64,000 nt of DNA from Pirellulales bacterium (GCA_041741015.1 JBGSKX010000136.1:5525-69524), one strand, 5' to 3'; positions 1 through 64,000 are shown, counted from the first letter of the stretch. The notes: generated from the letters alone by a model not told the origin. Numbers and translations are program-made.

Positions 1-29
1 CGGGTGAAAGCAACAAGGAGGTTGCGTAT

Positions 30-299
30 ATGACCGTTTTGCCGACAGCCGATCAGATTCGGACGATCGTTCACCGCACGTTCCTCGAGCTCGATATCGA
101 CGAAGATATGCTCGACGACATGGACGAGCGGATCATGCTCGATGAGGGCCGCTACGTGGCACGCAGCTACCGCGTCGACGATTTCCTCGCGATGTGGATG
201 ATCGACGTGGGCCTCGTGCAGTTTTACGACGCCGACGGCAACATGCTGCGGACCGTCAACCTGTTCGAAGAGATCGAACCGCAGCGGATGGCGGCCTAA
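30..299 (+). CDS. hypothetical small acidic protein (89 aa)
   Basis: Intact ORF. AAGGAGG Shine-Dalgarno at 15-21, 8 nt before the ATG at 30. GC-rich third codon positions. No family recognised. Confidence 0.5.
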   Translation: MTVLPTADQIRTIVHRTFLELDIDEDMLDDMDERIMLDEGRYVARSYRVDDFLAMWMIDVGLVQFYDADGNMLRTVNLFEEIEPQRMAA

Positions 300-315
300 G
301 CGAGGTTCTTGATCG

Positions 316-873
316 CTAGTTCGCCCGCAGGTCCGGCGGCGCTTGGTCGATTCCCAGCGCCGAGCGCCAGGCCGCATCGCTGACGAATCGATTGGCTCGC
401 TTCCACAGCTCGTCCTCGTGCCAGAAAGCATGCTCGAGCCTGGCGGGCATCACGGACCAGCTGCCGCCGGCGATCTCGTGTTCGAGCTGCCCGGCAGCCC
501 AGCCGGAATAGCCGGCGAAGAATTTCACCGGGTTCTGGGTGTCAGGTGACTGCGCGGCGAGCGTTTCGAGTTTCTCTTTGCCGCTGGTGAAATACAACCC
601 GGGCAGCACTTCCATGTCGAGCAGATCTTCCCGCGTGTGCAGGGCGACGAGCGGTCCATCGCACGGCCCGCCGAGAAACAGCGACGCCTGTTGATGGCAG
701 GATACCTCGCTCACCTTGTTCCACACCTGCTGGAAATCGGCGGGGGTACGCCGATTGAGTATCAGCCCCAGTGCGCCGTCTTCGTTGTGCTTGACGAGCA
801 GCACAACGCCATGCGCAAACGGCTCGGCCAGCTCAGGGGCGGCAATCAGCAGATGGGCTTCGAGGCTCGTCAC
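316..873 (-). CDS. YqgE/AlgH family (UPF0301) protein
   Basis: Aligns by eye to E. coli YqgE: LLIAAPEL..F..VVLLVKHNEDGALGLILNR, LGGPCDGPLVALHT, FAGYSGWAAGQLEHEI. GTG start. Confidence 0.8.
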   Translation of the reverse strand: MTSLEAHLLIAAPELAEPFAHGVVLLVKHNEDGALGLILNRRTPADFQQVWNKVSEVSCHQQASLFLGGPCDGPLVALHTREDLLDMEVLPGLYFTSGKEKLETLAAQSPDTQNPVKFFAGYSGWAAGQLEHEIAGGSWSVMPARLEHAFWHEDELWKRANRFVSDAAWRSALGIDQAPPDLRAN

Positions 874-952
874 GGCAGAGTTAGCCAGGGCTACGGAAGT
901 GGCGCGTCGTGTTTGGCAACATATCGTACCAACCTCGACCGCAACTCCGCCA

Positions 953-1915
953 CTATGCCGGCGTCTCCAGCGCGGGATCCGGCGTGTGCCGCTGTGTCAT
1001 CAAAAGCCACGCCGTCGGCGCGGTCACCAGCAGGATGCCCAGCAACGTCAGTGCGTTAAACTCGTGGCCAAACACGACGACGTCCAGCACCATCGCAAAG
1101 CCGACCTGCGTGAGGGCCACCACCGAAACCCTCGCCGGGGGCCCTGCGGCAAACGCTTTGGTCAGAAAGAACTGTCCAATCGTGGCACACAGCCCCACGC
1201 CGCCAAGCATCGACACCGTCACCGCGTCGAAGTGCGATGCGCCCCACGAATCGGCGGGATCGATTACCAGCAGCGCCAGACAAGCGATCAACGAGACGCC
1301 CGAAAAATGCGACACGATGGCCAGCGGATGGACGCCCCGCAGGCGGTGTAAGCCCAGCATGGCAATGGATGTGCTGAACGAAGCCACGAGCGCGATGATC
1401 GCCGGCAACGGATCAGCATTCGCAAAATGCGGCTGCGCTACCAGCACGACTCCGACCATTCCGACGAAGATTGCCGCCCAGGCATCTCGGGTAGGACGCT
1501 CGCCATCCAGTGGCCAACTCAAAAGCGCCACCCAGATCGGGAACATATTCGTGATCGTCAGCACGTCAGATACTGGAAGGTGCAGCAAGGCAAAAAAAGT
1601 GCACAGCAGGCTGACCGTGCCGGAGATGCTGCGAAGCCAGAGAATTCGCGGCCGGAGGAAGACCAATTGCGCGCCAGCCCGCCAGGCAAGCGTTGTCGCG
1701 AACAGCAGTGCCAGGCCGGCTCTGACAGCAGCCACGATCTCCCAGTCGCAGCGCCCCGCCAACCCGTGCGCCAGCGTGGCCATGCCTGAGAACGCGAGCG
1801 ATCCTGAAAGCATCCACAAATAGGGCGAGACGGCCGCGGGCGCGGCGGCAGTGTGAGCCGCGGGAGAAGCGCCACTGGGCGGGGCAGACTCGACGACAGG
1901 CGGGAGGGTGGTCAC
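953..1915 (-). CDS. DMT superfamily (EamA-like) transporter
   Basis: About 10 hydrophobic segments in two halves, typical EamA-like composition. GTG start at 1915. Confidence 0.7.
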   Translation of the reverse strand: MTTLPPVVESAPPSGASPAAHTAAAPAAVSPYLWMLSGSLAFSGMATLAHGLAGRCDWEIVAAVRAGLALLFATTLAWRAGAQLVFLRPRILWLRSISGTVSLLCTFFALLHLPVSDVLTITNMFPIWVALLSWPLDGERPTRDAWAAIFVGMVGVVLVAQPHFANADPLPAIIALVASFSTSIAMLGLHRLRGVHPLAIVSHFSGVSLIACLALLVIDPADSWGASHFDAVTVSMLGGVGLCATIGQFFLTKAFAAGPPARVSVVALTQVGFAMVLDVVVFGHEFNALTLLGILLVTAPTAWLLMTQRHTPDPALETPA

Positions 1916-2092
1916 AAAGTGAATCCTATCGCGCGCCTACCAACTGCTCCAGGGCACTCACCAAAGTCGCACATTCTCGCAGGGAATTCGGCCATCCTCG
2001 CTTTCCCAGCGGGGCTGGCCAGTACCGCGGGCGGTCGTCATACTCGATTGCTCGGACCATCAAGAAATAGTGCCCCGTGAGGTTTCCCTGCC

Positions 2093-3016
2093 GTGAGTTC
2101 GCCTGCCCTGCCCATTCCGTTGCGTGGCATCATTCCGCCCATGGTCACCCCGCTCTCGGGTCGTGACTCCCTCGACGTCGCTGGCACCGAGCGGCTGGTC
2201 GATCACTTGCTCGCAGGCGGGGTCCACGGCATCTTTATCCTGGGGACGACCGGCGAGGCCCCTAGCCTCAGCTATCGCTTGCGCCGCGAGCTGATCTCGC
2301 AGGTCTGCCGCCAGGTTGCCGGCCGCGTGCCCGTGCTCGTGGGTGTAACGGACACGTCGTACGCCGAGAGCGTTCAGCTAGCGACGTACTCGGCTGAAGC
2401 GGGCGCCCAAGCTGTGGTGCTGTCAGCCCCTTACTACTTCCCCGCCGGCCAGCCCGAGCTGCTCGAATACATCCAGGACATTGCGGTCGACCTGCCGCTG
2501 CCGGTGTTCCTGTACAACATGCCGACGCACACCAAGATCACCTTCGATCCGCAAACCGTACAGGCGGCCTTGCAGATTCCGAATGTCGTGGGGCTGAAAG
2601 ATAGCTCTGCCCAGATGATCTACTTCCACAAGATCCGGGCGATCTGCGCCGAGCGTCCCGATTTCTCGTTGCTCGTCGGGCCGGAAGAGCTGTTAGGCGA
2701 GTCGGTGTTGTTTGGAGCGCACGGCGGCGTCTGTGGTGGGGCGAATCTGTTCCCCAAGCTGTACGTCGATCTTTACGACGCAGCGGTGGCACAGGACATC
2801 GAGAAGGTGTTGGAGCTACACGCCCAGGTGATTCGCATCGGCCGCACAATCTACTCGGTCGGCCAGCACGGTTCGGCGTTCATCAAAGGACTGAAGTGCG
2901 CCTTGTCGTGCGTCGGCGTGTGCGACGACTACATGGCCGAGCCGTTCCAGCGTTTCCGCCCCGAGCATCGCGAGCAGATCGAAGGCTACCTGGCCGAGTT
3001 GGGGACGAAGAACTAA
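2093..3016 (+). CDS. dihydrodipicolinate synthase family (DapA-like) lyase
   Basis: N-terminal GIIPPMVTPL...GVHGIFILGTTGEAPSLS and the overall length are typical of the DapA/NAL family. GTG start. True substrate unknown. Confidence 0.75.
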   Translation: MSSPALPIPLRGIIPPMVTPLSGRDSLDVAGTERLVDHLLAGGVHGIFILGTTGEAPSLSYRLRRELISQVCRQVAGRVPVLVGVTDTSYAESVQLATYSAEAGAQAVVLSAPYYFPAGQPELLEYIQDIAVDLPLPVFLYNMPTHTKITFDPQTVQAALQIPNVVGLKDSSAQMIYFHKIRAICAERPDFSLLVGPEELLGESVLFGAHGGVCGGANLFPKLYVDLYDAAVAQDIEKVLELHAQVIRIGRTIYSVGQHGSAFIKGLKCALSCVGVCDDYMAEPFQRFRPEHREQIEGYLAELGTKN

Positions 3017-3029
3017 CGAGAATCGAGCG

Positions 3030-4409
3030 TTACAATAACTCCGAAATCACTTCCCCGCGATCAATCGCAGGGATCGGCCGGCCTGCGTGATTCAGGAAGC
3101 TCGTGGCTGGATCAATTCCCAGCCGGTCGTAGATCGTCGCGTGCAAGTCGCACGCTTCCAGCGGTCGATCGACCGGCACTTCGCCGAGCCGATTCGTCGC
3201 GCCAACGACCCGGCCACCCTGGATGCCGCCGCCGCCGATGAGCACGCTCAAGGCGTTCCCCCAGTGATCGCGGCCGGGTGTGCCCATGCTGCCGGCGGGG
3301 CCGCCGTTGCCGCCGTTGTTCATCCGCGGCGTACGGCTGAACTCGCCGCACAGCACGACCAGTGTCTTCTCGATCAGCCCACGCTGTTCGAGGTCGATAA
3401 ACAGCCCCGAAACCAACGAATCGACCACGGGCAGGTAGTTCTCGTAACCCTTCTTGAGATCCCAGTGATGGTCCCAGCCGCCCATGTGCACGGTGACCCA
3501 GGTGCTACCAGCCTCGACGAGCCGCCGGGCAAGCAGCGTGCTCTGGCCCCAGGAGTGCCGTCCGTACAGATCGCGCGTGGCCGGGTCTTCGCTGGCAATG
3601 TCGAACGCCTTGCGGGCCTCGCCGCCGGTGACCATCTCATAGGCCTTGTGGTCGAAGCTGTCCATGGTTTCCATGGCGCCCGAGGTGTCCATGTCGCGGC
3701 GCATGCGGTCGAAGTCCGCGAGCAGCGTGCGGCGATTCTCCAGCCGATCGATCGTCATCGAACCGGCAAGGTTGATGTTGTCGACCTTAAACTCGGCCGC
3801 ATTCGGATCGCCGCCGGTCTCGAACGGGTCGTACGAGTGACCGAGATAGTTCGCGCCGAAGTAGCCAGGTCGCAGGCCAATGCTCGCCGCGATGGGCACG
3901 GCCGCATAAGCCGGCATCCCGCTCTTGCGCGGTCCGACCAGTCGCGCGGCGATCGAACCGATCGAGGGATATTTGCCGGTCGTGTCCGCTCCGCTGGCGC
4001 CGCCGCGCGAGGTGAGCATGTAGTGCCCGCCGGTGAAGTGGTCGCCGTTGTCGTGATGGAGCGAACGGATCAGCGAAAACTTTTCCGCGATCTTTGCCTG
4101 TCTGGGGAACAGCTCGGTCACCGCGACGCCCGGGACGTTCGTCCGGATGGGATTCCAGATGCCGCGGTACTCGACCGGGGCATCGGGTTTCATGTCGTAG
4201 GTGTCGAGGTGCGAGGGACCGCCATCGAGCCAGAGCATGATGACCGAGGTGTCCTTGGTCGGGCGACCGGCGAGCCGCGAGGCTTCCTTGGCCCGCAGTA
4301 TCTGCGGCAGCCCGACGCTGGCCATGCCGGCCACGCCCAGCTGCACGAAGCTGCGGCGGGTCATCCCGTCGCAATACCGGCCCGAACCATTCGCATGGAT
4401 CCGCAACAT
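3030..4409 (-). CDS. DUF1501 domain protein (sulfatase-fold, Tat-type signal)
   Basis: Typical DUF1501 N-terminus MLRIHANGSGRYCDGMTRRSFVQLG and C-terminal GEFSRTP..GRDHW motif. Start refined to the ATG at 4409, which has a GGAGGGG SD. The track ORF extends to 4508. Confidence 0.85.
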   Translation of the reverse strand: MLRIHANGSGRYCDGMTRRSFVQLGVAGMASVGLPQILRAKEASRLAGRPTKDTSVIMLWLDGGPSHLDTYDMKPDAPVEYRGIWNPIRTNVPGVAVTELFPRQAKIAEKFSLIRSLHHDNGDHFTGGHYMLTSRGGASGADTTGKYPSIGSIAARLVGPRKSGMPAYAAVPIAASIGLRPGYFGANYLGHSYDPFETGGDPNAAEFKVDNINLAGSMTIDRLENRRTLLADFDRMRRDMDTSGAMETMDSFDHKAYEMVTGGEARKAFDIASEDPATRDLYGRHSWGQSTLLARRLVEAGSTWVTVHMGGWDHHWDLKKGYENYLPVVDSLVSGLFIDLEQRGLIEKTLVVLCGEFSRTPRMNNGGNGGPAGSMGTPGRDHWGNALSVLIGGGGIQGGRVVGATNRLGEVPVDRPLEACDLHATIYDRLGIDPATSFLNHAGRPIPAIDRGEVISELL

Positions 4410-4695
4410 GATTCCCCTCCGAAAGCATGAGCCCCAAAAGCCTGAACCCAAAAAGCCAGAACTCAACCGGCAAGAACTCAGGGGGCTGGTGACGGACGCA
4501 TCAACCATCCTTGATTGGACCTGATTCTAACACTGGCCCGTTCGAATGGTCAATTAGCAGGCAACCGTGAACGGCAGGGTTTTTCTGGGGCTGTTGAGAA
4601 CCGCGCCGCCGCTGGTTACATTGCATTATCCGCGTTCTACGGCCCACCTTCGGGCTCCTTCTGGACTCACGATCGCACGTTAGAGGATCCTCCCC

Positions 4696-6144
4696 ATGTT
4701 CCGCCTGCCGAAGTGCGGGGCCACGGCCCTGCTCCTCCTCTCCTGTTTGCTGATGCTGGGCGCCGCCCCCGGCGAAGAAAAGACTGCCCCCGGCGAAGAA
4801 AAGACCGCTCTCGACGAATACGTCGCCAAGCCCGATCCGGTGTACAGCTATAAGCTGGTCAACACGCTGCCGGGCGATGGCTTTACCACTTTCGTGCTCG
4901 AGATGACCTCGCAATCTTGGCTCACCGAGTCCGAGGTTGATCGCACGGTGTGGAAGCACTGGATGATCATCACCAAGCCGGACGACGTGAAGTCGTCGAC
5001 CGGCCTGCTGTACATTTCGGGCGGCTCGAATGAGAGCAGCGCTCCGAACAAGATCGATCCGCTGACTTCGCAGCTTGCCAAGGGCAGTGGCTCGGTTGTG
5101 ACCGAACTGAAGATGGTGCCGAACCAGCCGCTGGTATTCAACGGCGACGGCCAGAAGCGCACTGAAGATTCGCTGATCGCTTACACCTGGGACAAGTTTC
5201 TGCGCACCGGTGAAGAAAAGTGGCCCGCCCGACTGCCGATGACCAAGTCGGCCGTCCGCGCGATGGACACGATCACCGATTTTTGCGCGAAAGAAGAAGG
5301 CGGCAAAGTCGCCGTCGACAAGTTTGTGGTCTGTGGCGGCTCGAAACGTGGTTGGACCACCTGGACGACCGCCATCGTTGACGACCGCGTCATCGGTATC
5401 GCCCCGATGGTCATCGACATGTTGAACATTGTCCCCTCGTTCAAGCATCACTGGCAGGCTTATGGTTTCTGGGCTCCGGCCGTGGGCGACTACACCGCTC
5501 AGAAGATCATGGACTGGAGCGGCTCACCGCAGTATGCCGCGCTGATGAAAATCGAGGAGCCGTTCGAGTATCGCAGCCGGCTCACGATGCCCAAGTACGT
5601 CGTCAATGCGACGGGTGATCAATTCTTCCTGCCCGACTCGTGGCAGTTCTATTGGGATGAGTTGCCGGGGCCAAAATACCTCCGCTACGTGCCGAACGCC
5701 GAGCACAGCCTGGGCGGCACCGACGTGCCGTTCACGCTGTTGTCGTTCTACAACGCGGTTAAAAACGGTACCAAGCTGCCGGAGTATGACTTCAAGGTCC
5801 AGGAAGACGGTACCACGAAGGTCACCACCGACACCAAGCCCAAGGAAGTGAAGCTCTGGCAAGCGACGAATCCCAAGGCGCGCGATTTCCGTGTCGACCG
5901 GATCGGCCGCATCTGGAAGAGCAAGAAGCTCGAAGCGTCTGAAGACGGCAGCTACGCGGGCGGCGTCGAGAAGCCCGAGGAAGGCTACACGGCCTACCTG
6001 ATCGAGCTGACCTACGACAATCCGGGGTCGCCGCCGCTGAAGTTCACGACCGGCGTGAAGGTGATTCCGGACGTCCTGCCGCACGAGTACATTCAGCCAC
6101 AACTGCCGATCGAAGCGGAAGCCGCGTCGGCAGCCGGCGGGTAG
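4696..6144 (+). CDS. PhoPQ-activated pathogenicity-related (PqaA-type) family secreted protein
   Basis: Signal peptide, then LDEYVAKPDPVYSYKLV..TFVLEMTSQSWLTESEVDRTVWKHW and CGGSKRGWTTWTTA, as I remember for Pfam PhoPQ_related. Family call is from memory. Confidence 0.6.
   Translation: MFRLPKCGATALLLLSCLLMLGAAPGEEKTAPGEEKTALDEYVAKPDPVYSYKLVNTLPGDGFTTFVLEMTSQSWLTESEVDRTVWKHWMIITKPDDVKSSTGLLYISGGSNESSAPNKIDPLTSQLAKGSGSVVTELKMVPNQPLVFNGDGQKRTEDSLIAYTWDKFLRTGEEKWPARLPMTKSAVRAMDTITDFCAKEEGGKVAVDKFVVCGGSKRGWTTWTTAIVDDRVIGIAPMVIDMLNIVPSFKHHWQAYGFWAPAVGDYTAQKIMDWSGSPQYAALMKIEEPFEYRSRLTMPKYVVNATGDQFFLPDSWQFYWDELPGPKYLRYVPNAEHSLGGTDVPFTLLSFYNAVKNGTKLPEYDFKVQEDGTTKVTTDTKPKEVKLWQATNPKARDFRVDRIGRIWKSKKLEASEDGSYAGGVEKPEEGYTAYLIELTYDNPGSPPLKFTTGVKVIPDVLPHEYIQPQLPIEAEAASAAGG
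4765..4806 (+). repeat. tandem 21-nt direct repeat (2 copies, 20/21 identical) encoding APGEEKT x2
   Basis: gcccccggcgaagaaaagac[t/c] occurs twice back to back, just after the signal peptide of the 4696..6144 CDS. Confidence 0.9.
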
Positions 6145-6151
6145 CGAAAAA

Positions 6152-6178
6152 GGTGTCAGGAACCGTTTATGCGGTTCC
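6152..6178. repeat. REP-like motif GGTGTCAGGAACCGTT plus hairpin (ggaaccg-tttatg-cggttcc)
   Basis: The 16-nt motif recurs as its reverse complement (15/16) at 7302-7317. Here it is embedded in a 7-bp hairpin at 6159-6178. Confidence 0.6.
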
Positions 6179-6210
6179 GGGCCACACGAAGCACGGGGTA
6201 GCAGCGCACC

Positions 6211-6246
6211 GGGTCGGGAGTCTTCGGACTCCCGGCCCATTTTTTC
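6211..6246 (+). terminator. rho-independent terminator of the 4696..6144 gene
   Basis: 12-bp stem gggtcgggagtc/gactcccggccc (one G-U pair), ttcg tetraloop, followed by a T6 run (6240-6245). Confidence 0.75.
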
Positions 6247-6300
6247 GCGCCGTTGAACCTGCGCCGGGGAACAGGCAGCGGGCGGGCGATCCTGGGACAG

Positions 6301-7215
6301 CTACTTCTTTAAGTACTTGTCAAACCAGTCGGCGATCGTTCGCATGTCGCCGTGCCAGTCCTTCCAGCCGTGCGCGTCGCCTTTTTTAACGATCAGCTCG
6401 CAGGGCACGCCGGCCGCCTTGAACTTCTCGACGATCAGTTCCGACTGCTGTAGCGGCACCAGGTAGTCCTTGTCGCCGTGAATCAGCAGCGTCGGCGGAT
6501 CGTCGGAGCTCACGTGGTGGGCAGGCGAGATCTGCCGGGCGATTTCACGCCGCTTCTCCTCGCTGACCGGCGCGAAGTACTTCCGCTCGGCGTCCCACTC
6601 GCGGAAATCGAACGGAGCGCGGAGCGGATCTTTGATCCCCTGGTTCAGCCATTCGAAGCCGGGCGTGCCGTAGTTTAGAAAGTCGGTGGGCGGAAAGAAG
6701 CAGGCCACGGCCTGCACGCGGCTGCTCGCCTTTTCAACGTCGTCCTTGGCCTTCTCGTCGCCGGGCGTGCCCGCGGTGCCAATCATTAGCGACAGGTGCC
6801 CGCCGGCCGAGCCGCCGCTGATCCCGATCCGATTTGGATCGATACCATACTCTTCGGCGTGCGTGCGGATATATCGCACCGCCCGGTTCATGTCCGCCAC
6901 GATCTCGGGCACCGTGAACTGCGGCTGGCTACCATGCACGACCGCGAACACCGTGTAGCCGCGGGAGAGCAGCTCGCGCAGGAAGTCGAGGTTGATGTGC
7001 TCGTGCGAGGAGAACCAGCCGCCGCTGACCGTCCAGATGATCGCCGCACCGTTGGCGTTCTCTTTCGGCTTCAGCACGTCCATGGTCAGAGCCATGCCGT
7101 GCTTGCGGCCGTAGATCACGTCGCTCTGGCGGGTGAAGTTCTCGTCCTTCGCAAGGCAGATCGCGGCGGTTGATGCCAATACGAGCGTAAGTAGCAAGCG
7201 AGCGGTCGTTCGCAT
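6301..7215 (-). CDS. secreted alpha/beta hydrolase (esterase/lipase-type)
   Basis: Signal peptide. Nucleophile elbow GGSAGGHLS. HGDKD..L near the C-terminus, consistent with a Ser-Asp-His hydrolase. Confidence 0.75.
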   Translation of the reverse strand: MRTTARLLLTLVLASTAAICLAKDENFTRQSDVIYGRKHGMALTMDVLKPKENANGAAIIWTVSGGWFSSHEHINLDFLRELLSRGYTVFAVVHGSQPQFTVPEIVADMNRAVRYIRTHAEEYGIDPNRIGISGGSAGGHLSLMIGTAGTPGDEKAKDDVEKASSRVQAVACFFPPTDFLNYGTPGFEWLNQGIKDPLRAPFDFREWDAERKYFAPVSEEKRREIARQISPAHHVSSDDPPTLLIHGDKDYLVPLQQSELIVEKFKAAGVPCELIVKKGDAHGWKDWHGDMRTIADWFDKYLKK

Positions 7216-7298
7216 GATGGGTTATCCGGACGGGAAAGGTGGGACGCGGTTGCTGGCCGATTGTGAATGGCGCCGGCAGCCGCCGCAAGGGCCGCAGC

Positions 7299-7323
7299 GA
7301 AAACGGTTCCTGGCACCGTTTTC
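7299..7323. repeat. REP-like hairpin gaaaacggt-tcctggc-accgttttc carrying the inverted copy of the 6152 motif
   Basis: Perfect 9-bp stem. AACGGTTCCTGGCACC (7302-7317) is the reverse complement of 6152-6167 with one mismatch. It lies 16 nt downstream of the DUF1501 stop on the minus strand. Confidence 0.6.
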
Positions 7324-7338
7324 CAGGCGAGGCGCCTT

Positions 7339-8664
7339 CTAGAACAGCTCGCGGATCACTTCGCCGTGTTCGACGAGCTTGATCGGGCGGCGGTCGGCCG
7401 TGATGTACTCTTCGGCCGGATCGATGCCCAGCACCTGGCAGAACGTCATGAACAGGTCGCCCACGCCGACGGGCCTGTCGGTGACGTGGACACCGTCGTG
7501 GTCCGTGGCGCCGATGACCTGGCCGGTACGAACCCCGGCCCCGGAGAGGCCCACCAGCCAGCCTTCACTGTAATGCTCACGGCCGCCGTCGGGCTTGAAC
7601 TTGGGAGTGCGACCAAATTCGCCCATCCAGACCACCAGCGTGTTTTCGAGCATTCCGCGCTGAGCCAAGTCGGTGAGTAGCGTGGCATAAGCCGGATCGC
7701 ACTCATTGCATAGCAGCGGATTCTGCTCCCAGCCAAGCTTATGCGTGTCCCAGCCTTGGTCGCCGACCGAGCCGGTGCTGATCACCTCGACAAAGCTGCC
7801 CCCCTGCTCCACCAGCCGGCGGGCAAGCAAACAGCCCTGGCCGAACTCAGTCCGGCCGTAAGCATCACGTAGCTGGGCCGGTTCGTCTTCCAGGTCGAAC
7901 ACGCCCACGCGCGGGCTGAGCACCAGCCGCGATGTGCGGCGATAGACGTCTTGCTTCTCGGCCACAGCCTGGCTGCCCCCGGCCTTGGCGAACTCGCCAT
8001 CGAGCTGCTCGGCCAGCGCCAGGCGGCGCTCGACCACGGTTGGAGCAACCTGCGGGGCGAGATTCGGTGGCAGCGCGCCGGGCTGGTCAACCTTGAATGG
8101 ATTGTAGCGCACGCCCAGCACGCCGGCATCGACGTCGCGTGTCGTGATCCGCGGCTTGCCGATTCGCACGAAGCTTGGTAGCTCAGATTCGAACCGCTCG
8201 CGGTCGCGGGCCACAATCGAACCCCAGGTCGGATAGCGAACCGCCGGGTTCAAGTGATAGCCCGTCCGTACCAGAGCAATCGCCCGTTCGTGGTCCTTCT
8301 CGTCGCTGACCATCGAGCGGATCAGTGCGATCTGGTCGAGCTTGCGCGCCATTTGCGGCCAGCCCTCGGCCACCTGCACGCCGGGAAGCGAGGTATGAAT
8401 CGCATGCGCGGGCCCCTGATACTTCGAGCCCGGCTTGGGGTTGAACGTGTCGTACTGGCTGGGGCCGCCGTCCATCCACAGCAGGATCATTGACTTGCCT
8501 TGCTGGCGGAGTTCGTCAGCCTTGGCCACGAGTAAGTCGTGCCAGCCTAAGCGAAGTGCGCCGAGCCCAAGGCTCGCGGCGGCCGTCCGACGCAGAAAGC
8601 CCCGGCGGCTGATGACGCCGTCGGTCGACATTCCGACGTCGAGGGTCGCTTGCTCGTGCTGCAT
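7339..8664 (-). CDS. DUF1501 domain protein (Tat-type signal)
   Basis: ISRRGFLRRTAAASLGLGAL twin-arginine N-terminus and GEFGRTP...GREHY C-terminal motif. The start could be the ATG at 8631 instead. Confidence 0.85.
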   Translation of the reverse strand: MQHEQATLDVGMSTDGVISRRGFLRRTAAASLGLGALRLGWHDLLVAKADELRQQGKSMILLWMDGGPSQYDTFNPKPGSKYQGPAHAIHTSLPGVQVAEGWPQMARKLDQIALIRSMVSDEKDHERAIALVRTGYHLNPAVRYPTWGSIVARDRERFESELPSFVRIGKPRITTRDVDAGVLGVRYNPFKVDQPGALPPNLAPQVAPTVVERRLALAEQLDGEFAKAGGSQAVAEKQDVYRRTSRLVLSPRVGVFDLEDEPAQLRDAYGRTEFGQGCLLARRLVEQGGSFVEVISTGSVGDQGWDTHKLGWEQNPLLCNECDPAYATLLTDLAQRGMLENTLVVWMGEFGRTPKFKPDGGREHYSEGWLVGLSGAGVRTGQVIGATDHDGVHVTDRPVGVGDLFMTFCQVLGIDPAEEYITADRRPIKLVEHGEVIRELF

Positions 8665-8700
8665 CGAGAGTACCGCCTTTCGCGTTTCTGACCAACCGTC

Positions 8701-10320
8701 CTAACGGCGTGTCGTGAATTCGGCCGAGTTCACCAGCGCCCAGAGCAGGTCTTCGAATGCCGCTTGGCGGTCGCTGAGCTTTTTGAGGTGCTCAACCGCG
8801 AGCGACACCTCGCCGTCTTTCGCCTCGCGCGCCAGGACTCGCTGATAAAGCTTCCGCACGGCGGCCGGATCATCCGCTTCGCTCTTGAGCAGTTCGGCCA
8901 GCATGGTGCCGCTCTCGGGCGAAGCATCGATTTGCTTTTGCAGTTGCTCGTTGTTCATCATCCACAGGGCCTGCGACATCGTTCGCGGCGCATCAAATGG
9001 AGCGAACGATGGATCGTTGCCGAAGGCCGCGTTCACCAGGTCGCGGGTGCTCTGCGGCGGTGGCGGAAAGCGGATCTCGGGCGTGGGCTCGACTTTGGGT
9101 GGCGTCACGTTCGGCAACTCGATGCCGACGGCCAGCGCGGCGAACACCTCGTCCCCCCGCAGGCGGAGCGGCGCAGCGATTGCCGAGTCAGCTGTCTGCG
9201 CGTCGGTCGTGCGGATACCGCGGCGATACGCTTCGCTGCTTACAATCAGCCGAAACAAGTCCTTCATGTCGTGATCACTTGTGCGGAAATGATCCGTCAG
9301 CGCCAAGTGCACTTCGGGCCAGAGCGGTGTCTGAGAATTGCCCAGGTCGTCAATCGGCTCGTAGAACCCGCGACCCATCAGCCGCGCCCAGACACGATTC
9401 GTCAGCGCTTTGGCAAACCACGGGTTGTCTCGCGCGGTCACCCAGGCGGCGAGCTGCTCGCGACGCTCAAGGTCGCTCTTGCCCTTGCCGAGCGGATCGC
9501 CGTCGAGCACCGTGGGCAACATGGCGGTCCCCTTCTTGAACGGGTCTGCCATATCGGGCATCAGGTACTCGCCCTTCTCCGCCGAGCTGACCACGGTGGC
9601 GCCGCCATCGTTCCAGGGAAGCTTACTCTTGCTGCGGGCGAAGAACGCCGCCAGCTCATGAAACTGCGCTCGCTGCCAGCGATCGAACGGGTGGTCATGG
9701 CATTGTGCACAGCCGATCTGCTGGCCGAGAAAAATCCGGCTCGTTTCGCCGGCCAGATTCGTGGCATTAGCCGCGTGGTAGCCGACGAACGTGGCCGCGG
9801 GCACGTCGTCGATCTTGCCCGTGGCTATGATCAGCTCGCGGACCACCTCGTGCCACGGTGCGTTCTGGTTGAACTTCTCGGCAAGCCATTTTTTCAGTGG
9901 GTCGTAGTTCAGGTAGGTGAGCTCTGGCGGCGGTACGCGATAGGCGATCGTATCCGACCAGTAATTCGCCCAGTTCCGGCCGAACTCCTCGCTCGCGAGC
10001 AGCCGCTCGATGGCTTTTTCATCTCGGTCGGCGGACTGGTCTGCGGCGAAGGCCTCTTGCTCGGCAAGTGTCGGCTGGCGGCCGATGAGGTCGAAGCTTA
10101 GCCGGCGAAGAAACTCCGCATCCGTCTGCCTGACCGTCTGGGCCTGGGAGCCCGCTTGGGCGGCAATCAGCTCGTCCAGCTTTGGCGACGTCAATCGCTC
10201 GGGGGCCGAATTCTGCACACCCGGATCGTCGGGCGTGGCGGCCTGAGCGGTGCCAGTCAGGACCACGATCACGGACAGAATCAGGATCAGCAGCGGTGAC
10301 TTTGGCAGGCAGAAAGTCAT
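8701..10320 (-). CDS. DUF1549/DUF1553 domain protein (partner of the downstream DUF1501)
   Basis: Signal peptide MTFCLPKSPLLILILSVIVVLTGTAQA. Conserved IGCAQCHDHPFDRW (CXXCH-like) motif typical of DUF1549. Start refined from 10593 to the ATG at 10320. It is 36 nt upstream of the DUF1501 gene on the same strand. Confidence 0.8.
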   Translation of the reverse strand: MTFCLPKSPLLILILSVIVVLTGTAQAATPDDPGVQNSAPERLTSPKLDELIAAQAGSQAQTVRQTDAEFLRRLSFDLIGRQPTLAEQEAFAADQSADRDEKAIERLLASEEFGRNWANYWSDTIAYRVPPPELTYLNYDPLKKWLAEKFNQNAPWHEVVRELIIATGKIDDVPAATFVGYHAANATNLAGETSRIFLGQQIGCAQCHDHPFDRWQRAQFHELAAFFARSKSKLPWNDGGATVVSSAEKGEYLMPDMADPFKKGTAMLPTVLDGDPLGKGKSDLERREQLAAWVTARDNPWFAKALTNRVWARLMGRGFYEPIDDLGNSQTPLWPEVHLALTDHFRTSDHDMKDLFRLIVSSEAYRRGIRTTDAQTADSAIAAPLRLRGDEVFAALAVGIELPNVTPPKVEPTPEIRFPPPPQSTRDLVNAAFGNDPSFAPFDAPRTMSQALWMMNNEQLQKQIDASPESGTMLAELLKSEADDPAAVRKLYQRVLAREAKDGEVSLAVEHLKKLSDRQAAFEDLLWALVNSAEFTTRR

Positions 10321-10611
10321 GGGGCATCTCGGCTTAGTGCGGCGGGCCAGTGCCACTTCGTGAGCGGGGTGCGTGCAGTATAGCCGCGGGGCTTTTCGGC
10401 GGTCAACGCTTTTTGATGCGTACCGCTTTGCCGCAGCGGGCGGGCGGGCGTCAAACGGACATGAAGTGTCCGTGATTCTGACCGGCACAGCGGTTAATGT
10501 TGCCGGAATCGGACGCGAGAAATTTGGCACGCATTTGCTTGCGTTAGCCTTGGCTGCGGCTAAACTGTCAGTGTCCCTGCTGGCTGTCCCCACAGCCAGT
10601 CGTGCACGTGA

Positions 10612-10652
10612 CCCCAGAACCCTGTTTAGCGGCAGGGTTCTGGGGGTTTTTT
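10612..10652 (+). terminator. intrinsic-terminator-like hairpin with a T6 tail on the + strand
   Basis: Perfect 13-bp stem ccccagaaccctg/cagggttctgggg, 8-nt loop, then g + T6 (10647-10652). The T-run overlaps the TAA stop of the minus-strand TPR gene. No U-tract in the minus orientation. Confidence 0.5.
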
Positions 10653-12432
10653 ATGCGCGATCGGTTTGCACATTCCGTTGAGCCCCCGCATCAGCGAGCG
10701 CGCGCGTCACGTCCATAATCGCCGCTTGCCAGTCGCCCAACTGCTGTTGACGGAACAATCGCACGGTGGGGTACCAGGGACTGTCCTCACGGTCGGCCAT
10801 CCAGCGCCAGTCACCATGCGCGCTCAATAGAACCCACACCCGCGCTGCCAGCGCACCGGCAAGGTGCGCGATTGCCGTATCGGCCGCGATCACCAGGTCG
10901 AGTTGCTGGACGACAGCTGCCGTATCGAGAAATGCGCCGTCCGCATCGAGCGAAGAATCGAGCACTTCGATTGCGAACCCGCAGTTGGCGATCTGTTCAA
11001 TTCCGGCACCCTTTTGCAAGCCGATCAGTCGCACGCCTGGAATGCTTGCCAGAGGGGCAAACAGCGATAGCGGCAGCGATCGCTGCGCGTCGAACAGGTG
11101 TTGTGGATTCCCTTGCCAGCAGAGCCCTACGCGAAACGCATCGTGCGTGCCAAGTTGCTCGCCCCAGCGCCGCACCCGATCCGCTTCCGCCGTCAGGTAT
11201 GGTCCTGTCCACAGCTCCCGCTCTTCGAGCCCCAGGATGCCCGGCAAACTCATCAGCGGGCAGAAGACATCAAACTCGGGGAGTGGTTGCCCCATGGCAA
11301 CGAGTTGATCGATCCCTCGGCAAGACGCCAATAGCTTCACCAGAGGTGGCTGACACTCAACAAGTGTGCGTCCGCCACGCTGCTGCACCAGCTCGGCATA
11401 GCGCACAAACTGCAACGTATCGCCCAGACCCTGTTCGGCGTGAAGCAGAATGGTGCGGCCGTTGAGCGGACCCCCGTCCCAGCGCGGCCGATCGGTCACG
11501 CGCGGCGAGAACGTACGGCATTTCCACCGCCAATCGTACTCAGCGAAACCCTCCTTAAGATTGCCCTCGCGCAGCAGATGCGTGCCGAGCGAGAAGTGCA
11601 CGTCCGGTAGCTCGGGGTTCAGCTTCAGCGCACGCTCGTAGCAGGCAGCGGCGCGATCGAACTCGGCCCGAGCCTGGTAGGCCGTGCCCAGGTTGTTGTA
11701 GGCTTCGGCCGACTGTGGATCGAGGGCCACCGCGCGTTCGAGTTCGGCGACAGCCTCGTCGAAGCGGCCGGCGTCGCGCAGGATGCTGCCCAGGTTAAGA
11801 TGCGCCCGGGCGTGTTTCGGTTCAAAGGCCACGGCTTTCCGCAGCGTGTCCACGGCTTCGTCACGCTTGCGAACTTCGTTCAGCACCAAGGCCAGGTTGA
11901 TCAGGGCCTTGATGTAGCCGGGCCGCAGTTCGAGTGCGGCACGATAGCTCGTTTCGGCTTCGCCATAGCGCTTCAGATCGCGGAGCGCGTTCGCCAGATT
12001 GAAATGGGTTTCCGAAGCCTTGGGATCGAGCGCCGCCGACCGGCGGAAGCTCTCGATGGACGGCTCGATCTGGTCGGCGTTGCGAAGTGCCGTTCCGAGG
12101 TTGTAGTGCGCGGTTGCCGCGTCAGGATCGAGTTCAACCGCCTTGCGGAGATTTCGCAGGGCTTGCTCATGGTCGCCAAGTTCGCCGTAGGCAGCGCCCA
12201 GGTGACTGTAGAACGTGGGGGAGTTCGGATTCAGGACGATGGCGCGTTCGATCGCCTCCACGGCTTCGGTGTGCCGCTTGGCCTGGATGAGGAGGGCTCC
12301 CAACAGGTGCCAGGCATCGGCCGAGTTTGGCGCTTCGGCGATCAACTGGCGGTAGAGTGTTTCGGCCAGTGCGAGATTACCGGCTCGATGCTGGGCGAAT
12401 GCAGCGCTAAGAAGTTCGTTGACAGAAGCCAT
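10651..12432 (-). CDS. TPR-repeat protein fused to a glycosyltransferase family 9-like domain
   Basis: About nine 34-residue TPR units in the N-terminal half (A..Y..AL...P....A...LG). The C-terminal half has GLGDTLQFVRY and DLVIAADTAIAHLAGALA, typical of the GT9/heptosyltransferase fold. Confidence 0.7.
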   Translation of the reverse strand: MASVNELLSAAFAQHRAGNLALAETLYRQLIAEAPNSADAWHLLGALLIQAKRHTEAVEAIERAIVLNPNSPTFYSHLGAAYGELGDHEQALRNLRKAVELDPDAATAHYNLGTALRNADQIEPSIESFRRSAALDPKASETHFNLANALRDLKRYGEAETSYRAALELRPGYIKALINLALVLNEVRKRDEAVDTLRKAVAFEPKHARAHLNLGSILRDAGRFDEAVAELERAVALDPQSAEAYNNLGTAYQARAEFDRAAACYERALKLNPELPDVHFSLGTHLLREGNLKEGFAEYDWRWKCRTFSPRVTDRPRWDGGPLNGRTILLHAEQGLGDTLQFVRYAELVQQRGGRTLVECQPPLVKLLASCRGIDQLVAMGQPLPEFDVFCPLMSLPGILGLEERELWTGPYLTAEADRVRRWGEQLGTHDAFRVGLCWQGNPQHLFDAQRSLPLSLFAPLASIPGVRLIGLQKGAGIEQIANCGFAIEVLDSSLDADGAFLDTAAVVQQLDLVIAADTAIAHLAGALAARVWVLLSAHGDWRWMADREDSPWYPTVRLFRQQQLGDWQAAIMDVTRALADAGAQRNVQTDRA

Positions 12433-12553
12433 GCAGCAGGGAAACGAAGGAGGCTGGAAACGCTAGTTCGGGGAGCCTGCCTGGAATGTAGCATTTTTTA
12501 CTCTGGGCCGGGCCGACCCCGTGGCCTCAAAACGCGCGACCGAGACGCGGGCC

Positions 12554-12598
12554 AAAAAAAATGGGAGGCGACCGCCGACTGGTTGGCGGTCGCCTCCC
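12554..12598 (-). terminator. rho-independent terminator downstream of csrA
   Basis: Perfect 14-bp stem gggaggcgaccgcc/ggcggtcgcctccc, 8-nt loop. On the minus strand it is followed by cA + T8 (A-run 12554-12561 on +). Confidence 0.85.
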
Positions 12599-12751
12599 TG
12601 AGCCGAAGCACGATGGGCGGCATTCAAGCAAGTCAAGTTGTCAAACTGAGCCGCACGTGGACGCCGAGGCAAGGGGCAGATGCCTCGGCGTGCCCCCCGT
12701 GGGGCATCGCGCGTTCGAGCTACTGCGGGTGCCTTCTGCGGACTGCCGAGT

Positions 12752-13141
12752 CTAGTTCATCAACATCCGACGACGACGTGGACGTAAAAGCGATGCCGAG
12801 CCCGTCGACTGATAGGGCGAAGTCAAAGGTGCTACATCGACGCGAGGAGCCCGGCATCGCAGGGACACCTTGGCAGGAGTTTTCGTCCGGCCACTGGATT
12901 GTTCGTGGTCAGCACCGCGATTTATTTCCGACTCGCGTTCCACTTTTTCCACCGCGGCGGCGACCGTCGGATCGAACTCGCCATCGAGAAGCTTCTCCGC
13001 CAATTCGCTGCGGAGGACCGTGACGTCTTTCGGGGCCTCAATGCCGACGCGCACCGCTTGGCCCTTGATCTGCAGGATCGTGATCGTGACGTAGGGGCCG
13101 ATCTGAATTTGCTGCTTCGCTTTGCGGGTAAGCACCAACAT
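12752..13141 (-). CDS. csrA: carbon storage regulator CsrA homologue with a long C-terminal extension (129 aa)
   Basis: MLVLTRKAKQQIQIGPYVTITILQIKGQAVRVGIEAPKDVTVLRSEL aligns with E. coli CsrA [52 protein letters not shown] SD at 13150-13155, 8 nt before the ATG at 13141. Confidence 0.8.
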   Translation of the reverse strand: MLVLTRKAKQQIQIGPYVTITILQIKGQAVRVGIEAPKDVTVLRSELAEKLLDGEFDPTVAAAVEKVERESEINRGADHEQSSGRTKTPAKVSLRCRAPRVDVAPLTSPYQSTGSASLLRPRRRRMLMN

Positions 13142-13325
13142 GAGAAACACTCCTTTGTTCGCTATCGAGAGGTGATGCTGTCAGATGTGACTGTTCCGTA
13201 GCAGCCTTTGGTGGTCGGCTGCACGAGGCACGACTAAAGCAGCAGGCGTGCCAAACGCGCGAGAAAAATCTCGAAGCGATGAAGTCGCGTGGAAATTCGA
13301 GAGTTGCGCGTGGTGCGCATCGCGC

Positions 13326-13345
13326 GTACACTGCGAGTAGTGTAC
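13326..13345. promoter_or_regulatory. palindrome GTACACT-N6-AGTGTAC in the csrA upstream region (possible operator)
   Basis: Perfect 7-nt inverted repeat about 185 nt upstream of the csrA ATG, next to an AT-richer stretch (13345-13400). Function unknown. Confidence 0.2.
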
Positions 13346-13535
13346 AGATTTACAATCCGGAAATTACAAAATCGCTATTGCAGTCAAAACCGATTAGCGG
13401 CATTCGCCCGGTGAGTGGATCGTTCACCTGTAGAGTCGACGTAGCTTGCCGTGCTGGAACCAGAGTGAGCGGCGTTTGCGCCGTTCAGCATAGTAAAGAA
13501 CTCACTCAAGTTCGTCGCGTCGCTGGTCGAGTGAG

Positions 13536-14279
13536 TTACGCCGACTTATTCCGCCGGCGCAGCTCGTCGCGAAGCTGGGCCGCGAGCTCATACTGTTCGG
13601 CGGCGACGGCCGCGGCCAGTTGCTCGTTAAGACTTGGTTCGACGTGGTACTGCTCGCGGAGCGCCTCCTGCAGTTCGTGCAGGCGGGCGACCAGGTCATC
13701 GTCTTCGAACTGGTCCTCGGCGTCGTACTCGACGAACAGGTCGCGGAACCGGTTTAGCCCCGAGTCGAGTTCCTGCAAGGCGGCCTCGGCACCGTCCTCG
13801 TCGAGCTTGGCCAGCGTGGCAGCCTGGGTGCGATGGAACAGCACGAATGGCCGGTATTGCTCGTGCGAGAGTGTCCAGTCCTCGCCGGGCGAGTGAGCCC
13901 TGACGAAATCCATGAAGGCCAGCGTGTGATCGGCGTCTTCGGCGGCCCGGCGAAATTCGCGAAGCGCCAGCCAGCAGATTCGGCGGTGGTAATACTGCAC
14001 GAATTCGCGGTCGGCCTCGGCGCACTGCTCGTTCGTCAGGACGAGCAACCCCTCGCCATCGGTGCCGGCCAGCTTTTTGAGATGGTCGAAGTAGGTCCCG
14101 TCGCCGCCGGGATTCTCGCCGTCTGGCCGGCCGCTCGTTTCGAGCTGCAGGACGCCCATCTCCACCCGCATTTGCAGGACTTCACGCCCATCGGCGGCGC
14201 GGACCAGCCGCGCACTGATTTCGCCCGGCTGGTAAGGCCATTCCTTCAGGATGCGGTCGATGTCGAATCGTCTGGCCAT
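13536..14279 (-). CDS. UvrB/UvrC-motif (UVR domain) containing protein
   Basis: C-terminal AAVAAEQYELAAQLRDELRRR matches the UVR motif. The rest is unassigned. Start refined to the ATG at 14279 (MARRFDIDRILKEW). Confidence 0.55.
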   Translation of the reverse strand: MARRFDIDRILKEWPYQPGEISARLVRAADGREVLQMRVEMGVLQLETSGRPDGENPGGDGTYFDHLKKLAGTDGEGLLVLTNEQCAEADREFVQYYHRRICWLALREFRRAAEDADHTLAFMDFVRAHSPGEDWTLSHEQYRPFVLFHRTQAATLAKLDEDGAEAALQELDSGLNRFRDLFVEYDAEDQFEDDDLVARLHELQEALREQYHVEPSLNEQLAAAVAAEQYELAAQLRDELRRRNKSA

Positions 14280-14395
14280 TGCCCCAAGTTTACATCGCGG
14301 CTGCGGGTCGATGTCACCATCTGAACACCTCGCATTATATCCGCGATGAACTTGCCCGGCCACCGGCGGCGCAAGCCTGCCAATGAGCTGATACC

Positions 14396-14935
14396 CTAGT
14401 CGCCGAGCGACTTAAAGATCCGCTGCAGGCTGAACCTGGTGGGCCTGGTCTCCGATTTGTCCGCTGCGGCGTGTTCACCGCTGGCAGCTTGTTCGAAGCT
14501 GATCAATCGCGCGTCGGGGCCGGCAACATGCTGGGCTGCGGCCGCGGGATCGAGCGGCTTGCCGGCCTTCTCTGCCGCGGCGCAACGTTCGCGGCAGCCA
14601 CAGCAGACCGTTTCCACGACCCACCTGTACGTCACCTTGTCCACCGTGGTCTCATGTTTGATGAGTTTGGTGCGCGTGCGGACTTCTCCGCACGTCGGCG
14701 TGTAGACGTGCTGCTTGTTGCCGCACTCATCGCAAACCACCGAGTGGCAGCTCTTGCCGGGAACGCAAAAGTCCTCGCACTCGCAATCGTAGGTGACTTT
14801 CGGCACCTTCTTGATTTCGCAAACCGGCCGGCAAACCTTGTAACAATTCAATTCACAGCCGCAATGGTCGCAGCATTGAGCCGCTGCTAACTGGCACGAC
14901 AGCAGCATCAAACCGAAGACGAGGAAGCCTTTCAT
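14396..14935 (-). CDS. secreted cysteine-rich protein of unknown function
   Basis: Signal peptide MKGFLVFGLMLLSCQLAAA. About 18 Cys in the first ~105 mature residues (CCDHCGC, CECEDFC, CDEC, CCGC). The C-terminal third is Ala-rich and Cys-free. Confidence 0.6.
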   Translation of the reverse strand: MKGFLVFGLMLLSCQLAAAQCCDHCGCELNCYKVCRPVCEIKKVPKVTYDCECEDFCVPGKSCHSVVCDECGNKQHVYTPTCGEVRTRTKLIKHETTVDKVTYRWVVETVCCGCRERCAAAEKAGKPLDPAAAAQHVAGPDARLISFEQAASGEHAAADKSETRPTRFSLQRIFKSLGD

Positions 14936-15199
14936 GGCACGGTGCTCCGTGAGAAGTGGCGCGAGCGGCGGGAAGGGGGGCGAAGAAAGTGCGGCTGCTG
15001 CCGGCGGACAGCTTGGGACAGGCGGGGTATGGCCAGAGCCGCTAGGACCGTGGCCTCAAGAATAGTCATCGGATGCCGCGCGACCGGAACTTTCCCTGGG
15101 GTACTCAGCGATTCCTTCAGCTTCCGGTTACTGGCCCTGCGAGGCTTTCCCAGCCGGCAAACTCGCGCGATAGCTGCTGTCGCTTTGGATTGGATGGTC

Positions 15200-15619
15200 T
15201 CAGTCGTTGCCCACGTCACGCCGCAGCTGCTTCTTCTTGGAGACGGCCTGCTTCGATTCGAGCCGCCGGGCGATGGCCCCCTTCGAGGGCTTGGTCGGTC
15301 GCCGCTTCTTGGGCGCAATGCTGACCCCTTCGAGCATCGCAATCAGCTTCTGTTTGACGTCCTCAATGTTCCGCCCCTGATCGCGATAGCGCTGGCTGCT
15401 CAGCACCAGGTCCCCTTCGGTCGTCAGCCGACTTGCGTAGCGCTGCTGAAACCTGGCGCGAATGTCAATTGGCAGGGCGCCGCTAGCCAAGGCGTGCCAC
15501 CGCAACACCGCTTTGCTGCTGACCTTATTTACGTTCTGCCCGCCGGGACCCGAACTGCGCACGAAACTCCACTCGAGCTCGGAGTCGGGAATTCGTATTC
15601 GTGAATTGACGATTAGCAT
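15200..15619 (-). CDS. arfB: alternative ribosome-rescue factor ArfB (peptidyl-tRNA hydrolase, YaeJ/ICT1 type)
   Basis: MLIVNSRIRIPDSELEWSFVRSSGPGGQNVNKVSSKA contains the GGQ motif. Basic C-terminal tail KKRRPTKPSKGAIARRLESKQ. Aligns to E. coli YaeJ. Confidence 0.85.
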   Translation of the reverse strand: MLIVNSRIRIPDSELEWSFVRSSGPGGQNVNKVSSKAVLRWHALASGALPIDIRARFQQRYASRLTTEGDLVLSSQRYRDQGRNIEDVKQKLIAMLEGVSIAPKKRRPTKPSKGAIARRLESKQAVSKKKQLRRDVGND

Positions 15620-15640
15620 CGCGGGACCGAGACTTATGCC

Positions 15641-17065
15641 ATGAATGCAACTACTCAAATCGTAGCCCGCCAGCCGCGGCAAGGGAATGCAGCTGCGCGA
15701 TGGCTTGCGCTGGTGGGTTTATTATTGCCGCTGTTTCCCAGCAATCAGGCCGGGGCGACCGATTGGCCGGCGTTTCTCGGTCCCACGGCTGACAGCAAGT
15801 CGCCCGAAGTCGGGATTCAGACAAAGTGGCCACCGCAGGGCCCGCCTCAAGTTTGGAAGTTGGAACTCGGCACCGGGTACGGCGCGCCGACGGTCGCTGC
15901 CGGACGGCTCTATCAGTTCGATCGCACGGATGATGATGCACGGCTGCGTGCCGTCAATGCCCGAACCGGCGCGCCGCTCTGGGAGTTCAAGTATCCGACC
16001 GAGTTCGAGGATCTGTACGGGTACGACAACGGCCCACGTTGCTCGCCGATCCTCGACGAGGGACGCGTCTATCTCTTTGGCGCCGAAGGGATGCTGCACT
16101 GTCTTGAGGCGACCAGTGGCAAGCTGATCTGGAAGGTCGACACGGCCGCGGAGTTCGGTGTCATTCAGAATTTTTTCGGTGTCGGAAGTTCGCCGGTCGT
16201 CGAGGGTGATCTGCTTATTGTACAAGTCGGCGGCAGTCCGCCTGACAGCAAGAACGTTCCGCCCGGACGCTTGGACCTGGTTGAGCCCAACGATTCGTGC
16301 GTGGTTGCATTTGACAAGCGCACCGGAAAGGTCCGCTACAAGCTCGGCGATGACCTGGCGAGTTATGCAGTGCCGAAGCTCGCGACAATCGCCGGCCGCC
16401 GCTGGTGCTTCGTGTTCGCGCGTGCCGGGCTGCTGGCATTTGACCCGGCGAGCGGCAAGATCGACTTTCATTTTCCGTGGCGAGCCAAGATTCTCGAAAG
16501 CGTCAACGCGAGCACCCCGGTGGTGGTTGGCAACCGCGTGCTGATCTCGGAAACGTACGGTCCCGGCGGCGTGCTGTTGGATGTCGCGGCCGGCAAGGAT
16601 CCGACCGTGGTCTGGTCGGACGAAGAACGCCGTCGTGACAAGTCATTGCAAACGCACTGGAACACGCCCGTGGAGCACGAGGGCTACGTCTACGCCTCCA
16701 GTGGCCGGCATACCGAGAATGCCGAACTCCGCTGCGTGAAACTTGCCACCGGCGAAGTCAAGTGGAGCGAACCGAACCTGACCAGGGCTTCGCTGATGTA
16801 TGTCGACGGGCACTTTGTCTGCCAGTCAGAAGACGGCACGCTGCGGCTCATTAAAGCCAATCCTCAGAAGTACGAACTCGTGGCCGAGACAGTGCTCGAA
16901 GACCGCCCTCGGACCGAGCCGAATCCGTTTGGCTTCCAGGCCCCCAAGCTGCTGCGGTATCCGGCCTGGGCCGCGCCGATCCTCGCGGACGGCCTGATGT
17001 ATGTTCGAGGGGCGGACCGGCTGGTCTGTTTGGAGTTGATCCCCAGGGGCCGGGGCGCACAATGA
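15641..17065 (+). CDS. PQQ-like beta-propeller repeat protein (BamB-like fold), secreted
   Basis: Signal peptide, then DWPAFLGP....W.....G.G.P.VAAGRLY and repeated G.L.C.....G...W blades. Confidence 0.7.
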
Positions 17066-17219
17066 ACAGGTGCGCCCTACCCTTTTGCTAGGCAGTGGAC
17101 CGATCAAGATCGGCCGTCACGCCGGGCGACGGGAAGCCCTGGGCTGGTCTTCGGAAAACGCTGCGTCGGGCGGCAGAAGCGTTTGCCGCTCGTTGTCCTC
17201 CGAAGGAGCATGTTCGAAC

Positions 17220-18614
17220 GTGGAAACGCAGCAGTATGATTTCGTGGTGATCGGCACCGGCCCCGGTGGTGAAGGTGCGGCGATGCGAGCCGCCAAGAAC
17301 GGCCTCCGCGTTGCGGCCGTCGAACGCTTCAAATCCGTCGGCGGCGGCTGCACGCACTGGGCCACTATTCCCAGCAAGGCCCTCAGGCAGGCGATCTATC
17401 ATGCCAACCTGTGTCACAACATTCGCATCGCCTCGAAGCTCGAGGCGACATCGCGATTCAGCTTTCCGGAGCTCCTGGCCACGGCTAACGCGGTGATTGC
17501 GAAGCAGGTCGACCTGCGCGAAGGCTTTTACGTCCGCAACGACGTCGACCTGATCCCCGGCGAGGCCCACTTTGTCGATCCGCACACGATCGAAGTTACG
17601 CATCCCGGCAGCATCGTCAAGCGAGTCTCGGCCAAGGCGTTCGTGATCGCCACAGGTTCGCGCCCCTATCGGCCGAAGGATGTCGACTTCACGCACCCGA
17701 ACATCTTCGACAGCGACACCCTGCTTTCGCTCAATCGCACGCCAGGCAGCATTGCGATCTATGGTGCCGGAGTGGTGGGCTGCGAGTACGCCTCGATGTG
17801 GCGCAACATGCAGGCGCGCGTGACCCTGATCAACACTCGCGATCGGTTGCTGTCGTTCTTGGACGACGAGATTGTCTCGGCATTGAGCTACCACCTCTCT
17901 GAGAACGGCGTGCGAATTCTGCAGAGCGAGGAATACGATCACGTCGAAGCCACGGACGAGGGCGTCATCATGCATCTCAAGAGCGGCAAGAAAGTTCGCT
18001 CCGAGATCCTGCTCTGGGCCAACGGCCGCAGTGGCAACACCGAACAGCTCAATCTCGAAGCGATCGACGTGAAGCCGAACCATCGTGGTCAGATCGAGGT
18101 CAACGAGCATTACCAGACTTCCCAGCCGCACATCTACGCGGTGGGCGACGTGGTCGGCTATCCTTCGCTGGCCAGCGCCTCTTACGATCAAGGGCGGTTC
18201 GCAGCCAGCCACTACTGCGGCGACGTGAACCACTACCTGGTCGAAAACATTCCCACGGGAATCTATACGAGTCCGGAGATCTCTTCGCTGGGAAAGACCG
18301 AACAGCAGCTGACAGAAGAGCGCGTGCCGTACGAAGTTGGCAAAGCACAGTTCAAGCATCTCGCGCGGGCGCAGATTACCGGCTCGACGGTCGGAATGTT
18401 GAAGCTGCTGTTCCACCGCGAGACGATGGCCCTGCTGGGCATACACTGCATTGGCCAGAACTCGGCCGAGATCGTGCACATCGGCCAGGCGATCATGGCC
18501 CAACCCGCACCGCACAACTCGATTGAGTATTTCACGAATACGACGTTCAACTATCCGACGATGGCGGAAGCGTATCGGGTGGCGGCACTGAACGGTCTGA
18601 ACCGTTTGTGTTGA
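17220..18614 (+). CDS. sthA: soluble pyridine nucleotide transhydrogenase SthA
   Basis: Near-colinear match to E. coli SthA ([56 protein letters not shown]). Start set at the in-frame GTG at 17220, which has a GAAGGAG SD about 12 nt upstream. The track ORF starts at 17070. Confidence 0.85.
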
Positions 18615-18642
18615 CGCTTGGCGGCTCGCCCGGCGCCGTCGG

Positions 18643-19452
18643 TTAGCAGGATGCCAGCAGCCGGTGAAAGGCGCACTTCGACTTCTGCAGCAGCTCGCAG
18701 TAGTCGCGATGCTCCACGGCTTCACCCATCAACTCAACATCGTAGTGCCCGCGATAACCGGCCCGATCCAGTCCGCGCACGATGTCGGTCCAGGGCAGGT
18801 TGCCCTCGCCCAGGCAGCAGCGATTCTGTTCGCGGTCGGGCGGAGCCAGACCATCTCCCAGGTGGACCACCGCAATGTGCGGCGCAAGGTCCGGCAAGCG
18901 CTCCAGAATGGCTGGATCGTGCCCCCAGTGATACGTGTCGAAGGCGAGCTTGATGCGCGGATGGCCAATTCCATCGACCAGCGCCAGAGCTTCGTCGAGG
19001 CCCGTCAGGATCGTCCACTCTCCCGCACAACCGGGGTGCATCGGCTCGACGGCCAGCACGACGTCGCGCTGTTCGCACTCAGGCAGGAGTTCACGGAGGG
19101 CCGTGGCGAACAACCGCCGGGCGTGGTTCTGCGTATGCCCGTTGCGGCCGCCGCTGTAGACGACCAGGCAATCGGCCTTGAGCGCACCGGCCAGACGAAT
19201 AGCCTCGCGCGCGTCATCGATGCTCTCGTCGTAGCTGTGGCCGTCGCTGCCAGTGAAACCACCGGCCCAGAGCAGGTTCGAAACTCTCAGGCCGGACTCG
19301 CGGAGCAGATCGATGCCGCGCAGTTCGCCGTAGTCCGCCAGTTTCTGCCGCCACACGCCGATCGCTTCGATGCCGGCCGCACGGTAGCGAGCGACATCCT
19401 GATCGAACGTCCAGCGATAGGTTGTAATCTCGTTGACCGAGAGGCCTGCCAT
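18643..19452 (-). CDS. sugar phosphate isomerase/epimerase (xylose isomerase-like TIM barrel)
   Basis: Length and motifs (LAVEPMHP, FDTYHW, HLGD) are typical of the AP_endonuc_2 / xylose-isomerase-like fold. Confidence 0.7.
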   Translation of the reverse strand: MAGLSVNEITTYRWTFDQDVARYRAAGIEAIGVWRQKLADYGELRGIDLLRESGLRVSNLLWAGGFTGSDGHSYDESIDDAREAIRLAGALKADCLVVYSGGRNGHTQNHARRLFATALRELLPECEQRDVVLAVEPMHPGCAGEWTILTGLDEALALVDGIGHPRIKLAFDTYHWGHDPAILERLPDLAPHIAVVHLGDGLAPPDREQNRCCLGEGNLPWTDIVRGLDRAGYRGHYDVELMGEAVEHRDYCELLQKSKCAFHRLLASC

Positions 19453-19676
19453 TGCCCACCCTTGACTCGACTGAGAACACCGGCCGCGCCAACTGGAGGC
19501 ACATCGTCGCGGCGGGCGGCTCGATAGTATGCGTCATCGCGCCCGGGGTGTAAAGCGAACTCTGCGCATGCCCGAACTCGTCGCGGGTGGAAGCGCTGAC
19601 CGGCCGAGGAATGCGCTATAAGGAGAAGTGATCGCGGGAGCTACCAGCCTGTTTTTTTAACCTGCCACGTTGCTCG

Positions 19677-20621
19677 CTAGGCCGCTTTCTTCACCGCCTC
19701 GGGATCGACTTTGGCAGGAGCGGGCGTTTTCGTGAGATTCCACGCGTCAAGCCACTGCTCGCCCGAGCGCTTCAGCTCGAATTCATTGCTGAGCAGACGC
19801 TTTTCCATGTCGCCCAGATGCCCGGCTCCATAGAAGATCGCAATCTTCTTTTTGCCGGCGGCAATTTGTTCAGACAACTTCTTCAGTGCGACCTTATTCC
19901 TCTCGGTAATAATGGTCGAGCCGTCTTTGCCTTCAAGCGCTTCCATCACGCCCTCGACGTTCTCAAATTGTTCGGCCATCACCCGCTTCATGGCGAACGA
20001 GCGATTCGGGCTAAACATGGCTGCTAGCACGTCAATGTCAGAAGTGCGGTTTTTCTGAGTGCTTTGCTGAGCAATTGCCTGGCCCCACATGCGAGCGAAC
20101 ATCCCCAGAAAGCTCTCGTTGCGCTCTTCCATCGACTTGGCGAAGTCCTCGGGCGACATATCGGCATGCAACAGGTTCTCCTTGGAGTAGTCCACCTGCT
20201 CGAGCTGGTGCTCAAGGCCCAGCATGCCCTTCAGGCCGTTCTGCAGCATGGCCACGGGATGGCCGCTGGACTTGCCGCCTTTGGGCACTCGCGTGCCGTC
20301 TGGGGCCACAAGTTCGTAGAGCACGACATCGTAGCTCTCGAAAGCCTTGTTGAGGGCCTCATAGTAGCTCTTTTCTCCCACGTGTACGGCTCCAATCAGG
20401 TCCACATGGAGTTCCGCCTTGGCGGGGTCGGCCGGAACGAACTCGACGATCGCCGTTTGCAGTGCTAGCGGATTCTCGTCGGCATCTCGTGAGATTCGGA
20501 TGTACTTGGGCCGGGCGTCGGGCTTGTCTGCCGCTGCTTGTTTGTCTTCCGCCTGGGCCGCCGAAAGGGCCGTCAGCGCAACCATCAGTGCCAGCAGAAA
20601 CAGCGGGTGGCGACGCTTCAT
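19677..20621 (-). CDS. TraB/GumN family-like secreted protein
   Basis: Signal peptide. DLIGAVHVGEKSYY and FYGAGHLGDME resemble the two conserved His motifs of TraB/GumN. GAAGGAGG SD 8 nt upstream. Confidence 0.5.
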   Translation of the reverse strand: MKRRHPLFLLALMVALTALSAAQAEDKQAAADKPDARPKYIRISRDADENPLALQTAIVEFVPADPAKAELHVDLIGAVHVGEKSYYEALNKAFESYDVVLYELVAPDGTRVPKGGKSSGHPVAMLQNGLKGMLGLEHQLEQVDYSKENLLHADMSPEDFAKSMEERNESFLGMFARMWGQAIAQQSTQKNRTSDIDVLAAMFSPNRSFAMKRVMAEQFENVEGVMEALEGKDGSTIITERNKVALKKLSEQIAAGKKKIAIFYGAGHLGDMEKRLLSNEFELKRSGEQWLDAWNLTKTPAPAKVDPEAVKKAA

Positions 20622-21099
20622 GGCTCGGCCTCCTTCTTGGGCGGGGATCGAATTGGTCTGCGGCGCAAACCAGTGAATCTAGGACCTATTCGGTTTCCAA
20701 CCGCAAGTATAGGCGCGGCGGATTTCCGCGACAAACTTCGCCCCGTCAGGCGACTCCGCTCGACCTGGCGACGCGATTTTGCTATCTCCTGGCCCGACAC
20801 CCCTGCTGCGCGGCCACATTTCACGTCTTTCAGTGTGCCGCTGCGGAGCTTTGGTAGCGAAGTCTGCCAGCAATGACTCGCCACCGGGGCGTCGACCTCG
20901 TCAGCATGTCTTCGCCAGTTTCCCTGGCTTATTGATTTCGTGGGCCCTACGACCGATTTTTTCGGTAGAGTTTGCCACTCTTACTCAATTGGCGCGACAG
21001 GCATGGCCGATAAATCCGTCACACCCAATGCGCGGGCTCTCGGTGTGTGAGGGCAGACCGCGCGGCAATTAACAGTGCGAGCCAAGGTGGATGCGAACT

Positions 21100-22497
21100 A
21101 TGTTCATTCGACGTACGGCAGTCTGGCTGTTGGCGCTTGGAGCGCTCGCTTCGTTGGCCGAAATCGCCAGTGCTCAGCCCGCTCACTCGGGCGTGCAGTA
21201 TCAAACGCCGACCCCCACCTACGAAAATGGCAGCGCGCCGTTCGCCGAATCGGCCCCGCGCGACCATGGCCTGAACCCGTTCAAGCCGGTGGGCTTCGAG
21301 CCGGAATTCGACTGGTTCGCCCCCTCGGAAACCAGCAGCTACGGTAAGGGTCCGAAACCGAATATCGGCTTCTTCTTCAGCTACGAGCGGCTCTACTGGT
21401 CGCCCGCCTCGCCGGAGAAGGCCTACATTGGCAGCGAGACCGGGCCCATCCCGTTCTTCCCGGGTGATGCCCTACTGGGTTCATTCTTCCCGAATGGACC
21501 GAGCGTAGACAACCGGTTCATCACTGCCCACGGCATGTGGGGCAACCGTTGGGAGCTCGGTTACACCGACGTCGACGACTACGGTTGGCTTGTCAGCGTG
21601 CTCGATCACGTCAGCCAGGGCACCTATCGTGTTGACGATCAGCCGGCTTTCATGCTCGGCGACCCGAACGGGATTACGGACGCGATTGTTAACTTCCCGC
21701 TGGTCATTGACCCGGACATCGAAGTGCCGGTCAACGTTGGGCCGATTCCGGCCACCGCCGATGAGCTGCTGATGAAGAACGTCTTGCAGCTAAACGGCGT
21801 GGAACTGTCGCGGTTCTACCGGGCCCGTCAGTTGCACAACGGAGCTTACTTCGAGGTCCTTTACGGTGTGCGCTGGTTCAATATCAACGACACGTTCTCT
21901 GCGAGCTTGTCCGGTAACGGTAGCAGCTCGGAAACGGTTTTCTTGCAAGGCGGCTTTGAAGTTCAACCTCCTGTTGGGCCCGCACGCGTCGTTGAACCCA
22001 CGACTGCCTCGTTCACTGGAAACATCTTTGACTCCACGACTTGGAGCATGCGAACCAACAACAACCTGATCGGTCCGCAAATCGGTTTCCGCCTGTTCCG
22101 CGAGCGTCAGCGGTGGATCACCTCGATGTCGGCTCGATTCCTGGCCGCCGCCAACTTCCAGAACCTGCAGCTGAAGACCGACATTGGATCGCTTACGGCG
22201 AGTAACCAAGGGGGTCAGAATGACAACCTCACCACCAACTTCCGCGGCATCGGATCGGACATCCAGGAATACACCACGACGTTCGCGCCGATGGGTGAAC
22301 TGCGAGTTAACGTAGCCTACAACGTCACTCGAGCCGTCAACATCACCGTCGGTTACACGGGCCTGGTCGTGGGGAACGTCTCGCGGGCCAGCAACAGCAT
22401 CGACTACGACGCCGTGAACCTGATCGGCATCAAGCGGAACAACGACCAGATCTTCTGGACCAACGGTCTGGACTTTGGCGTGGCGATCAACCGCTAA
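21100..22497 (+). CDS. putative outer-membrane beta-barrel protein (planctomycete BBP7-like)
   Basis: Signal peptide ending ASAQP. Alternating aromatic/Gly-rich strands through to the C-terminus. AAGGTGG SD at 21084-21090 favours the ATG at 21100 over 21091. Family call is tentative. Confidence 0.45.
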   Translation: MFIRRTAVWLLALGALASLAEIASAQPAHSGVQYQTPTPTYENGSAPFAESAPRDHGLNPFKPVGFEPEFDWFAPSETSSYGKGPKPNIGFFFSYERLYWSPASPEKAYIGSETGPIPFFPGDALLGSFFPNGPSVDNRFITAHGMWGNRWELGYTDVDDYGWLVSVLDHVSQGTYRVDDQPAFMLGDPNGITDAIVNFPLVIDPDIEVPVNVGPIPATADELLMKNVLQLNGVELSRFYRARQLHNGAYFEVLYGVRWFNINDTFSASLSGNGSSSETVFLQGGFEVQPPVGPARVVEPTTASFTGNIFDSTTWSMRTNNNLIGPQIGFRLFRERQRWITSMSARFLAAANFQNLQLKTDIGSLTASNQGGQNDNLTTNFRGIGSDIQEYTTTFAPMGELRVNVAYNVTRAVNITVGYTGLVVGNVSRASNSIDYDAVNLIGIKRNNDQIFWTNGLDFGVAINR

Positions 22498-22534
22498 ATA
22501 GCAATGCTTAGCGGATCGGACGAGGTACGAAACA

Positions 22535-22586
22535 CAGAAGTCCTGGCGATGGCTTTGATGCCGTCACCAGGACTTCTGCATTTTCA
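22535..22586. terminator. bidirectional-type terminator hairpin between convergent genes
   Basis: Perfect 12-bp stem cagaagtcctgg/ccaggacttctg (22535-22546 / 22567-22578). Followed by cattttc on + and tgtgtttcg on -. Confidence 0.7.
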
Positions 22587-22624
22587 CATCTGTTCGTCGG
22601 ACGCGACTACACCAGTGAGCGAAA

Positions 22625-22888
22625 CTAGTTCTGCTCGGCCAGTTCACGTAGCTCTTCCAACTCGCAAGACAAGCGATGACGCAGCGGACTCTCGGGACGG
22701 AGCTCGTCGAGCAGCGCCTCGGCCTTCGCAAATGCTTCGATCGACTTCTCGCCCGTGAACAACCGCGCCCAACTTCGGGACACTTCTTGCTCGGTTAACA
22801 CCTTGGACCTCGCGACTTGAGACCTTGATACCCGTGCTGCACTTGTGGCATTGTATTTCGAATTGCCCCTTTTGAACAGCTCTGTCAT
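22625..22888 (-). CDS. hypothetical small protein (87 aa)
   Basis: ORF with an ATG at 22888 (the track starts at a GTG at 22906). Helical, charged C-terminus. No family recognised. Confidence 0.4.
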   Translation of the reverse strand: MTELFKRGNSKYNATSAARVSRSQVARSKVLTEQEVSRSWARLFTGEKSIEAFAKAEALLDELRPESPLRHRLSCELEELRELAEQN

Positions 22889-22959
22889 GCTGGCTCGACC
22901 CTTCACAACCGCGCAGCTTCGCTAAGTTTCGTCGCGAAATTCGGAACAGGCACGTCGTA

Positions 22960-23937
22960 ATGATTACGCTGGTTACGGGCGCCACCGGCCTGGTCGGGAA
23001 CAACGTTGTGCGGCGTTTGGTTGCCCAGGGGCGCTTAGTGCGCGTTCTCGCAAGGGCCACCGCCGATTCACGCCCGCTGGCAGACTTGCCCCAAGTGGAG
23101 CGGTTTGAGGGGGATGTACGCGACGCAGTCGCGGTTCGCCGAGCCCTCGCCGGGGCATCCGCCGTCGTGCATGCCGCCGCCTCGGTTCACATTGGCTGGT
23201 CGGGTCTGGCCGAGGCGCAGGCCATTAATGTCGAAGGTACCCGAAATGTCGCCGAGGCAGCCCACGCAGTGGGCGCCCGCCTGGTCCATGTCTCGACCAT
23301 CGATGCTTTGGCCGTCTGGCGGGGTGGCGCCCCCGTGAATGAAGAAACGCCCATCGATGAAGGGATCCGCATTCCGTACGTCGTTACCAAGCGTGCCGCC
23401 GAGCAGGTGGTTCGCCGACTGGTCTCCCAGGGACTCTGGGCGGCAATCGTCAATCCTGGCTTCATGATTGGTCCGTACGACTGGAAGCCTTCGTCGGGAC
23501 AGATGCTGCTCTCGGTGGCTCGCGGTTGGGGCTTGTGGGTTCCGACCGGCGGGAACTGCTTCTGCGACGTCCGCGACGTGGCCGACGGCATCGTGTCCGC
23601 CCTTGAACGAGCACGGCCTGGCGAGCGCTATATCCTGGGCGGTCACATGCTCAGCTATCGTCAGGCCTGGCGGACCTTCGCTGAAGTCAGCGGTGGAACG
23701 CCGCCTGTATTTCCCATCGGTCCGCTGATTCGCTATGGCGCGGGTTACGTTGGCGACATTGTCGGCAAGCTCACCGGCCGCGAGCCGATCGTCAACAGCG
23801 CCGCCACGGCCATCGCCAGCCGCAAGCGCAACTTTTCCAGCGCGAAAGCCGAGTCAGAGCTGGGCTACAAAGTGCGCCCGCTGCGCGAGTCCGCCGCGGA
23901 CGCCTGGCAGTGGTTCCGCGAGAACGGTTACGTTTGA
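22960..23937 (+). CDS. extended SDR, NAD-dependent epimerase/dehydratase/reductase family
   Basis: GATGLVGNNVV Rossmann motif and a YVVTK catalytic Y-x3-K. Resembles dihydroflavonol reductase / HpnA-like enzymes. Confidence 0.8.
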   Translation: MITLVTGATGLVGNNVVRRLVAQGRLVRVLARATADSRPLADLPQVERFEGDVRDAVAVRRALAGASAVVHAAASVHIGWSGLAEAQAINVEGTRNVAEAAHAVGARLVHVSTIDALAVWRGGAPVNEETPIDEGIRIPYVVTKRAAEQVVRRLVSQGLWAAIVNPGFMIGPYDWKPSSGQMLLSVARGWGLWVPTGGNCFCDVRDVADGIVSALERARPGERYILGGHMLSYRQAWRTFAEVSGGTPPVFPIGPLIRYGAGYVGDIVGKLTGREPIVNSAATAIASRKRNFSSAKAESELGYKVRPLRESAADAWQWFRENGYV

Positions 23938-23962
23938 AGTACGCCCGGCGCACCCTCGCGAG

Positions 23963-26900
23963 CTAGCGGGCTTCAGCGGGTGTCGAGGCCGCCGGCGAAT
24001 GGATGCCGTTGACGCTGACAATCCCCCGCAGGTATCGCGGGTCGATCTTGCGAAGTTCCTCGGCGACCGCGTTGACGGTGTCGCGAATCTGCCGCTCGCT
24101 ATGTTCCGAAGTGATAAAGAACCGCAAGCGGGCAGCTTTCTCCTCGACCGCGGGATGCAAAATCGGCTGCACGTTGATGCCACGATCGAACAGCGCCTGC
24201 GACAAGCGTAAGGAATCGAGCGAGTTGCCCAGGATCACCGGGATGATTGGCGTCCCCTCGCTGAGCCCCGTGTCGAGCCCCTTTTGTTTCGCCAGCTTGA
24301 GGAACAGGGCCGCTCGTTCGCGCAGCCGGGTCGAGCGTTCGGGCTCGGCCTGCAAAAGTCGCAAAGCAGCCAATGCCGCCGCGCAATTTTGCGGTGTCAT
24401 GCCCGCCGCGAACAGGAAACCGGGCGCTGTGTACTTCAGGTACTCAACCAGTGCGTGGGCGCCGGCGATATAGCCGCCGCAACTACCGAAAGCTTTGCTG
24501 AGCGTTCCCATCCAAATATCGACGTCGCGCGCATTGATTCCAAAGTGCTCGGCGATGCCACGTCCACGTTCGCCGAGGATGCCGGCCGAATGGGCTTCAT
24601 CGACGTAGAGCAGCGCGTGGTGCCGGTTCTTGACTTCGATGAACCGCGGCAGGTCGGCGATGTCGCCGTCCATGCTGTACACGCTTTCGATCGCAATCAC
24701 GACGCGACGGTAGGTCGGTCGCAGTTCCTCCAGCAGCTTGTCGAGCTCACGCCAATCATTGTGTGGGAACGAGCGGCGACGAGCGCCAGACAGGATCGAG
24801 CCCTGAATGATGCTATTGTGCGCGAGCGCGTCGTGCAGAATGAGGTCGCCCGGCCCAAACAGATGACCCAGTACCGTTTCGTTCGTGGCGTGACCGCCCA
24901 CCATCGCCAGGGCCGCGTCCACGCCAATAAAGTCGGCGAGCGCCTGTTCGAGTTCGCGATGGATCGGCTTCTCTCCCGAAACCAGCCGGCTGGCCGAAAC
25001 GCTGGTGCCATAGCGATCGACGGCACGTTTTACGGCGGCCACGACGCGCGGATCGCCCGACGTGCCAATGTAGTTGTAGCTGGAAAAACTGACCATCTCG
25101 CGGCCGTCGATCAGCGTGGTGTCGTTGATCACGCGTTCGTGGACCGTGAAAAACGGATTGCGATATCCGGCCGCGTAGGTCATTTCCATTTGAGTTCGCA
25201 GGCGGCGGTACTCAGGAAACTGGTCGAAACGATAGGTCTCGGGCGAAATCTCCGAGACGGCTTCGCGCGGCATCCGCTCTTGCGGCTTCTTGCCAAGGTA
25301 GGTTTCGACCGCGGCGGCCACTTCGCGAACCGTTTCGATCTGCGGCAGGACTTCCTCCGGAAACCGCCCGCCGTAGGTTTCTTCGAGCGAGGCCACGATT
25401 TCCATTCGTTCCAGCGAGTCCAGGCCGAGCTCGGGAATCGAAGCGTCCAGTGTCAATCCGACGGCACGCTCTTTGGCGACGCGCCTCACGTGCTCCATCA
25501 CAATTTCGACAGTGCTCATGTCGGCTTGTGTCCCCTCGGCCACCTTCTCCGCAGGTGGCGTTTGTGACGCTGGTTTCTTTTCGGCCGCCGGGGCTGCGGC
25601 CGGATTCGTCTTGGGAGCGGTGGACTGCGGGGCTAAGGTATTCGCCCAAATCTGCCACTGATAGACGGATTCCAGATTGCCCTGCAGGAACTCCTGTCGA
25701 CAGGCATGTCGCTGGATCTTGCCGCTGGACGTCTTGGGAATCGAACCCGCTTTCATTAGCACGACGGCATCCAGGTTGAGCTCGTGCTCGCCGGCGACTG
25801 CCTTGCGAATCGCGTCGACGACTTCTTGCAGGGAATCGGCCTGGCCACGTTCGATCTCCTGCACGAGGATCAACCGTTCCACGCCCTCGATCTCGCAGGC
25901 AAACGCTGCACCATTGGCCGGCCGCACGCGCGGGTGAGCCCGCTCGGCAGTGGCTTCAATGTCCTGCGGATAGTGATTCAATCCGCGAATGATGATCAGG
26001 TCTTTCAGCCGGCCCGTGACAAATAGTTCACCGTCCTGGATAAAGCCCAGGTCGCCCGTGCGCAAGAACGGACCTTCGCCCGTGTCTTTGAGATACGCCC
26101 GGAACGTCCGCTCCGTTTCCTCGGCACGATTCCAATAGCCCTGGGCGACGCTGGGCCCCGCGACCCAAATCTCGCCGATCTGATCCGGAGGCACGCTGGT
26201 CATGTTCTCGGGATGGGCAATCACGATCCGTTGATCCAGCAGCTTGCCGCCGCTGCCCACCATTTCGCGAGCGCCTTCCTCATCGGCCAGGGCGTCCACA
26301 ACCTGGTTATTCTCAAGCGCCTCGGCGTCGAACGTACGCACGACGGGGAGCGCCGCCTTGAAACCGCCCGTTACGATCAGCGTCGCCTCGGCCATGCCGT
26401 AGCAGGGATAGAACGCCGTGCGGCGGAAACCGCAGGGCTCGAACATCTTGGTAAATGCATCGAGCGTCTCGGCCCGAACCGGTTCGGCACCATTGAACGC
26501 GAGGTTCCAACTGCTCAGGTCGAGTTGCGCTCGCTGTTCGGGCGTGATCTTCCGCACGCACAAGTCATAAGCGAAGTTTGGTCCGCCGCTGATCGTGGCC
26601 CGGTAACGCGAAATTGCTTTCAGCCAGCGGAACGGTCGCTGCAAAAAGGCCATCGGGCTCATCAGCACGCTGGGCCGGCCGATGAACAGCGGCTGCAGAA
26701 TGCCCCCGATCAGGCCCATGTCGTGGTAGCTGGGCAGCCAGAACACGCCGCTGCCGCTGCGGGTGTGCTCGAAAGCGTAGGCGATCTGTGCCGAGTTGTG
26801 CATCAGGTTGGCGTGGGTCAGCATCACGCCCTTGGGCGTACCCGTCGAGCCGGACGTGTACTGCAGGAACGCCAGCGTGTCGCCATGCACGTCGGGCAGG

Positions 26901-27469
26901 CGCCAGTTGTTCTCCAGTCCCTCGGGCATCCGGTCCGTCGAGAGCCATTCGATCTTTTGCAGATCGGGCGTCTGATCGAGCACCGGCTGCACGCGTTCCC
27001 ACACGGCATAAGTCGTGAGCGCGATCCGCGCTTGCGCGTCATCGGCGATGGCTTGAATACGCGAGAGGGAACGATTGCGGCGCGGCGGATACGCCGGCAC
27101 GGCAACCACCCCGGCATACAAACAGCCGAAGAATGCGGCGATGAATTCCAGGCCAGCCGGATACAACAACAGCGCTCGTTCGCCTTCCAGACCTTGCTGT
27201 TGCAAGTGCGCGGCGATGGCGCGTGCCTGGCGATCGAGCTGTTGACACGTGTACTGAATTTCCTCAGTCTCGCCGTCGACAAGATAGATGAACGCCGAGG
27301 CGCTGGCAGAGTGCGCCGCGCGGTGTTGCAGCAAGTCAACGAGATTCGAGGGACCGAAGAACGATCCCGGCAGATGATCGAGATGCACGGCTACTTGTAA
27401 CTCATGTTGCGAGTGGCGGGTAATCGAGGCGCTCGGGCCGGCACGCGCAAGGTGCCTAGATGCTACCAT
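23963..27469 (-). CDS. tri-domain fatty acyl-AMP ligase - acyl carrier protein - alpha-oxoamine synthase (PLP) fusion
   Basis: FAAL motifs LQYTSGSTGTPKGVMLTHANL, GGPNFAYDLC, YGMAEATL, KTSSGKIQR. Carrier domain LGLDSLERMEI (Ser685, codon 25415-25417). AOS domain with GTLSKAFG (Lys992, codon 24494-24496) and YVDEAHS. Confidence 0.85.
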   Translation of the reverse strand: MVASRHLARAGPSASITRHSQHELQVAVHLDHLPGSFFGPSNLVDLLQHRAAHSASASAFIYLVDGETEEIQYTCQQLDRQARAIAAHLQQQGLEGERALLLYPAGLEFIAAFFGCLYAGVVAVPAYPPRRNRSLSRIQAIADDAQARIALTTYAVWERVQPVLDQTPDLQKIEWLSTDRMPEGLENNWRLPDVHGDTLAFLQYTSGSTGTPKGVMLTHANLMHNSAQIAYAFEHTRSGSGVFWLPSYHDMGLIGGILQPLFIGRPSVLMSPMAFLQRPFRWLKAISRYRATISGGPNFAYDLCVRKITPEQRAQLDLSSWNLAFNGAEPVRAETLDAFTKMFEPCGFRRTAFYPCYGMAEATLIVTGGFKAALPVVRTFDAEALENNQVVDALADEEGAREMVGSGGKLLDQRIVIAHPENMTSVPPDQIGEIWVAGPSVAQGYWNRAEETERTFRAYLKDTGEGPFLRTGDLGFIQDGELFVTGRLKDLIIIRGLNHYPQDIEATAERAHPRVRPANGAAFACEIEGVERLILVQEIERGQADSLQEVVDAIRKAVAGEHELNLDAVVLMKAGSIPKTSSGKIQRHACRQEFLQGNLESVYQWQIWANTLAPQSTAPKTNPAAAPAAEKKPASQTPPAEKVAEGTQADMSTVEIVMEHVRRVAKERAVGLTLDASIPELGLDSLERMEIVASLEETYGGRFPEEVLPQIETVREVAAAVETYLGKKPQERMPREAVSEISPETYRFDQFPEYRRLRTQMEMTYAAGYRNPFFTVHERVINDTTLIDGREMVSFSSYNYIGTSGDPRVVAAVKRAVDRYGTSVSASRLVSGEKPIHRELEQALADFIGVDAALAMVGGHATNETVLGHLFGPGDLILHDALAHNSIIQGSILSGARRRSFPHNDWRELDKLLEELRPTYRRVVIAIESVYSMDGDIADLPRFIEVKNRHHALLYVDEAHSAGILGERGRGIAEHFGINARDVDIWMGTLSKAFGSCGGYIAGAHALVEYLKYTAPGFLFAAGMTPQNCAAALAALRLLQAEPERSTRLRERAALFLKLAKQKGLDTGLSEGTPIIPVILGNSLDSLRLSQALFDRGINVQPILHPAVEEKAARLRFFITSEHSERQIRDTVNAVAEELRKIDPRYLRGIVSVNGIHSPAASTPAEAR

Positions 27470-27745
27470 CGGCCAACTTAGCGGCCGGCAGGATTTCCGT
27501 TTCTCCCGCCGGCAAGGTTCCTATCGACCTGCTTTGCCCGTGCAAGCCGACATCCTCGCCGCGTCGGCTTGTGTAATGCACAAGCCTTTCCCAAAGCTAC
27601 CAGTCGATGGGCAAATTGGATCCTCACAAGCTAACACGACCATGTGTTATTTTGCAAATGCTACCCATGTTACCCAGATTTACATCTGGGCGTTCCCTCG
27701 TCGCACATTTTCTGCAACCGTTGAGCCAAATCAGCCAGTCGCTCG

Positions 27746-27967
27746 TTAACTCCAATCCAGTCCCGTCATATGCCGAATTCGGTTGGCGTAATCCCCTAAC
27801 AGTCCCCCGATGATGCTCCACTCGCCGCGTTCGAGCACCTCGACATCTCCTTGCGGATTGATCCGCACTTGACTGTGCGCCGTCACGCCGGCTGATTTGA
27901 GACCTGCCAGTTCTTCTTCGCCCGCCAGTTTCAGCAGTGTTGCGCCGTCAATTTCAACGAATTTCAT
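27746..27967 (-). CDS. hypothetical small protein (73 aa)
   Basis: Intact ATG-initiated ORF with coding-like codon usage. No family recognised. Confidence 0.4.
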   Translation of the reverse strand: MKFVEIDGATLLKLAGEEELAGLKSAGVTAHSQVRINPQGDVEVLERGEWSIIGGLLGDYANRIRHMTGLDWS

Positions 27968-28083
27968 AATCGTGTCCCAGGATCGGGAATCGGTGAGGAG
28001 TACCGGGCATCATACCCGAAGAGCAAGCGGGTTTGAACACTAGGACAAGCAGCCTCGGAGAGGCCGGCCTTGGACCGATGTTG

Positions 28084-28992
28084 CTAGGCGGCTACGCGCC
28101 GGCGAACATTCTCGCTGAGTGCAATCATTGTCGCGACATCCAGTTGCTCGGCCCGTTGATCGGGCGAGAGTCCGGTCTCCGTCAGAATTGCGTCGACGTC
28201 GGGCTTTTCGAGCTTGCCTTTGAGCGCACTGACGAGCACGCCACGCAGCAACTTGCGCCGATGCAGGAACAGGGCACGGACAAAGTCGTGAAAGAACTGT
28301 AAGTCAGGAATTCGATCGCGAAGCTGCGGATCGACTTGGAGCTTGACGATCGCGGAAGTAACTTTCGGCTGCGGCCAGAAGACACTTGGTGGCAGCGTTC
28401 GCACGAGTTCCACGTGGCACTGGCTCTGGATCCAGATGGCGAGCGCGCCATAGTCTTTCGTGCCCGGCGCCGCGACAATCCGATCGGCAAGTTCCTTTTG
28501 GATGGTGACGGACATCAGGCAAGGCACGATCGGAGCGAGCAGCAAATTGGCCATCACCGGCGTGGCGACGCTGTACGGCAGATTCGCCACCAGCTTGAGC
28601 CGCCGCTCGCTGGCAACGGCGAGTTGTTTTTGGACAGCTTCGATCACTTCCTCGGCCAATTGACTCTTGCTCTTCAGAGCATCGGCCAGCAGCATCGTGA
28701 CATTGTCGTGCGGCAGCAACTCCTCGCGGGCAAGTTGATGGAGCTGCGGATCGATCTCGACCGTCACGACCGCGTCGGCCCGCTGCGCGAGGATGCCGGT
28801 CAACGCGCCGGTTCCGGTGCCAACTTCCAGGGCCACGTCATGCTTGTCGAGCTGCGCGCTGTCGGCGATCATCCGCAGCAGGTTCAGGTCGATCAGGAAG
28901 TTCTGGCCATGGCGATGATTGAGTCGGATGCCGGACTCGGAAAAGCGACGCGCCAAGTAGGAGATCGTTTGATGAGTGGCCGGTCCGGGCAT
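28084..28992 (-). CDS. rsmA: 16S rRNA (adenine1518/1519-N6)-dimethyltransferase RsmA/KsgA
   Basis: HRHGQNFLIDLNLLRMI, LEVGTGTGALT (SAM motif), NLPYSVATP. Confidence 0.85.
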   Translation of the reverse strand: MPGPATHQTISYLARRFSESGIRLNHRHGQNFLIDLNLLRMIADSAQLDKHDVALEVGTGTGALTGILAQRADAVVTVEIDPQLHQLAREELLPHDNVTMLLADALKSKSQLAEEVIEAVQKQLAVASERRLKLVANLPYSVATPVMANLLLAPIVPCLMSVTIQKELADRIVAAPGTKDYGALAIWIQSQCHVELVRTLPPSVFWPQPKVTSAIVKLQVDPQLRDRIPDLQFFHDFVRALFLHRRKLLRGVLVSALKGKLEKPDVDAILTETGLSPDQRAEQLDVATMIALSENVRRRVAA

Positions 28993-29015
28993 TAAGTGCC
29001 TTTAATGTGAATGAA

Positions 29016-29612
29016 CTAGCGAGGGACGCCGGCCAGCAGTTTTTCAACGTACTTGGCGAGCAGGTCGGTTTCGAGATTCACGCGATCGCCGGCGTGCCGC
29101 TTTCCCAACGTGGTGGCCGCGAGCGTGTGCGGAATCAATTGCACGCTAAACCGCTCAGGCTCGACCTCAACGACCGTCAGGCTGACCCCGTCAACGGCAG
29201 CGGATCCCTTGCTCACGACGTATCGGCCCAGTTCACGGGGAAAACGGAACCAGAATGTGGACCACTCGGCATCGTCGTGGCGGGCATCGACCGTGCCGAC
29301 GGCTTCGATGTGCCCACTGACGTAATGGCCGCCGAGCTGGTCGCCCGCCCTCAGCGACGGTTCCAGGTTGACCTGACTGCCTGCGGCGAGTTCGCCGAGA
29401 TTCGTGCGCGAGAGCGTTTCGGGGCCGGCCTCGAAGCTCAGCAAGGCGTCGGCAATTTCCACGACCGTCAGGCAGCAACCATTCACGGCGATGCTGTCGC
29501 CAATCGCAGCTGCCTTGGCCAGCGAGGGCGCTTCGATCGTCAGCCGTTTGCCTGGTCCGGCAGGGATCACCTGCGCCACGGTTGCCAGTGCTTGAACGAG
29601 CCCAGTGAACAT
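29016..29612 (-). CDS. ribE: riboflavin synthase
   Basis: MFTGLVQ N-terminus, two lumazine-binding repeats (GDSIAVNGCCLTV / GSAAVDGVSLTV), about 198 aa. Confidence 0.85.
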   Translation of the reverse strand: MFTGLVQALATVAQVIPAGPGKRLTIEAPSLAKAAAIGDSIAVNGCCLTVVEIADALLSFEAGPETLSRTNLGELAAGSQVNLEPSLRAGDQLGGHYVSGHIEAVGTVDARHDDAEWSTFWFRFPRELGRYVVSKGSAAVDGVSLTVVEVEPERFSVQLIPHTLAATTLGKRHAGDRVNLETDLLAKYVEKLLAGVPR

Positions 29613-29672
29613 TGGTGGCAGTACTTCTCTTCAAATGGCCTTGCGTCTTGCCGGCTGCCCGCGAGCAAGACG

Positions 29673-30638
29673 TCAGAAAATCGGGTCCTGCGATTGTTCG
29701 CGCAAGAACAGCCGATGCCAGGCATAGCGAATCGGCCCAACCAGGACAAACGCCGCACACAGCACGGGCACTGAGTAGCCGCGGAACGACATGATGAACA
29801 CGAACGCAAACACCAAAAGCACGACGTGGGCAAAACTGCGCTGGCCGCGGAACATCTGGTTCACGACATGCGGATAGGGAATTCGTGAGACCATCAACAA
29901 GGCCACCGCCAGGGCGAAAAACGGCAATCCCATCTGCACTGCCTGATCGATCTCTGCGGCGTAGATCAGCGGCGTACTGGACTGACGCAGCTCGTAGAAC
30001 AGGATTGCGAAGCCCGCGATGGAAGCTGCCGCCGCCGGCGAGGGGAGCCCACTGAAATTCAGATGGTCGTCGTCTTCACCTGTTTCGACGTTGAACCGCG
30101 CAAGCCGGAGCGCAGCGCAAGCCGCGAATGCCGCCGCAATGAGCCAAATTTTGTCGTGTGAATAGGTGAACGTCGGACACATTTTTACCAGCAAGAACCC
30201 GGGCGCAACGCCAAACGACACTACGTCGCAAAGGCTGTCGAGTTGCGCGCCAAAGTCCGTCGTCGAGCGCGCCAGCCGCGCGACGTGCCCATCAAGCGCG
30301 TCGAACACCATTGCCAGAAAGATCAACCAGCCGCTCAGCATCACGTTGTGCGTGTCGTTCGTGGGATCCAGCTGCTTCATGAACGAACGGGGACTCGAAA
30401 ACGAGATCTTGTCGACCGCCGCAGGTGGATCGAGCGAAGTCGGTCGTTCGACGCGGGCGGCCACGACAATCGCAAAGAACCCGCAGATCAGGTTCGCGAG
30501 CGTGAACATCGTTGGAAAGACTGCGACCGTGCGGATTCGACCCATGTTGGGCCTCGACTTCCAGAATCGTTTGGCAACTGGTTCGAGAGGAAGCGGTTTC
30601 TGTGCGCCGCGTCGCGACCGGTAACGTTCAAACGGCAT
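29673..30638 (-). CDS. pssA: CDP-diacylglycerol--serine O-phosphatidyltransferase
   Basis: CDP-alcohol phosphatidyltransferase motif DALDGHVARLARSTTDFGAQLDSLCD. Multiple TM segments. Start is uncertain: the ATG at 30638 overlaps the psd 3' end by 11 nt, and there is an alternative ATG at 30545. Confidence 0.8.
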   Translation of the reverse strand: MPFERYRSRRGAQKPLPLEPVAKRFWKSRPNMGRIRTVAVFPTMFTLANLICGFFAIVVAARVERPTSLDPPAAVDKISFSSPRSFMKQLDPTNDTHNVMLSGWLIFLAMVFDALDGHVARLARSTTDFGAQLDSLCDVVSFGVAPGFLLVKMCPTFTYSHDKIWLIAAAFAACAALRLARFNVETGEDDDHLNFSGLPSPAAAASIAGFAILFYELRQSSTPLIYAAEIDQAVQMGLPFFALAVALLMVSRIPYPHVVNQMFRGQRSFAHVVLLVFAFVFIMSFRGYSVPVLCAAFVLVGPIRYAWHRLFLREQSQDPIF

Positions 30639-31740
30639 CGACACTTGCACCCGGGAGGCGAACCATGACCGTGCTCCCTCCCTTAACTTTATCACCGATC
30701 TGGGCCACGATCTCGAGCCCGGGCTCATCCGGTAGCAGCAGTTCCGTCCGAGAGCCGAGTTTGATCATACCGAATTTGTGGCCGCGGGCGATTACTTCGC
30801 CACTTCGCAAGTTGCAAACGATGCGGCGGGCCAAAAGTCCGGCAATTTGGCGGACAATCAGCCGGCGGTGCGGGGCCGCCTCTTCTTCCAGGCCGATCCA
30901 GAGATTCTCGTTTCGAATGGCGCTTTCTGGTTTGAGTGCATTCAGAAACAAGCCTGGGTTGTACACCAGCCGGATGACGCGCGACTTCACCGGGGCGCGG
31001 TTGATGTGCACATTGAACACCGACAGAAAGATGCCCAGCCGCAGGGCCGGCCCGCCGATGAATTCGTCGTGTTCCACGCGAGAGATCTCAACCAGCACGC
31101 CGTCAGCGGGCGAGACCACCAGGCCCGGGTCGCTGGGTACCCGGCGGGGCGGGTCGCGAAAGAAATACAACACGAACAGAAACAGCACGGCCGGCACGAT
31201 CGCCAGGCTCCAGTGAAACCAGGCGCCGACGACCGCCAGCAAGACCAGCGGATAGCCCATAATCTGGACTTCAGCCAGCCCCCAGCGGGCCAGCGGCAGC
31301 CGATCGCGCCAGCGGAACGGATCGTCCACGGCGGCCCAATCGCAGGTAACCCGGTTGCGGCAGTATTTCAAATCGCGTGGATCGAGAATCTCATGAGGAG
31401 CGCCCTCATCCGAGCCGCGCCGAAGCCCGGCCATACGTGCCACGTATCCCTGGCGAAACGTACGCAGAAACCACCGCCGCCAGCGCCCCCAGGCAAGCTC
31501 CATCTGGTAGCAAACACCGCTTCCCGGCTGCACGCTCGAAAGGTTCTCGGGCAGCGGTTCGGGCGGAAGGCGATGGGGTGGCGAATCGAGCTGGGACATG
31601 CTGGACGCAGGCAAAGGGCCGGTGACTTCGAGCCAACGGTGCATCGTATCCGGTCCGGCGCTGGTTGAGAAGGATTGCCGGTGACTTGGTGTGTCGGACC
31701 GTCGAAGCAGTGCCCGCAGGGTGGTATAATCCCGGTACAA
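30628..31740 (-). CDS. psd: phosphatidylserine decarboxylase family protein (short Asd/Psd type with N-terminal extension)
   Basis: FFRDP..R, NVHINRAP and the self-cleavage-type MIKLGSRTE motif. Start is uncertain: TTG at 31740, or ATGs at 31644, 31599, 31503, 31260. Confidence 0.75.
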   Translation of the reverse strand: MYRDYTTLRALLRRSDTPSHRQSFSTSAGPDTMHRWLEVTGPLPASSMSQLDSPPHRLPPEPLPENLSSVQPGSGVCYQMELAWGRWRRWFLRTFRQGYVARMAGLRRGSDEGAPHEILDPRDLKYCRNRVTCDWAAVDDPFRWRDRLPLARWGLAEVQIMGYPLVLLAVVGAWFHWSLAIVPAVLFLFVLYFFRDPPRRVPSDPGLVVSPADGVLVEISRVEHDEFIGGPALRLGIFLSVFNVHINRAPVKSRVIRLVYNPGLFLNALKPESAIRNENLWIGLEEEAAPHRRLIVRQIAGLLARRIVCNLRSGEVIARGHKFGMIKLGSRTELLLPDEPGLEIVAQIGDKVKGGSTVMVRLPGASVDAV

Positions 31741-31794
31741 AACTGAGAACGTGGGAGTAGTCGCGGCGGTTTATCGAAAGCACTGGGAATCTAA

Positions 31795-32880
31795 ATGCGT
31801 GAACTTCTCCCACAACTGATCAGCAACCTCGAGTCCGGTCGCCCTGTCGCGGTTTGCCGGCTGGTCGAGACGCGGGGCTCGACACCGCAGAAGGCCGGCG
31901 CCGCAATGCTCGTGTTTGCCGACGGTTCGCAGGCCGGTACGCTGGGCGGCGGCTGCGTCGAGGCCGAGGTCAAACGTCGCTCGCTGGGAATTATTTCGGG
32001 TGGCAACGCTGAAATAGCCACGTTCCAGCTTGATGACGACTATGGCTGGGACGACGGGCTTATCTGCGGCGGGCGGATGCAAGTGATTATCGATCCGCTT
32101 TCGGAACCGTCCGCGCGCGACTACTACCGTAGACTTCATGAGCTGGCGAGCAGCGGTCGAGGCTGCACCGAGGCCATCGTGTTCGACGGTGAAACCAGCG
32201 CCCTGACGGCATCGGCCTGCTACCTGTTCGATGCCGACGGCGAGTTGCTCGTACAGGTGCGCGGAGGTGAGGGCTCGGAAGCGCCCACTGCGATTCGCGA
32301 GAACCTCCGGCCACTGGTCGAACGACCCAAGCCGCTGGCGGCGCATGGCGTGGCCTATCTGCCGCTGCTCGAGCGTTGCCGGCTCGTGATCGTCGGCGGC
32401 GGGCACGTCGGTCAGGCCGTGGGCCATCTGGCGGCCGATCTGGACTTCGATGTCTGGGTTGTCGACGATCGCGCCGAATACGTTACCGAAGAGCGCTTCC
32501 CGCACGCTGAACGCCGCATCTCGGGCACAATCGGCGACGTGCTTCCTGGGCTGGAAATCACGCCCAGCACGTACTGCCTGATTGTCACCCGGGGCCATAA
32601 CCACGATGAAGAGGCGCTCTATCACCTGGTGAACCGCGGCGCACGCTACGTCGGCATGATCGGCAGCAAGCGGAAGATCAAGCTGATCTTTGACGATCTC
32701 CGCGCCGAAGGCATCGCGGCCGAGACGCTGCGCGAGGTTTATGCTCCGGTCGGTCTCGACATCGGGTCACAAACCGTGATGGAGATCGCCGTCAGCATCC
32801 TGGCCGAACTTGTCGCTCACCGAAACCTGGGCATCGCAGGCCATCACACCCGCAAACGTCTGATCGCTCAGGGCCTATAG
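31795..32880 (+). CDS. XdhC/CoxI family molybdoenzyme maturation protein
   Basis: N-terminal XdhC_CoxI-like VCRLVETRGSTPQKAGA plus a C-terminal Rossmann domain LVIVGGGHVGQAVGHLAADLDFDVWVVDDR. Confidence 0.75.
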   Translation: MRELLPQLISNLESGRPVAVCRLVETRGSTPQKAGAAMLVFADGSQAGTLGGGCVEAEVKRRSLGIISGGNAEIATFQLDDDYGWDDGLICGGRMQVIIDPLSEPSARDYYRRLHELASSGRGCTEAIVFDGETSALTASACYLFDADGELLVQVRGGEGSEAPTAIRENLRPLVERPKPLAAHGVAYLPLLERCRLVIVGGGHVGQAVGHLAADLDFDVWVVDDRAEYVTEERFPHAERRISGTIGDVLPGLEITPSTYCLIVTRGHNHDEEALYHLVNRGARYVGMIGSKRKIKLIFDDLRAEGIAAETLREVYAPVGLDIGSQTVMEIAVSILAELVAHRNLGIAGHHTRKRLIAQGL

Positions 32881-32927
32881 CCTGCCTGAACGCGCAGGCG
32901 GCGGACGTACTTCGTAAGGGACACTTC

Positions 32928-33536
32928 GTGCGATCGTTTGCCATCTTGCCTGCCGCCGGTCAGAGTCGCCGCATGGGAAGCCCTAAACTGCTGCTTCCCT
33001 GGGGCGATACGACGCTGATCGGCCAGGTACTGCGCTGCTGGAAAGCGAGCCGCGTGGACGAGGTGATCGTGGTCATCCAACCGGAAGATGATGCCCTTGC
33101 CGCGGAGTGTCAGGGAGCTTGCGTGGTGCGACGCACGCCTGCCCCAGCCGAGATGAAGGACTCGATCTGCTATGGATTGGAGGCCGCCGCAGAGCAGTTC
33201 GGCGCTGGCTCGGGCGATGTGTGGCTGGTGGCTCCGGCGGATATGCCAAACCTGCGTTCCCAGGCAATCGATGCGTTGCTGGATGCCTACACGACCTGTG
33301 GTGACGTCGGTGAAGATGCCGCGAGAATCTTTGCAGCGGCCCATCAAAGACGCCGCGGCCATCCGGTGTTGTTCCCCTGGTCGCTGGCCAGTGAAGTGCA
33401 CGCCCTGATGGATGACGAAGGGCTGAATGTCCTGACTCGCCGGCATCCGGTCGTCGAAGTCGAAGTTGCCGATTCGGCGATGTTCGAAGACGTCGATACG
33501 CCGGCGGATTACGCAAAACGTCGCCCTCGTCTCTGA
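32928..33536 (+). CDS. MobA-like NTP transferase (MocA-type molybdenum cofactor cytidylyltransferase-like)
   Basis: FAILPAAGQSRRMGSPKLLLPWGDTTLI signature. GTG start. Confidence 0.7.
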   Translation: MRSFAILPAAGQSRRMGSPKLLLPWGDTTLIGQVLRCWKASRVDEVIVVIQPEDDALAAECQGACVVRRTPAPAEMKDSICYGLEAAAEQFGAGSGDVWLVAPADMPNLRSQAIDALLDAYTTCGDVGEDAARIFAAAHQRRRGHPVLFPWSLASEVHALMDDEGLNVLTRRHPVVEVEVADSAMFEDVDTPADYAKRRPRL

Positions 33537-33623
33537 CCGATTCCCACGCTGACTTGGCTTCCGCTTATAATCGACCGGAGCAAGGCCTGCTTCTTTACTG
33601 TCGCATCGGGCAAGTTGTCACGC

Positions 33624-36113
33624 ATGAACCGCCATCACTTCGCGAAAGCATGTACGGTTCGTGCGCTGGGCGGCACCTCTCTGCTGGCATTACTGCTTGT
33701 CACCAGCGGCTGCTGGAATTCCGCGACAAGCCAGCAGACGGCTGAAAAGCTCAAGGACAAGAAACCTGAGCGGCCGTTTGAAGAGATGCGCGTATTCACC
33801 GAGCCCAACGAGCGCTCGACTTTTGACGTGAATTCGAAAGATGAGCAGCGTATCAATCTCGCTGGCAAGCCAGGGCATTGGGCCGGCGTGCTGGTCCAGG
33901 GGCGGGCCAATCTGTTTGACTTCGACGGCACGCTCGTCACCACGCCGCAAGACGCGCAGCAGCGCCCCGCCGATCTGGAGCGTAATCCCTTTTGGGCAAC
34001 GACGGTCCGCGCGGCAAGTCTTCCCAAGGAACAGCGGAAGACCTTCGAAACGCTCTTCTTTCCGCCCCGGCCCAAACCGAACGCCACGATCACCGGCTCT
34101 ACCTGGATTGCCACGACGCTCGAGGGGCGCGGAGGTGGAACGCAGCTCGAACATGTGCCCGAGATCATGCAGCACATGCCGAGCTTCCAGTATTTTATGC
34201 TCGTGCTCTTGCCACAGTCGGCACGATATCGCTGGCTGATCGATTCGTCGACGGTGCACCCGCCCACCGTGCACTCCCCTGCCAACCCTCTCGACACGTT
34301 CAATTATCGCGTCCTCTTTCCACCGCTCGACAAGCCGCTGGCACTCCCGTCGCAGATGGTCGGTTGGACCAGCACCGCCTACGTGATCTGGGACGGAGCC
34401 CTGCCCTCGTTGCTCTCGCCCGAGCATCAGCAGGCAATTGTCGATTGGATTCATTGGGGCGGCGGATTGGTGATCAGCGGTCCGGACTCGCTCGATACGC
34501 TGAAGGGCTCGTTCCTTGAACCCTATCTGCCCGCGACCGGTGGCGCGGCCGGTCCACTCGACGAGGCGAAGCTCGCCGAACTGCATACGGCCTGGACGAT
34601 CGAGGGCGACCAGAGCAAACCCCTCGGAAGTCGTGCCGATGCTCCCTGGTCGGGCATCGAGCTCGTGAAGCATTCCCGGGCCGAATACTTGCCGAACACC
34701 GCCGGACTGGCGATCGAGCGTCGGGTCGGTCGAGGCCGAATTGTCGTCACGGCATTTCGACTCACGGAACTCGACCTGGTGAATTGGCCCAGCTTTGACG
34801 GTTTTTTCAATGCCTGCCTGCTGGGCCGCCTTCCGCGTCATTTCGAGGAGAATCAGCCACGGTTCCGCTTCGTCAGTTCAAGTGGCGGCGACGATGATCT
34901 CGACGAATACGATCCGGAACTCTCGACCGGAGTGCGCATTCTGACGCGTGATGAACGCGACCCGCAGGCACCTCGTTTTTCTCAGATGTCGTCCGAGGAT
35001 CCTGACCTGTGGACCACCTACGCCGGAACAGACCCGATTCAGCAGCTCAAGGCCGAGCCTGGCACGGCAGGCTGGAACGATTTCAGTTGGTTGTCGGACG
35101 GCGCTCGTTCGTCGCTGCAAAGTGCGGCGGGCATTTCGGTTCCACGACGCGAGTTCGTGCTGAAGATGGTCGGCATCTACCTGATCGTTGTCGTGCTCTT
35201 GAACTGGGTCATCTTTCGCCTCATTGGCCGACTGGAGTGGGCCTGGATCGCCGTGCCGCTGGTGGCCATCGTGTGGGGCGTGTTGGTGATCTGGCTCGCC
35301 CAGCTCGATATTGGCTTTGCCCGCGCGCAGACTGAGATCGACGTGCTCGAGATTCAGCCGGACTACACGCGAGCGCATTTGACTCGCTACACGGCACTCT
35401 ACACATCGCTCTCGAGCGACTACGAACTCAAACTCAACGACCCCTCGGCCGTGGCGCTCCCCTTCTCTTCCGATCGTGAGCGGCTCACCGGGCAGTCGTC
35501 CGCGGAAGTCACGCTCTCGACCGTCGGCGATCGCGAGCTGCGCGGCTTCTCGGTCGCGTCGAATTCGACGGGCATGGTCCACGGCGAGCAGATGTTCTCG
35601 CTTGGAGGTCAATTGCAGTGCACGGTTTCTGACGCGGGGCAGCTGACCGTCGAGAACCGGACCGGCATCCCGCTTGCCGGAGCGGCGGTCATCCGCCGCC
35701 GCGAGGATGGCACACGTCAAATCAATGAAACCGCCTGGCTCGGAACGATCGAGGCCGGCGCAACGGCAACCGGCAAGTTCACCCGACGCGACGAGGAGTT
35801 GCATGCGAAGCTCCGCGATCGGGAAACTCTCACGACGCCGGTCGAAGAGGCCAGCGGGCAGTTGAACGTGCGAACGCTCATAGATCGGGCGGAAGATCAC
35901 AGGGTGCTTGCCGCCGGAGAGGTCCGGCTCGTGGCCTGGTACGACGGCATTCTAGGCAACCAGCAGGTTTCGCCCCCGGCGGCCCAGCGCCGCGGGGCGA
36001 CCGTCGTGGTTGCGCACCTGAAATATGCCCGGGCGAGCAGTCCCGCGCGCGACATCAACTTGCGACCGATTCGCCGTAACCCCTTCCAATCGCCCGGCAC
36101 GTTCACCCCGTAA
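33624..36113 (+). CDS. large membrane-anchored lipoprotein-like protein of unknown function
   Basis: Lipobox-like LLLVTSGC. Segment YVIWDGALPSLLSPEHQQAIVDWIHWGGGLVISGPDSL is reminiscent of class-I GATase-like (DUF1355/DUF4159-type) modules. Two TM helices around residues 515-570. Confidence 0.55.
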   Translation: MNRHHFAKACTVRALGGTSLLALLLVTSGCWNSATSQQTAEKLKDKKPERPFEEMRVFTEPNERSTFDVNSKDEQRINLAGKPGHWAGVLVQGRANLFDFDGTLVTTPQDAQQRPADLERNPFWATTVRAASLPKEQRKTFETLFFPPRPKPNATITGSTWIATTLEGRGGGTQLEHVPEIMQHMPSFQYFMLVLLPQSARYRWLIDSSTVHPPTVHSPANPLDTFNYRVLFPPLDKPLALPSQMVGWTSTAYVIWDGALPSLLSPEHQQAIVDWIHWGGGLVISGPDSLDTLKGSFLEPYLPATGGAAGPLDEAKLAELHTAWTIEGDQSKPLGSRADAPWSGIELVKHSRAEYLPNTAGLAIERRVGRGRIVVTAFRLTELDLVNWPSFDGFFNACLLGRLPRHFEENQPRFRFVSSSGGDDDLDEYDPELSTGVRILTRDERDPQAPRFSQMSSEDPDLWTTYAGTDPIQQLKAEPGTAGWNDFSWLSDGARSSLQSAAGISVPRREFVLKMVGIYLIVVVLLNWVIFRLIGRLEWAWIAVPLVAIVWGVLVIWLAQLDIGFARAQTEIDVLEIQPDYTRAHLTRYTALYTSLSSDYELKLNDPSAVALPFSSDRERLTGQSSAEVTLSTVGDRELRGFSVASNSTGMVHGEQMFSLGGQLQCTVSDAGQLTVENRTGIPLAGAAVIRRREDGTRQINETAWLGTIEAGATATGKFTRRDEELHAKLRDRETLTTPVEEASGQLNVRTLIDRAEDHRVLAAGEVRLVAWYDGILGNQQVSPPAAQRRGATVVVAHLKYARASSPARDINLRPIRRNPFQSPGTFTP

Positions 36114-36130
36114 TCGGCCGTCAACCGTCC

Positions 36131-37057
36131 ATGATTGAACTGATTGACTTCACGAAACGCTATGGTGACTTTACGGCCGTCGAAGGGCTGAACCTGAAGA
36201 TCGAAGCCGGCGAGATGTTCGGCTTCATCGGTCCCAACGGCGCCGGCAAGAGCACCAGCATCCGCTTTCTCGCCACGTTGCTCTCCGCGACCTCGGGCGA
36301 AGGAATCGTGAACGGCCACAGCGTCACCAAAGACCCCATGGCCGTGCGGCAGAGCGTCGGTTACATGCCGGACAACTTCGGCGTTTACGACGGGATGAAA
36401 GTCTGGGAATTTCTCGACTTTTTCGCCGTCGCTTACCAGATTCCGCGCGTCAAACGCAAGCAGGTAATCGGCGACGTGCTGGAACTGCTCGACCTGATGC
36501 ACAAACGCGACGACTATGTAAACGGCCTCTCGCGTGGCATGAAGCAGCGGCTGTGCCTGGCGAAGACCCTGGTCCACGATCCGCCGGTGTTGATTCTGGA
36601 CGAGCCCAGTAGCGGGCTCGATCCGCGCGCTCGCTTGGAAGTCAAGGCGCTGCTGCGTGAGTTGCGGCGGATGGGAAAGACCATCTTGATTTCCAGCCAC
36701 ATCCTCACCGAACTCGCCGACTGCTGTACTTCCATTGGCATCATCGAGCGCGGTCAGCTCCTCATGCATGGGCCGATCAACGACGTCTATCGGCGCATTC
36801 GCAGCAATCGCCACATCGAGATCAAGTTTCTCGATGGCCTCGAAGCGGGGCTCTCGGTCATTCGCAGCAATCCTCACACACGCGACGTGCAATTCGAGGA
36901 TCACCAGGTCAACGTTGAACTGGAAACGGACGACGAGGGCGTTGCGGCCTTGCTTCAATCGCTGGGCCAAAGCGGCGCCCGGGTGCGTTCCTTCCACGAG
37001 AAGGAGCCGACGCTGGAGGATGTGTTCATGCTGGTCACCAAGGGATTGGTGATTTGA
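36131..37057 (+). CDS. ABC transporter ATP-binding protein (ABC-2/NatA-like)
   Basis: Walker A GPNGAGKST, signature LSRGMKQRL, Walker B LILDEPSSGLD. Confidence 0.85.
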   Translation: MIELIDFTKRYGDFTAVEGLNLKIEAGEMFGFIGPNGAGKSTSIRFLATLLSATSGEGIVNGHSVTKDPMAVRQSVGYMPDNFGVYDGMKVWEFLDFFAVAYQIPRVKRKQVIGDVLELLDLMHKRDDYVNGLSRGMKQRLCLAKTLVHDPPVLILDEPSSGLDPRARLEVKALLRELRRMGKTILISSHILTELADCCTSIGIIERGQLLMHGPINDVYRRIRSNRHIEIKFLDGLEAGLSVIRSNPHTRDVQFEDHQVNVELETDDEGVAALLQSLGQSGARVRSFHEKEPTLEDVFMLVTKGLVI

Positions 37058-37231
37058 GTCGGCCAGTGCCCCCCAATAGCCCAGTCCGCATCGGCTGCGC
37101 CGCTGCGCAATTGGGGGTGCCCCAGGTTTTCCTAGACCCGCTCCGGGCCTTTAGTTAGAATCACTTGAGCAGCCCGCCCCCCCCCTGGTATTCCCTCCCG
37201 AACCTAAACGCTCCCTCCTCGAGGTCGTTCG

Positions 37232-38524
37232 ATGCGGCGAACACCTGCGTTCGATCGTGCGATAGCTAGCCGAACCGCGCTTGGTGCTGCCATGGCGTTG
37301 GCGGTCTGTTGTTTCGCATTGACCGTCGGGTGCGGCGGCCATAAGTCAGCCGAGCCGCAATCGGCTGCGCCGGCTGCCGCCGAAGTGCCGCAATCGGTCA
37401 CCGTGGTGGAGGCTACGCTCCGCCCCTGGCCGCGCGTCGTGCGTGCCCAGGGCACGCTGATCGAGGACGAATACGCTTTGCTCGGCGCGAAGGTCGCCGG
37501 GCGCGTCAAGGCTGTGCTCGTCGACATCGGCAGCCGCGTCGAGGCAGGTCAGCCGGTGGCCGAACTCGATTCCGAGGATTTCGACCTGATCGTCCAGCAG
37601 GCCGAGGCGCAGGTGCAACAGGCGCGGGCCACGGTCGGGCTGAAGCCTGGCGTGCCGGACGATAACCTGAATCCGATGAAGGCCCCGCCGGTGTTGCAAG
37701 AGTGGGCCATGCTCGAAGAGGCCCGCTTGAACGCGGAGCGAGTTAAGGGCCTCGCCGGCCGAGGCGTCCTGACGCAGGAGGAGATTCAAGCCCGCGAGTC
37801 AGCTTTGCGCGTCGCCGAGGCGCGCTATGCTTCGAGCTTGAACGGCGTGCAGAGCCAGATTGCAGCCCTCAAGTTACGACGAGCCGATCTGGCGGTCGCG
37901 GTACAGAATCGAGAATATGCGGTGCTGCGCGCACCGTTCGTCGGTGTGATCCAGGAGAAGCATGTCGCTCCCGGCAGCTACGTGAACGTGGGGCAGCCCG
38001 TCGCCGCGCTGGTGCGGACGAATCCGCTCCGCTTTCGTGCTGGTATCCCCGAGCGGAGCGCGGTCGGTGTTGATGTTGGCCAGCCGCTCACGCTGCAACT
38101 CGAAGGGCGCCCCGATCCGGTCCAGGCCCGGATTTCACGCATCAGTCCGGCGCTCGACGTCAGCTCGCGTTCGCTGATCATCGAGGCGGATATCGACAAC
38201 AGCTCCGGGCAGTTCCGCACGGGATTGTTCGCCGAGGCGGACATTCTGGTCGACTCGGACCAGGCGACGCTCGCCGTACCCGAAGACTGTGTCGTTTCCT
38301 TCGGTGGGGTGGAGAAGGTTTGGATCGTCATCGACGGCAAGGCGGCTCCGCGGCTAATTCATACTGGCCGCCGCGATGACAAACTCGTCGAAGTAATTGA
38401 TGGCCTTGAGCCCGGTGAACTAGTCGTGGCCGATGGCGACCAAGGACGGGAGGGCGTTGTGCAGGCTGTGCGCATCGATCCTGAATCGCCCGGCGGAGAT
38501 CGTGCGGCCCTGATTGGCGGGTAA
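37232..38524 (+). CDS. efflux RND transporter periplasmic adaptor (MFP/HlyD family)
   Basis: Lipobox LTVGCGG. Coiled-coil hairpin region. Beta-barrel C-terminus. Its stop is 2 nt before the RND pump ATG. Confidence 0.8.
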   Translation: MRRTPAFDRAIASRTALGAAMALAVCCFALTVGCGGHKSAEPQSAAPAAAEVPQSVTVVEATLRPWPRVVRAQGTLIEDEYALLGAKVAGRVKAVLVDIGSRVEAGQPVAELDSEDFDLIVQQAEAQVQQARATVGLKPGVPDDNLNPMKAPPVLQEWAMLEEARLNAERVKGLAGRGVLTQEEIQARESALRVAEARYASSLNGVQSQIAALKLRRADLAVAVQNREYAVLRAPFVGVIQEKHVAPGSYVNVGQPVAALVRTNPLRFRAGIPERSAVGVDVGQPLTLQLEGRPDPVQARISRISPALDVSSRSLIIEADIDNSSGQFRTGLFAEADILVDSDQATLAVPEDCVVSFGGVEKVWIVIDGKAAPRLIHTGRRDDKLVEVIDGLEPGELVVADGDQGREGVVQAVRIDPESPGGDRAALIGG

Positions 38525-38526
38525 AC

Positions 38527-41500
38527 ATGCAGTGGCTAGCTGAAGTTTGTGTCCGCCGTCCGGTCTTCGCGCTGACGCTTGTCGCCGCGCTGATCGTGGC
38601 TGGATTGGCCGCCTATCAGCAGCTCGGCATCGATCGCTTCCCGCGGATGGATCTGCCGACGGTGATTGTTTCGACAACTTATCCGGGGGCTTCGCCGGAA
38701 GAGATCGAAACCGAGATCACGCAGCCGCTGGAAGACGCGGTTGCCACGGTGGCCGGCATCGACGAACTTCGTTCGCTCTCTCGCGACGGCAATTCGCTGC
38801 TGCTGATCACGTTCAATCTCGACCGCAACATCGATGCCGCGAGCCAGGATGTGCGTGACGCCGTGGGTGGCGTCATGAATCGGTTGCCTCCGAACATCGA
38901 CCCGCCGGTGGTCGACAAGCGCGATCTTGATGCATCGCCGATCATGTCGCTTGCTCTGTCCGGCAATCGCGACAGTCGCGAATTGTTTCTCCTGGCCGAT
39001 CGGTACGTCAAGAACGTGATTGAATCGGCGCACGGCGTTGGCGAAGTGATGATCGCCGGCGCGACGGATCGGGCGATTCAGGTCAACATCGAGGCCCGGC
39101 GGCTGGCCGCCTATCAGATGTCGATCATGCAGATTCGCGACGCCCTGGTCCGTCAGAACACCGATATCCCGGGCGGGCTGGTGGACACGGGCCAGCGCGA
39201 GCTTTCGCTCCGCACGGTCGGCCGCGTGGCCGATCCGGCCGAGTTCATGAACCTGGTGGTTGCCAGCGCCGGCGGGGCGCCGGTCCGGCTGCGCGATCTC
39301 GGCCAGGTTATCGACGGTGCGAAAGAAGTGCGCACGCTCGCGCGACTCAACGGTACGCCGGCGGTTGTCCTCTACGTGCAGCGGCAATCGGGCACGAACA
39401 CGGTCGACGTCATCGCCGCGGTGAAGGAGCGACTGGGACGGTCTCGTGATCTGCTTCCCGCGGACGTTAAGCTCGAGGTTATTCAGGATCAGTCGCGTTA
39501 CATCAATGCGGCCATGCACGAAATTCAGGGGCACCTGATATCGGGTAGCATCCTGGCGTCGATCGTGGTGCTGCTGTTTATGCGGTCATGGCGTTCGACG
39601 TTGATTGCTGCCGTGGCAATTCCCAGTTCGGTAATCGCGACGTTCGCGGTGATGCGATTCCTGGATTTCACGCTCAACAACGTCACGATGCTGGCCCTGG
39701 TGCTGATGGTGGGCGTGGTAATCGACGACGCCATCGTCGTGCTGGAAAACGTGTTCCGCTTTATCGAAGAAAAGGGCATGCCGCCTATGCAGGCGGCCAT
39801 CGAAGGAACCCGCGAGATCGGCCTGGCCGTGCTGGCCACCACGCTTTCGTTGGTGGTCGTATTTCTCCCCGTTTCCTTTTTGTCCAGCGTGACGGGGCGA
39901 ATGCTCTATCAGTTTGGCGTCACGGCCGTCGTGGCGATCATGGTCTCGATGCTGATCAGCTTCTCGCTGACGCCCATGATGTGTTCACGCCTGCTGCATC
40001 GAGATCAAGCGAAGGCGGATCACAAGAGCGCCTCGCGCAGCGGGCTGTATCACTATCTCGAATCGGCCTATGTCGGGTTGTTGCGGATGGCAATGCGCTT
40101 CCGCTGGCTGGTGGCGGGGTTGGCCCTCGCCGTGATGGCACTCAATGTTCCGCTGTACTATTCGGTCTCACAGGACTACGTGCCGACGAACGTCGACGAA
40201 TCCGAGTTCGAAGTGCGCATCACGGCGCCAGAGGGCGCCACACTTTCGGCCATGGACGACACGCTGCGTTCTGTCGAGGCCGAACTTAAGGAGATTCCCG
40301 GAGTCGTGTACCTGCTCACCGCGGTTGGCAGTCGCAGCGGCGGCGCCGTCAACCAGGCGGATATCTATGTGCAGATTGAGGACATTGAGACCCGCTCCTT
40401 CAGTTTCACGCGGTTGTGGCATGCCATCCTGGCCGGCAGTCCACGCAAAGCCTGGGAGGGTAACTACTCGCAGCGCGATGTGATGGTCACCGCTCGCGGC
40501 CGCCTGCAGCGATTCAAAGACTTGCAGGTCTCGGTGCGAAATCTCACCAGCTTGCGACAAGGGGCCCCGGTCGACATCGATTTTGTGATCGAAGGGCCGG
40601 AGATCGAAACCCTGGCCCGCTTAAGCGAAGAGCTGCGAGAGCGGATTGCAAAACTGCCGGGCATCGTGGACACGCAAACCACGCTGCGGATGGATAAGCC
40701 CGAGCTCCGCGTCGAGATTGACCGCGAACGGGCGGCATCGCTGGGTGTCGAAGTACACGAGATTGCCGAAACGCTGCGGATTGCCGTGGGTGGCGACGAT
40801 CGAGTATCGCGCTATCACGATTCTTCGGCCGACGACACCTACGACGTCGAGTTGCGCCTGGTCGGCATCGATCGTGGCAGCCGCGATGCGATCAGCCAAC
40901 TTTACGTTCGCACGACACCGATGACGGCCACGGGTAGTGTCCCTTCAACACGTTCGGCCTCCATGGAATCCGCCCTGGGCGGGCAAACGCTCACGCGACT
41001 CGACAATGTGGTGCGCTTCACCGATCAAGAAACCTCGCCCCGCATCGATCGACTGAACCGCTCGCGGATGGCGGCCGTGCGGGCGAACCTCGCCCCGGGC
41101 GCAGCGTTGGCCGATCAGTTGGCTGCGGTGCAGCGCGAAGCCGACGCCATGAACATGCCAGCCGGCTATGCCACGAGCATCGCTGGAAGCGGCAAAGAGC
41201 TGGAACGCACGTTTCAGGACTTTGGCTGGACATTCGCCCTCTCGTTCATCTTCATGTACCTGATCCTGGCCGCGCAGTTCGAACACCTCGTGCACCCGCT
41301 CACGATCCTGATTTCGTTGCCGCTGGCAATTCCGTTTGGCCTGATCAGTCTCCTGATTGGTGGCGAAACGCTGAACCTTTATTCGGCGCTTGGGATCCTG
41401 GTGCTGTTCGGTGTGGTGAAGAAGAACTCGATCTTGCAGGTCGATCACACAAACCAGCTTCGCGCGGCCGGAATGGATCGCCTGACGGCCATTATCGAGG

Positions 41501-41832
41501 CAAACCGCGACCGGCTGCGGCCGATTTTGATGACCACGATTAGCTTCGTGGCTGGTTTGTTGCCGCTCTTGATCGCTGCCGGGCCCGGTGCCGAGGAGCG
41601 CCGTTCGATCGCCGTACTGGCGGTCGGCGGGCAGACGCTTTCGCTGCTGCTCACGCTGCTGGCTACGCCGGTGATCTATTCGATCTTTGACGATATGTCG
41701 AAGCTGTTCGGCAGCCGTGCTCCGCAGCCGGAGCTTGTCGGCATGGCCAACTCGCCGCCGCAGCCGCACGCGGCAGCCTCGAAGCAGAAAGAACTTGTCG
41801 AATCTCCCGCTCGCACCGCGCTGGAAACCTAG
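38527..41832 (+). CDS. efflux RND transporter permease (AcrB/HAE family)
   Basis: 1101 aa, 12-TM architecture with two large periplasmic loops. Motifs VVIDDAIVVLENV and GVVKKNSILQVD. Confidence 0.9.
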   Translation: MQWLAEVCVRRPVFALTLVAALIVAGLAAYQQLGIDRFPRMDLPTVIVSTTYPGASPEEIETEITQPLEDAVATVAGIDELRSLSRDGNSLLLITFNLDRNIDAASQDVRDAVGGVMNRLPPNIDPPVVDKRDLDASPIMSLALSGNRDSRELFLLADRYVKNVIESAHGVGEVMIAGATDRAIQVNIEARRLAAYQMSIMQIRDALVRQNTDIPGGLVDTGQRELSLRTVGRVADPAEFMNLVVASAGGAPVRLRDLGQVIDGAKEVRTLARLNGTPAVVLYVQRQSGTNTVDVIAAVKERLGRSRDLLPADVKLEVIQDQSRYINAAMHEIQGHLISGSILASIVVLLFMRSWRSTLIAAVAIPSSVIATFAVMRFLDFTLNNVTMLALVLMVGVVIDDAIVVLENVFRFIEEKGMPPMQAAIEGTREIGLAVLATTLSLVVVFLPVSFLSSVTGRMLYQFGVTAVVAIMVSMLISFSLTPMMCSRLLHRDQAKADHKSASRSGLYHYLESAYVGLLRMAMRFRWLVAGLALAVMALNVPLYYSVSQDYVPTNVDESEFEVRITAPEGATLSAMDDTLRSVEAELKEIPGVVYLLTAVGSRSGGAVNQADIYVQIEDIETRSFSFTRLWHAILAGSPRKAWEGNYSQRDVMVTARGRLQRFKDLQVSVRNLTSLRQGAPVDIDFVIEGPEIETLARLSEELRERIAKLPGIVDTQTTLRMDKPELRVEIDRERAASLGVEVHEIAETLRIAVGGDDRVSRYHDSSADDTYDVELRLVGIDRGSRDAISQLYVRTTPMTATGSVPSTRSASMESALGGQTLTRLDNVVRFTDQETSPRIDRLNRSRMAAVRANLAPGAALADQLAAVQREADAMNMPAGYATSIAGSGKELERTFQDFGWTFALSFIFMYLILAAQFEHLVHPLTILISLPLAIPFGLISLLIGGETLNLYSALGILVLFGVVKKNSILQVDHTNQLRAAGMDRLTAIIEANRDRLRPILMTTISFVAGLLPLLIAAGPGAEERRSIAVLAVGGQTLSLLLTLLATPVIYSIFDDMSKLFGSRAPQPELVGMANSPPQPHAAASKQKELVESPARTALET

Positions 41833-41844
41833 CCGCGCGATCGC

Positions 41845-43233
41845 TCAGGAAAAAATGCCGGTCATCGGCTTGCCTTCGGCAATCTTGAACGGCCGACCCA
41901 GTCGGTCGTGAATCTCGGTCGCGGGATCGAGCCCCAGCGCCCAGAACAATGTCGCAGCCAGATCGCCCGGCGTATGGGGCGTTCCGACGGGATAGGCCCC
42001 GATGCGATCACTGTTGCTGTAAACAAAACCGCGCTTGACTCCCGCACCGGCTAGAACGATGGAATACGTGCTCGTCCAGTGATCGCGCCCGCCGGGGCCG
42101 ATGTTGTTGGTGAGCGGGTTCGGCTGGCCAATCTGCGGCTTGCGCCCGAACTCGCCCGACCACACGACCAGCGTCTCGTCCAGCAGGCCGCGCTGGTCCA
42201 TGTCTTCAATCAACGCCGAGAATGCCTGATCCTCGGGCGGCATCAGCGTTTTCTTCATCCGGCCGAAGTTGTCGCTGTGCGTGTCCCAGCCGTCGCCGGG
42301 GTTCGAGCCGCTGAAGCAGGTCACCAGCGTCACGCCGGCTTCGATCAGCCTGCGGGCCAGCAACAGGCTCTGGCCGCTCTTATGCCGGCCGTAACGATCA
42401 CGCAGCTTGTCGCTTTCTTGCGAGAGGTCGAATGCCCGCTTGGCATCGGCGGACCCTAGAAGCGAGAAAGATCGCTCGTAGAACTGGTCGCGCGAGTGCA
42501 TAGCGGCCGAGCTTTCCAGGCCTTGCAATTGCCCGTCGATGCTCGCGAGCAGCCGCCGGCGATCGTCCAGTCGCTGGGCGTCCACCCGCAGGCTCAGTTC
42601 GGCGACCTCGAAGTTTGGCTGGCTGGGATCGCGCTCGACAATCAGGGGATCGTACTTCGCTCCCAGCATGCCGCCCGTTTGACCGGGACAGGTATAAACC
42701 TGGTCGTACGCCCGATGGGGTACCTGGACCGAAACCGGCAGCGTGCCAGATCCGGGGGCAATCTTCGCCAGCACTGCGCCATAGTGCGGCCAGTCGCTAT
42801 TGGTCGCGCCGACTTGCACCTGGTCGCGCTCGCCTGTCCGACCAGTGATCGTAAGATAGACCGCCGGATTATGATTGCTCGTCTTGTGATTCATCGTCCG
42901 CACGACGCACAGCCGATCAGTGACCTTGGCAATCTGCGGCATGATGTCCGAGACGTAAAAGCCCGCAGCGCTGGTGCCGATCGTGCCAAACTCGCCGCGG
43001 ACTTCCGCAGGCGCGTCGGGCTTGGGATCGAACGAGTCGATGTGGCTCGGCGCGCCGTAATGGTGATAGAACAAGATGCTCTTCGCCCGCGGCTTCGCAC
43101 CGGACGCTTCGGCCGCAGCGAGCAATCGTGGCAGCGTGAGTCCGGCGAGGCCGATCGCGCCGATTTTCAGCGCCTCGCGCCGTGTCGTGTGGCGAAAGTC
43201 CGCGCAGCCGAGCTGAAGCGAGCGACTTCCCAT
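41845..43233 (-). CDS. DUF1501 domain protein
   Basis: TRREALKIGAIGLAGLTL Tat-like N-terminus and GEFGRKP...GGRDHW. Confidence 0.85.
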   Translation of the reverse strand: MGSRSLQLGCADFRHTTRREALKIGAIGLAGLTLPRLLAAAEASGAKPRAKSILFYHHYGAPSHIDSFDPKPDAPAEVRGEFGTIGTSAAGFYVSDIMPQIAKVTDRLCVVRTMNHKTSNHNPAVYLTITGRTGERDQVQVGATNSDWPHYGAVLAKIAPGSGTLPVSVQVPHRAYDQVYTCPGQTGGMLGAKYDPLIVERDPSQPNFEVAELSLRVDAQRLDDRRRLLASIDGQLQGLESSAAMHSRDQFYERSFSLLGSADAKRAFDLSQESDKLRDRYGRHKSGQSLLLARRLIEAGVTLVTCFSGSNPGDGWDTHSDNFGRMKKTLMPPEDQAFSALIEDMDQRGLLDETLVVWSGEFGRKPQIGQPNPLTNNIGPGGRDHWTSTYSIVLAGAGVKRGFVYSNSDRIGAYPVGTPHTPGDLAATLFWALGLDPATEIHDRLGRPFKIAEGKPMTGIFS

Positions 43234-43343
43234 CGCGAATGGGTCCTGGGGACACGCGGCGACCGATGAATTCGACGCGGCCAGTATGACTACTCTACGC
43301 TGCGCGGGTCAAGCTGGTGATCCCAACCGTCCAGGGATGGCAC

Positions 43344-43877
43344 TCAGTCGATCACGACCAGCCCGCCCCCGTCGCGGCGTTCCCATTCCTTGCGAGCTTC
43401 GCTGAGCCCGAAGGCGCACAGTTCGAACTCCTCGCTCAGACGCTGGAGCAATTCGCGGCGGACCTTTTCATCCTCAGCCGGTATCGTGCTGGCGATCTGG
43501 TAGGCCCGCTTGCCGTGCGTGCAGTAGTCGATGAATTGCGACTGCTTCTCCGTGGGCTGATCGCGCTGGCAACCCAGTGCCTCGGGATACACGCCCGCCC
43601 AAAACAGCGTGAAATCGCCAATGTGCCGATGCACTTCGCGGCGGGCTTCACCGATCCGGGCTTCGGCCTCGGCCATCATCAGGGCTACTTCGCCGATCCG
43701 TCGGCCGCCGAGATCGCGAACGTTATAAAGGCTGTCGGCCCGAATGAACCGGATCAGCAAGTCGCTGATGTAGTCGATCAGCGGGGGATCGGCGATTCCG
43801 ACCCGAGTTTGAAAGGCATACTCCGCAATGCCGGCGAAGTAGTCACGCAACGGGGCCCGAGGGCGATTGGCAGTCAT
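43344..43877 (-). CDS. hypothetical cytoplasmic protein (177 aa)
   Basis: ORF with coding-like codon usage. Start refined to the ATG at 43877. No family recognised. Confidence 0.45.
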   Translation of the reverse strand: MTANRPRAPLRDYFAGIAEYAFQTRVGIADPPLIDYISDLLIRFIRADSLYNVRDLGGRRIGEVALMMAEAEARIGEARREVHRHIGDFTLFWAGVYPEALGCQRDQPTEKQSQFIDYCTHGKRAYQIASTIPAEDEKVRRELLQRLSEEFELCAFGLSEARKEWERRDGGGLVVID

Positions 43878-44057
43878 GGACCACCCCTTCCATTCCGACG
43901 TCGAACAAGTCCAGTACGGCAAATGTCCGCCTCTCTATTGCATTAAAGTCGGCGCTCCCGGGCGGGTCAAGTTCAGTGATTTTTGGCGGAAAGACACGGG
44001 AAGCGTTGCTATACTGTCGGGCGCCCCCCCCTGCCCCCGCCCAGCGGAGACACTTGG

Positions 44058-46169
44058 ATGTTCTCGCTTGATGATCGGCCCTACTCGCTTTGCGATCGGA
44101 TCACACGCCGCGAACTGATGCGGATTGGTGGGCTGAATTTGCTGGGGCTTTCACTGCCGGCCTTGCTCAGGGGCCAGGTTCAGGCGGCAACGAGCTCGCC
44201 GAATCCCACGTTCGGCCGGGCAAAGAACGTGATTTACCTCTGGCTGCAGGGCGGACCGCCGCAACACGAAACGTTCGATCCCAAGCCGGATGCCCCCGTC
44301 GAGATTCGAGGGCCGTTCAATCCGATTTCCACCAGTGTCCCAGGCATTCAGTTCTGTGAACTATTGCCGCGCACCGCACGATTGGCCCACAAGCTGGCCG
44401 TCGTCCGGTCGCTGTCGACTGACGACAACACGCACGACACCAGCGGCTATTGGGTGCTCACCGGCAACAAGTATCCCGGCGCCACGGCCCGAGAAATCAA
44501 GCCGAGCGATTGGCCCTACTTTGGCTCGGTGGTGAAGATGCTCAAGCCCAGCGAGCGCGTGCCGGCCCTCTCTAGTGTGTGGATTCCGGACATCATGCGG
44601 CTGAACGACAACGTTCGGCCGGCGGGCCAGACCGGCGGATTTCTCGGAGCGCAGTGGGATCCCGACCGCTTTATCGGCGACCCCTCGGACGAGAATTACC
44701 AGATTGAAGGCCTCTCGCTTCCCGAGGGGATTTCGCCGCTAAGGCTTGAAGGCAGGCTGTCGCTCTTCGAGCAGGTTGGACGGCACCTCGACCGGGCCGA
44801 ACAGACCGCCGCCATGCAGAACTACGACGAGATTCGCCATGCGGCGTTTGGGCTGTTGGCTTCGGGCGGAGCTCGCGATGCGTTTCGCGTGCGCGACGAA
44901 CCCGAGCAAGTGCGCGAGCGCTACGGCAAGAACCGCTTTGGCCAGTGCGTGCTGCTCGCCCGGCGACTCGTCGAGGCAGGAGTGCGGCTGGTGCACGTGA
45001 ACTGGCCCCGCGAGCCGGGCGACACGGCCGTCGACAACCCGATGTGGGACACGCACGCACAGAACGCGGACCGGTTGCAGGATGCGCTCTGCCCGATGTT
45101 CGACGTGGCCTATTCGGCCTTGATTGAAGATCTGGATCAGCGAGGGCTGCTGGACGAAACACTGGTCGTGGCGATTGGCGAATTCGGCCGCACGCCGAAG
45201 ATCAACCAGTTCGGTGGCCGCGATCACTGGGGACACGTCTTCAGTTGTGCACTCGCCGGGGCGGGCATCGCCGGCGGTCAGGTTTACGGTTCCAGTGACA
45301 AGACCGGCGGCTATCCGGCTTCGCAGCGTGTCGAACCGCAGCAGTTGACCGCGACGGTCTTCCACCTGCTCGGTGTTCCTGAGGGCGCGACGTTCCCCGA
45401 TCGCACCGGCCGCCCGCTACCCGTCACGCACGGCGATCCACTGTGGACACTGCTCGGCTCGCAGCCGGTTACGCTTGCTCGCAGTGAGCCAGGTGGCGAC
45501 GAGCGACTGGTGCCGCCTTACGACAAACGACAAATTGTCGATACCGACTTCGAAAGCGGCGAGCCGCTTGTTGCGCATGGCACGAAAACTCGCATGAAGT
45601 CGTGGCAAGCCTCGCCGCTCGCCGCCGATGGCACCACGTCGCTCACCGTAAAGCTCGCAAGCGATTCAGCCAGCGCGCGCGGCGGCGCCAGTCACGTGGC
45701 CATTCAATTCACCCCAGGGGCTCCGCCACGCACCCGCGCCATGCTCTCGCAGGAAGTCCGCAGCCCACGAGCGGGTCGATTTACTTTCTCCGTGCATGTC
45801 TCCGCAAGCGGCGTAGATAGCGAAGCCGTGCAGTCATTCCTGCAGAGCCACAGTTGCCGGCTGGTGATCTTCGGCTTCCTCGACCTGGAAAAGAACCATA
45901 CCCAGCACCGAGAGTTCGCCTCGACGGAGTTCACGCCCCAGTGGTCACCTGACGACAAGCCGACCAATGAGCGGTTCACCGTAACCGCCAATCTTCGCAG
46001 CCAGGACGCAGGTGCGATGGAAACCAGCCGCGGCGTTGGCGTGGCCGTGATCGTCGAGCAGCGGCCCGATGCGCCGGTGACTTCGCTAAGGCAGGAGGTC
46101 GTCATCCGAGTCGACGACGCCGAACTCACCTTCGATCCGCGTCCGCGAGATGACTCGGTGAAGGTGTGA
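44058..46169 (+). CDS. DUF1501 domain protein with ~240-aa C-terminal extension
   Basis: ITRRELMRIGGLNLLGLSL N-terminus and GEFGRTPKIN..GGRDHW core. 703 aa versus 441-462 aa for the three other paralogues in this window. GGAGA SD before the ATG at 44058. Confidence 0.8.
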   Translation: MFSLDDRPYSLCDRITRRELMRIGGLNLLGLSLPALLRGQVQAATSSPNPTFGRAKNVIYLWLQGGPPQHETFDPKPDAPVEIRGPFNPISTSVPGIQFCELLPRTARLAHKLAVVRSLSTDDNTHDTSGYWVLTGNKYPGATAREIKPSDWPYFGSVVKMLKPSERVPALSSVWIPDIMRLNDNVRPAGQTGGFLGAQWDPDRFIGDPSDENYQIEGLSLPEGISPLRLEGRLSLFEQVGRHLDRAEQTAAMQNYDEIRHAAFGLLASGGARDAFRVRDEPEQVRERYGKNRFGQCVLLARRLVEAGVRLVHVNWPREPGDTAVDNPMWDTHAQNADRLQDALCPMFDVAYSALIEDLDQRGLLDETLVVAIGEFGRTPKINQFGGRDHWGHVFSCALAGAGIAGGQVYGSSDKTGGYPASQRVEPQQLTATVFHLLGVPEGATFPDRTGRPLPVTHGDPLWTLLGSQPVTLARSEPGGDERLVPPYDKRQIVDTDFESGEPLVAHGTKTRMKSWQASPLAADGTTSLTVKLASDSASARGGASHVAIQFTPGAPPRTRAMLSQEVRSPRAGRFTFSVHVSASGVDSEAVQSFLQSHSCRLVIFGFLDLEKNHTQHREFASTEFTPQWSPDDKPTNERFTVTANLRSQDAGAMETSRGVGVAVIVEQRPDAPVTSLRQEVVIRVDDAELTFDPRPRDDSVKV

Positions 46170-46182
46170 CGCAGGTGGAGTT

Positions 46183-46986
46183 CTAGCCGTTCAGCGCCTT
46201 CAGCAGCGTACTGACGTACTCGCCGATGTCTTTGAGCACCGCCTCGCGCGGCTTACTGCCTGCTTCGGCTACGCGGCGGACGATCGCCGAGCCCACGATC
46301 AGGCCGTCGGCTACCGGGGCCAATCGCTTCACGTGCTCGGGCTGACTGATGCCGAAGCCGATACAGATCGGCAGCGGCGTCTGCTCGCGCAGCCAGCCGA
46401 CGTTTTCAATCAGGTCGCGCGGCAGCTCGGTCCGCTCGCCGGTGATGCCGGCTACCGAGACGTAATACAGGAAACCGCTCGAACTCTCGGCAATCTTGAG
46501 GGCTCGCTCGCGCGGCGTGGTCGGAGTGACCAGTTGCACGAGGCTAAAGTCCGCCGTCTTGCAGATGGCTGACAGCTCGCGGGCTTCATCGGCTGGCAGG
46601 TCGGGAACGATTGCCCCCGCAGCACCGGCCTTTTGCGCGTCCTCGACATATTTGGCCAGCCCGTGCCGCAAGATAATCGCGTAGCTGACCATCGTCACGA
46701 TCGGGGCCTTAACCTGGCCGGACACACCTCCCAGCATCGAAAGAATCTGGGCGAGCTTCACCTTCTTGTCGAGCGCCCGTGAGTACGACGCTTGAATTAC
46801 CGGGCCGTCGGCGATCGGGTCGCTGTAGGGAATTCCCAGCTCACAGAGGTGACTGCCGCGCGCGTCGAGCTCCTTGATCACCGCGGCGGTGAATTCCAGG
46901 TCGGGATCGCCCGCCGTCACGAACGGCATGAAGGCCTTCTGGCCGGCGCTACGAAGGGTCTTGAATAGCTGGTCGATCTTCGACAT
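46183..46986 (-). CDS. trpA: tryptophan synthase alpha chain
   Basis: AFMPFVTAGDPDLEFT, ELGIPYSDPIADGPVIQ, GFGIS motifs. Confidence 0.9.
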   Translation of the reverse strand: MSKIDQLFKTLRSAGQKAFMPFVTAGDPDLEFTAAVIKELDARGSHLCELGIPYSDPIADGPVIQASYSRALDKKVKLAQILSMLGGVSGQVKAPIVTMVSYAIILRHGLAKYVEDAQKAGAAGAIVPDLPADEARELSAICKTADFSLVQLVTPTTPRERALKIAESSSGFLYYVSVAGITGERTELPRDLIENVGWLREQTPLPICIGFGISQPEHVKRLAPVADGLIVGSAIVRRVAEAGSKPREAVLKDIGEYVSTLLKALNG

Positions 46987-47027
46987 GGATGATTCTGAAG
47001 GGGCTTACTTTCCGGCAAAAACAGACT

Positions 47028-48236
47028 TTACTTCGACGCTCCGGTCAGCCGGGCGATCTCGGCCGCGTCTTTGTCGCCACGGCCCGAGAGGCACACGACG
47101 ATCACGTCCTCCACGCTGCGGCCTTTGGCCAGCTCAACCGCCTTGGCCACCGCGTGCGAGCTTTCGAGCGCGGGCAGGATGCCCTCGGTGCGTGCGAGCA
47201 TTCCAAAGGCGTTCAGGGCCTCGTCGTCGCGGCAGTAGGTATATCGCACCCGGCCGGTGTCTTTCCAGTAGCTGTGCTCGGGGCCGACGCCCGGGTAGTC
47301 GAGACCCGCCGAGATCGAATGCACGTCGCACGTCTGGCCGTCTTCGTCCTGCATCACATAGCTGAAACTGCCGTGCAGCACACCAGGCTGGCCGTAGGAA
47401 AGCGGTGAAGCGTGCTGACCGGCTTCGGCCGAGCGTCCGCCCGCCTCAACTCCGACGAGTTCGACGCCTTCTTCCTCTACGAACGGATAGAACATGCCGG
47501 CCGCGTTGCTACCTCCACCCACGGATGCCACGACCAGATCAGGCAGGCGACCGAGCTGATGTCGAGACTGTTCGATCGTCTCGTAGCCGATGACCGACTG
47601 AAAATCGCGCACGATGACCGGAAACGGATGCGGTCCGACCACGGAGCCGAGAATGTAGTGCGTGGTTTCCACGCTCGACATCCACTCGCGCATCGCCTCG
47701 TTGATCGCGTCGCGCAGGGTGCGCGAGCCGGTCGAGACGGGCCGCACCTCGGCACCGAGCAGCTTCATGCTGAACACGTTTGGCTGCTGGCGGCGAATGT
47801 CCTCTTCGCCCATGTAAACCACGCAATCGAGTCCGAACCGGGCACAAGCCGTCGCCGTGGCCACACCGTGCTGGCCTGCGCCCGTCTCGGCGATCACTCG
47901 CTTCTTGCCCATGCGGATCGTGAGCAGCGCCTGACCGAGCGTGTTGTTGATCTTGTGGGCGCCGGTGTGATTCAGGTCCTCTCGTTTGAGGTAGATCTGT
48001 GCCCCGCCGGTTTCCTTACTCAAGCGGCGGGCATGATAGAGCGGCGAAGGCCGGCCGACATAGTTGCGATACAGATCGTCCAATTCCGCCTGAAATGATG
48101 CATCGACGCGAGCTTTCTCATATTCGGCCGCCAGCTCGTCGAGCGCCCGCATGAGCGTCTCGGGAACATAGCGTCCACCAAAGGCGCCAAAGCGGCCGGC
48201 GGCGTCAGGAACGTGCGAACTTGCGGTTTTTGACAT
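47028..48236 (-). CDS. trpB: tryptophan synthase beta chain
   Basis: [31 protein letters not shown] (PLP Lys), GGGSNA. Start refined to the ATG at 48236. Confidence 0.9.
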
Positions 48237-48429
48237 GCTACTTTGTGGCTGCTTTGGCCCTGGAATAAAAGTCCGCGGCGGTGGCGGAACGCTGTATTGT
48301 CGGTCGCGGAGGGATTTGCGGCAAGGCGGGGTCGCCACTGTCCCTTTCGGTACCCATCCGCTTGCGAACCCCAGGGATGCTTTCCCTGGGAAATCTTCGT
48401 TGATTCGACGCTGCCACCGCCGCTCAGGT

Positions 48430-48714
48430 TCACAGCAGCTTCGAAGGATGTCCCACCCGCACCACCAGCGGCATCACTTTCGGCTGATAAATCTGCGTGT
48501 ACGGGACACCTTTGCGATGGCCATCCAGGGCTTCCTGCGAATCCCAGTGCTCGTTCAATAGGAACACGGATTCGTCGGCCGTCGAGTGATAGACGTCGAA
48601 CCGAGCACAGCCGGGCTCGGCCCGTGAAAGTTTCGCCGCCTCGAGCAGCAGATCCTTCACCGTTTCGATGTTGCCTCGATCCTGGACCGTGAGCAGGACG
48701 TTGATGTACAGCAT
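48430..48714 (-). CDS. ABM-domain (antibiotic biosynthesis / quinol monooxygenase-like) protein
   Basis: About 94 aa ferredoxin-like domain: [10 protein letters not shown]....D...F.L.E.W.S.EALD.H. Start refined to the ATG at 48714. Confidence 0.6.
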
Positions 48715-48878
48715 GGCGATTCGTGTCCCCTGGATGTACCTAGGTAGCTTCACAATTTAGCACATCGAGCGCCGCGGGGCGACTCGGGCGCGGGCTAGTC
48801 GCCCCCCTGCCCCGCGCAGTACACTTTGAGATTCCTTCCTGCGAACTTTTTTGGCGGTTTCGAGGGCATTCTCCAGCC

Positions 48879-50507
48879 ATGGACATGGACAAGCTGGTTT
48901 CGTTGTGCAAGCGGCGTGGGTTTCTCTTCCAGTCGAGCGAAATCTACGGAGGCCTGAACGGCTTCTGGGATTACGGCCCGCTGGGCGTGGAACTGAAGCG
49001 TAACGTCCGCGAAGCCTGGTGGCAGGACATGGTGCGCGGCCACGACGACATCGACACGCTGCCCGGTGCGCCCGAGCCGTTCGAGATGACCGGCCTGGAC
49101 TGCACGATCATCATGCACCCACAGGTCTGGAAGTGCTCGGGACATTACGACCTGTTCCACGACTACATGGTCGATTGCCGCGAGTCGAAGAAGCGTTACC
49201 GCCACGACCAGGTGAACGGCCGCTGGGTCGAAGCCAAGGGCAAGCGGATCTTCGTCGCGACGCAACTTGGCGGCGACGACGCGATTGGTGAGACACAGCA
49301 GCGGGCCTTGAAGTTCTTCAATCTCCGCACGAAGGACGCTGAGCAACTCCAGTGGCAGGGTCCAATCGTCTCGCTGACGAAAGTGAGCGAATTTCAGCAC
49401 GTGCTGGGCCCCGACGCCAAAGAGATCGGCACGCTCACCGAGCCGCGCGAATTCAACCTGATGTTCAAGACTTACGTCGGGGCACTCTCTGGCGAAGAAG
49501 GCGCGGCTTTCCTTAGGCCTGAAACGGCCCAAGGCATCTTCGTTAACTTCAAGAACGTGCTCGACAGCAGCCGCGTCCGCGTACCGTTCGGGATCGCCCA
49601 GATGGGCAAAAGCTTTCGCAACGAGATCACGCCGCGCAACTTCACGTTTCGCTCGCGCGAGTTTGAACAAATGGAGATCGAGTTCTTTTGCCATCCGCAG
49701 GCGTCGCCCGAGTGGTACAGGTTCTGGCGAGACCGCCGCTACGCCTGGTACCTGAAGCTGGGCCTGGCGGGCGATCGATTGCGGTTGCGCGATCACGATA
49801 AAGATGAATTGAGCCACTATTCCGTCGGCACTGCCGACATCGAGTATGCCTTCCCGTTCCTGCCGCCGGGCGAGTTCGGCGAGTTGGAGGGCATCGCGCA
49901 TCGCGGCGACTTCGACCTCCGCAGCCATATGGAAGGAAAACTCGTCCGCAAGGGAGACGAACTAGTCGTCGAACAGGATGAAGACGGCAAGCCGCGGCAT
50001 CGCGGCAGCGGCAAGGACCTCAGCTACCGCGACGACATCACGAATGAGCGGTACATTCCGCACGTGATCGAGCCTTCGGCCGGCGCTGATCGGGCCACGC
50101 TGGCATTCATGTGCCAGGCCTACACCGAGGACGAAGCGCCGGACGAAAACGGCAAGATGCAGTCGCGCGTGGTGATGAAGCTTCACCCGCGGCTCGCCCC
50201 GATCAAGGCGGCCGTTTTCCCGCTGGTCAAGAAAGACGGGATGCCCGAGGTGGCTCAGGATATCTACAAGGCCCTGAAGAAGCGGTTCAACGCGTTCTAC
50301 GACGAGAAGGGGGCCGTGGGCCGCCGTTATCGTCGTCAGGACGAAGCCGGCACGCCGTACTGCATCACGGTCGACGGCCAAACGCTCGCGGATCAGACGG
50401 TCACGGTCCGCGATCGCGACTCGCTCAAACAGTGGCGCGTGAAAGTCGACGAGTGCGTCGAGGAGATCGCCCGGCTCATCGAATCCGGCGGCGCGGGCAT
50501 TGAGTGA
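48879..50507 (+). CDS. glyQS: glycine--tRNA ligase (dimeric class II)
   Basis: LCKRRGFLFQSSEIYGGLNGFWDYGPLGVELK, FRNEITPRNFTFRSREFEQMEIEFF, C-terminal anticodon-binding domain. Confidence 0.9.
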   Translation: MDMDKLVSLCKRRGFLFQSSEIYGGLNGFWDYGPLGVELKRNVREAWWQDMVRGHDDIDTLPGAPEPFEMTGLDCTIIMHPQVWKCSGHYDLFHDYMVDCRESKKRYRHDQVNGRWVEAKGKRIFVATQLGGDDAIGETQQRALKFFNLRTKDAEQLQWQGPIVSLTKVSEFQHVLGPDAKEIGTLTEPREFNLMFKTYVGALSGEEGAAFLRPETAQGIFVNFKNVLDSSRVRVPFGIAQMGKSFRNEITPRNFTFRSREFEQMEIEFFCHPQASPEWYRFWRDRRYAWYLKLGLAGDRLRLRDHDKDELSHYSVGTADIEYAFPFLPPGEFGELEGIAHRGDFDLRSHMEGKLVRKGDELVVEQDEDGKPRHRGSGKDLSYRDDITNERYIPHVIEPSAGADRATLAFMCQAYTEDEAPDENGKMQSRVVMKLHPRLAPIKAAVFPLVKKDGMPEVAQDIYKALKKRFNAFYDEKGAVGRRYRRQDEAGTPYCITVDGQTLADQTVTVRDRDSLKQWRVKVDECVEEIARLIESGGAGIE

Positions 50508-50535
50508 TGCTTCGAGAGGACATGTTGGATCGACG

Positions 50536-51357
50536 ATGAAGCCCTGCCTCGCCCAAGTCTCGACGCTCGAAGCCTCGTTTGCCGACGACGTGACGGAGTA
50601 CGCCGCTGGCAAGTGCGGCGCAGTCGAGATTTGGCTTGGCAAGCTCGATCAGTATCTGGAAAAGCACTCGCTCGAGGATGTTCGCAAGCTGTTGGCCGAG
50701 CACAATCTGGCCGCGCCGGTCGCCAGCTTTCAAGGTGGCCTGCTCACTAGCCAGGGCGAGGCTCGCAAAGTCCATTGGGAGGCTTTCGAAAACCGCCTCG
50801 CGCAATGCCGAGACCTGTCGATCGGAACGCTGGTCCTCGCCGCCGACGTAAATGGGCCCCTCACGCAGCAGGACCTCGACCGCGTGCAAGTGTCGCTCAC
50901 CCAGGCTGCTCAGACGGCTGGTCGTTTCGGCATGCGGCTGGCGCTCGAGTTCCAGGCTCGGTCCGCGTTCATCAACAACTTGCAAACCGCCGTGGCCGTC
51001 GTCGCGGAGGTCGGCAGCCCACACCTGGGGATCTGCCTCGACGCGTTTCACTACTACGTCGGGCCGAGCAAGACCGAGGATCTCGGCTACCTGAGTGCTG
51101 AGAACCTGTTTCACGTCCAACTGTGCGATCTGTCGGGCGCGGCTCGCGAATTCGCCGCCGACGGCGAACGAATCCTGCCCGGCGACGGTGACATTCCGAT
51201 GGCGGCGCTGCTCGCGCGGCTCACGGAGATCGACTATCGCGGCCATGTCTCGATCGAGCTGATGAATCCGCAGATCTGGCGAATTCCGCCGCGGCAATTT
51301 GGCGAGATCGCGATGACCGCGCTCAGGAAGCTTCTCGGCCAGGCGAGCATGGACTGA
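50536..51357 (+). CDS. sugar phosphate isomerase/epimerase (TIM barrel)
   Basis: LALEFQA, LDAFHYY, SIELMNP are typical of the xylose-isomerase-like fold. Start refined to the ATG at 50536. Confidence 0.65.
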   Translation: MKPCLAQVSTLEASFADDVTEYAAGKCGAVEIWLGKLDQYLEKHSLEDVRKLLAEHNLAAPVASFQGGLLTSQGEARKVHWEAFENRLAQCRDLSIGTLVLAADVNGPLTQQDLDRVQVSLTQAAQTAGRFGMRLALEFQARSAFINNLQTAVAVVAEVGSPHLGICLDAFHYYVGPSKTEDLGYLSAENLFHVQLCDLSGAAREFAADGERILPGDGDIPMAALLARLTEIDYRGHVSIELMNPQIWRIPPRQFGEIAMTALRKLLGQASMD

Positions 51358-51379
51358 CGCCGGCGACCGCGGTTGCTTC

Positions 51380-53758
<2,379 letters not shown>

Positions 53759-53911
53759 CGGGCAAGGCGAGTTCGGTTTGGTTGGTCAGCCGCAGGCGAA
53801 CAGGCTACGATAACCTTGCCGGCAGACAATTACTGAACACCAGTACATATACATAGTATCGGGATCTTCACGCCCCACGGCAAGCGTTTTCCCCTCGGAG
53901 CAGGACGGCTT

Positions 53912-54547
53912 ATGCGGCTCGGGATCTTCGGCGGAACCTTTGACCCTGTTCACTACGGGCACTTGCTGCTGGCCGAGAGCTGCCGCGAACAGCTCGCGCT
54001 TGATTCGGTGTGGTTCATGCCGGCAGCGCTGCCGCCCCACAAGCAAAAAGTGGCTCTTGCGCCGGCTTCCGCCCGGATCGACATGCTCAAGTTGGCGATC
54101 GGCGGCCAGCAGTACTTCGAGGTCTGTCCGTACGAGGTTGAACGCGGCGGCGTCAGCTACACCGTCGACACGCTCGAGCATTTTCTGACAGAGGATTCCG
54201 CGCGCGAACTGTTCTTTCTGATGGGAGCCGACTCGCTTCGCGACCTGCACACCTGGCGATCGCCGGAGCGAATCTGCCAGCTCGCGATTCCGGTATTCGT
54301 CACAAGAACGCTGCTGACCGGGCCGGCGGACCAATCTGTCGATTTCTCGCTGTTGGAAAGCTTCGTCGAGCCTGCGCGACTGGAAGTCATCCGCCAGCAT
54401 CGCGTCGACATGCCGCGGATTGATCTCAGCTCGACGGACATCCGCCGGCGGGTCGCTGAAGGCCGGAGCATTCGCTACCGGACGCCACGCGGCGTGGAGC
54501 GGTACATTGAAACGGCCGGGCTGTACCGCGAGTCGGTGTCTGCCTAA
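53912..54547 (+). CDS. nadD: nicotinate-nucleotide adenylyltransferase
   Basis: LGIFGGTFDPVHYGHL (HxGH motif) and ISSTDIRRR. Confidence 0.85.
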   Translation: MRLGIFGGTFDPVHYGHLLLAESCREQLALDSVWFMPAALPPHKQKVALAPASARIDMLKLAIGGQQYFEVCPYEVERGGVSYTVDTLEHFLTEDSARELFFLMGADSLRDLHTWRSPERICQLAIPVFVTRTLLTGPADQSVDFSLLESFVEPARLEVIRQHRVDMPRIDLSSTDIRRRVAEGRSIRYRTPRGVERYIETAGLYRESVSA

Positions 54548-54804
54548 GCTGCCATGCGCGGGCTAAGCATGCCGCGCAACGCCGGGCTTGGTGTTAACTC
54601 AGGAATTGCGGGCAATCCACGCAGGGCTTCCAGGACCTGGCTGAGTTGCTCGTGGGGACTAAGCGACAGGTCCAGAAACAGCCACTTCTGCCCCTTTAGC
54701 TCGCAGGCTCCAGCAGCACTACCACCGAACCAGTCCTGCCGAACCTGAAATCCGGCCTTCGTGGCCAGCGAGATGGCTTCGTCGAGCAATTCGACCGTAT
54801 GCAT
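54544..54804 (-). CDS. hypothetical small protein (86 aa)
   Basis: The ATG at 54804 is preceded by AAGGAAG 7 nt upstream. The 3' end overlaps the nadD stop by 4 nt (convergent). No family recognised. Confidence 0.4.
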   Translation of the reverse strand: MHTVELLDEAISLATKAGFQVRQDWFGGSAAGACELKGQKWLFLDLSLSPHEQLSQVLEALRGLPAIPELTPSPALRGMLSPRMAA

Positions 54805-55104
54805 TGCACGCTTCCTTGCTTGCATCTGCTAGCAGGCGACTAGCGCGCCTGCGGGGTGCCGAACTCTTTGTTACTGATCGGCAGCATTAGGCCGGGATTA
54901 TAGTGGCTTGCGTTTTAGTTGCCCAGCGGAGAGCGACGATATCCTCAAAATGCTCTAACTGCTACGGGCATAAAGAGTCCGGACACGCGGGCACGGCAAA
55001 GCGGCAGAACGGGCGCGATTGGGTAAGCGGGCCAAGCAGCCCGCGACGTTTCTTTCCCCGCGCGCATGTTGCTTCAGTTTCAGCGAACCCCCTGGGAAGC
55101 CAGC

Positions 55105-55926
55105 ATGTCTCCAGCGAAACCGCCTCAGGCTCCCAGTCTCGAAGAGCAAGTCGCGATTCTCAAGCAGCAGCTCCAGCAAGCTCAGAAGCTCACCTCGCTG
55201 GGCGATCTGGTCAGCACCACCACGCACGAATTCAACAACGTGCTGACCACGATTATCAACTATGCCAAGATGGGGCAGCGCCATCGCGACGACGCGACGC
55301 GCGACAAAGCCTTCGACAAGATCATGACCGCGGCCCAGCGCGCCGCGAAGATCACCAACGGCATCCTCGGCTTCGCCCGCAATCGTCCGCAGGGGTTCGA
55401 GCCGACGGATCTCGTGAAACTGATCGATGACTCGCTGCTGCTGCTCGAACGCGAAATGCAGAAGTATCGCGTCACCATCGAGAGACAATTTCAGGCGGTT
55501 CCCCAGGCGATGGTCAACTCAAACCAGATCCAGCAGGTGCTGATGAACCTGCTCGTGAACGCCCGGCAGGCCATGCCTAGCGGCGGCACGATCTGGGTCC
55601 GCCTGGTGCACGATCTGGCCAATCGCACGGTCGATCTCACGGTGCGCGACAGCGGGGCCGGGATTCCAGCCGATAAGCTCCCGCGCATCTTCGATCGATA
55701 CTACACAACCAAGAGCGGGCCCGACGCCAGCGGCAAAGGCGGCACCGGCCTGGGGCTTTCATTCTGTCGCGACGTGATCGAGGCCCACCAGGGACGCATT
55801 CGGGTAGAAAGCACCGTCGGCAAAGGCACCGCCTTCACGCTGAAACTGCCCGTCGCGCAAACGGCGGAAGTCGCGCCGCCTGTGACCATCGATATGCCGG
55901 TGGCCGCACCGCAGATGCCGGTCTAG
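55105..55926 (+). CDS. soluble sensor histidine kinase (HisKA + HATPase_c only)
   Basis: H-box STTHEFNNVLTTI, N-box LMNLLVNARQAM, G-boxes RDSGAGI and GTGLGLSFC. No TM or recognisable sensor domain. Start refined to the ATG at 55105. Confidence 0.8.
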   Translation: MSPAKPPQAPSLEEQVAILKQQLQQAQKLTSLGDLVSTTTHEFNNVLTTIINYAKMGQRHRDDATRDKAFDKIMTAAQRAAKITNGILGFARNRPQGFEPTDLVKLIDDSLLLLEREMQKYRVTIERQFQAVPQAMVNSNQIQQVLMNLLVNARQAMPSGGTIWVRLVHDLANRTVDLTVRDSGAGIPADKLPRIFDRYYTTKSGPDASGKGGTGLGLSFCRDVIEAHQGRIRVESTVGKGTAFTLKLPVAQTAEVAPPVTIDMPVAAPQMPV

Positions 55927-55955
55927 CCCGACGGCGGATCGGCCGATCCGTCGAC

Positions 55956-56780
55956 TTAGAACTCGCTGCCAGTCGGCGGCAATGGTTCGGGCATCGTCGG
56001 CCGTACTTCCGCCGGCATCGCTGGCAAATCCTCCGCGGGCATACCGACCTGATGCGGAGCCGGCACAAATGTTCCGCCCGTACGGGCCTGAATGCCGGCC
56101 AGGATCACCTGCTCCAGTTCAGTGTCCCGACCAATGCCGATCCAACCCCGAGTCGGTTCTTGACCGCCGACGGGGTTCGTGAGCCGCTGCAAGGCATCGT
56201 CGTTACGCAGGGTCTGCGAATTCGCCAGGCTGATCGAGCCGCTTTCAGGTCGGGCGACGTCTTCCAGTTCCTTGTAAACCTGCACGTCGACCTGAAATCC
56301 GCCTTCGACCGGGATCACGTACACCTTGGCGCGCCGACGCATCGATTGCAGTGTCGCGTGCCACCGCTGGTACGGCGTGACTGAGTCGTGGTTCCACGGT
56401 TCGAAGATCGTCGAGGCGCCGCGCGGATAGGTCTCCAGGAAGCCCTCGGTCAGGATATCGCCCACGACCCGCACGCGTTCTTCGTGCTCGACGCGAAAGT
56501 AGTCGTCCACAACGTCGACCGTCTGATCCCACACCAGGTCGGGGTCCATATTGCCAATAATCAGCGGGTTGCCCTGAGGCACGATCTCGGGATCGCCGCC
56601 AAACAGCACGGGCGGGTTGTACGTCGCCGGCTGCCAGGCGTTGCAGCCACAAACCGACGTGAGTACGGCGAACATTGCAATCGCCAGGAATCCCCGGCTT
56701 TGCCGATCGTCAGCGCGTACCCCGAGCGCGAATCTCCACAGCGGCCCCGGGTTTGGCCTGTCGCGGTGCATCGAGTTCAT
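55956..56780 (-). CDS. hypothetical lipoprotein
   Basis: Lipobox-like LTSVCGC after a hydrophobic segment. Pro-rich C-terminus. No family recognised. Confidence 0.5.
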   Translation of the reverse strand: MNSMHRDRPNPGPLWRFALGVRADDRQSRGFLAIAMFAVLTSVCGCNAWQPATYNPPVLFGGDPEIVPQGNPLIIGNMDPDLVWDQTVDVVDDYFRVEHEERVRVVGDILTEGFLETYPRGASTIFEPWNHDSVTPYQRWHATLQSMRRRAKVYVIPVEGGFQVDVQVYKELEDVARPESGSISLANSQTLRNDDALQRLTNPVGGQEPTRGWIGIGRDTELEQVILAGIQARTGGTFVPAPHQVGMPAEDLPAMPAEVRPTMPEPLPPTGSEF

Positions 56781-56907
56781 GCGGAAAGGGATTGGTCGCG
56801 AAGAAATGGGGCGGTAGTGTCCCGAAAAGCCATCTGCCCGGCAAGGTCGGTTACCGCCGCGGGACAGCCAATCAGGGCATCCCAGCTTGCCACGACAGCT
56901 TGCTAGC

Positions 56908-56952
56908 AGAATAAAGCGAGGCCGCGTCCTCCCAGGGTGAGAACGCGGCCTC
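56908..56952 (-). terminator. terminator hairpin downstream of the 56985..57677 gene
   Basis: Perfect 10-bp stem gaggccgcgt/acgcggcctc, 15-nt loop. On the minus strand it is followed by GCTTTATTCT. Confidence 0.6.
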
Positions 56953-56984
56953 TATAGGTTTTCGGCAGGCGGCCGTGCTAGCTG

Positions 56985-57677
56985 TTAGCCGTAGTGCGAG
57001 TCGATGCCCAGACGAATCTTGAGCTGTTCGAACTGCTGGCGGTACATCTCACTCGAGGAATGCACGTGCTCAGCCTCGGTGATAAACCGCATTTGATCGT
57101 TGCACGGCACGTCGCGATCTTGCAAGATCTGCTCATATTCGTCCAGGTCTTCGCCATAGACGATCAGCAGCTTGTGTTCGTCAAACTGCACTTCCTGGGG
57201 AATGCCGGGGTTCAAGACGGCGATGCCCGTGCAGCCGTCGTTCACCAACAGATCCTCAAAGTCGTACAGTGTGCTCTTGAGCACCGGCATGTCGATGTGT
57301 TCTCGGTAGAGGTCGACATGCCCTTTTGCGTTGCGGTCGTGGCTGGTTTCCAGCACAACGTCCACGACGCCTCCCAGCGGGTCGAGCAACTCCATGAACA
57401 CCTCAAACAGATGCTCGCGAGAGGCGGCGCTCATTAGCACCGGCACGCTCGAACGGTTCTCCTCATCGCGGTAGACATCGTGGCGATAGCCTTGCGACGG
57501 TACGACCTGCAAGTCGTACGACGGACGCACGGCGCCAGTCAGGGCAAATTTGCCGTACCGCGAAACGCCCAGATGAGCCTCGAGCTCATCGCTGCTGAGC
57601 CGGTCGAAGCTGCTGGTCGTGTGTGGCGCGACTTCGTCGCGGAACACGTTGCGGAAGAATTTCTTCAGGAACCCCAT
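56985..57677 (-). CDS. conserved-looking hypothetical protein (230 aa)
   Basis: Coding-like codon usage. Start refined to the ATG at 57677 (MGFLKKFFRNVF). No family recognised. Confidence 0.5.
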   Translation of the reverse strand: MGFLKKFFRNVFRDEVAPHTTSSFDRLSSDELEAHLGVSRYGKFALTGAVRPSYDLQVVPSQGYRHDVYRDEENRSSVPVLMSAASREHLFEVFMELLDPLGGVVDVVLETSHDRNAKGHVDLYREHIDMPVLKSTLYDFEDLLVNDGCTGIAVLNPGIPQEVQFDEHKLLIVYGEDLDEYEQILQDRDVPCNDQMRFITEAEHVHSSSEMYRQQFEQLKIRLGIDSHYG

Positions 57678-57976
57678 ATCGGCGAAACCTCGGAAGCGTT
57701 TGCGAATCGATGTTTGGCTTGGTGTTTTCGCGTGGATCTCGCGTTTAACCAAAAACTCTTCAGGAAAACATAGGTTACGCCGACCCGTGTGCAGTCTTTG
57801 CCCAGCGAGCCGTCAGCAAGATTTTCTCGTCCGCATCCGGCGGACGGCAGAAACGTCACAATCGCGCATCCTGCCATGGCTGGCAGGAGTGGGGCCGAGA
57901 GGGTTCCGGCCGCTTTCCGCGGGAAAAGCCGGGTGTCCTCTGCCGCGGAGCCGGGACACCACAAATCTAACCCACG

Positions 57977-58152
57977 CCCTGGCGCCCGCCCCTGGTGCGG
58001 CACACGAGCGCAGGGTTTTCATCCCCTCCCTGGCGCACGACCTGCCGAACATGCGAAGTTTGCCTGCGGCAAGGTCAACCAGACTCCTCTTCTCCCCCCA
58101 GCACACCAACTTGCTCGTGCGGCATGCGGCAAGTTATTCCCATCCCTGGCGC
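57977..58152 (+). repeat. reiterated short motifs CCCTGGCGC (x3) and TGCGGCA (x4) in a long intergenic region
   Basis: CCCTGGCGC at 57977, 58028 and 58144. TGCGGCA at 57996, 58065, 58118 and 58125 (the last two are in tandem). All copies are on the same strand. Confidence 0.7.
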
Positions 58153-58286
58153 CATCTCCTCGTCTGGCCAAGACCCCGTGGGTGGCATCGGCGGCACCGC
58201 CAGGCATAGAATCTGTTTGGTAGAAGTGAGCGGCGATTGCCGCACCGCCTTCAATCTCTACGCACCTGTACCCAAGCCGGCCACTC

Positions 58287-59831
58287 ATGTCGATAAAACG
58301 CGATTTCCTCTCGGGTGGACACTTTTTTGCGCTCCTGTGCGCCTGGTGCCTTGCACTTAGCGGCTGCCAGCCTGTCGCCGAGTCCGACTCGACACACTCC
58401 TCAGCGACCGCTGCGGAGCAACAACACGCCGAGACGATCTGGGAAAGTTTCTACCTGCAAGGCGCAAAGATTGGCTACGGCCAGACGATGGTTCGCCCCG
58501 TGACGCGCGATGAGCAAAGCTTGATTCAAACCGAATCGCTGAATCATCTGTCAATCACCCGCTTCGGTCAGACGTCCAAACAAGATTTGCAGATGAGCTC
58601 GCTGGAAACCGCCGACGGCAAGCTGATCGAGTTTCAGACCGTGGTTTCGTTCGGCCCCGTGCCAACCGTTGTGACCGGCAAGGTCGTGGGCGACAAGCTC
58701 CAGCTCACGACCGCCACGCAGGGACAAAAGCAGGCCAGCAGCATGCCCTGGTCCACGGACATCAGTGGGTTCCGCGCGGTCGAGAACTCTCTGGCCCGTC
58801 AGCCGCTCAGGGCCGGTGAGAAACGGTCGTTGCGGATGCTGATGCCGCTGGTCAACCAGGTGGCCGACGTGGAACTCGCGGCGAAGGAGATCGAAGAAAC
58901 CGAGATTCTCGGCGTCAAGACTCGCCTGCTCCGCGTGGAAAGTGTTTCGAGGCTGCCAGGGCAAGCCATGGCAGCAACACTCTGGTTGGATGCTGCCGGT
59001 GAAGTCCTCAAGTCGCACGTCACGGCCCTCGACCAGCTTTCCGTTCGGTCGACCGAAGCACTGGCCAAGGCACCCGGCGGCGAAGCTGACAAACTCGACC
59101 TGGGTGTGGATTTGTTCGTCAAAGTCCAGCCACCGTTGGCCAAGCCTCACCAAAGCCAAGAAGTGGTCTATCGCGTGGAGTTGGCCAATGCGGATCCGAC
59201 AGAGGTCTTTGCCGACGGACTGACGCAAAAGGTGAGATCGCTCGGGCCGCACACAGCCGAGATCACGGTGACCCGCCGCAGCCCGCTCGCGGAGCGCAAT
59301 GGTATGGAAAACCACGAGGGGGCTCCGGCCGAGTACTTGACCGCAAACAGCATCCTGCAGCTTGAGGACGCGCGGCTTAAGCAGATGGCCGCCGAGGCCA
59401 AGGGAGATGCGACTGCGCCGGCGAAAGTCGCCATCAATTTGGAACAGTACGTGCATGGCGCGATGAAGCAGCACGACTTCTCGCAGGGATTCGCTACCGC
59501 CGCTGAAGTGGCCGAGTCGCGCGCCGGCGACTGCACCGAGCATGCCGTGCTGCTGGCGGCCCTGGCACGCATCAACGGCATCCCCTCGCGCGTCGCAATC
59601 GGGCTGGTCTACGTCGAGGCCGCCGCTGCGTTCGGATACCACATGTGGACCGAGGTATTCCTGGACGGCCAGTGGATTCCGCTCGACGCCACGATTGGCC
59701 GCGGCGGTACGAGTGCCGCATACCTCAAGCTGAACGACTCCAGCCTCGAAGGGGCGAGCGCCTACAGCAGCTTCCTCTCGGTCGCCCAGGTATTGGGGCA
59801 ACTGAAAGTCAGCGTCGTCTCGACGAAGTAG
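58287..59831 (+). CDS. transglutaminase-like domain lipoprotein
   Basis: Lipobox LALSGC. C-terminal transglutaminase core GDCTEHAVLLAALARINGIPSRVAIGLVY...GYHMWTEV...DAT. Confidence 0.75.
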   Translation: MSIKRDFLSGGHFFALLCAWCLALSGCQPVAESDSTHSSATAAEQQHAETIWESFYLQGAKIGYGQTMVRPVTRDEQSLIQTESLNHLSITRFGQTSKQDLQMSSLETADGKLIEFQTVVSFGPVPTVVTGKVVGDKLQLTTATQGQKQASSMPWSTDISGFRAVENSLARQPLRAGEKRSLRMLMPLVNQVADVELAAKEIEETEILGVKTRLLRVESVSRLPGQAMAATLWLDAAGEVLKSHVTALDQLSVRSTEALAKAPGGEADKLDLGVDLFVKVQPPLAKPHQSQEVVYRVELANADPTEVFADGLTQKVRSLGPHTAEITVTRRSPLAERNGMENHEGAPAEYLTANSILQLEDARLKQMAAEAKGDATAPAKVAINLEQYVHGAMKQHDFSQGFATAAEVAESRAGDCTEHAVLLAALARINGIPSRVAIGLVYVEAAAAFGYHMWTEVFLDGQWIPLDATIGRGGTSAAYLKLNDSSLEGASAYSSFLSVAQVLGQLKVSVVSTK

Positions 59832-59843
59832 GTATCAGGGAAC

Positions 59844-60893
59844 CTATTCCGGCAGATTCAGATCGGCGATATAGAGCTGGCTCGAGTGGTCCGCCGAGCG
59901 ATTGCTCGTCCACATCAGTTGCTTGCCGTCTGGCGAAAACACCGGCAGCACGTCGGCCGCCGGATGATCCGTGATTCGCTCGACCGGTCCCGGCACGATC
60001 TTGCCGTCTTTCACGTCGTACTTCATCAGCCACAGATCGTAGTTCGGCCGGGCGTTCGGATCGGTGTGATCCGCCCCGGTCCAGATGATGTAAGGCTTGG
60101 TGGGATGCCAGTAGGGTGCCCAATTGACGCCGATGTTGTCGGTCAGCGCGACGTCGTTCTTGCCGTCGATGCCAATCGCGTGAATCTGCAACATCTCGGG
60201 CCGCTTGCGGTCGGTGCGGTAGATCACCCACTTGCCGTCCGGCGAGATGAACGGCCCGCCATCGTAGCCGGGCTCATTGGTCAGTTGACGCAAGCCCGTG
60301 CCGTCGGAGTTCATTACGTACAGATCGGGATCGCCGTCCCGGTCGCTGCAGAAAGCGATCAGCTTGCCGTCAGGCGAATACGCCCCTTCGGCGTCATAGC
60401 CCTTGGCGTCGGTCAGCCGCTTGAGATTCTTGCCGTCCAGATCGCCTTCGAAGATTTCCGTGTAGGGGTCGAAGTCCCACGAATAGCGCCGGCGGCGTCC
60501 GCTCGCGGCGTCTTCGGCCTGCTGCTTACGTTCCTTCTCTTCGGTCTCCGAGAGGTTCGGATCGAGATGGCTCGAAGCGAACAGGATCTTCTTGCCATCC
60601 GGCGAGAAGTAACTGCACGTCGTCCGGCCGCGGCCGGTGCTGATCAGTTGTGGCTCACCGCCGGCCAGCGGCTGCTTGTAGATTTGGTAGAACGGATAGC
60701 CCTTGGGTACCGCCTGGTAGACGATCGTCTTGCCATCTGGCGAGAAGTAGCCCTCGCCGGCCTTGACCATCCCAGAGGTGAGCTGCTTGATATTGCCCAG
60801 ATGTTTGGCTTCGACCTTTGACTCCTCGGCGAAGCTGTTCGAACTGAGAATTAACGCAGCCACCAGGGCCAACGGCGCGCACCGAGTCAGCAT
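59844..60893 (-). CDS. PD40/TolB-like beta-propeller repeat protein, secreted
   Basis: Five SPDGK-type repeats (FSPDGKTIVY, FSPDGKKILF, YSPDGKLIAF, ISPDGKWVIY, FSPDGKQLMW). Start refined to the ATG at 60893 ahead of the signal peptide. Confidence 0.75.
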   Translation of the reverse strand: MLTRCAPLALVAALILSSNSFAEESKVEAKHLGNIKQLTSGMVKAGEGYFSPDGKTIVYQAVPKGYPFYQIYKQPLAGGEPQLISTGRGRTTCSYFSPDGKKILFASSHLDPNLSETEEKERKQQAEDAASGRRRRYSWDFDPYTEIFEGDLDGKNLKRLTDAKGYDAEGAYSPDGKLIAFCSDRDGDPDLYVMNSDGTGLRQLTNEPGYDGGPFISPDGKWVIYRTDRKRPEMLQIHAIGIDGKNDVALTDNIGVNWAPYWHPTKPYIIWTGADHTDPNARPNYDLWLMKYDVKDGKIVPGPVERITDHPAADVLPVFSPDGKQLMWTSNRSADHSSQLYIADLNLPE

Positions 60894-61152
60894 TTCATGC
60901 TCCTGAAAGTTTCTGGTTCGCGAAGTCACCGCGGATCGAAAAGGTCGGGAATGGCAAGTTAGGAGGCAGGCATGCCGGGAACAAACGTGCGACCCGGCGG
61001 CTCGCGCGTCCGCTATCCCATTATATCCAGCCACTTGCCGAGCGGCAGGCTTCGCCAGCTTCAACCAGCAAGGCTATTGTCCGCGGGCTGCAAAGGATAC
61101 GATTGCAGCGGAATTACGATCCGTTTCCGACTCGATCGACGCGACCCATCCC

Positions 61153-61704
61153 ATGAAGATCTACACCAAAACTGGCGACCAGGGCGACACCGGACTCTTC
61201 GGCGGGCCGCGCGTGGCAAAAAACGACGCCCGAATCGAGGCCTACGGCACCGTCGACGAACTCAACAGCCTGCTCGGCGTTGCCCGAACGTTTGAACTTC
61301 CGGCGGAGATGGATCGGCTTGTCGAGCGCATCCAGAACGAGCTGTTTTCGCTGGGCGCTCAACTCGCGACCCCAGACCCGACGGCCCATCAAACCGCGCT
61401 CGTCGGGCCAACTCAGATCGCGGCGCTCGAATCGGCCATCGACGACTACGAAGCAGGACTCGAGCCGCTCAGGCAATTCATCCTTCCCGGTGGGACGACG
61501 GCCGCGGCGCACTTGCACCTGGCGCGCACGGTGTGCCGCAGGGCCGAGCGGCGGCTCGTGTCGCTCGTACAAACTTCACCGCAGCCCGTTGCCGCCGATC
61601 TGGTGATCTATCTCAATCGGCTCAGCGATCTCTTGTTCGTGCTCGCCAGGGCCGCGAACCGTGCGGCCGGCTCGCCCGACGTGCCGTGGCAGAAGCCCTC
61701 GTAG
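61153..61704 (+). CDS. PduO-type ATP:cob(I)alamin adenosyltransferase
   Basis: MKIYTKTGDQGDTGLFGG...R..K...RIEAYGTVDELNS signature. Confidence 0.85.
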   Translation: MKIYTKTGDQGDTGLFGGPRVAKNDARIEAYGTVDELNSLLGVARTFELPAEMDRLVERIQNELFSLGAQLATPDPTAHQTALVGPTQIAALESAIDDYEAGLEPLRQFILPGGTTAAAHLHLARTVCRRAERRLVSLVQTSPQPVAADLVIYLNRLSDLLFVLARAANRAAGSPDVPWQKPS

Positions 61705-61927
61705 TCAGGCGTTGCTTCCGGACTGACACTTACCTGCTGCCTGACAGGCTTTACGGACTGGGACCAGCCCGGTAGTCTTTCTGCTTGTTGGTGCAGCAGC
61801 CGAGCGCAATGTTTGGGCGTGACGCTCGTTTGCCACGCATCGAATCAGGGGGCTTTTGTTGGTTTTAGGCGGACCGACTCAATGCCATAGGCGGACTTCT
61901 TTCTATTCATCTTGGGAGAGATATGCG

Positions 61928-63349
61928 ATGAGTGGACCAAGAATGTTGGCGGCGGCGGTATGCGCTGGATTTCTATTTGTCGGCCTGCTGCCGGCAGTTT
62001 CTCTTGCTCAGGACGCTCCGCCGCCGGCGAAACCGACCGAGGTGATTGTCCCCACGCCGGCCGAAGAGCCGGAGCTTTCGCGGGGCGACAACGCCTGGAT
62101 GCTCATCTCGTCGGCGCTCGTGCTGATGATGACGGCGCCTGGCCTTGCCATGTTTTACGGCGGGCTGGTCCGCCGCAAGAACATCCTCAGCGTGCTGATG
62201 CAGTGCGTGTTCTTGATGGGCCTGATGACCGTCATCTGGGCGATTTACGGATACTCACTCTGCTTCGGCGGCACACGCCCCTGGATTGGCGACGGCACCT
62301 ACTTGTTCATGCGAAACGTCGAGCCGTATTGGACCGAGGCCGGGCCGAAGATTCCGATGTTCTCGACTGGGATCCCGCTGCTGACGCACATGCTCTTTCA
62401 GGGCATGTTCTTTATCATCACGCCGGCCCTCATCTGCGGCGCGTTTGCCGAGCGGATGAAGTTCAGTTCGATGGTTGTGTTCTCGGTCCTCTGGGGCACG
62501 TTCGTCTATTGCCCGCTGGCTCACTGGGTCTGGGGTGGCGGCATCCTCGCTTACCACGTACCGAACGCCGAGAACTGGGGCGGCGGCGCGCTCGACTTCG
62601 CCGGTGGCACAGTTGTGCATATCAGCTCCGGCGTCTCGGCGCTGATTTGTGCCCTCGTGATCGGTAAGCGGGCCGGCTATGGCACCGAACCCATGCCGCC
62701 ACATAACCTGACTTACACCGCCGCGGGCGCGGCCCTGCTGTGGGTGGGCTGGTTTGGCTTCAATGCCGGCAGCGCGCTGGCAGCCGACGGGATTGCCGCC
62801 AGCGCCTTTGCCGCGACTCACTTTTCGGCCGCCGCTGGCGCCGTTACCTGGCCCCTGCTCGAATGGATCCTCCGCGGCAAACCCACTCTGCTGGGCGCCT
62901 GTTCGGGTGCGGTGGCGGGCCTCGTCTGCATCACTCCCGCCGCTGGCTATGTCACGGCGATGCCGGCCCTGGCGATGGGTGCGGCCGCCGGAGCGGTGTG
63001 CTATTTCGCCTGCACATCCCTCAAGATGGCATTCAAGTACGACGACTCGCTCGACGCCTTCGGCGTGCACGGTGTCGGGGGAACTTTGGGCGCCATCCTG
63101 ACGGGCGTATTTGCCACCCGAGCCGTCCAGGACCTCAATGGCGGCGAGCCGCTGGGGTTGATCGAGGGGGGGACCCTGATCAAGGGGCAACTCATCGCCA
63201 CGGCCATCACCTGGGTCGTGGCCGCCCTGGCGAGCTTCGTGCTGCTCAAGCTGCTCGACGCGACGATGGGACTCCGCGTGCCCACCCAGGAAGAATTGCA
63301 GGGATTGGACCTGACTCAGCACGGGGAAGAGGGCTACATTTTCATGTAG
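61928..63349 (+). CDS. amt: ammonium transporter
   Basis: Signal peptide then an 11-TM Amt core: DNAWMLISSALVLMMT.PGLAMFYGG, LDFAGGTVVHISSG, FGVHGVGGTLGAILTG. GGGAGAG SD before the ATG at 61928. Confidence 0.9.
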   Translation: MSGPRMLAAAVCAGFLFVGLLPAVSLAQDAPPPAKPTEVIVPTPAEEPELSRGDNAWMLISSALVLMMTAPGLAMFYGGLVRRKNILSVLMQCVFLMGLMTVIWAIYGYSLCFGGTRPWIGDGTYLFMRNVEPYWTEAGPKIPMFSTGIPLLTHMLFQGMFFIITPALICGAFAERMKFSSMVVFSVLWGTFVYCPLAHWVWGGGILAYHVPNAENWGGGALDFAGGTVVHISSGVSALICALVIGKRAGYGTEPMPPHNLTYTAAGAALLWVGWFGFNAGSALAADGIAASAFAATHFSAAAGAVTWPLLEWILRGKPTLLGACSGAVAGLVCITPAAGYVTAMPALAMGAAAGAVCYFACTSLKMAFKYDDSLDAFGVHGVGGTLGAILTGVFATRAVQDLNGGEPLGLIEGGTLIKGQLIATAITWVVAALASFVLLKLLDATMGLRVPTQEELQGLDLTQHGEEGYIFM

Positions 63350-63371
63350 CGGGCCTGGGTTCATGGTTTGA

Positions 63372-63818
<447 letters not shown>

Positions 63819-63921
63819 AACGTAACGCTTGAACAGATAGATCTTACCCGACGCTTTTGGGCTCAGCGCGACCTTGGCGGAGCGCGCCAGACCAGCCTTT
63901 GCGACTACCCAGCGACGACGC

Positions 63922-64000
63922 ATGACCATACCTACGTTTCGGCCCTCCGTGTTGGCCGCGCGCGAGCGGTTGGCCGCCGACCGCCAGCAAATCCGCCAGC
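63922..64000 (+). CDS. 5' end of an ORF running off the window, possibly [protein-PII] uridylyltransferase GlnD
   Basis: The ATG at 63922 opens MTIPTFRPSVLAARERLAADRQQIRQ. Its position after amt-glnK and this N-terminal style fit GlnD, but only 26 codons are visible. Confidence 0.3.
   Translation, partial: MTIPTFRPSVLAARERLAADRQQIRQ

What the first reader, a model, noticed from the sequence alone, without database searches (positions are those of the whole stretch)
23963..27469. Self-contained FAAL - carrier protein - alpha-oxoamine synthase megasynthase
Seen in sequence: one uninterrupted 1168-codon ORF joins three domains. (i) A fatty acyl-AMP ligase-type adenylation domain at about residues 40-600, with motifs LQYTSGSTGTPKGVMLTHANL, GGPNFAYDLC, YGMAEATL and KTSSGKIQR. 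(ii) A Pro/Ala/Lys-rich linker and a carrier domain with the phosphopantetheine-type serine in LGLDSLERMEI (Ser685). (iii) A PLP-dependent alpha-oxoamine synthase domain of the BioF/SPT/KBL/ALAS/CqsA family, with the Schiff-base lysine in GTLSKAFG (Lys992) and YVDEAHS. Established knowledge: FAALs load free fatty acids onto carrier proteins without CoA. AOS enzymes condense an amino acid with an acyl thioester by decarboxylative Claisen chemistry, as in serine palmitoyltransferase, the cysteate acyltransferase of sulfonolipids, CqsA/LqsA autoinducer synthases, and the terminal domain of SxtA. Inference: this single protein should convert a fatty acid plus an amino acid into a long-chain alpha-amino ketone, such as a 3-ketosphinganine-like base, an aminolipid precursor or an alpha-hydroxyketone-type signal. 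No bioA/bioD/bioB genes are nearby, which argues against a plain BioF role. The amino-acid substrate and the product are unknown.
Basis: partly seen in the sequence, partly recalled or inferred. Interest (0 to 1): 0.7.

Follow-up and report, generated by a model that had tools for sequence, protein, structure and literature searches.

The report
Fused fatty-acid-loading amino-ketone lipid synthase
A planctomycete gene encodes one protein that should activate a long-chain fatty acid, hold it on a built-in carrier and join it to an amino acid, most likely serine; it belongs to a widespread, untested family whose relatives in other phyla sit inside sphingolipid-type gene clusters.

Summary
It carries a FAAL-type adenylation domain, a carrier domain and an alpha-oxoamine synthase (AOS) domain. 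Every quoted motif is present. Ser685 and Lys992 are invariant in 155 homologues. The real start is probably the GTG at codon 28 (27388), giving 1141 aa.

The fusion is not an artefact. More than 150 independent assemblies encode the same architecture, mostly Pirellulales. Others are Legionella, Nostocales, Gemmatimonadota, Desulfobacterota and Acidobacteria.

The FAAL domain is 54% identical to the Synechococcus olefin-synthase FAAL, which was crystallised with stearoyl- and palmitoyl-AMP. The AOS domains form their own clade (200/200 bootstraps). They lie outside the SPT, KBL and BioF references and below every NCBIfam cut-off. No bio genes lie in the 64 kb.

Relatives 48-63% identical in the AOS domain sit beside ketoreductases, a GNAT-like acyltransferase, PAP2_3 proteins and a sphingolipid delta-4 desaturase.

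Best reading: a single-polypeptide, CoA-independent counterpart of the AasR/AcpR/Spt system that makes a 3-ketosphinganine-like base. The amino acid is not proven.

The architecture was catalogued in 2013 without a function. I rate it a new variant of a known kind, of moderate interest.

The parts
23963..27469 (-). Longest ORF of the FAAL-ACP-AOS synthase (1168 codons plus TAG stop at 23963-23965)
27386..27388 (-). Probable true start codon (GTG, codon 28), giving an 1141-aa protein that begins (M)HLDHLPG
   Evidence: Homologues start here. In L010, L086, L004 and L006 the frame is closed 0-1 codons upstream. P0001 (99% identical) has 1141 aa.
25652..27349 (-). FAAL-type adenylation domain (residues about 41-606), with motifs YTSGSTGTPKG, YGMAEAT, TGDLG, GRLKD and SSGK
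   Evidence: Pfam AMP-binding and DIP2-like C-terminal domain. NCBIfam FAAL subfamilies score best. PDB 7r7e/f/g Ols FAAL: E 1e-196, 54% identity, TM 0.91. The motifs are invariant or nearly so (a few single-sequence exceptions) in 155 homologues.
26258..26374 (-). Region of the FAAL-specific insertion (residues about 366-404, between YGMAEAT and GSGGKLL)
   Evidence: About 26 residues here have no counterpart in E. coli FadD. The model shows strand 376-381, helix 382-386 and strand 400-406; residues 357-372 have low confidence.
25523..25651 (-). Pro/Ala/Lys-rich flexible linker (residues about 607-649)
   Evidence: Sequence; pLDDT below 50 for 601-648; poorly conserved in the family consensus.
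25295..25522 (-). Carrier (PP-binding) domain, residues about 650-725; phosphopantetheine serine Ser685 at 25415-25417
   Evidence: Pfam PP-binding 41.4 bits, cut-off 20.8. D684 is present in 154/155 and S685 in 155/155 homologues. Codon checked.
24035..25222 (-). PLP-dependent alpha-oxoamine synthase domain, residues about 750-1145. Lys992 (24494-24496), His884, Asp957 and His960 are invariant; Arg1116 is present in 154 of 155.
   Evidence: Pfam Aminotran_1_2. Best solved relatives are the S. multivorum SPT 3a2b and ThAOS 7poa. Residue conservation. Clade analysis.
22960..23937 (+). Convergent neighbour 25 nt from the stop: extended-SDR oxidoreductase (HpnA-like). A possible but unproven ketoreductase partner.
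   Evidence: Pfam Epimerase and 3Beta_HSD. NCBIfam HpnA 249 bits, below the cut-off of 367. Adjacent only in the closest relatives L035 and L085. Only 23-29% identical to the extended-SDR group linked to the synthase in other phyla.
27746..27967 (-). Conserved 73-aa ORF upstream on the same strand; no known family. It stays next to the synthase in part of the Pirellulales.
   Evidence: tblastn hits at 36-66% identity in 13 loci, 12 of them distinct from the window's own syntenic copy (L085). Where the distance was computed it lies 270-1034 nt upstream on the same strand in 10 loci. It is also next to the synthase in L086, where ksgA is absent. No Pfam or NCBIfam match.

Best explanation
The gene encodes a single-polypeptide, CoA-independent long-chain-base synthase. 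AOS enzymes are obligate dimers, so it presumably works as a homodimer.

Step 1 (inferred from strong homology): the N-terminal FAAL domain uses ATP to turn a free long-chain fatty acid, about C16-C18, into an acyl-adenylate.

Step 2 (inferred): the acyl group moves to the phosphopantetheine arm on Ser685 of the built-in carrier domain. That arm must be installed by a phosphopantetheinyl transferase encoded elsewhere.

Step 3 (inferred from conserved catalytic residues): the C-terminal PLP domain, with its Schiff base on Lys992, binds an amino acid. It carries out a decarboxylative Claisen condensation with the tethered acyl thioester and releases a long-chain 2-amino-3-ketone.

The amino acid is most likely L-serine, which would give a 3-ketosphinganine-like base. 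This rests on gene context in relatives, not on any direct test.

Functionally the protein is the fused counterpart of the three separate proteins AasR (acyl-ACP synthetase), AcpR (carrier) and Spt of Caulobacter-type bacteria. It is built from a different adenylating enzyme (FAAL) and a distinct AOS clade. Later steps (keto reduction, N-acylation, head groups) are encoded next to the gene in other phyla. In Pirellulales they are not conserved beside it.
For: Architecture and catalytic residues. Ser685, Lys992, His884, Asp957 and His960 are invariant in 155 homologues, and Arg1116 is present in 154.

FAAL identity and chain length:
- The domain is 54% identical to the Synechococcus olefin-synthase FAAL, solved with stearoyl- and palmitoyl-adenylate, with TM 0.91.
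- All top 30 structural hits are FAALs.
- About 26 inserted residues lie at the FAAL-insertion site relative to E. coli FadD.

Not an artefact: at least 120 full-length three-domain proteins at 64-99% identity, and 69 full-length loci across phyla.

Not BioF/KBL/ALAS/CqsA: every NCBIfam equivalog is below its cut-off. The fused-family AOS clade appears in 200/200 bootstraps and excludes the five references used, namely BioF, Kbl, ThAOS and the two SPTs. No bio genes lie in the window.

Sphingoid inference, from relatives 48-63% identical in the AOS domain:
- Three Legionella species carry a GNAT-like acyltransferase, PAP2_3, CDP-alcohol phosphatidyltransferase, fatty-acid hydroxylase, SDR, a Lipid_DES/FA_desaturase sphingolipid delta-4 desaturase and GT2.
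- Gemmatimonadota carry an overlapping extended SDR, PAP2_3, GNAT-like and GT4 genes.
- A delta-proteobacterial MAG (L103) has the GNAT-like gene and an extended SDR; a Syntrophobacteraceae MAG (L105) has the extended SDR but a radical-SAM protein in place of the GNAT-like gene; a beta-proteobacterial MAG has the GNAT-like gene.
- Phycisphaeraceae have an extended SDR.
- Two Nostocales have an overlapping classical SDR.
- This mirrors the Spt, ceramide synthase and reductase triad described for bacteria (PMC11087976) and the ACP-dependent Spt of PMC9386255.
Against: No biochemical data exist for any family member in the literature I could search.

The AOS domain is not inside the clade of characterised SPTs. 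It misses all SPT equivalog cut-offs (312/640, 275/500, 234/670).

The domain also has its own signature at active-site-proximal positions. These are GGH(A/S)TNE for (S/T)G(F/Y)xxN, HNS for HAS, APGF for xRPx, and a terminal Gly for Ser in F(S/A)xG. Those changes could reflect ACP docking or a different amino acid.

In the window itself there is no GNAT-like, PAP2_3 or classical SDR partner. The adjacent SDR belongs to a different subfamily from the one linked to the synthase elsewhere.

The one Pirellulales lipidome I read, Lacipirellula parvula, reports only phospholipids, hydroxy fatty acids and a C31:9 alkene, and no sphingolipid (PMC6995999).
Confidence: 0.55

Rival explanations
1. Same three-step chemistry but a different amino acid, such as alanine, glycine or a larger or charged one. 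The product would then be a 1-deoxy-type base, another amino-lipid precursor or a diffusible alpha-amino/hydroxy-ketone signal (CqsA/LqsA-like), not a sphingolipid backbone, at least in Pirellulales.
For: The family is a separate AOS clade with altered residues near the active site. No ceramide-type partners are conserved beside the gene in Pirellulales. No sphingolipid was reported in a cultured Pirellulales lipidome. S. multivorum SPT itself accepts Ala, Gly and homoserine (PMC10196870).
Against: Family members 48-63% identical lie in clusters with a sphingolipid delta-4 desaturase, PAP2_3, GNAT-like and ketoreductase genes. The CqsA equivalog scores far lower than SPT, KBL or BioF (160 bits against a cut-off of 428).
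Confidence: 0.3
2. It is the loading and termination part of a larger polyketide or natural-product pathway, as the AOS domains of RedL, PigH, SxtA or Fum8 are. The product would be a specialised metabolite, not a membrane lipid.
For: In Desulfobacterota relatives the gene is followed by a radical-SAM/SPASM protein, an ABC-2 exporter and a 2243-aa KS-AT-ACP-KR-DH synthase. The 2013 catalogue groups A-CP-AOS proteins with PKS-type assemblies.
Against: In the window and in Pirellulales loci no KS, AT, C or TE genes flank it. The gene lies in conserved housekeeping synteny (ribE-ksgA upstream, a BBP7 porin downstream), which suggests vertical inheritance rather than a mobile cluster.
Confidence: 0.1
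3. It is an unusual biotin enzyme: a BioF that receives pimelate through its own ligase and carrier.
For: JGI names many homologues '8-amino-7-oxononanoate synthase'. bioF TIGR00858 is the highest-scoring AOS model in bits (346).
Against: The score is below the curated cut-off of 426. The domain is only 27% identical to E. coli BioF, against 33-36% to SPT, KBL and ThAOS. No bioA/B/D genes lie in 64 kb. The adenylation domain matches long-chain FAALs solved with C16/C18 adenylates. Relatives sit in lipid clusters, not bio clusters.
Confidence: 0.03
4. The fusion is an assembly or frameshift artefact of separate genes.
For: None found.
Against: The same uninterrupted architecture appears in more than 150 proteins from independent isolates and MAGs in several phyla, with all catalytic residues conserved across all three domains.
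Confidence: 0.01

Closest known systems
AasR / AcpR / Spt system of Caulobacter and other Rhodobacteria (Padilla-Gomez et al. 2022, PMC9386255)
   Same: The logic is the same. A free fatty acid is activated with ATP, loaded on a dedicated carrier protein, and the acyl-carrier thioester is condensed with an amino acid by a PLP-dependent AOS enzyme. In several phyla the family co-occurs with an N-acyltransferase and a reductase, as Spt does with bCerS and CerR.
   Different: Here the three activities are one polypeptide. The adenylating part is a FAAL, with its insertion and closest to Ols, FadD32 and FAAL28, rather than an AasR-type acyl-ACP synthetase. The AOS part is a separate clade that fails the alpha- and beta-proteobacterial SPT models. 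I did not compare it directly with AasR, AcpR or Caulobacter Spt sequences.
A-CP-PLP2 (AOS) proteins catalogued by Milano et al. 2013 (PMC3870968): Blastopirellula marina A3ZWL3, Microscilla marina A1ZVW4, Synechococcus PCC 7002 B1XHP8
   Same: Identical domain order. The catalogue includes a planctomycete protein, and it also found S. multivorum SPT 3A2B to be the closest template, at 42% for the Synechococcus protein.
   Different: That work was purely bioinformatic and assigned no substrate, product or gene context. It reports Ser272 of 3A2B as conserved; in this family that position is Ser or Ala, about half each, and it is Ala in the window.
Serine palmitoyltransferase of Sphingobacterium multivorum (PDB 3A2B, 8GUH) and Sphingomonas (2X8U, 2JG2)
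   Same: These are the best solved relatives of the AOS domain (E 7e-69, about 35% identity). His138, Asp210, His213, Thr241, Ser243, Lys244 and the C-terminal Arg all have equivalents. The loop PxxxPAVxxxxxxxRF matches without gaps.
   Different: They are stand-alone enzymes that use acyl-CoA or a free ACP. The window domain lies outside their clade and differs at Phe114 (His), Ala139 (Asn), Ser273 (Ala) and Ser275 (Gly) in 8GUH numbering.
FAAL-ACP loading didomain of the Synechococcus olefin synthase Ols (PDB 7R7E/F/G)
   Same: 54% identity and TM 0.91 over the whole FAAL domain. It is likewise followed by a carrier domain, and it was crystallised with C16/C18 acyl-adenylates.
   Different: Ols passes the acyl group to a ketosynthase module that makes a terminal olefin. 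Here the acceptor is a PLP-dependent condensing domain.
AOS domains embedded in assembly lines (RedL A-ACP-KS-AT-ACP-AOS, PigH ACP-ACP-AOS, SxtA, Fum8)
   Same: A carrier-tethered acyl group is condensed with an amino acid by a C-terminal AOS domain. This comparison rests on my own knowledge plus the listing in PMC3870968.
   Different: Those proteins contain or follow KS/AT extension modules and make pigments or toxins. This protein has no extension module. None of these sequences was available for a direct comparison.

Membership tests
Fatty acyl-AMP ligase (FAAL) branch of the ANL adenylating superfamily | Core adenylation motifs (A3 YTSGSTGxPKG, A5 YGxAE, A7 TGD, A8 GRxKD, A10 SSGK) | tested here: met
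   All are present and invariant or nearly so (a few single-sequence exceptions) in 155 homologues. Pfam AMP-binding 228 bits.
Fatty acyl-AMP ligase (FAAL) branch of the ANL adenylating superfamily | FAAL-specific insertion of about 20 residues in the N-terminal domain before the hinge | tested here: met
   About 26 residues between YGMAEAT and GSGGKLL have no counterpart in E. coli FadD. The whole domain superposes on the Ols FAAL with TM 0.91, and the top 30 Foldseek hits are all FAALs. Caveat: part of the segment (357-372) has pLDDT below 50.
Fatty acyl-AMP ligase (FAAL) branch of the ANL adenylating superfamily | Transfers to a carrier protein and does not make acyl-CoA | not testable with these tools
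   Only indirect support: a carrier domain follows in the same chain.
Acyl/peptidyl carrier protein (PP-binding) | Four-helix domain with a (D/N)S(L/I) phosphopantetheine site | tested here: met
   PF00550 scores 41.4 bits against a cut-off of 20.8. D684 is present in 154/155 and S685 in 155/155. Helices are predicted at 653-669, 685-699 and 714-725. Actual modification is not testable here.
Alpha-oxoamine synthase (PLP fold-type I, CoA-dependent acyltransferase subfamily) | Schiff-base Lys in a T-x-S-K motif, a stacking His, an Asp to the pyridine N, a His to O3' and a carboxylate-binding Arg | tested here: met
   K992, T989, S991, H884, D957 and H960 are invariant in 155 sequences and R1116 is present in 154. 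They align to K244, T241, S243, H138, D210 and H213 of S. multivorum SPT.
Serine palmitoyltransferase (bacterial SPT) | Reaches the curated SPT equivalog scores or groups with characterised SPTs | tested here: not met
   NF047600 312/640, NF047599 275/500 and NF047603 234/670. The fused family is a separate clade in 200/200 bootstraps. Its position relative to Sphingomonas SPT is unresolved, at 51%. The tree was NJ with only five reference sequences.
Serine palmitoyltransferase (bacterial SPT) | Genomic association with ceramide synthase, reductase or other sphingolipid genes | tested here: inconclusive
   Met for relatives (Legionella x3, Gemmatimonadota, Desulfobacterota, a beta-proteobacterial MAG, Nostocales, Phycisphaeraceae). 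In the window there is only a non-orthologous HpnA-like SDR next door, with no GNAT-like or PAP2_3 gene.
Serine palmitoyltransferase (bacterial SPT) | Uses L-serine and yields 3-ketodihydrosphingosine | not testable with these tools
   Requires an enzyme assay.
8-amino-7-oxononanoate synthase (BioF) | Reaches the TIGR00858 cut-off or groups with BioF | tested here: not met
   346 bits against a cut-off of 426. 27% identity to E. coli BioF, the most distant of the five references.
8-amino-7-oxononanoate synthase (BioF) | Lies in a biotin gene neighbourhood (bioA, bioB, bioD, bioW/C/H) | tested here: not met
   None found among the window's ORFs or in relatives' loci.
AasR/AcpR/Spt three-protein ACP-dependent system | Three separate polypeptides with an AasR-type acyl-ACP synthetase | tested here: not met
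   The window has one polypeptide with a FAAL-type adenylation domain. It works like that system but is not a member. No direct sequence comparison with AasR or AcpR was made.

The most novel reading that the evidence does not exclude
Pirellulales planctomycetes, together with members of Legionella, Nostocales, Acidobacteria, Gemmatimonadota and Desulfobacterota, make sphingoid-type long-chain bases by a previously uncharacterised route. That route is a single polypeptide that takes free fatty acid directly, without CoA, through a FAAL and a built-in carrier to a distinct clade of PLP condensing enzyme. In Pirellulales the gene is vertically inherited and has no linked ceramide synthase. The product there could be a free amino-ketone or amino-alcohol lipid, or a new amino-lipid class that standard lipid surveys have overlooked. 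The conserved 73-aa upstream ORF could be a dedicated partner.
Probability: 0.3. Interest if true: 0.7.

Novelty: new variant of a known kind. Interest (0 to 1): 0.5.

Why it matters
Bacterial sphingolipid producers are currently found by searching for stand-alone Spt together with bCerS and CerR. A fused FAAL-ACP-AOS clade that fails the SPT models would be missed or mislabelled; databases call it '8-amino-7-oxononanoate synthase' or a generic aminotransferase.

If the family makes long-chain bases, three things follow.
- The list of likely sphingolipid or amino-lipid producers grows to include a whole order of planctomycetes, several Legionella species, cyanobacteria, Acidobacteria and sulfate-reducer lineages.
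- It shows a CoA-independent entry of free fatty acids into this chemistry.
- It provides a compact one-protein catalyst, needing only fatty acid, amino acid and ATP, that could be used to make amino-ketone lipids.

It also offers a testable explanation for environmental sphingolipid and 1-deoxy-sphingolipid signals whose producers are unknown.

Tried and rejected
**Literature**
- Seven full-text searches combined FAAL or acyl-AMP ligase with oxoamine synthase, SPT, sphingolipid or the Pfam domain names.
- They returned nothing on a characterised FAAL-ACP-AOS. The only relevant hits were the 2013 catalogue and the AasR/AcpR/Spt paper.
- A search for ceramides in cultured Pirellulales found none reported.

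**Partner search in Pirellulales**
- Clustering of neighbours in 36 and then 62 loci found no conserved enzyme partner in Pirellulales. It showed only synteny (ribE, ksgA, a BBP7 porin) and a 73-aa ORF.

**The adjacent SDR as the ketoreductase**
- I could not support this. The SDR is adjacent only in the nearest relatives.
- It is only 23-29% identical to the extended-SDR group that travels with the synthase elsewhere.

**The GNAT-like 376-aa neighbour family**
- It has no NCBIfam model and no solved relative, and only a weak Pfam GNAT hit (E 7e-4).
- Calling it a ceramide synthase is therefore an inference.

**Other checks**
- Rfam found no RNA element anywhere in the window, and the promoter and terminator scans were at background.
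- The AlphaFold model is of only moderate quality (pLDDT 69, pTM 0.47). I used the domains for fold matching but did not interpret inter-domain packing or pocket geometry.
- I considered predicting amino-acid specificity from active-site residues. I rejected this because even solved SPT recognises the serine hydroxyl mostly through waters and the PLP phosphate.

Full report
**Observation**

The ORF list shows a single 1168-codon frame at 23963..27469 on the minus strand. The plus-strand translation of the same coordinates is full of stops.

Pfam finds four domains:
- AMP-binding at 48-446 (228 bits);
- the DIP2-like C-terminal adenylation subdomain at 490-601;
- PP-binding at 657-721 (41 bits, cut-off 20.8);
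- Aminotran_1_2 at 791-1134 (155 bits).

Codon positions were checked directly. Ser685 is at 25415-25417, Lys992 at 24494-24496, and the stop is TAG at 23963-23965.

The window is 60-64% G+C. It carries planctomycete hallmark families (BBP7 porin, DUF1501, PSCyt2/PSD1), so the host is a planctomycete. A 99%-identical, fully syntenic locus exists in assembly GCA_022844125.1.

**Start codon**

The consensus of 36 homologues begins MHLDHLPG, which corresponds to codon 28 of the window ORF. In relatives L010, L086, L004 and L006 the reading frame is closed 0-1 codons upstream of that motif. The 99%-identical database protein has 1141 aa, and residues 1-40 of the model have pLDDT below 50. The true start is therefore most likely the GTG at 27386-27388.

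**Is the fusion real?**

A search of the large protein collection returned at least 120 full-length proteins (about 976-1196 aa) with the same precomputed domains, at 64-99% identity. Most come from Pirellulales or Planctomycetota isolates and MAGs.

Two scans of species-representative genomes added full-length members from other groups:
- Nostoc and other Nostocales;
- three Legionella species;
- Gemmatimonadota;
- Acidobacteria (Pyrinomonadaceae, Blastocatellia);
- many Desulfobacterota;
- a beta-proteobacterial MAG;
- Phycisphaeraceae.

In an alignment of 155 members the adenylation motifs are invariant or nearly so. The carrier Ser685, the PLP Lys992, His884, Asp957 and His960 are present in 155 of 155, and Arg1116 in 154.

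**Adenylation domain**

By sequence, the best solved relatives are the FAAL domain of the Synechococcus olefin synthase (7R7E/F/G, E 1e-196), a Legionella FAAL, FadD32, FadD23, E. coli FAAL and FAAL28.

An AlphaFold model built on 36 sequences is of moderate quality (pLDDT 69, pTM 0.47). Its N-terminal half superposes on the Ols FAAL with TM 0.91 at 54% identity. That structure was solved with stearoyl- and palmitoyl-adenylate. All top 30 Foldseek hits are FAALs.

Aligned with the E. coli acyl-CoA ligase FadD, the window protein has about 26 extra residues between YGMAEAT and GSGGKLL. This is the position of the FAAL-specific insertion. I conclude it is a long-chain FAAL. Its inability to use CoA is inferred, not shown.

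**Condensing domain**

The closest solved proteins are the S. multivorum SPT (3A2B/8GUH, E 7e-69) and Thermus ThAOS (7POA), followed by Sphingomonas SPT, plant and human SPT subunits, ALAS and KBL, with BioF further down.

Residues that hold PLP and the substrate carboxylate in S. multivorum SPT are His138, Asp210, His213, Thr241, Ser243 and Lys244 (PMC10196870). All have identical counterparts here.

No curated NCBIfam equivalog is reached:

| Model | Score | Cut-off |
|---|---|---|
| bioF | 346 | 426 |
| SPT (three models) | 312, 275, 234 | 640, 500, 670 |
| KBL | 300 | 460 |
| ALAS | 267 | 338 |
| CqsA-type | 160 | 428 |

I built a neighbour-joining tree of 41 AOS domains over 395 columns. 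The references were E. coli BioF and Kbl, taken from the genome record, plus the two SPTs and ThAOS from the PDB alignments. The fused family forms one clade in 200 of 200 bootstraps and excludes all five references. The window domain is 27% identical to BioF and 32-36% to the others.

The family also has its own signature:
- GGH(A/S)TNE where classical enzymes have (S/T)G(F/Y)xxN;
- HNS for HAS after the stacking histidine;
- APGF for xRPx;
- Gly for the last Ser of the F(S/T)xS phosphate-binding motif.

So the domain does not nest inside BioF, and it is not a member of the characterised SPT clade either.

**Gene context: window and Pirellulales**

The gene sits downstream of psd, pssA, ribE, ksgA and a 73-aa ORF on the same strand. 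It converges on an extended-SDR gene 25 nt away, and a BBP7 porin gene lies beyond that.

Across Pirellulales loci the recurring neighbours are only ribE-ksgA, the porin and the small ORF. No enzyme partner is conserved. This pattern fits a vertically inherited, stand-alone gene. None of the ORFs scanned in the 64 kb is a biotin gene.

**Gene context: other phyla**

Outside Pirellulales the picture is much more informative.
- **Legionella.** In L. resiliens, L. bozemanae and L. gratiana the homologue is flanked by a 376-aa GNAT-like protein, a small ACP, a PAP2_3 protein, a CDP-alcohol phosphatidyltransferase, a fatty-acid hydroxylase and a classical SDR. The flank also holds a protein with Lipid_DES plus FA_desaturase domains (a sphingolipid delta-4 desaturase) and glycosyltransferases.
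- **Gemmatimonadota.** An extended SDR overlaps the start of the synthase. PAP2_3, the GNAT-like protein and a GT4 follow.
- **Delta-proteobacterial MAG L103.** This locus has the GNAT-like gene and the extended SDR.
- **Syntrophobacteraceae MAG L105.** This locus has the extended SDR, but the 376-aa ORF beside it is a radical-SAM protein, not the GNAT-like family.
- **Beta-proteobacterial MAG.** This locus has the GNAT-like gene.
- **Phycisphaeraceae contig.** This locus has the extended SDR.
- **Nostocales.** In two genomes a classical SDR overlaps the 3' end of the synthase.

The extended SDRs of five of these loci form a genuine orthologous group, with 30-57% identity and E values from 1e-31 to 1e-144. 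The GNAT-like proteins are 25-37% identical across phyla, with E values from 1e-39 to 1e-83.

This is the same trio of activities described for bacterial ceramide synthesis: a condensing enzyme, an N-acyltransferase and an NDUFA9-like reductase (PMC11087976). The AOS domains of these context-rich members are 48-63% identical to the window's and belong to the same fully supported clade. By bracketing, the most economical reading is that the whole clade makes a long-chain base.

**Mechanism**

The proposed steps are fatty-acid adenylation, thioesterification on the phosphopantetheinyl Ser685, and PLP-dependent decarboxylative Claisen condensation with an amino acid, which releases a 2-amino-3-ketone. 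Each step follows from conserved residues and from established knowledge of FAALs, carrier proteins and AOS enzymes. None is shown experimentally.

The system works like the AasR-AcpR-Spt system, in which Spt uses an acyl group carried by a dedicated ACP loaded by a dedicated synthetase (PMC9386255). It is not a member of that system, because it is a single chain with a FAAL and a different AOS clade.

Serine is the favoured amino acid only because of the context evidence. I give about 0.9 to the general chemistry and about 0.55 to the full statement including a sphingoid-type product.

**Evidence against the sphingoid reading**
- The clade's altered active-site surroundings could mean a different amino acid.
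- The window has none of the GNAT-like, PAP2_3 or classical SDR partners.
- The neighbouring SDR is HpnA-like (249 bits, below cut-off). It is only 23-29% identical to the SDR group that accompanies the synthase elsewhere, and it is adjacent only in the closest relatives.
- The intact polar lipids reported for the cultured Pirellulales Lacipirellula parvula include no sphingolipid.
- In Desulfobacterota the gene lies beside a radical-SAM protein, an exporter and a large KS-AT-ACP-KR-DH synthase. That hints at a specialised product in that lineage.

**Prior knowledge and novelty**

Milano et al. (2013) listed A-CP-AOS proteins from Blastopirellula marina, Microscilla marina and Synechococcus PCC 7002. 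They modelled one on SPT 3A2B at 42% identity and assigned no function. A Black Sea metagenome study counted 138 Planctomycetota MAGs with 'Spt-like' proteins but did not discuss fusions. I found no biochemical or genetic study of the family.

The architecture is therefore known as a catalogue entry. The functional reading and the cross-phylum cluster evidence assembled here are not in the literature I could search. I rate it a new variant of a known kind, with interest 0.5. It is a solid, widespread, mis-annotated and directly testable enzyme family, but its chemistry is an expected recombination of well-understood parts.

Noticed in passing
window 27746-27967 (-): A 73-aa ORF with no Pfam or NCBIfam match is conserved at 36-66% identity. 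It stays next to the synthase in 13 Pirellulales-type loci (12 besides the window's own syntenic copy L085), usually 270-1034 nt upstream on the same strand. This includes a genome (L086) where the ksgA neighbour is absent. It may be a small partner or regulator.
   Followed up: partly
window 27386-27469 (-): The first 27 codons of the longest ORF are not conserved. In relatives the frame is closed just upstream of VHLDHLPG, so the real start is probably the GTG at 27388.
   Followed up: yes
L045 (Legionella resiliens NZ_JAJTND010000004.1) 4100-19220; also L088 (L. bozemanae) and L089 (L. gratiana): What looks like a complete sphingolipid-type cluster in Legionella. It comprises a GNAT-like acyltransferase, ACP, FAAL-ACP-AOS, PAP2_3, CDP-alcohol phosphatidyltransferase, fatty-acid hydroxylase, SDR, a Lipid_DES/FA_desaturase (sphingolipid delta-4 desaturase), GT2, GT4s and a Stealth protein.
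   Followed up: partly
L027, L096, L099, L100, L101, L104, L112 (Desulfobacterota MAGs), downstream of the synthase: In sulfate-reducer lineages the synthase is followed by a radical-SAM/SPASM protein, an ABC-2 exporter pair and a 2243-aa KS-AT-ACP-KR-DH synthase with an N-terminal NMO-like domain. This suggests a different, more elaborate product there.
   Followed up: partly
L043 (Limnothrix) 9949-13302 and L052 (Bacteroidetes MAG) 8384-11824: These two FAAL-ACP-AOS proteins have AOS domains that fall outside the fused-family clade. They sit nearer S. multivorum SPT and carry classical SPT-type motifs, and each has a classical SDR gene downstream (17 nt in L043, about 1.2 kb in L052). The same three-domain fusion therefore seems to have arisen more than once.
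   Followed up: partly
window 22960-23937 (+): An extended-SDR gene converges on the synthase with a 25-nt gap. It is HpnA-like (249 bits, cut-off 367), with a weaker match to the sterol demethylase protein SdmB; its closest solved relative is 3WJ7. Its substrate is unknown, and its link to the synthase is limited to the closest relatives.
   Followed up: partly
window 29673-31740 (-): A pssA-like CDP-alcohol phosphatidyltransferase and a phosphatidylserine decarboxylase (phosphatidylethanolamine synthesis) lie just upstream on the same strand, followed by ribE and ksgA. The longest ORFs overlap by about 100 nt, so at least one start is over-called; the syntenic record and 290 aa.
   Followed up: no
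L012, L013, L050, L053: immediately downstream of the synthase, same strand: A conserved ORF of about 157-194 aa, with no Pfam match, follows the synthase in four planctomycete loci. In Pirellulaceae loci (L020, L021, L024, L029) an Asn_synthase-like gene lies divergently about 380 nt upstream.
   Followed up: no
window, whole 64 kb: There are no Rfam matches at gathering thresholds, so no tRNA, rRNA or riboswitch. There are four DUF1501 genes and a PSCyt2/PSD1 gene, and an HlyD-AcrB efflux pair at 37232-41832. The 832-aa ORF at 33615-36113 and ORFs at 55956-57752 match no family.
   Followed up: no
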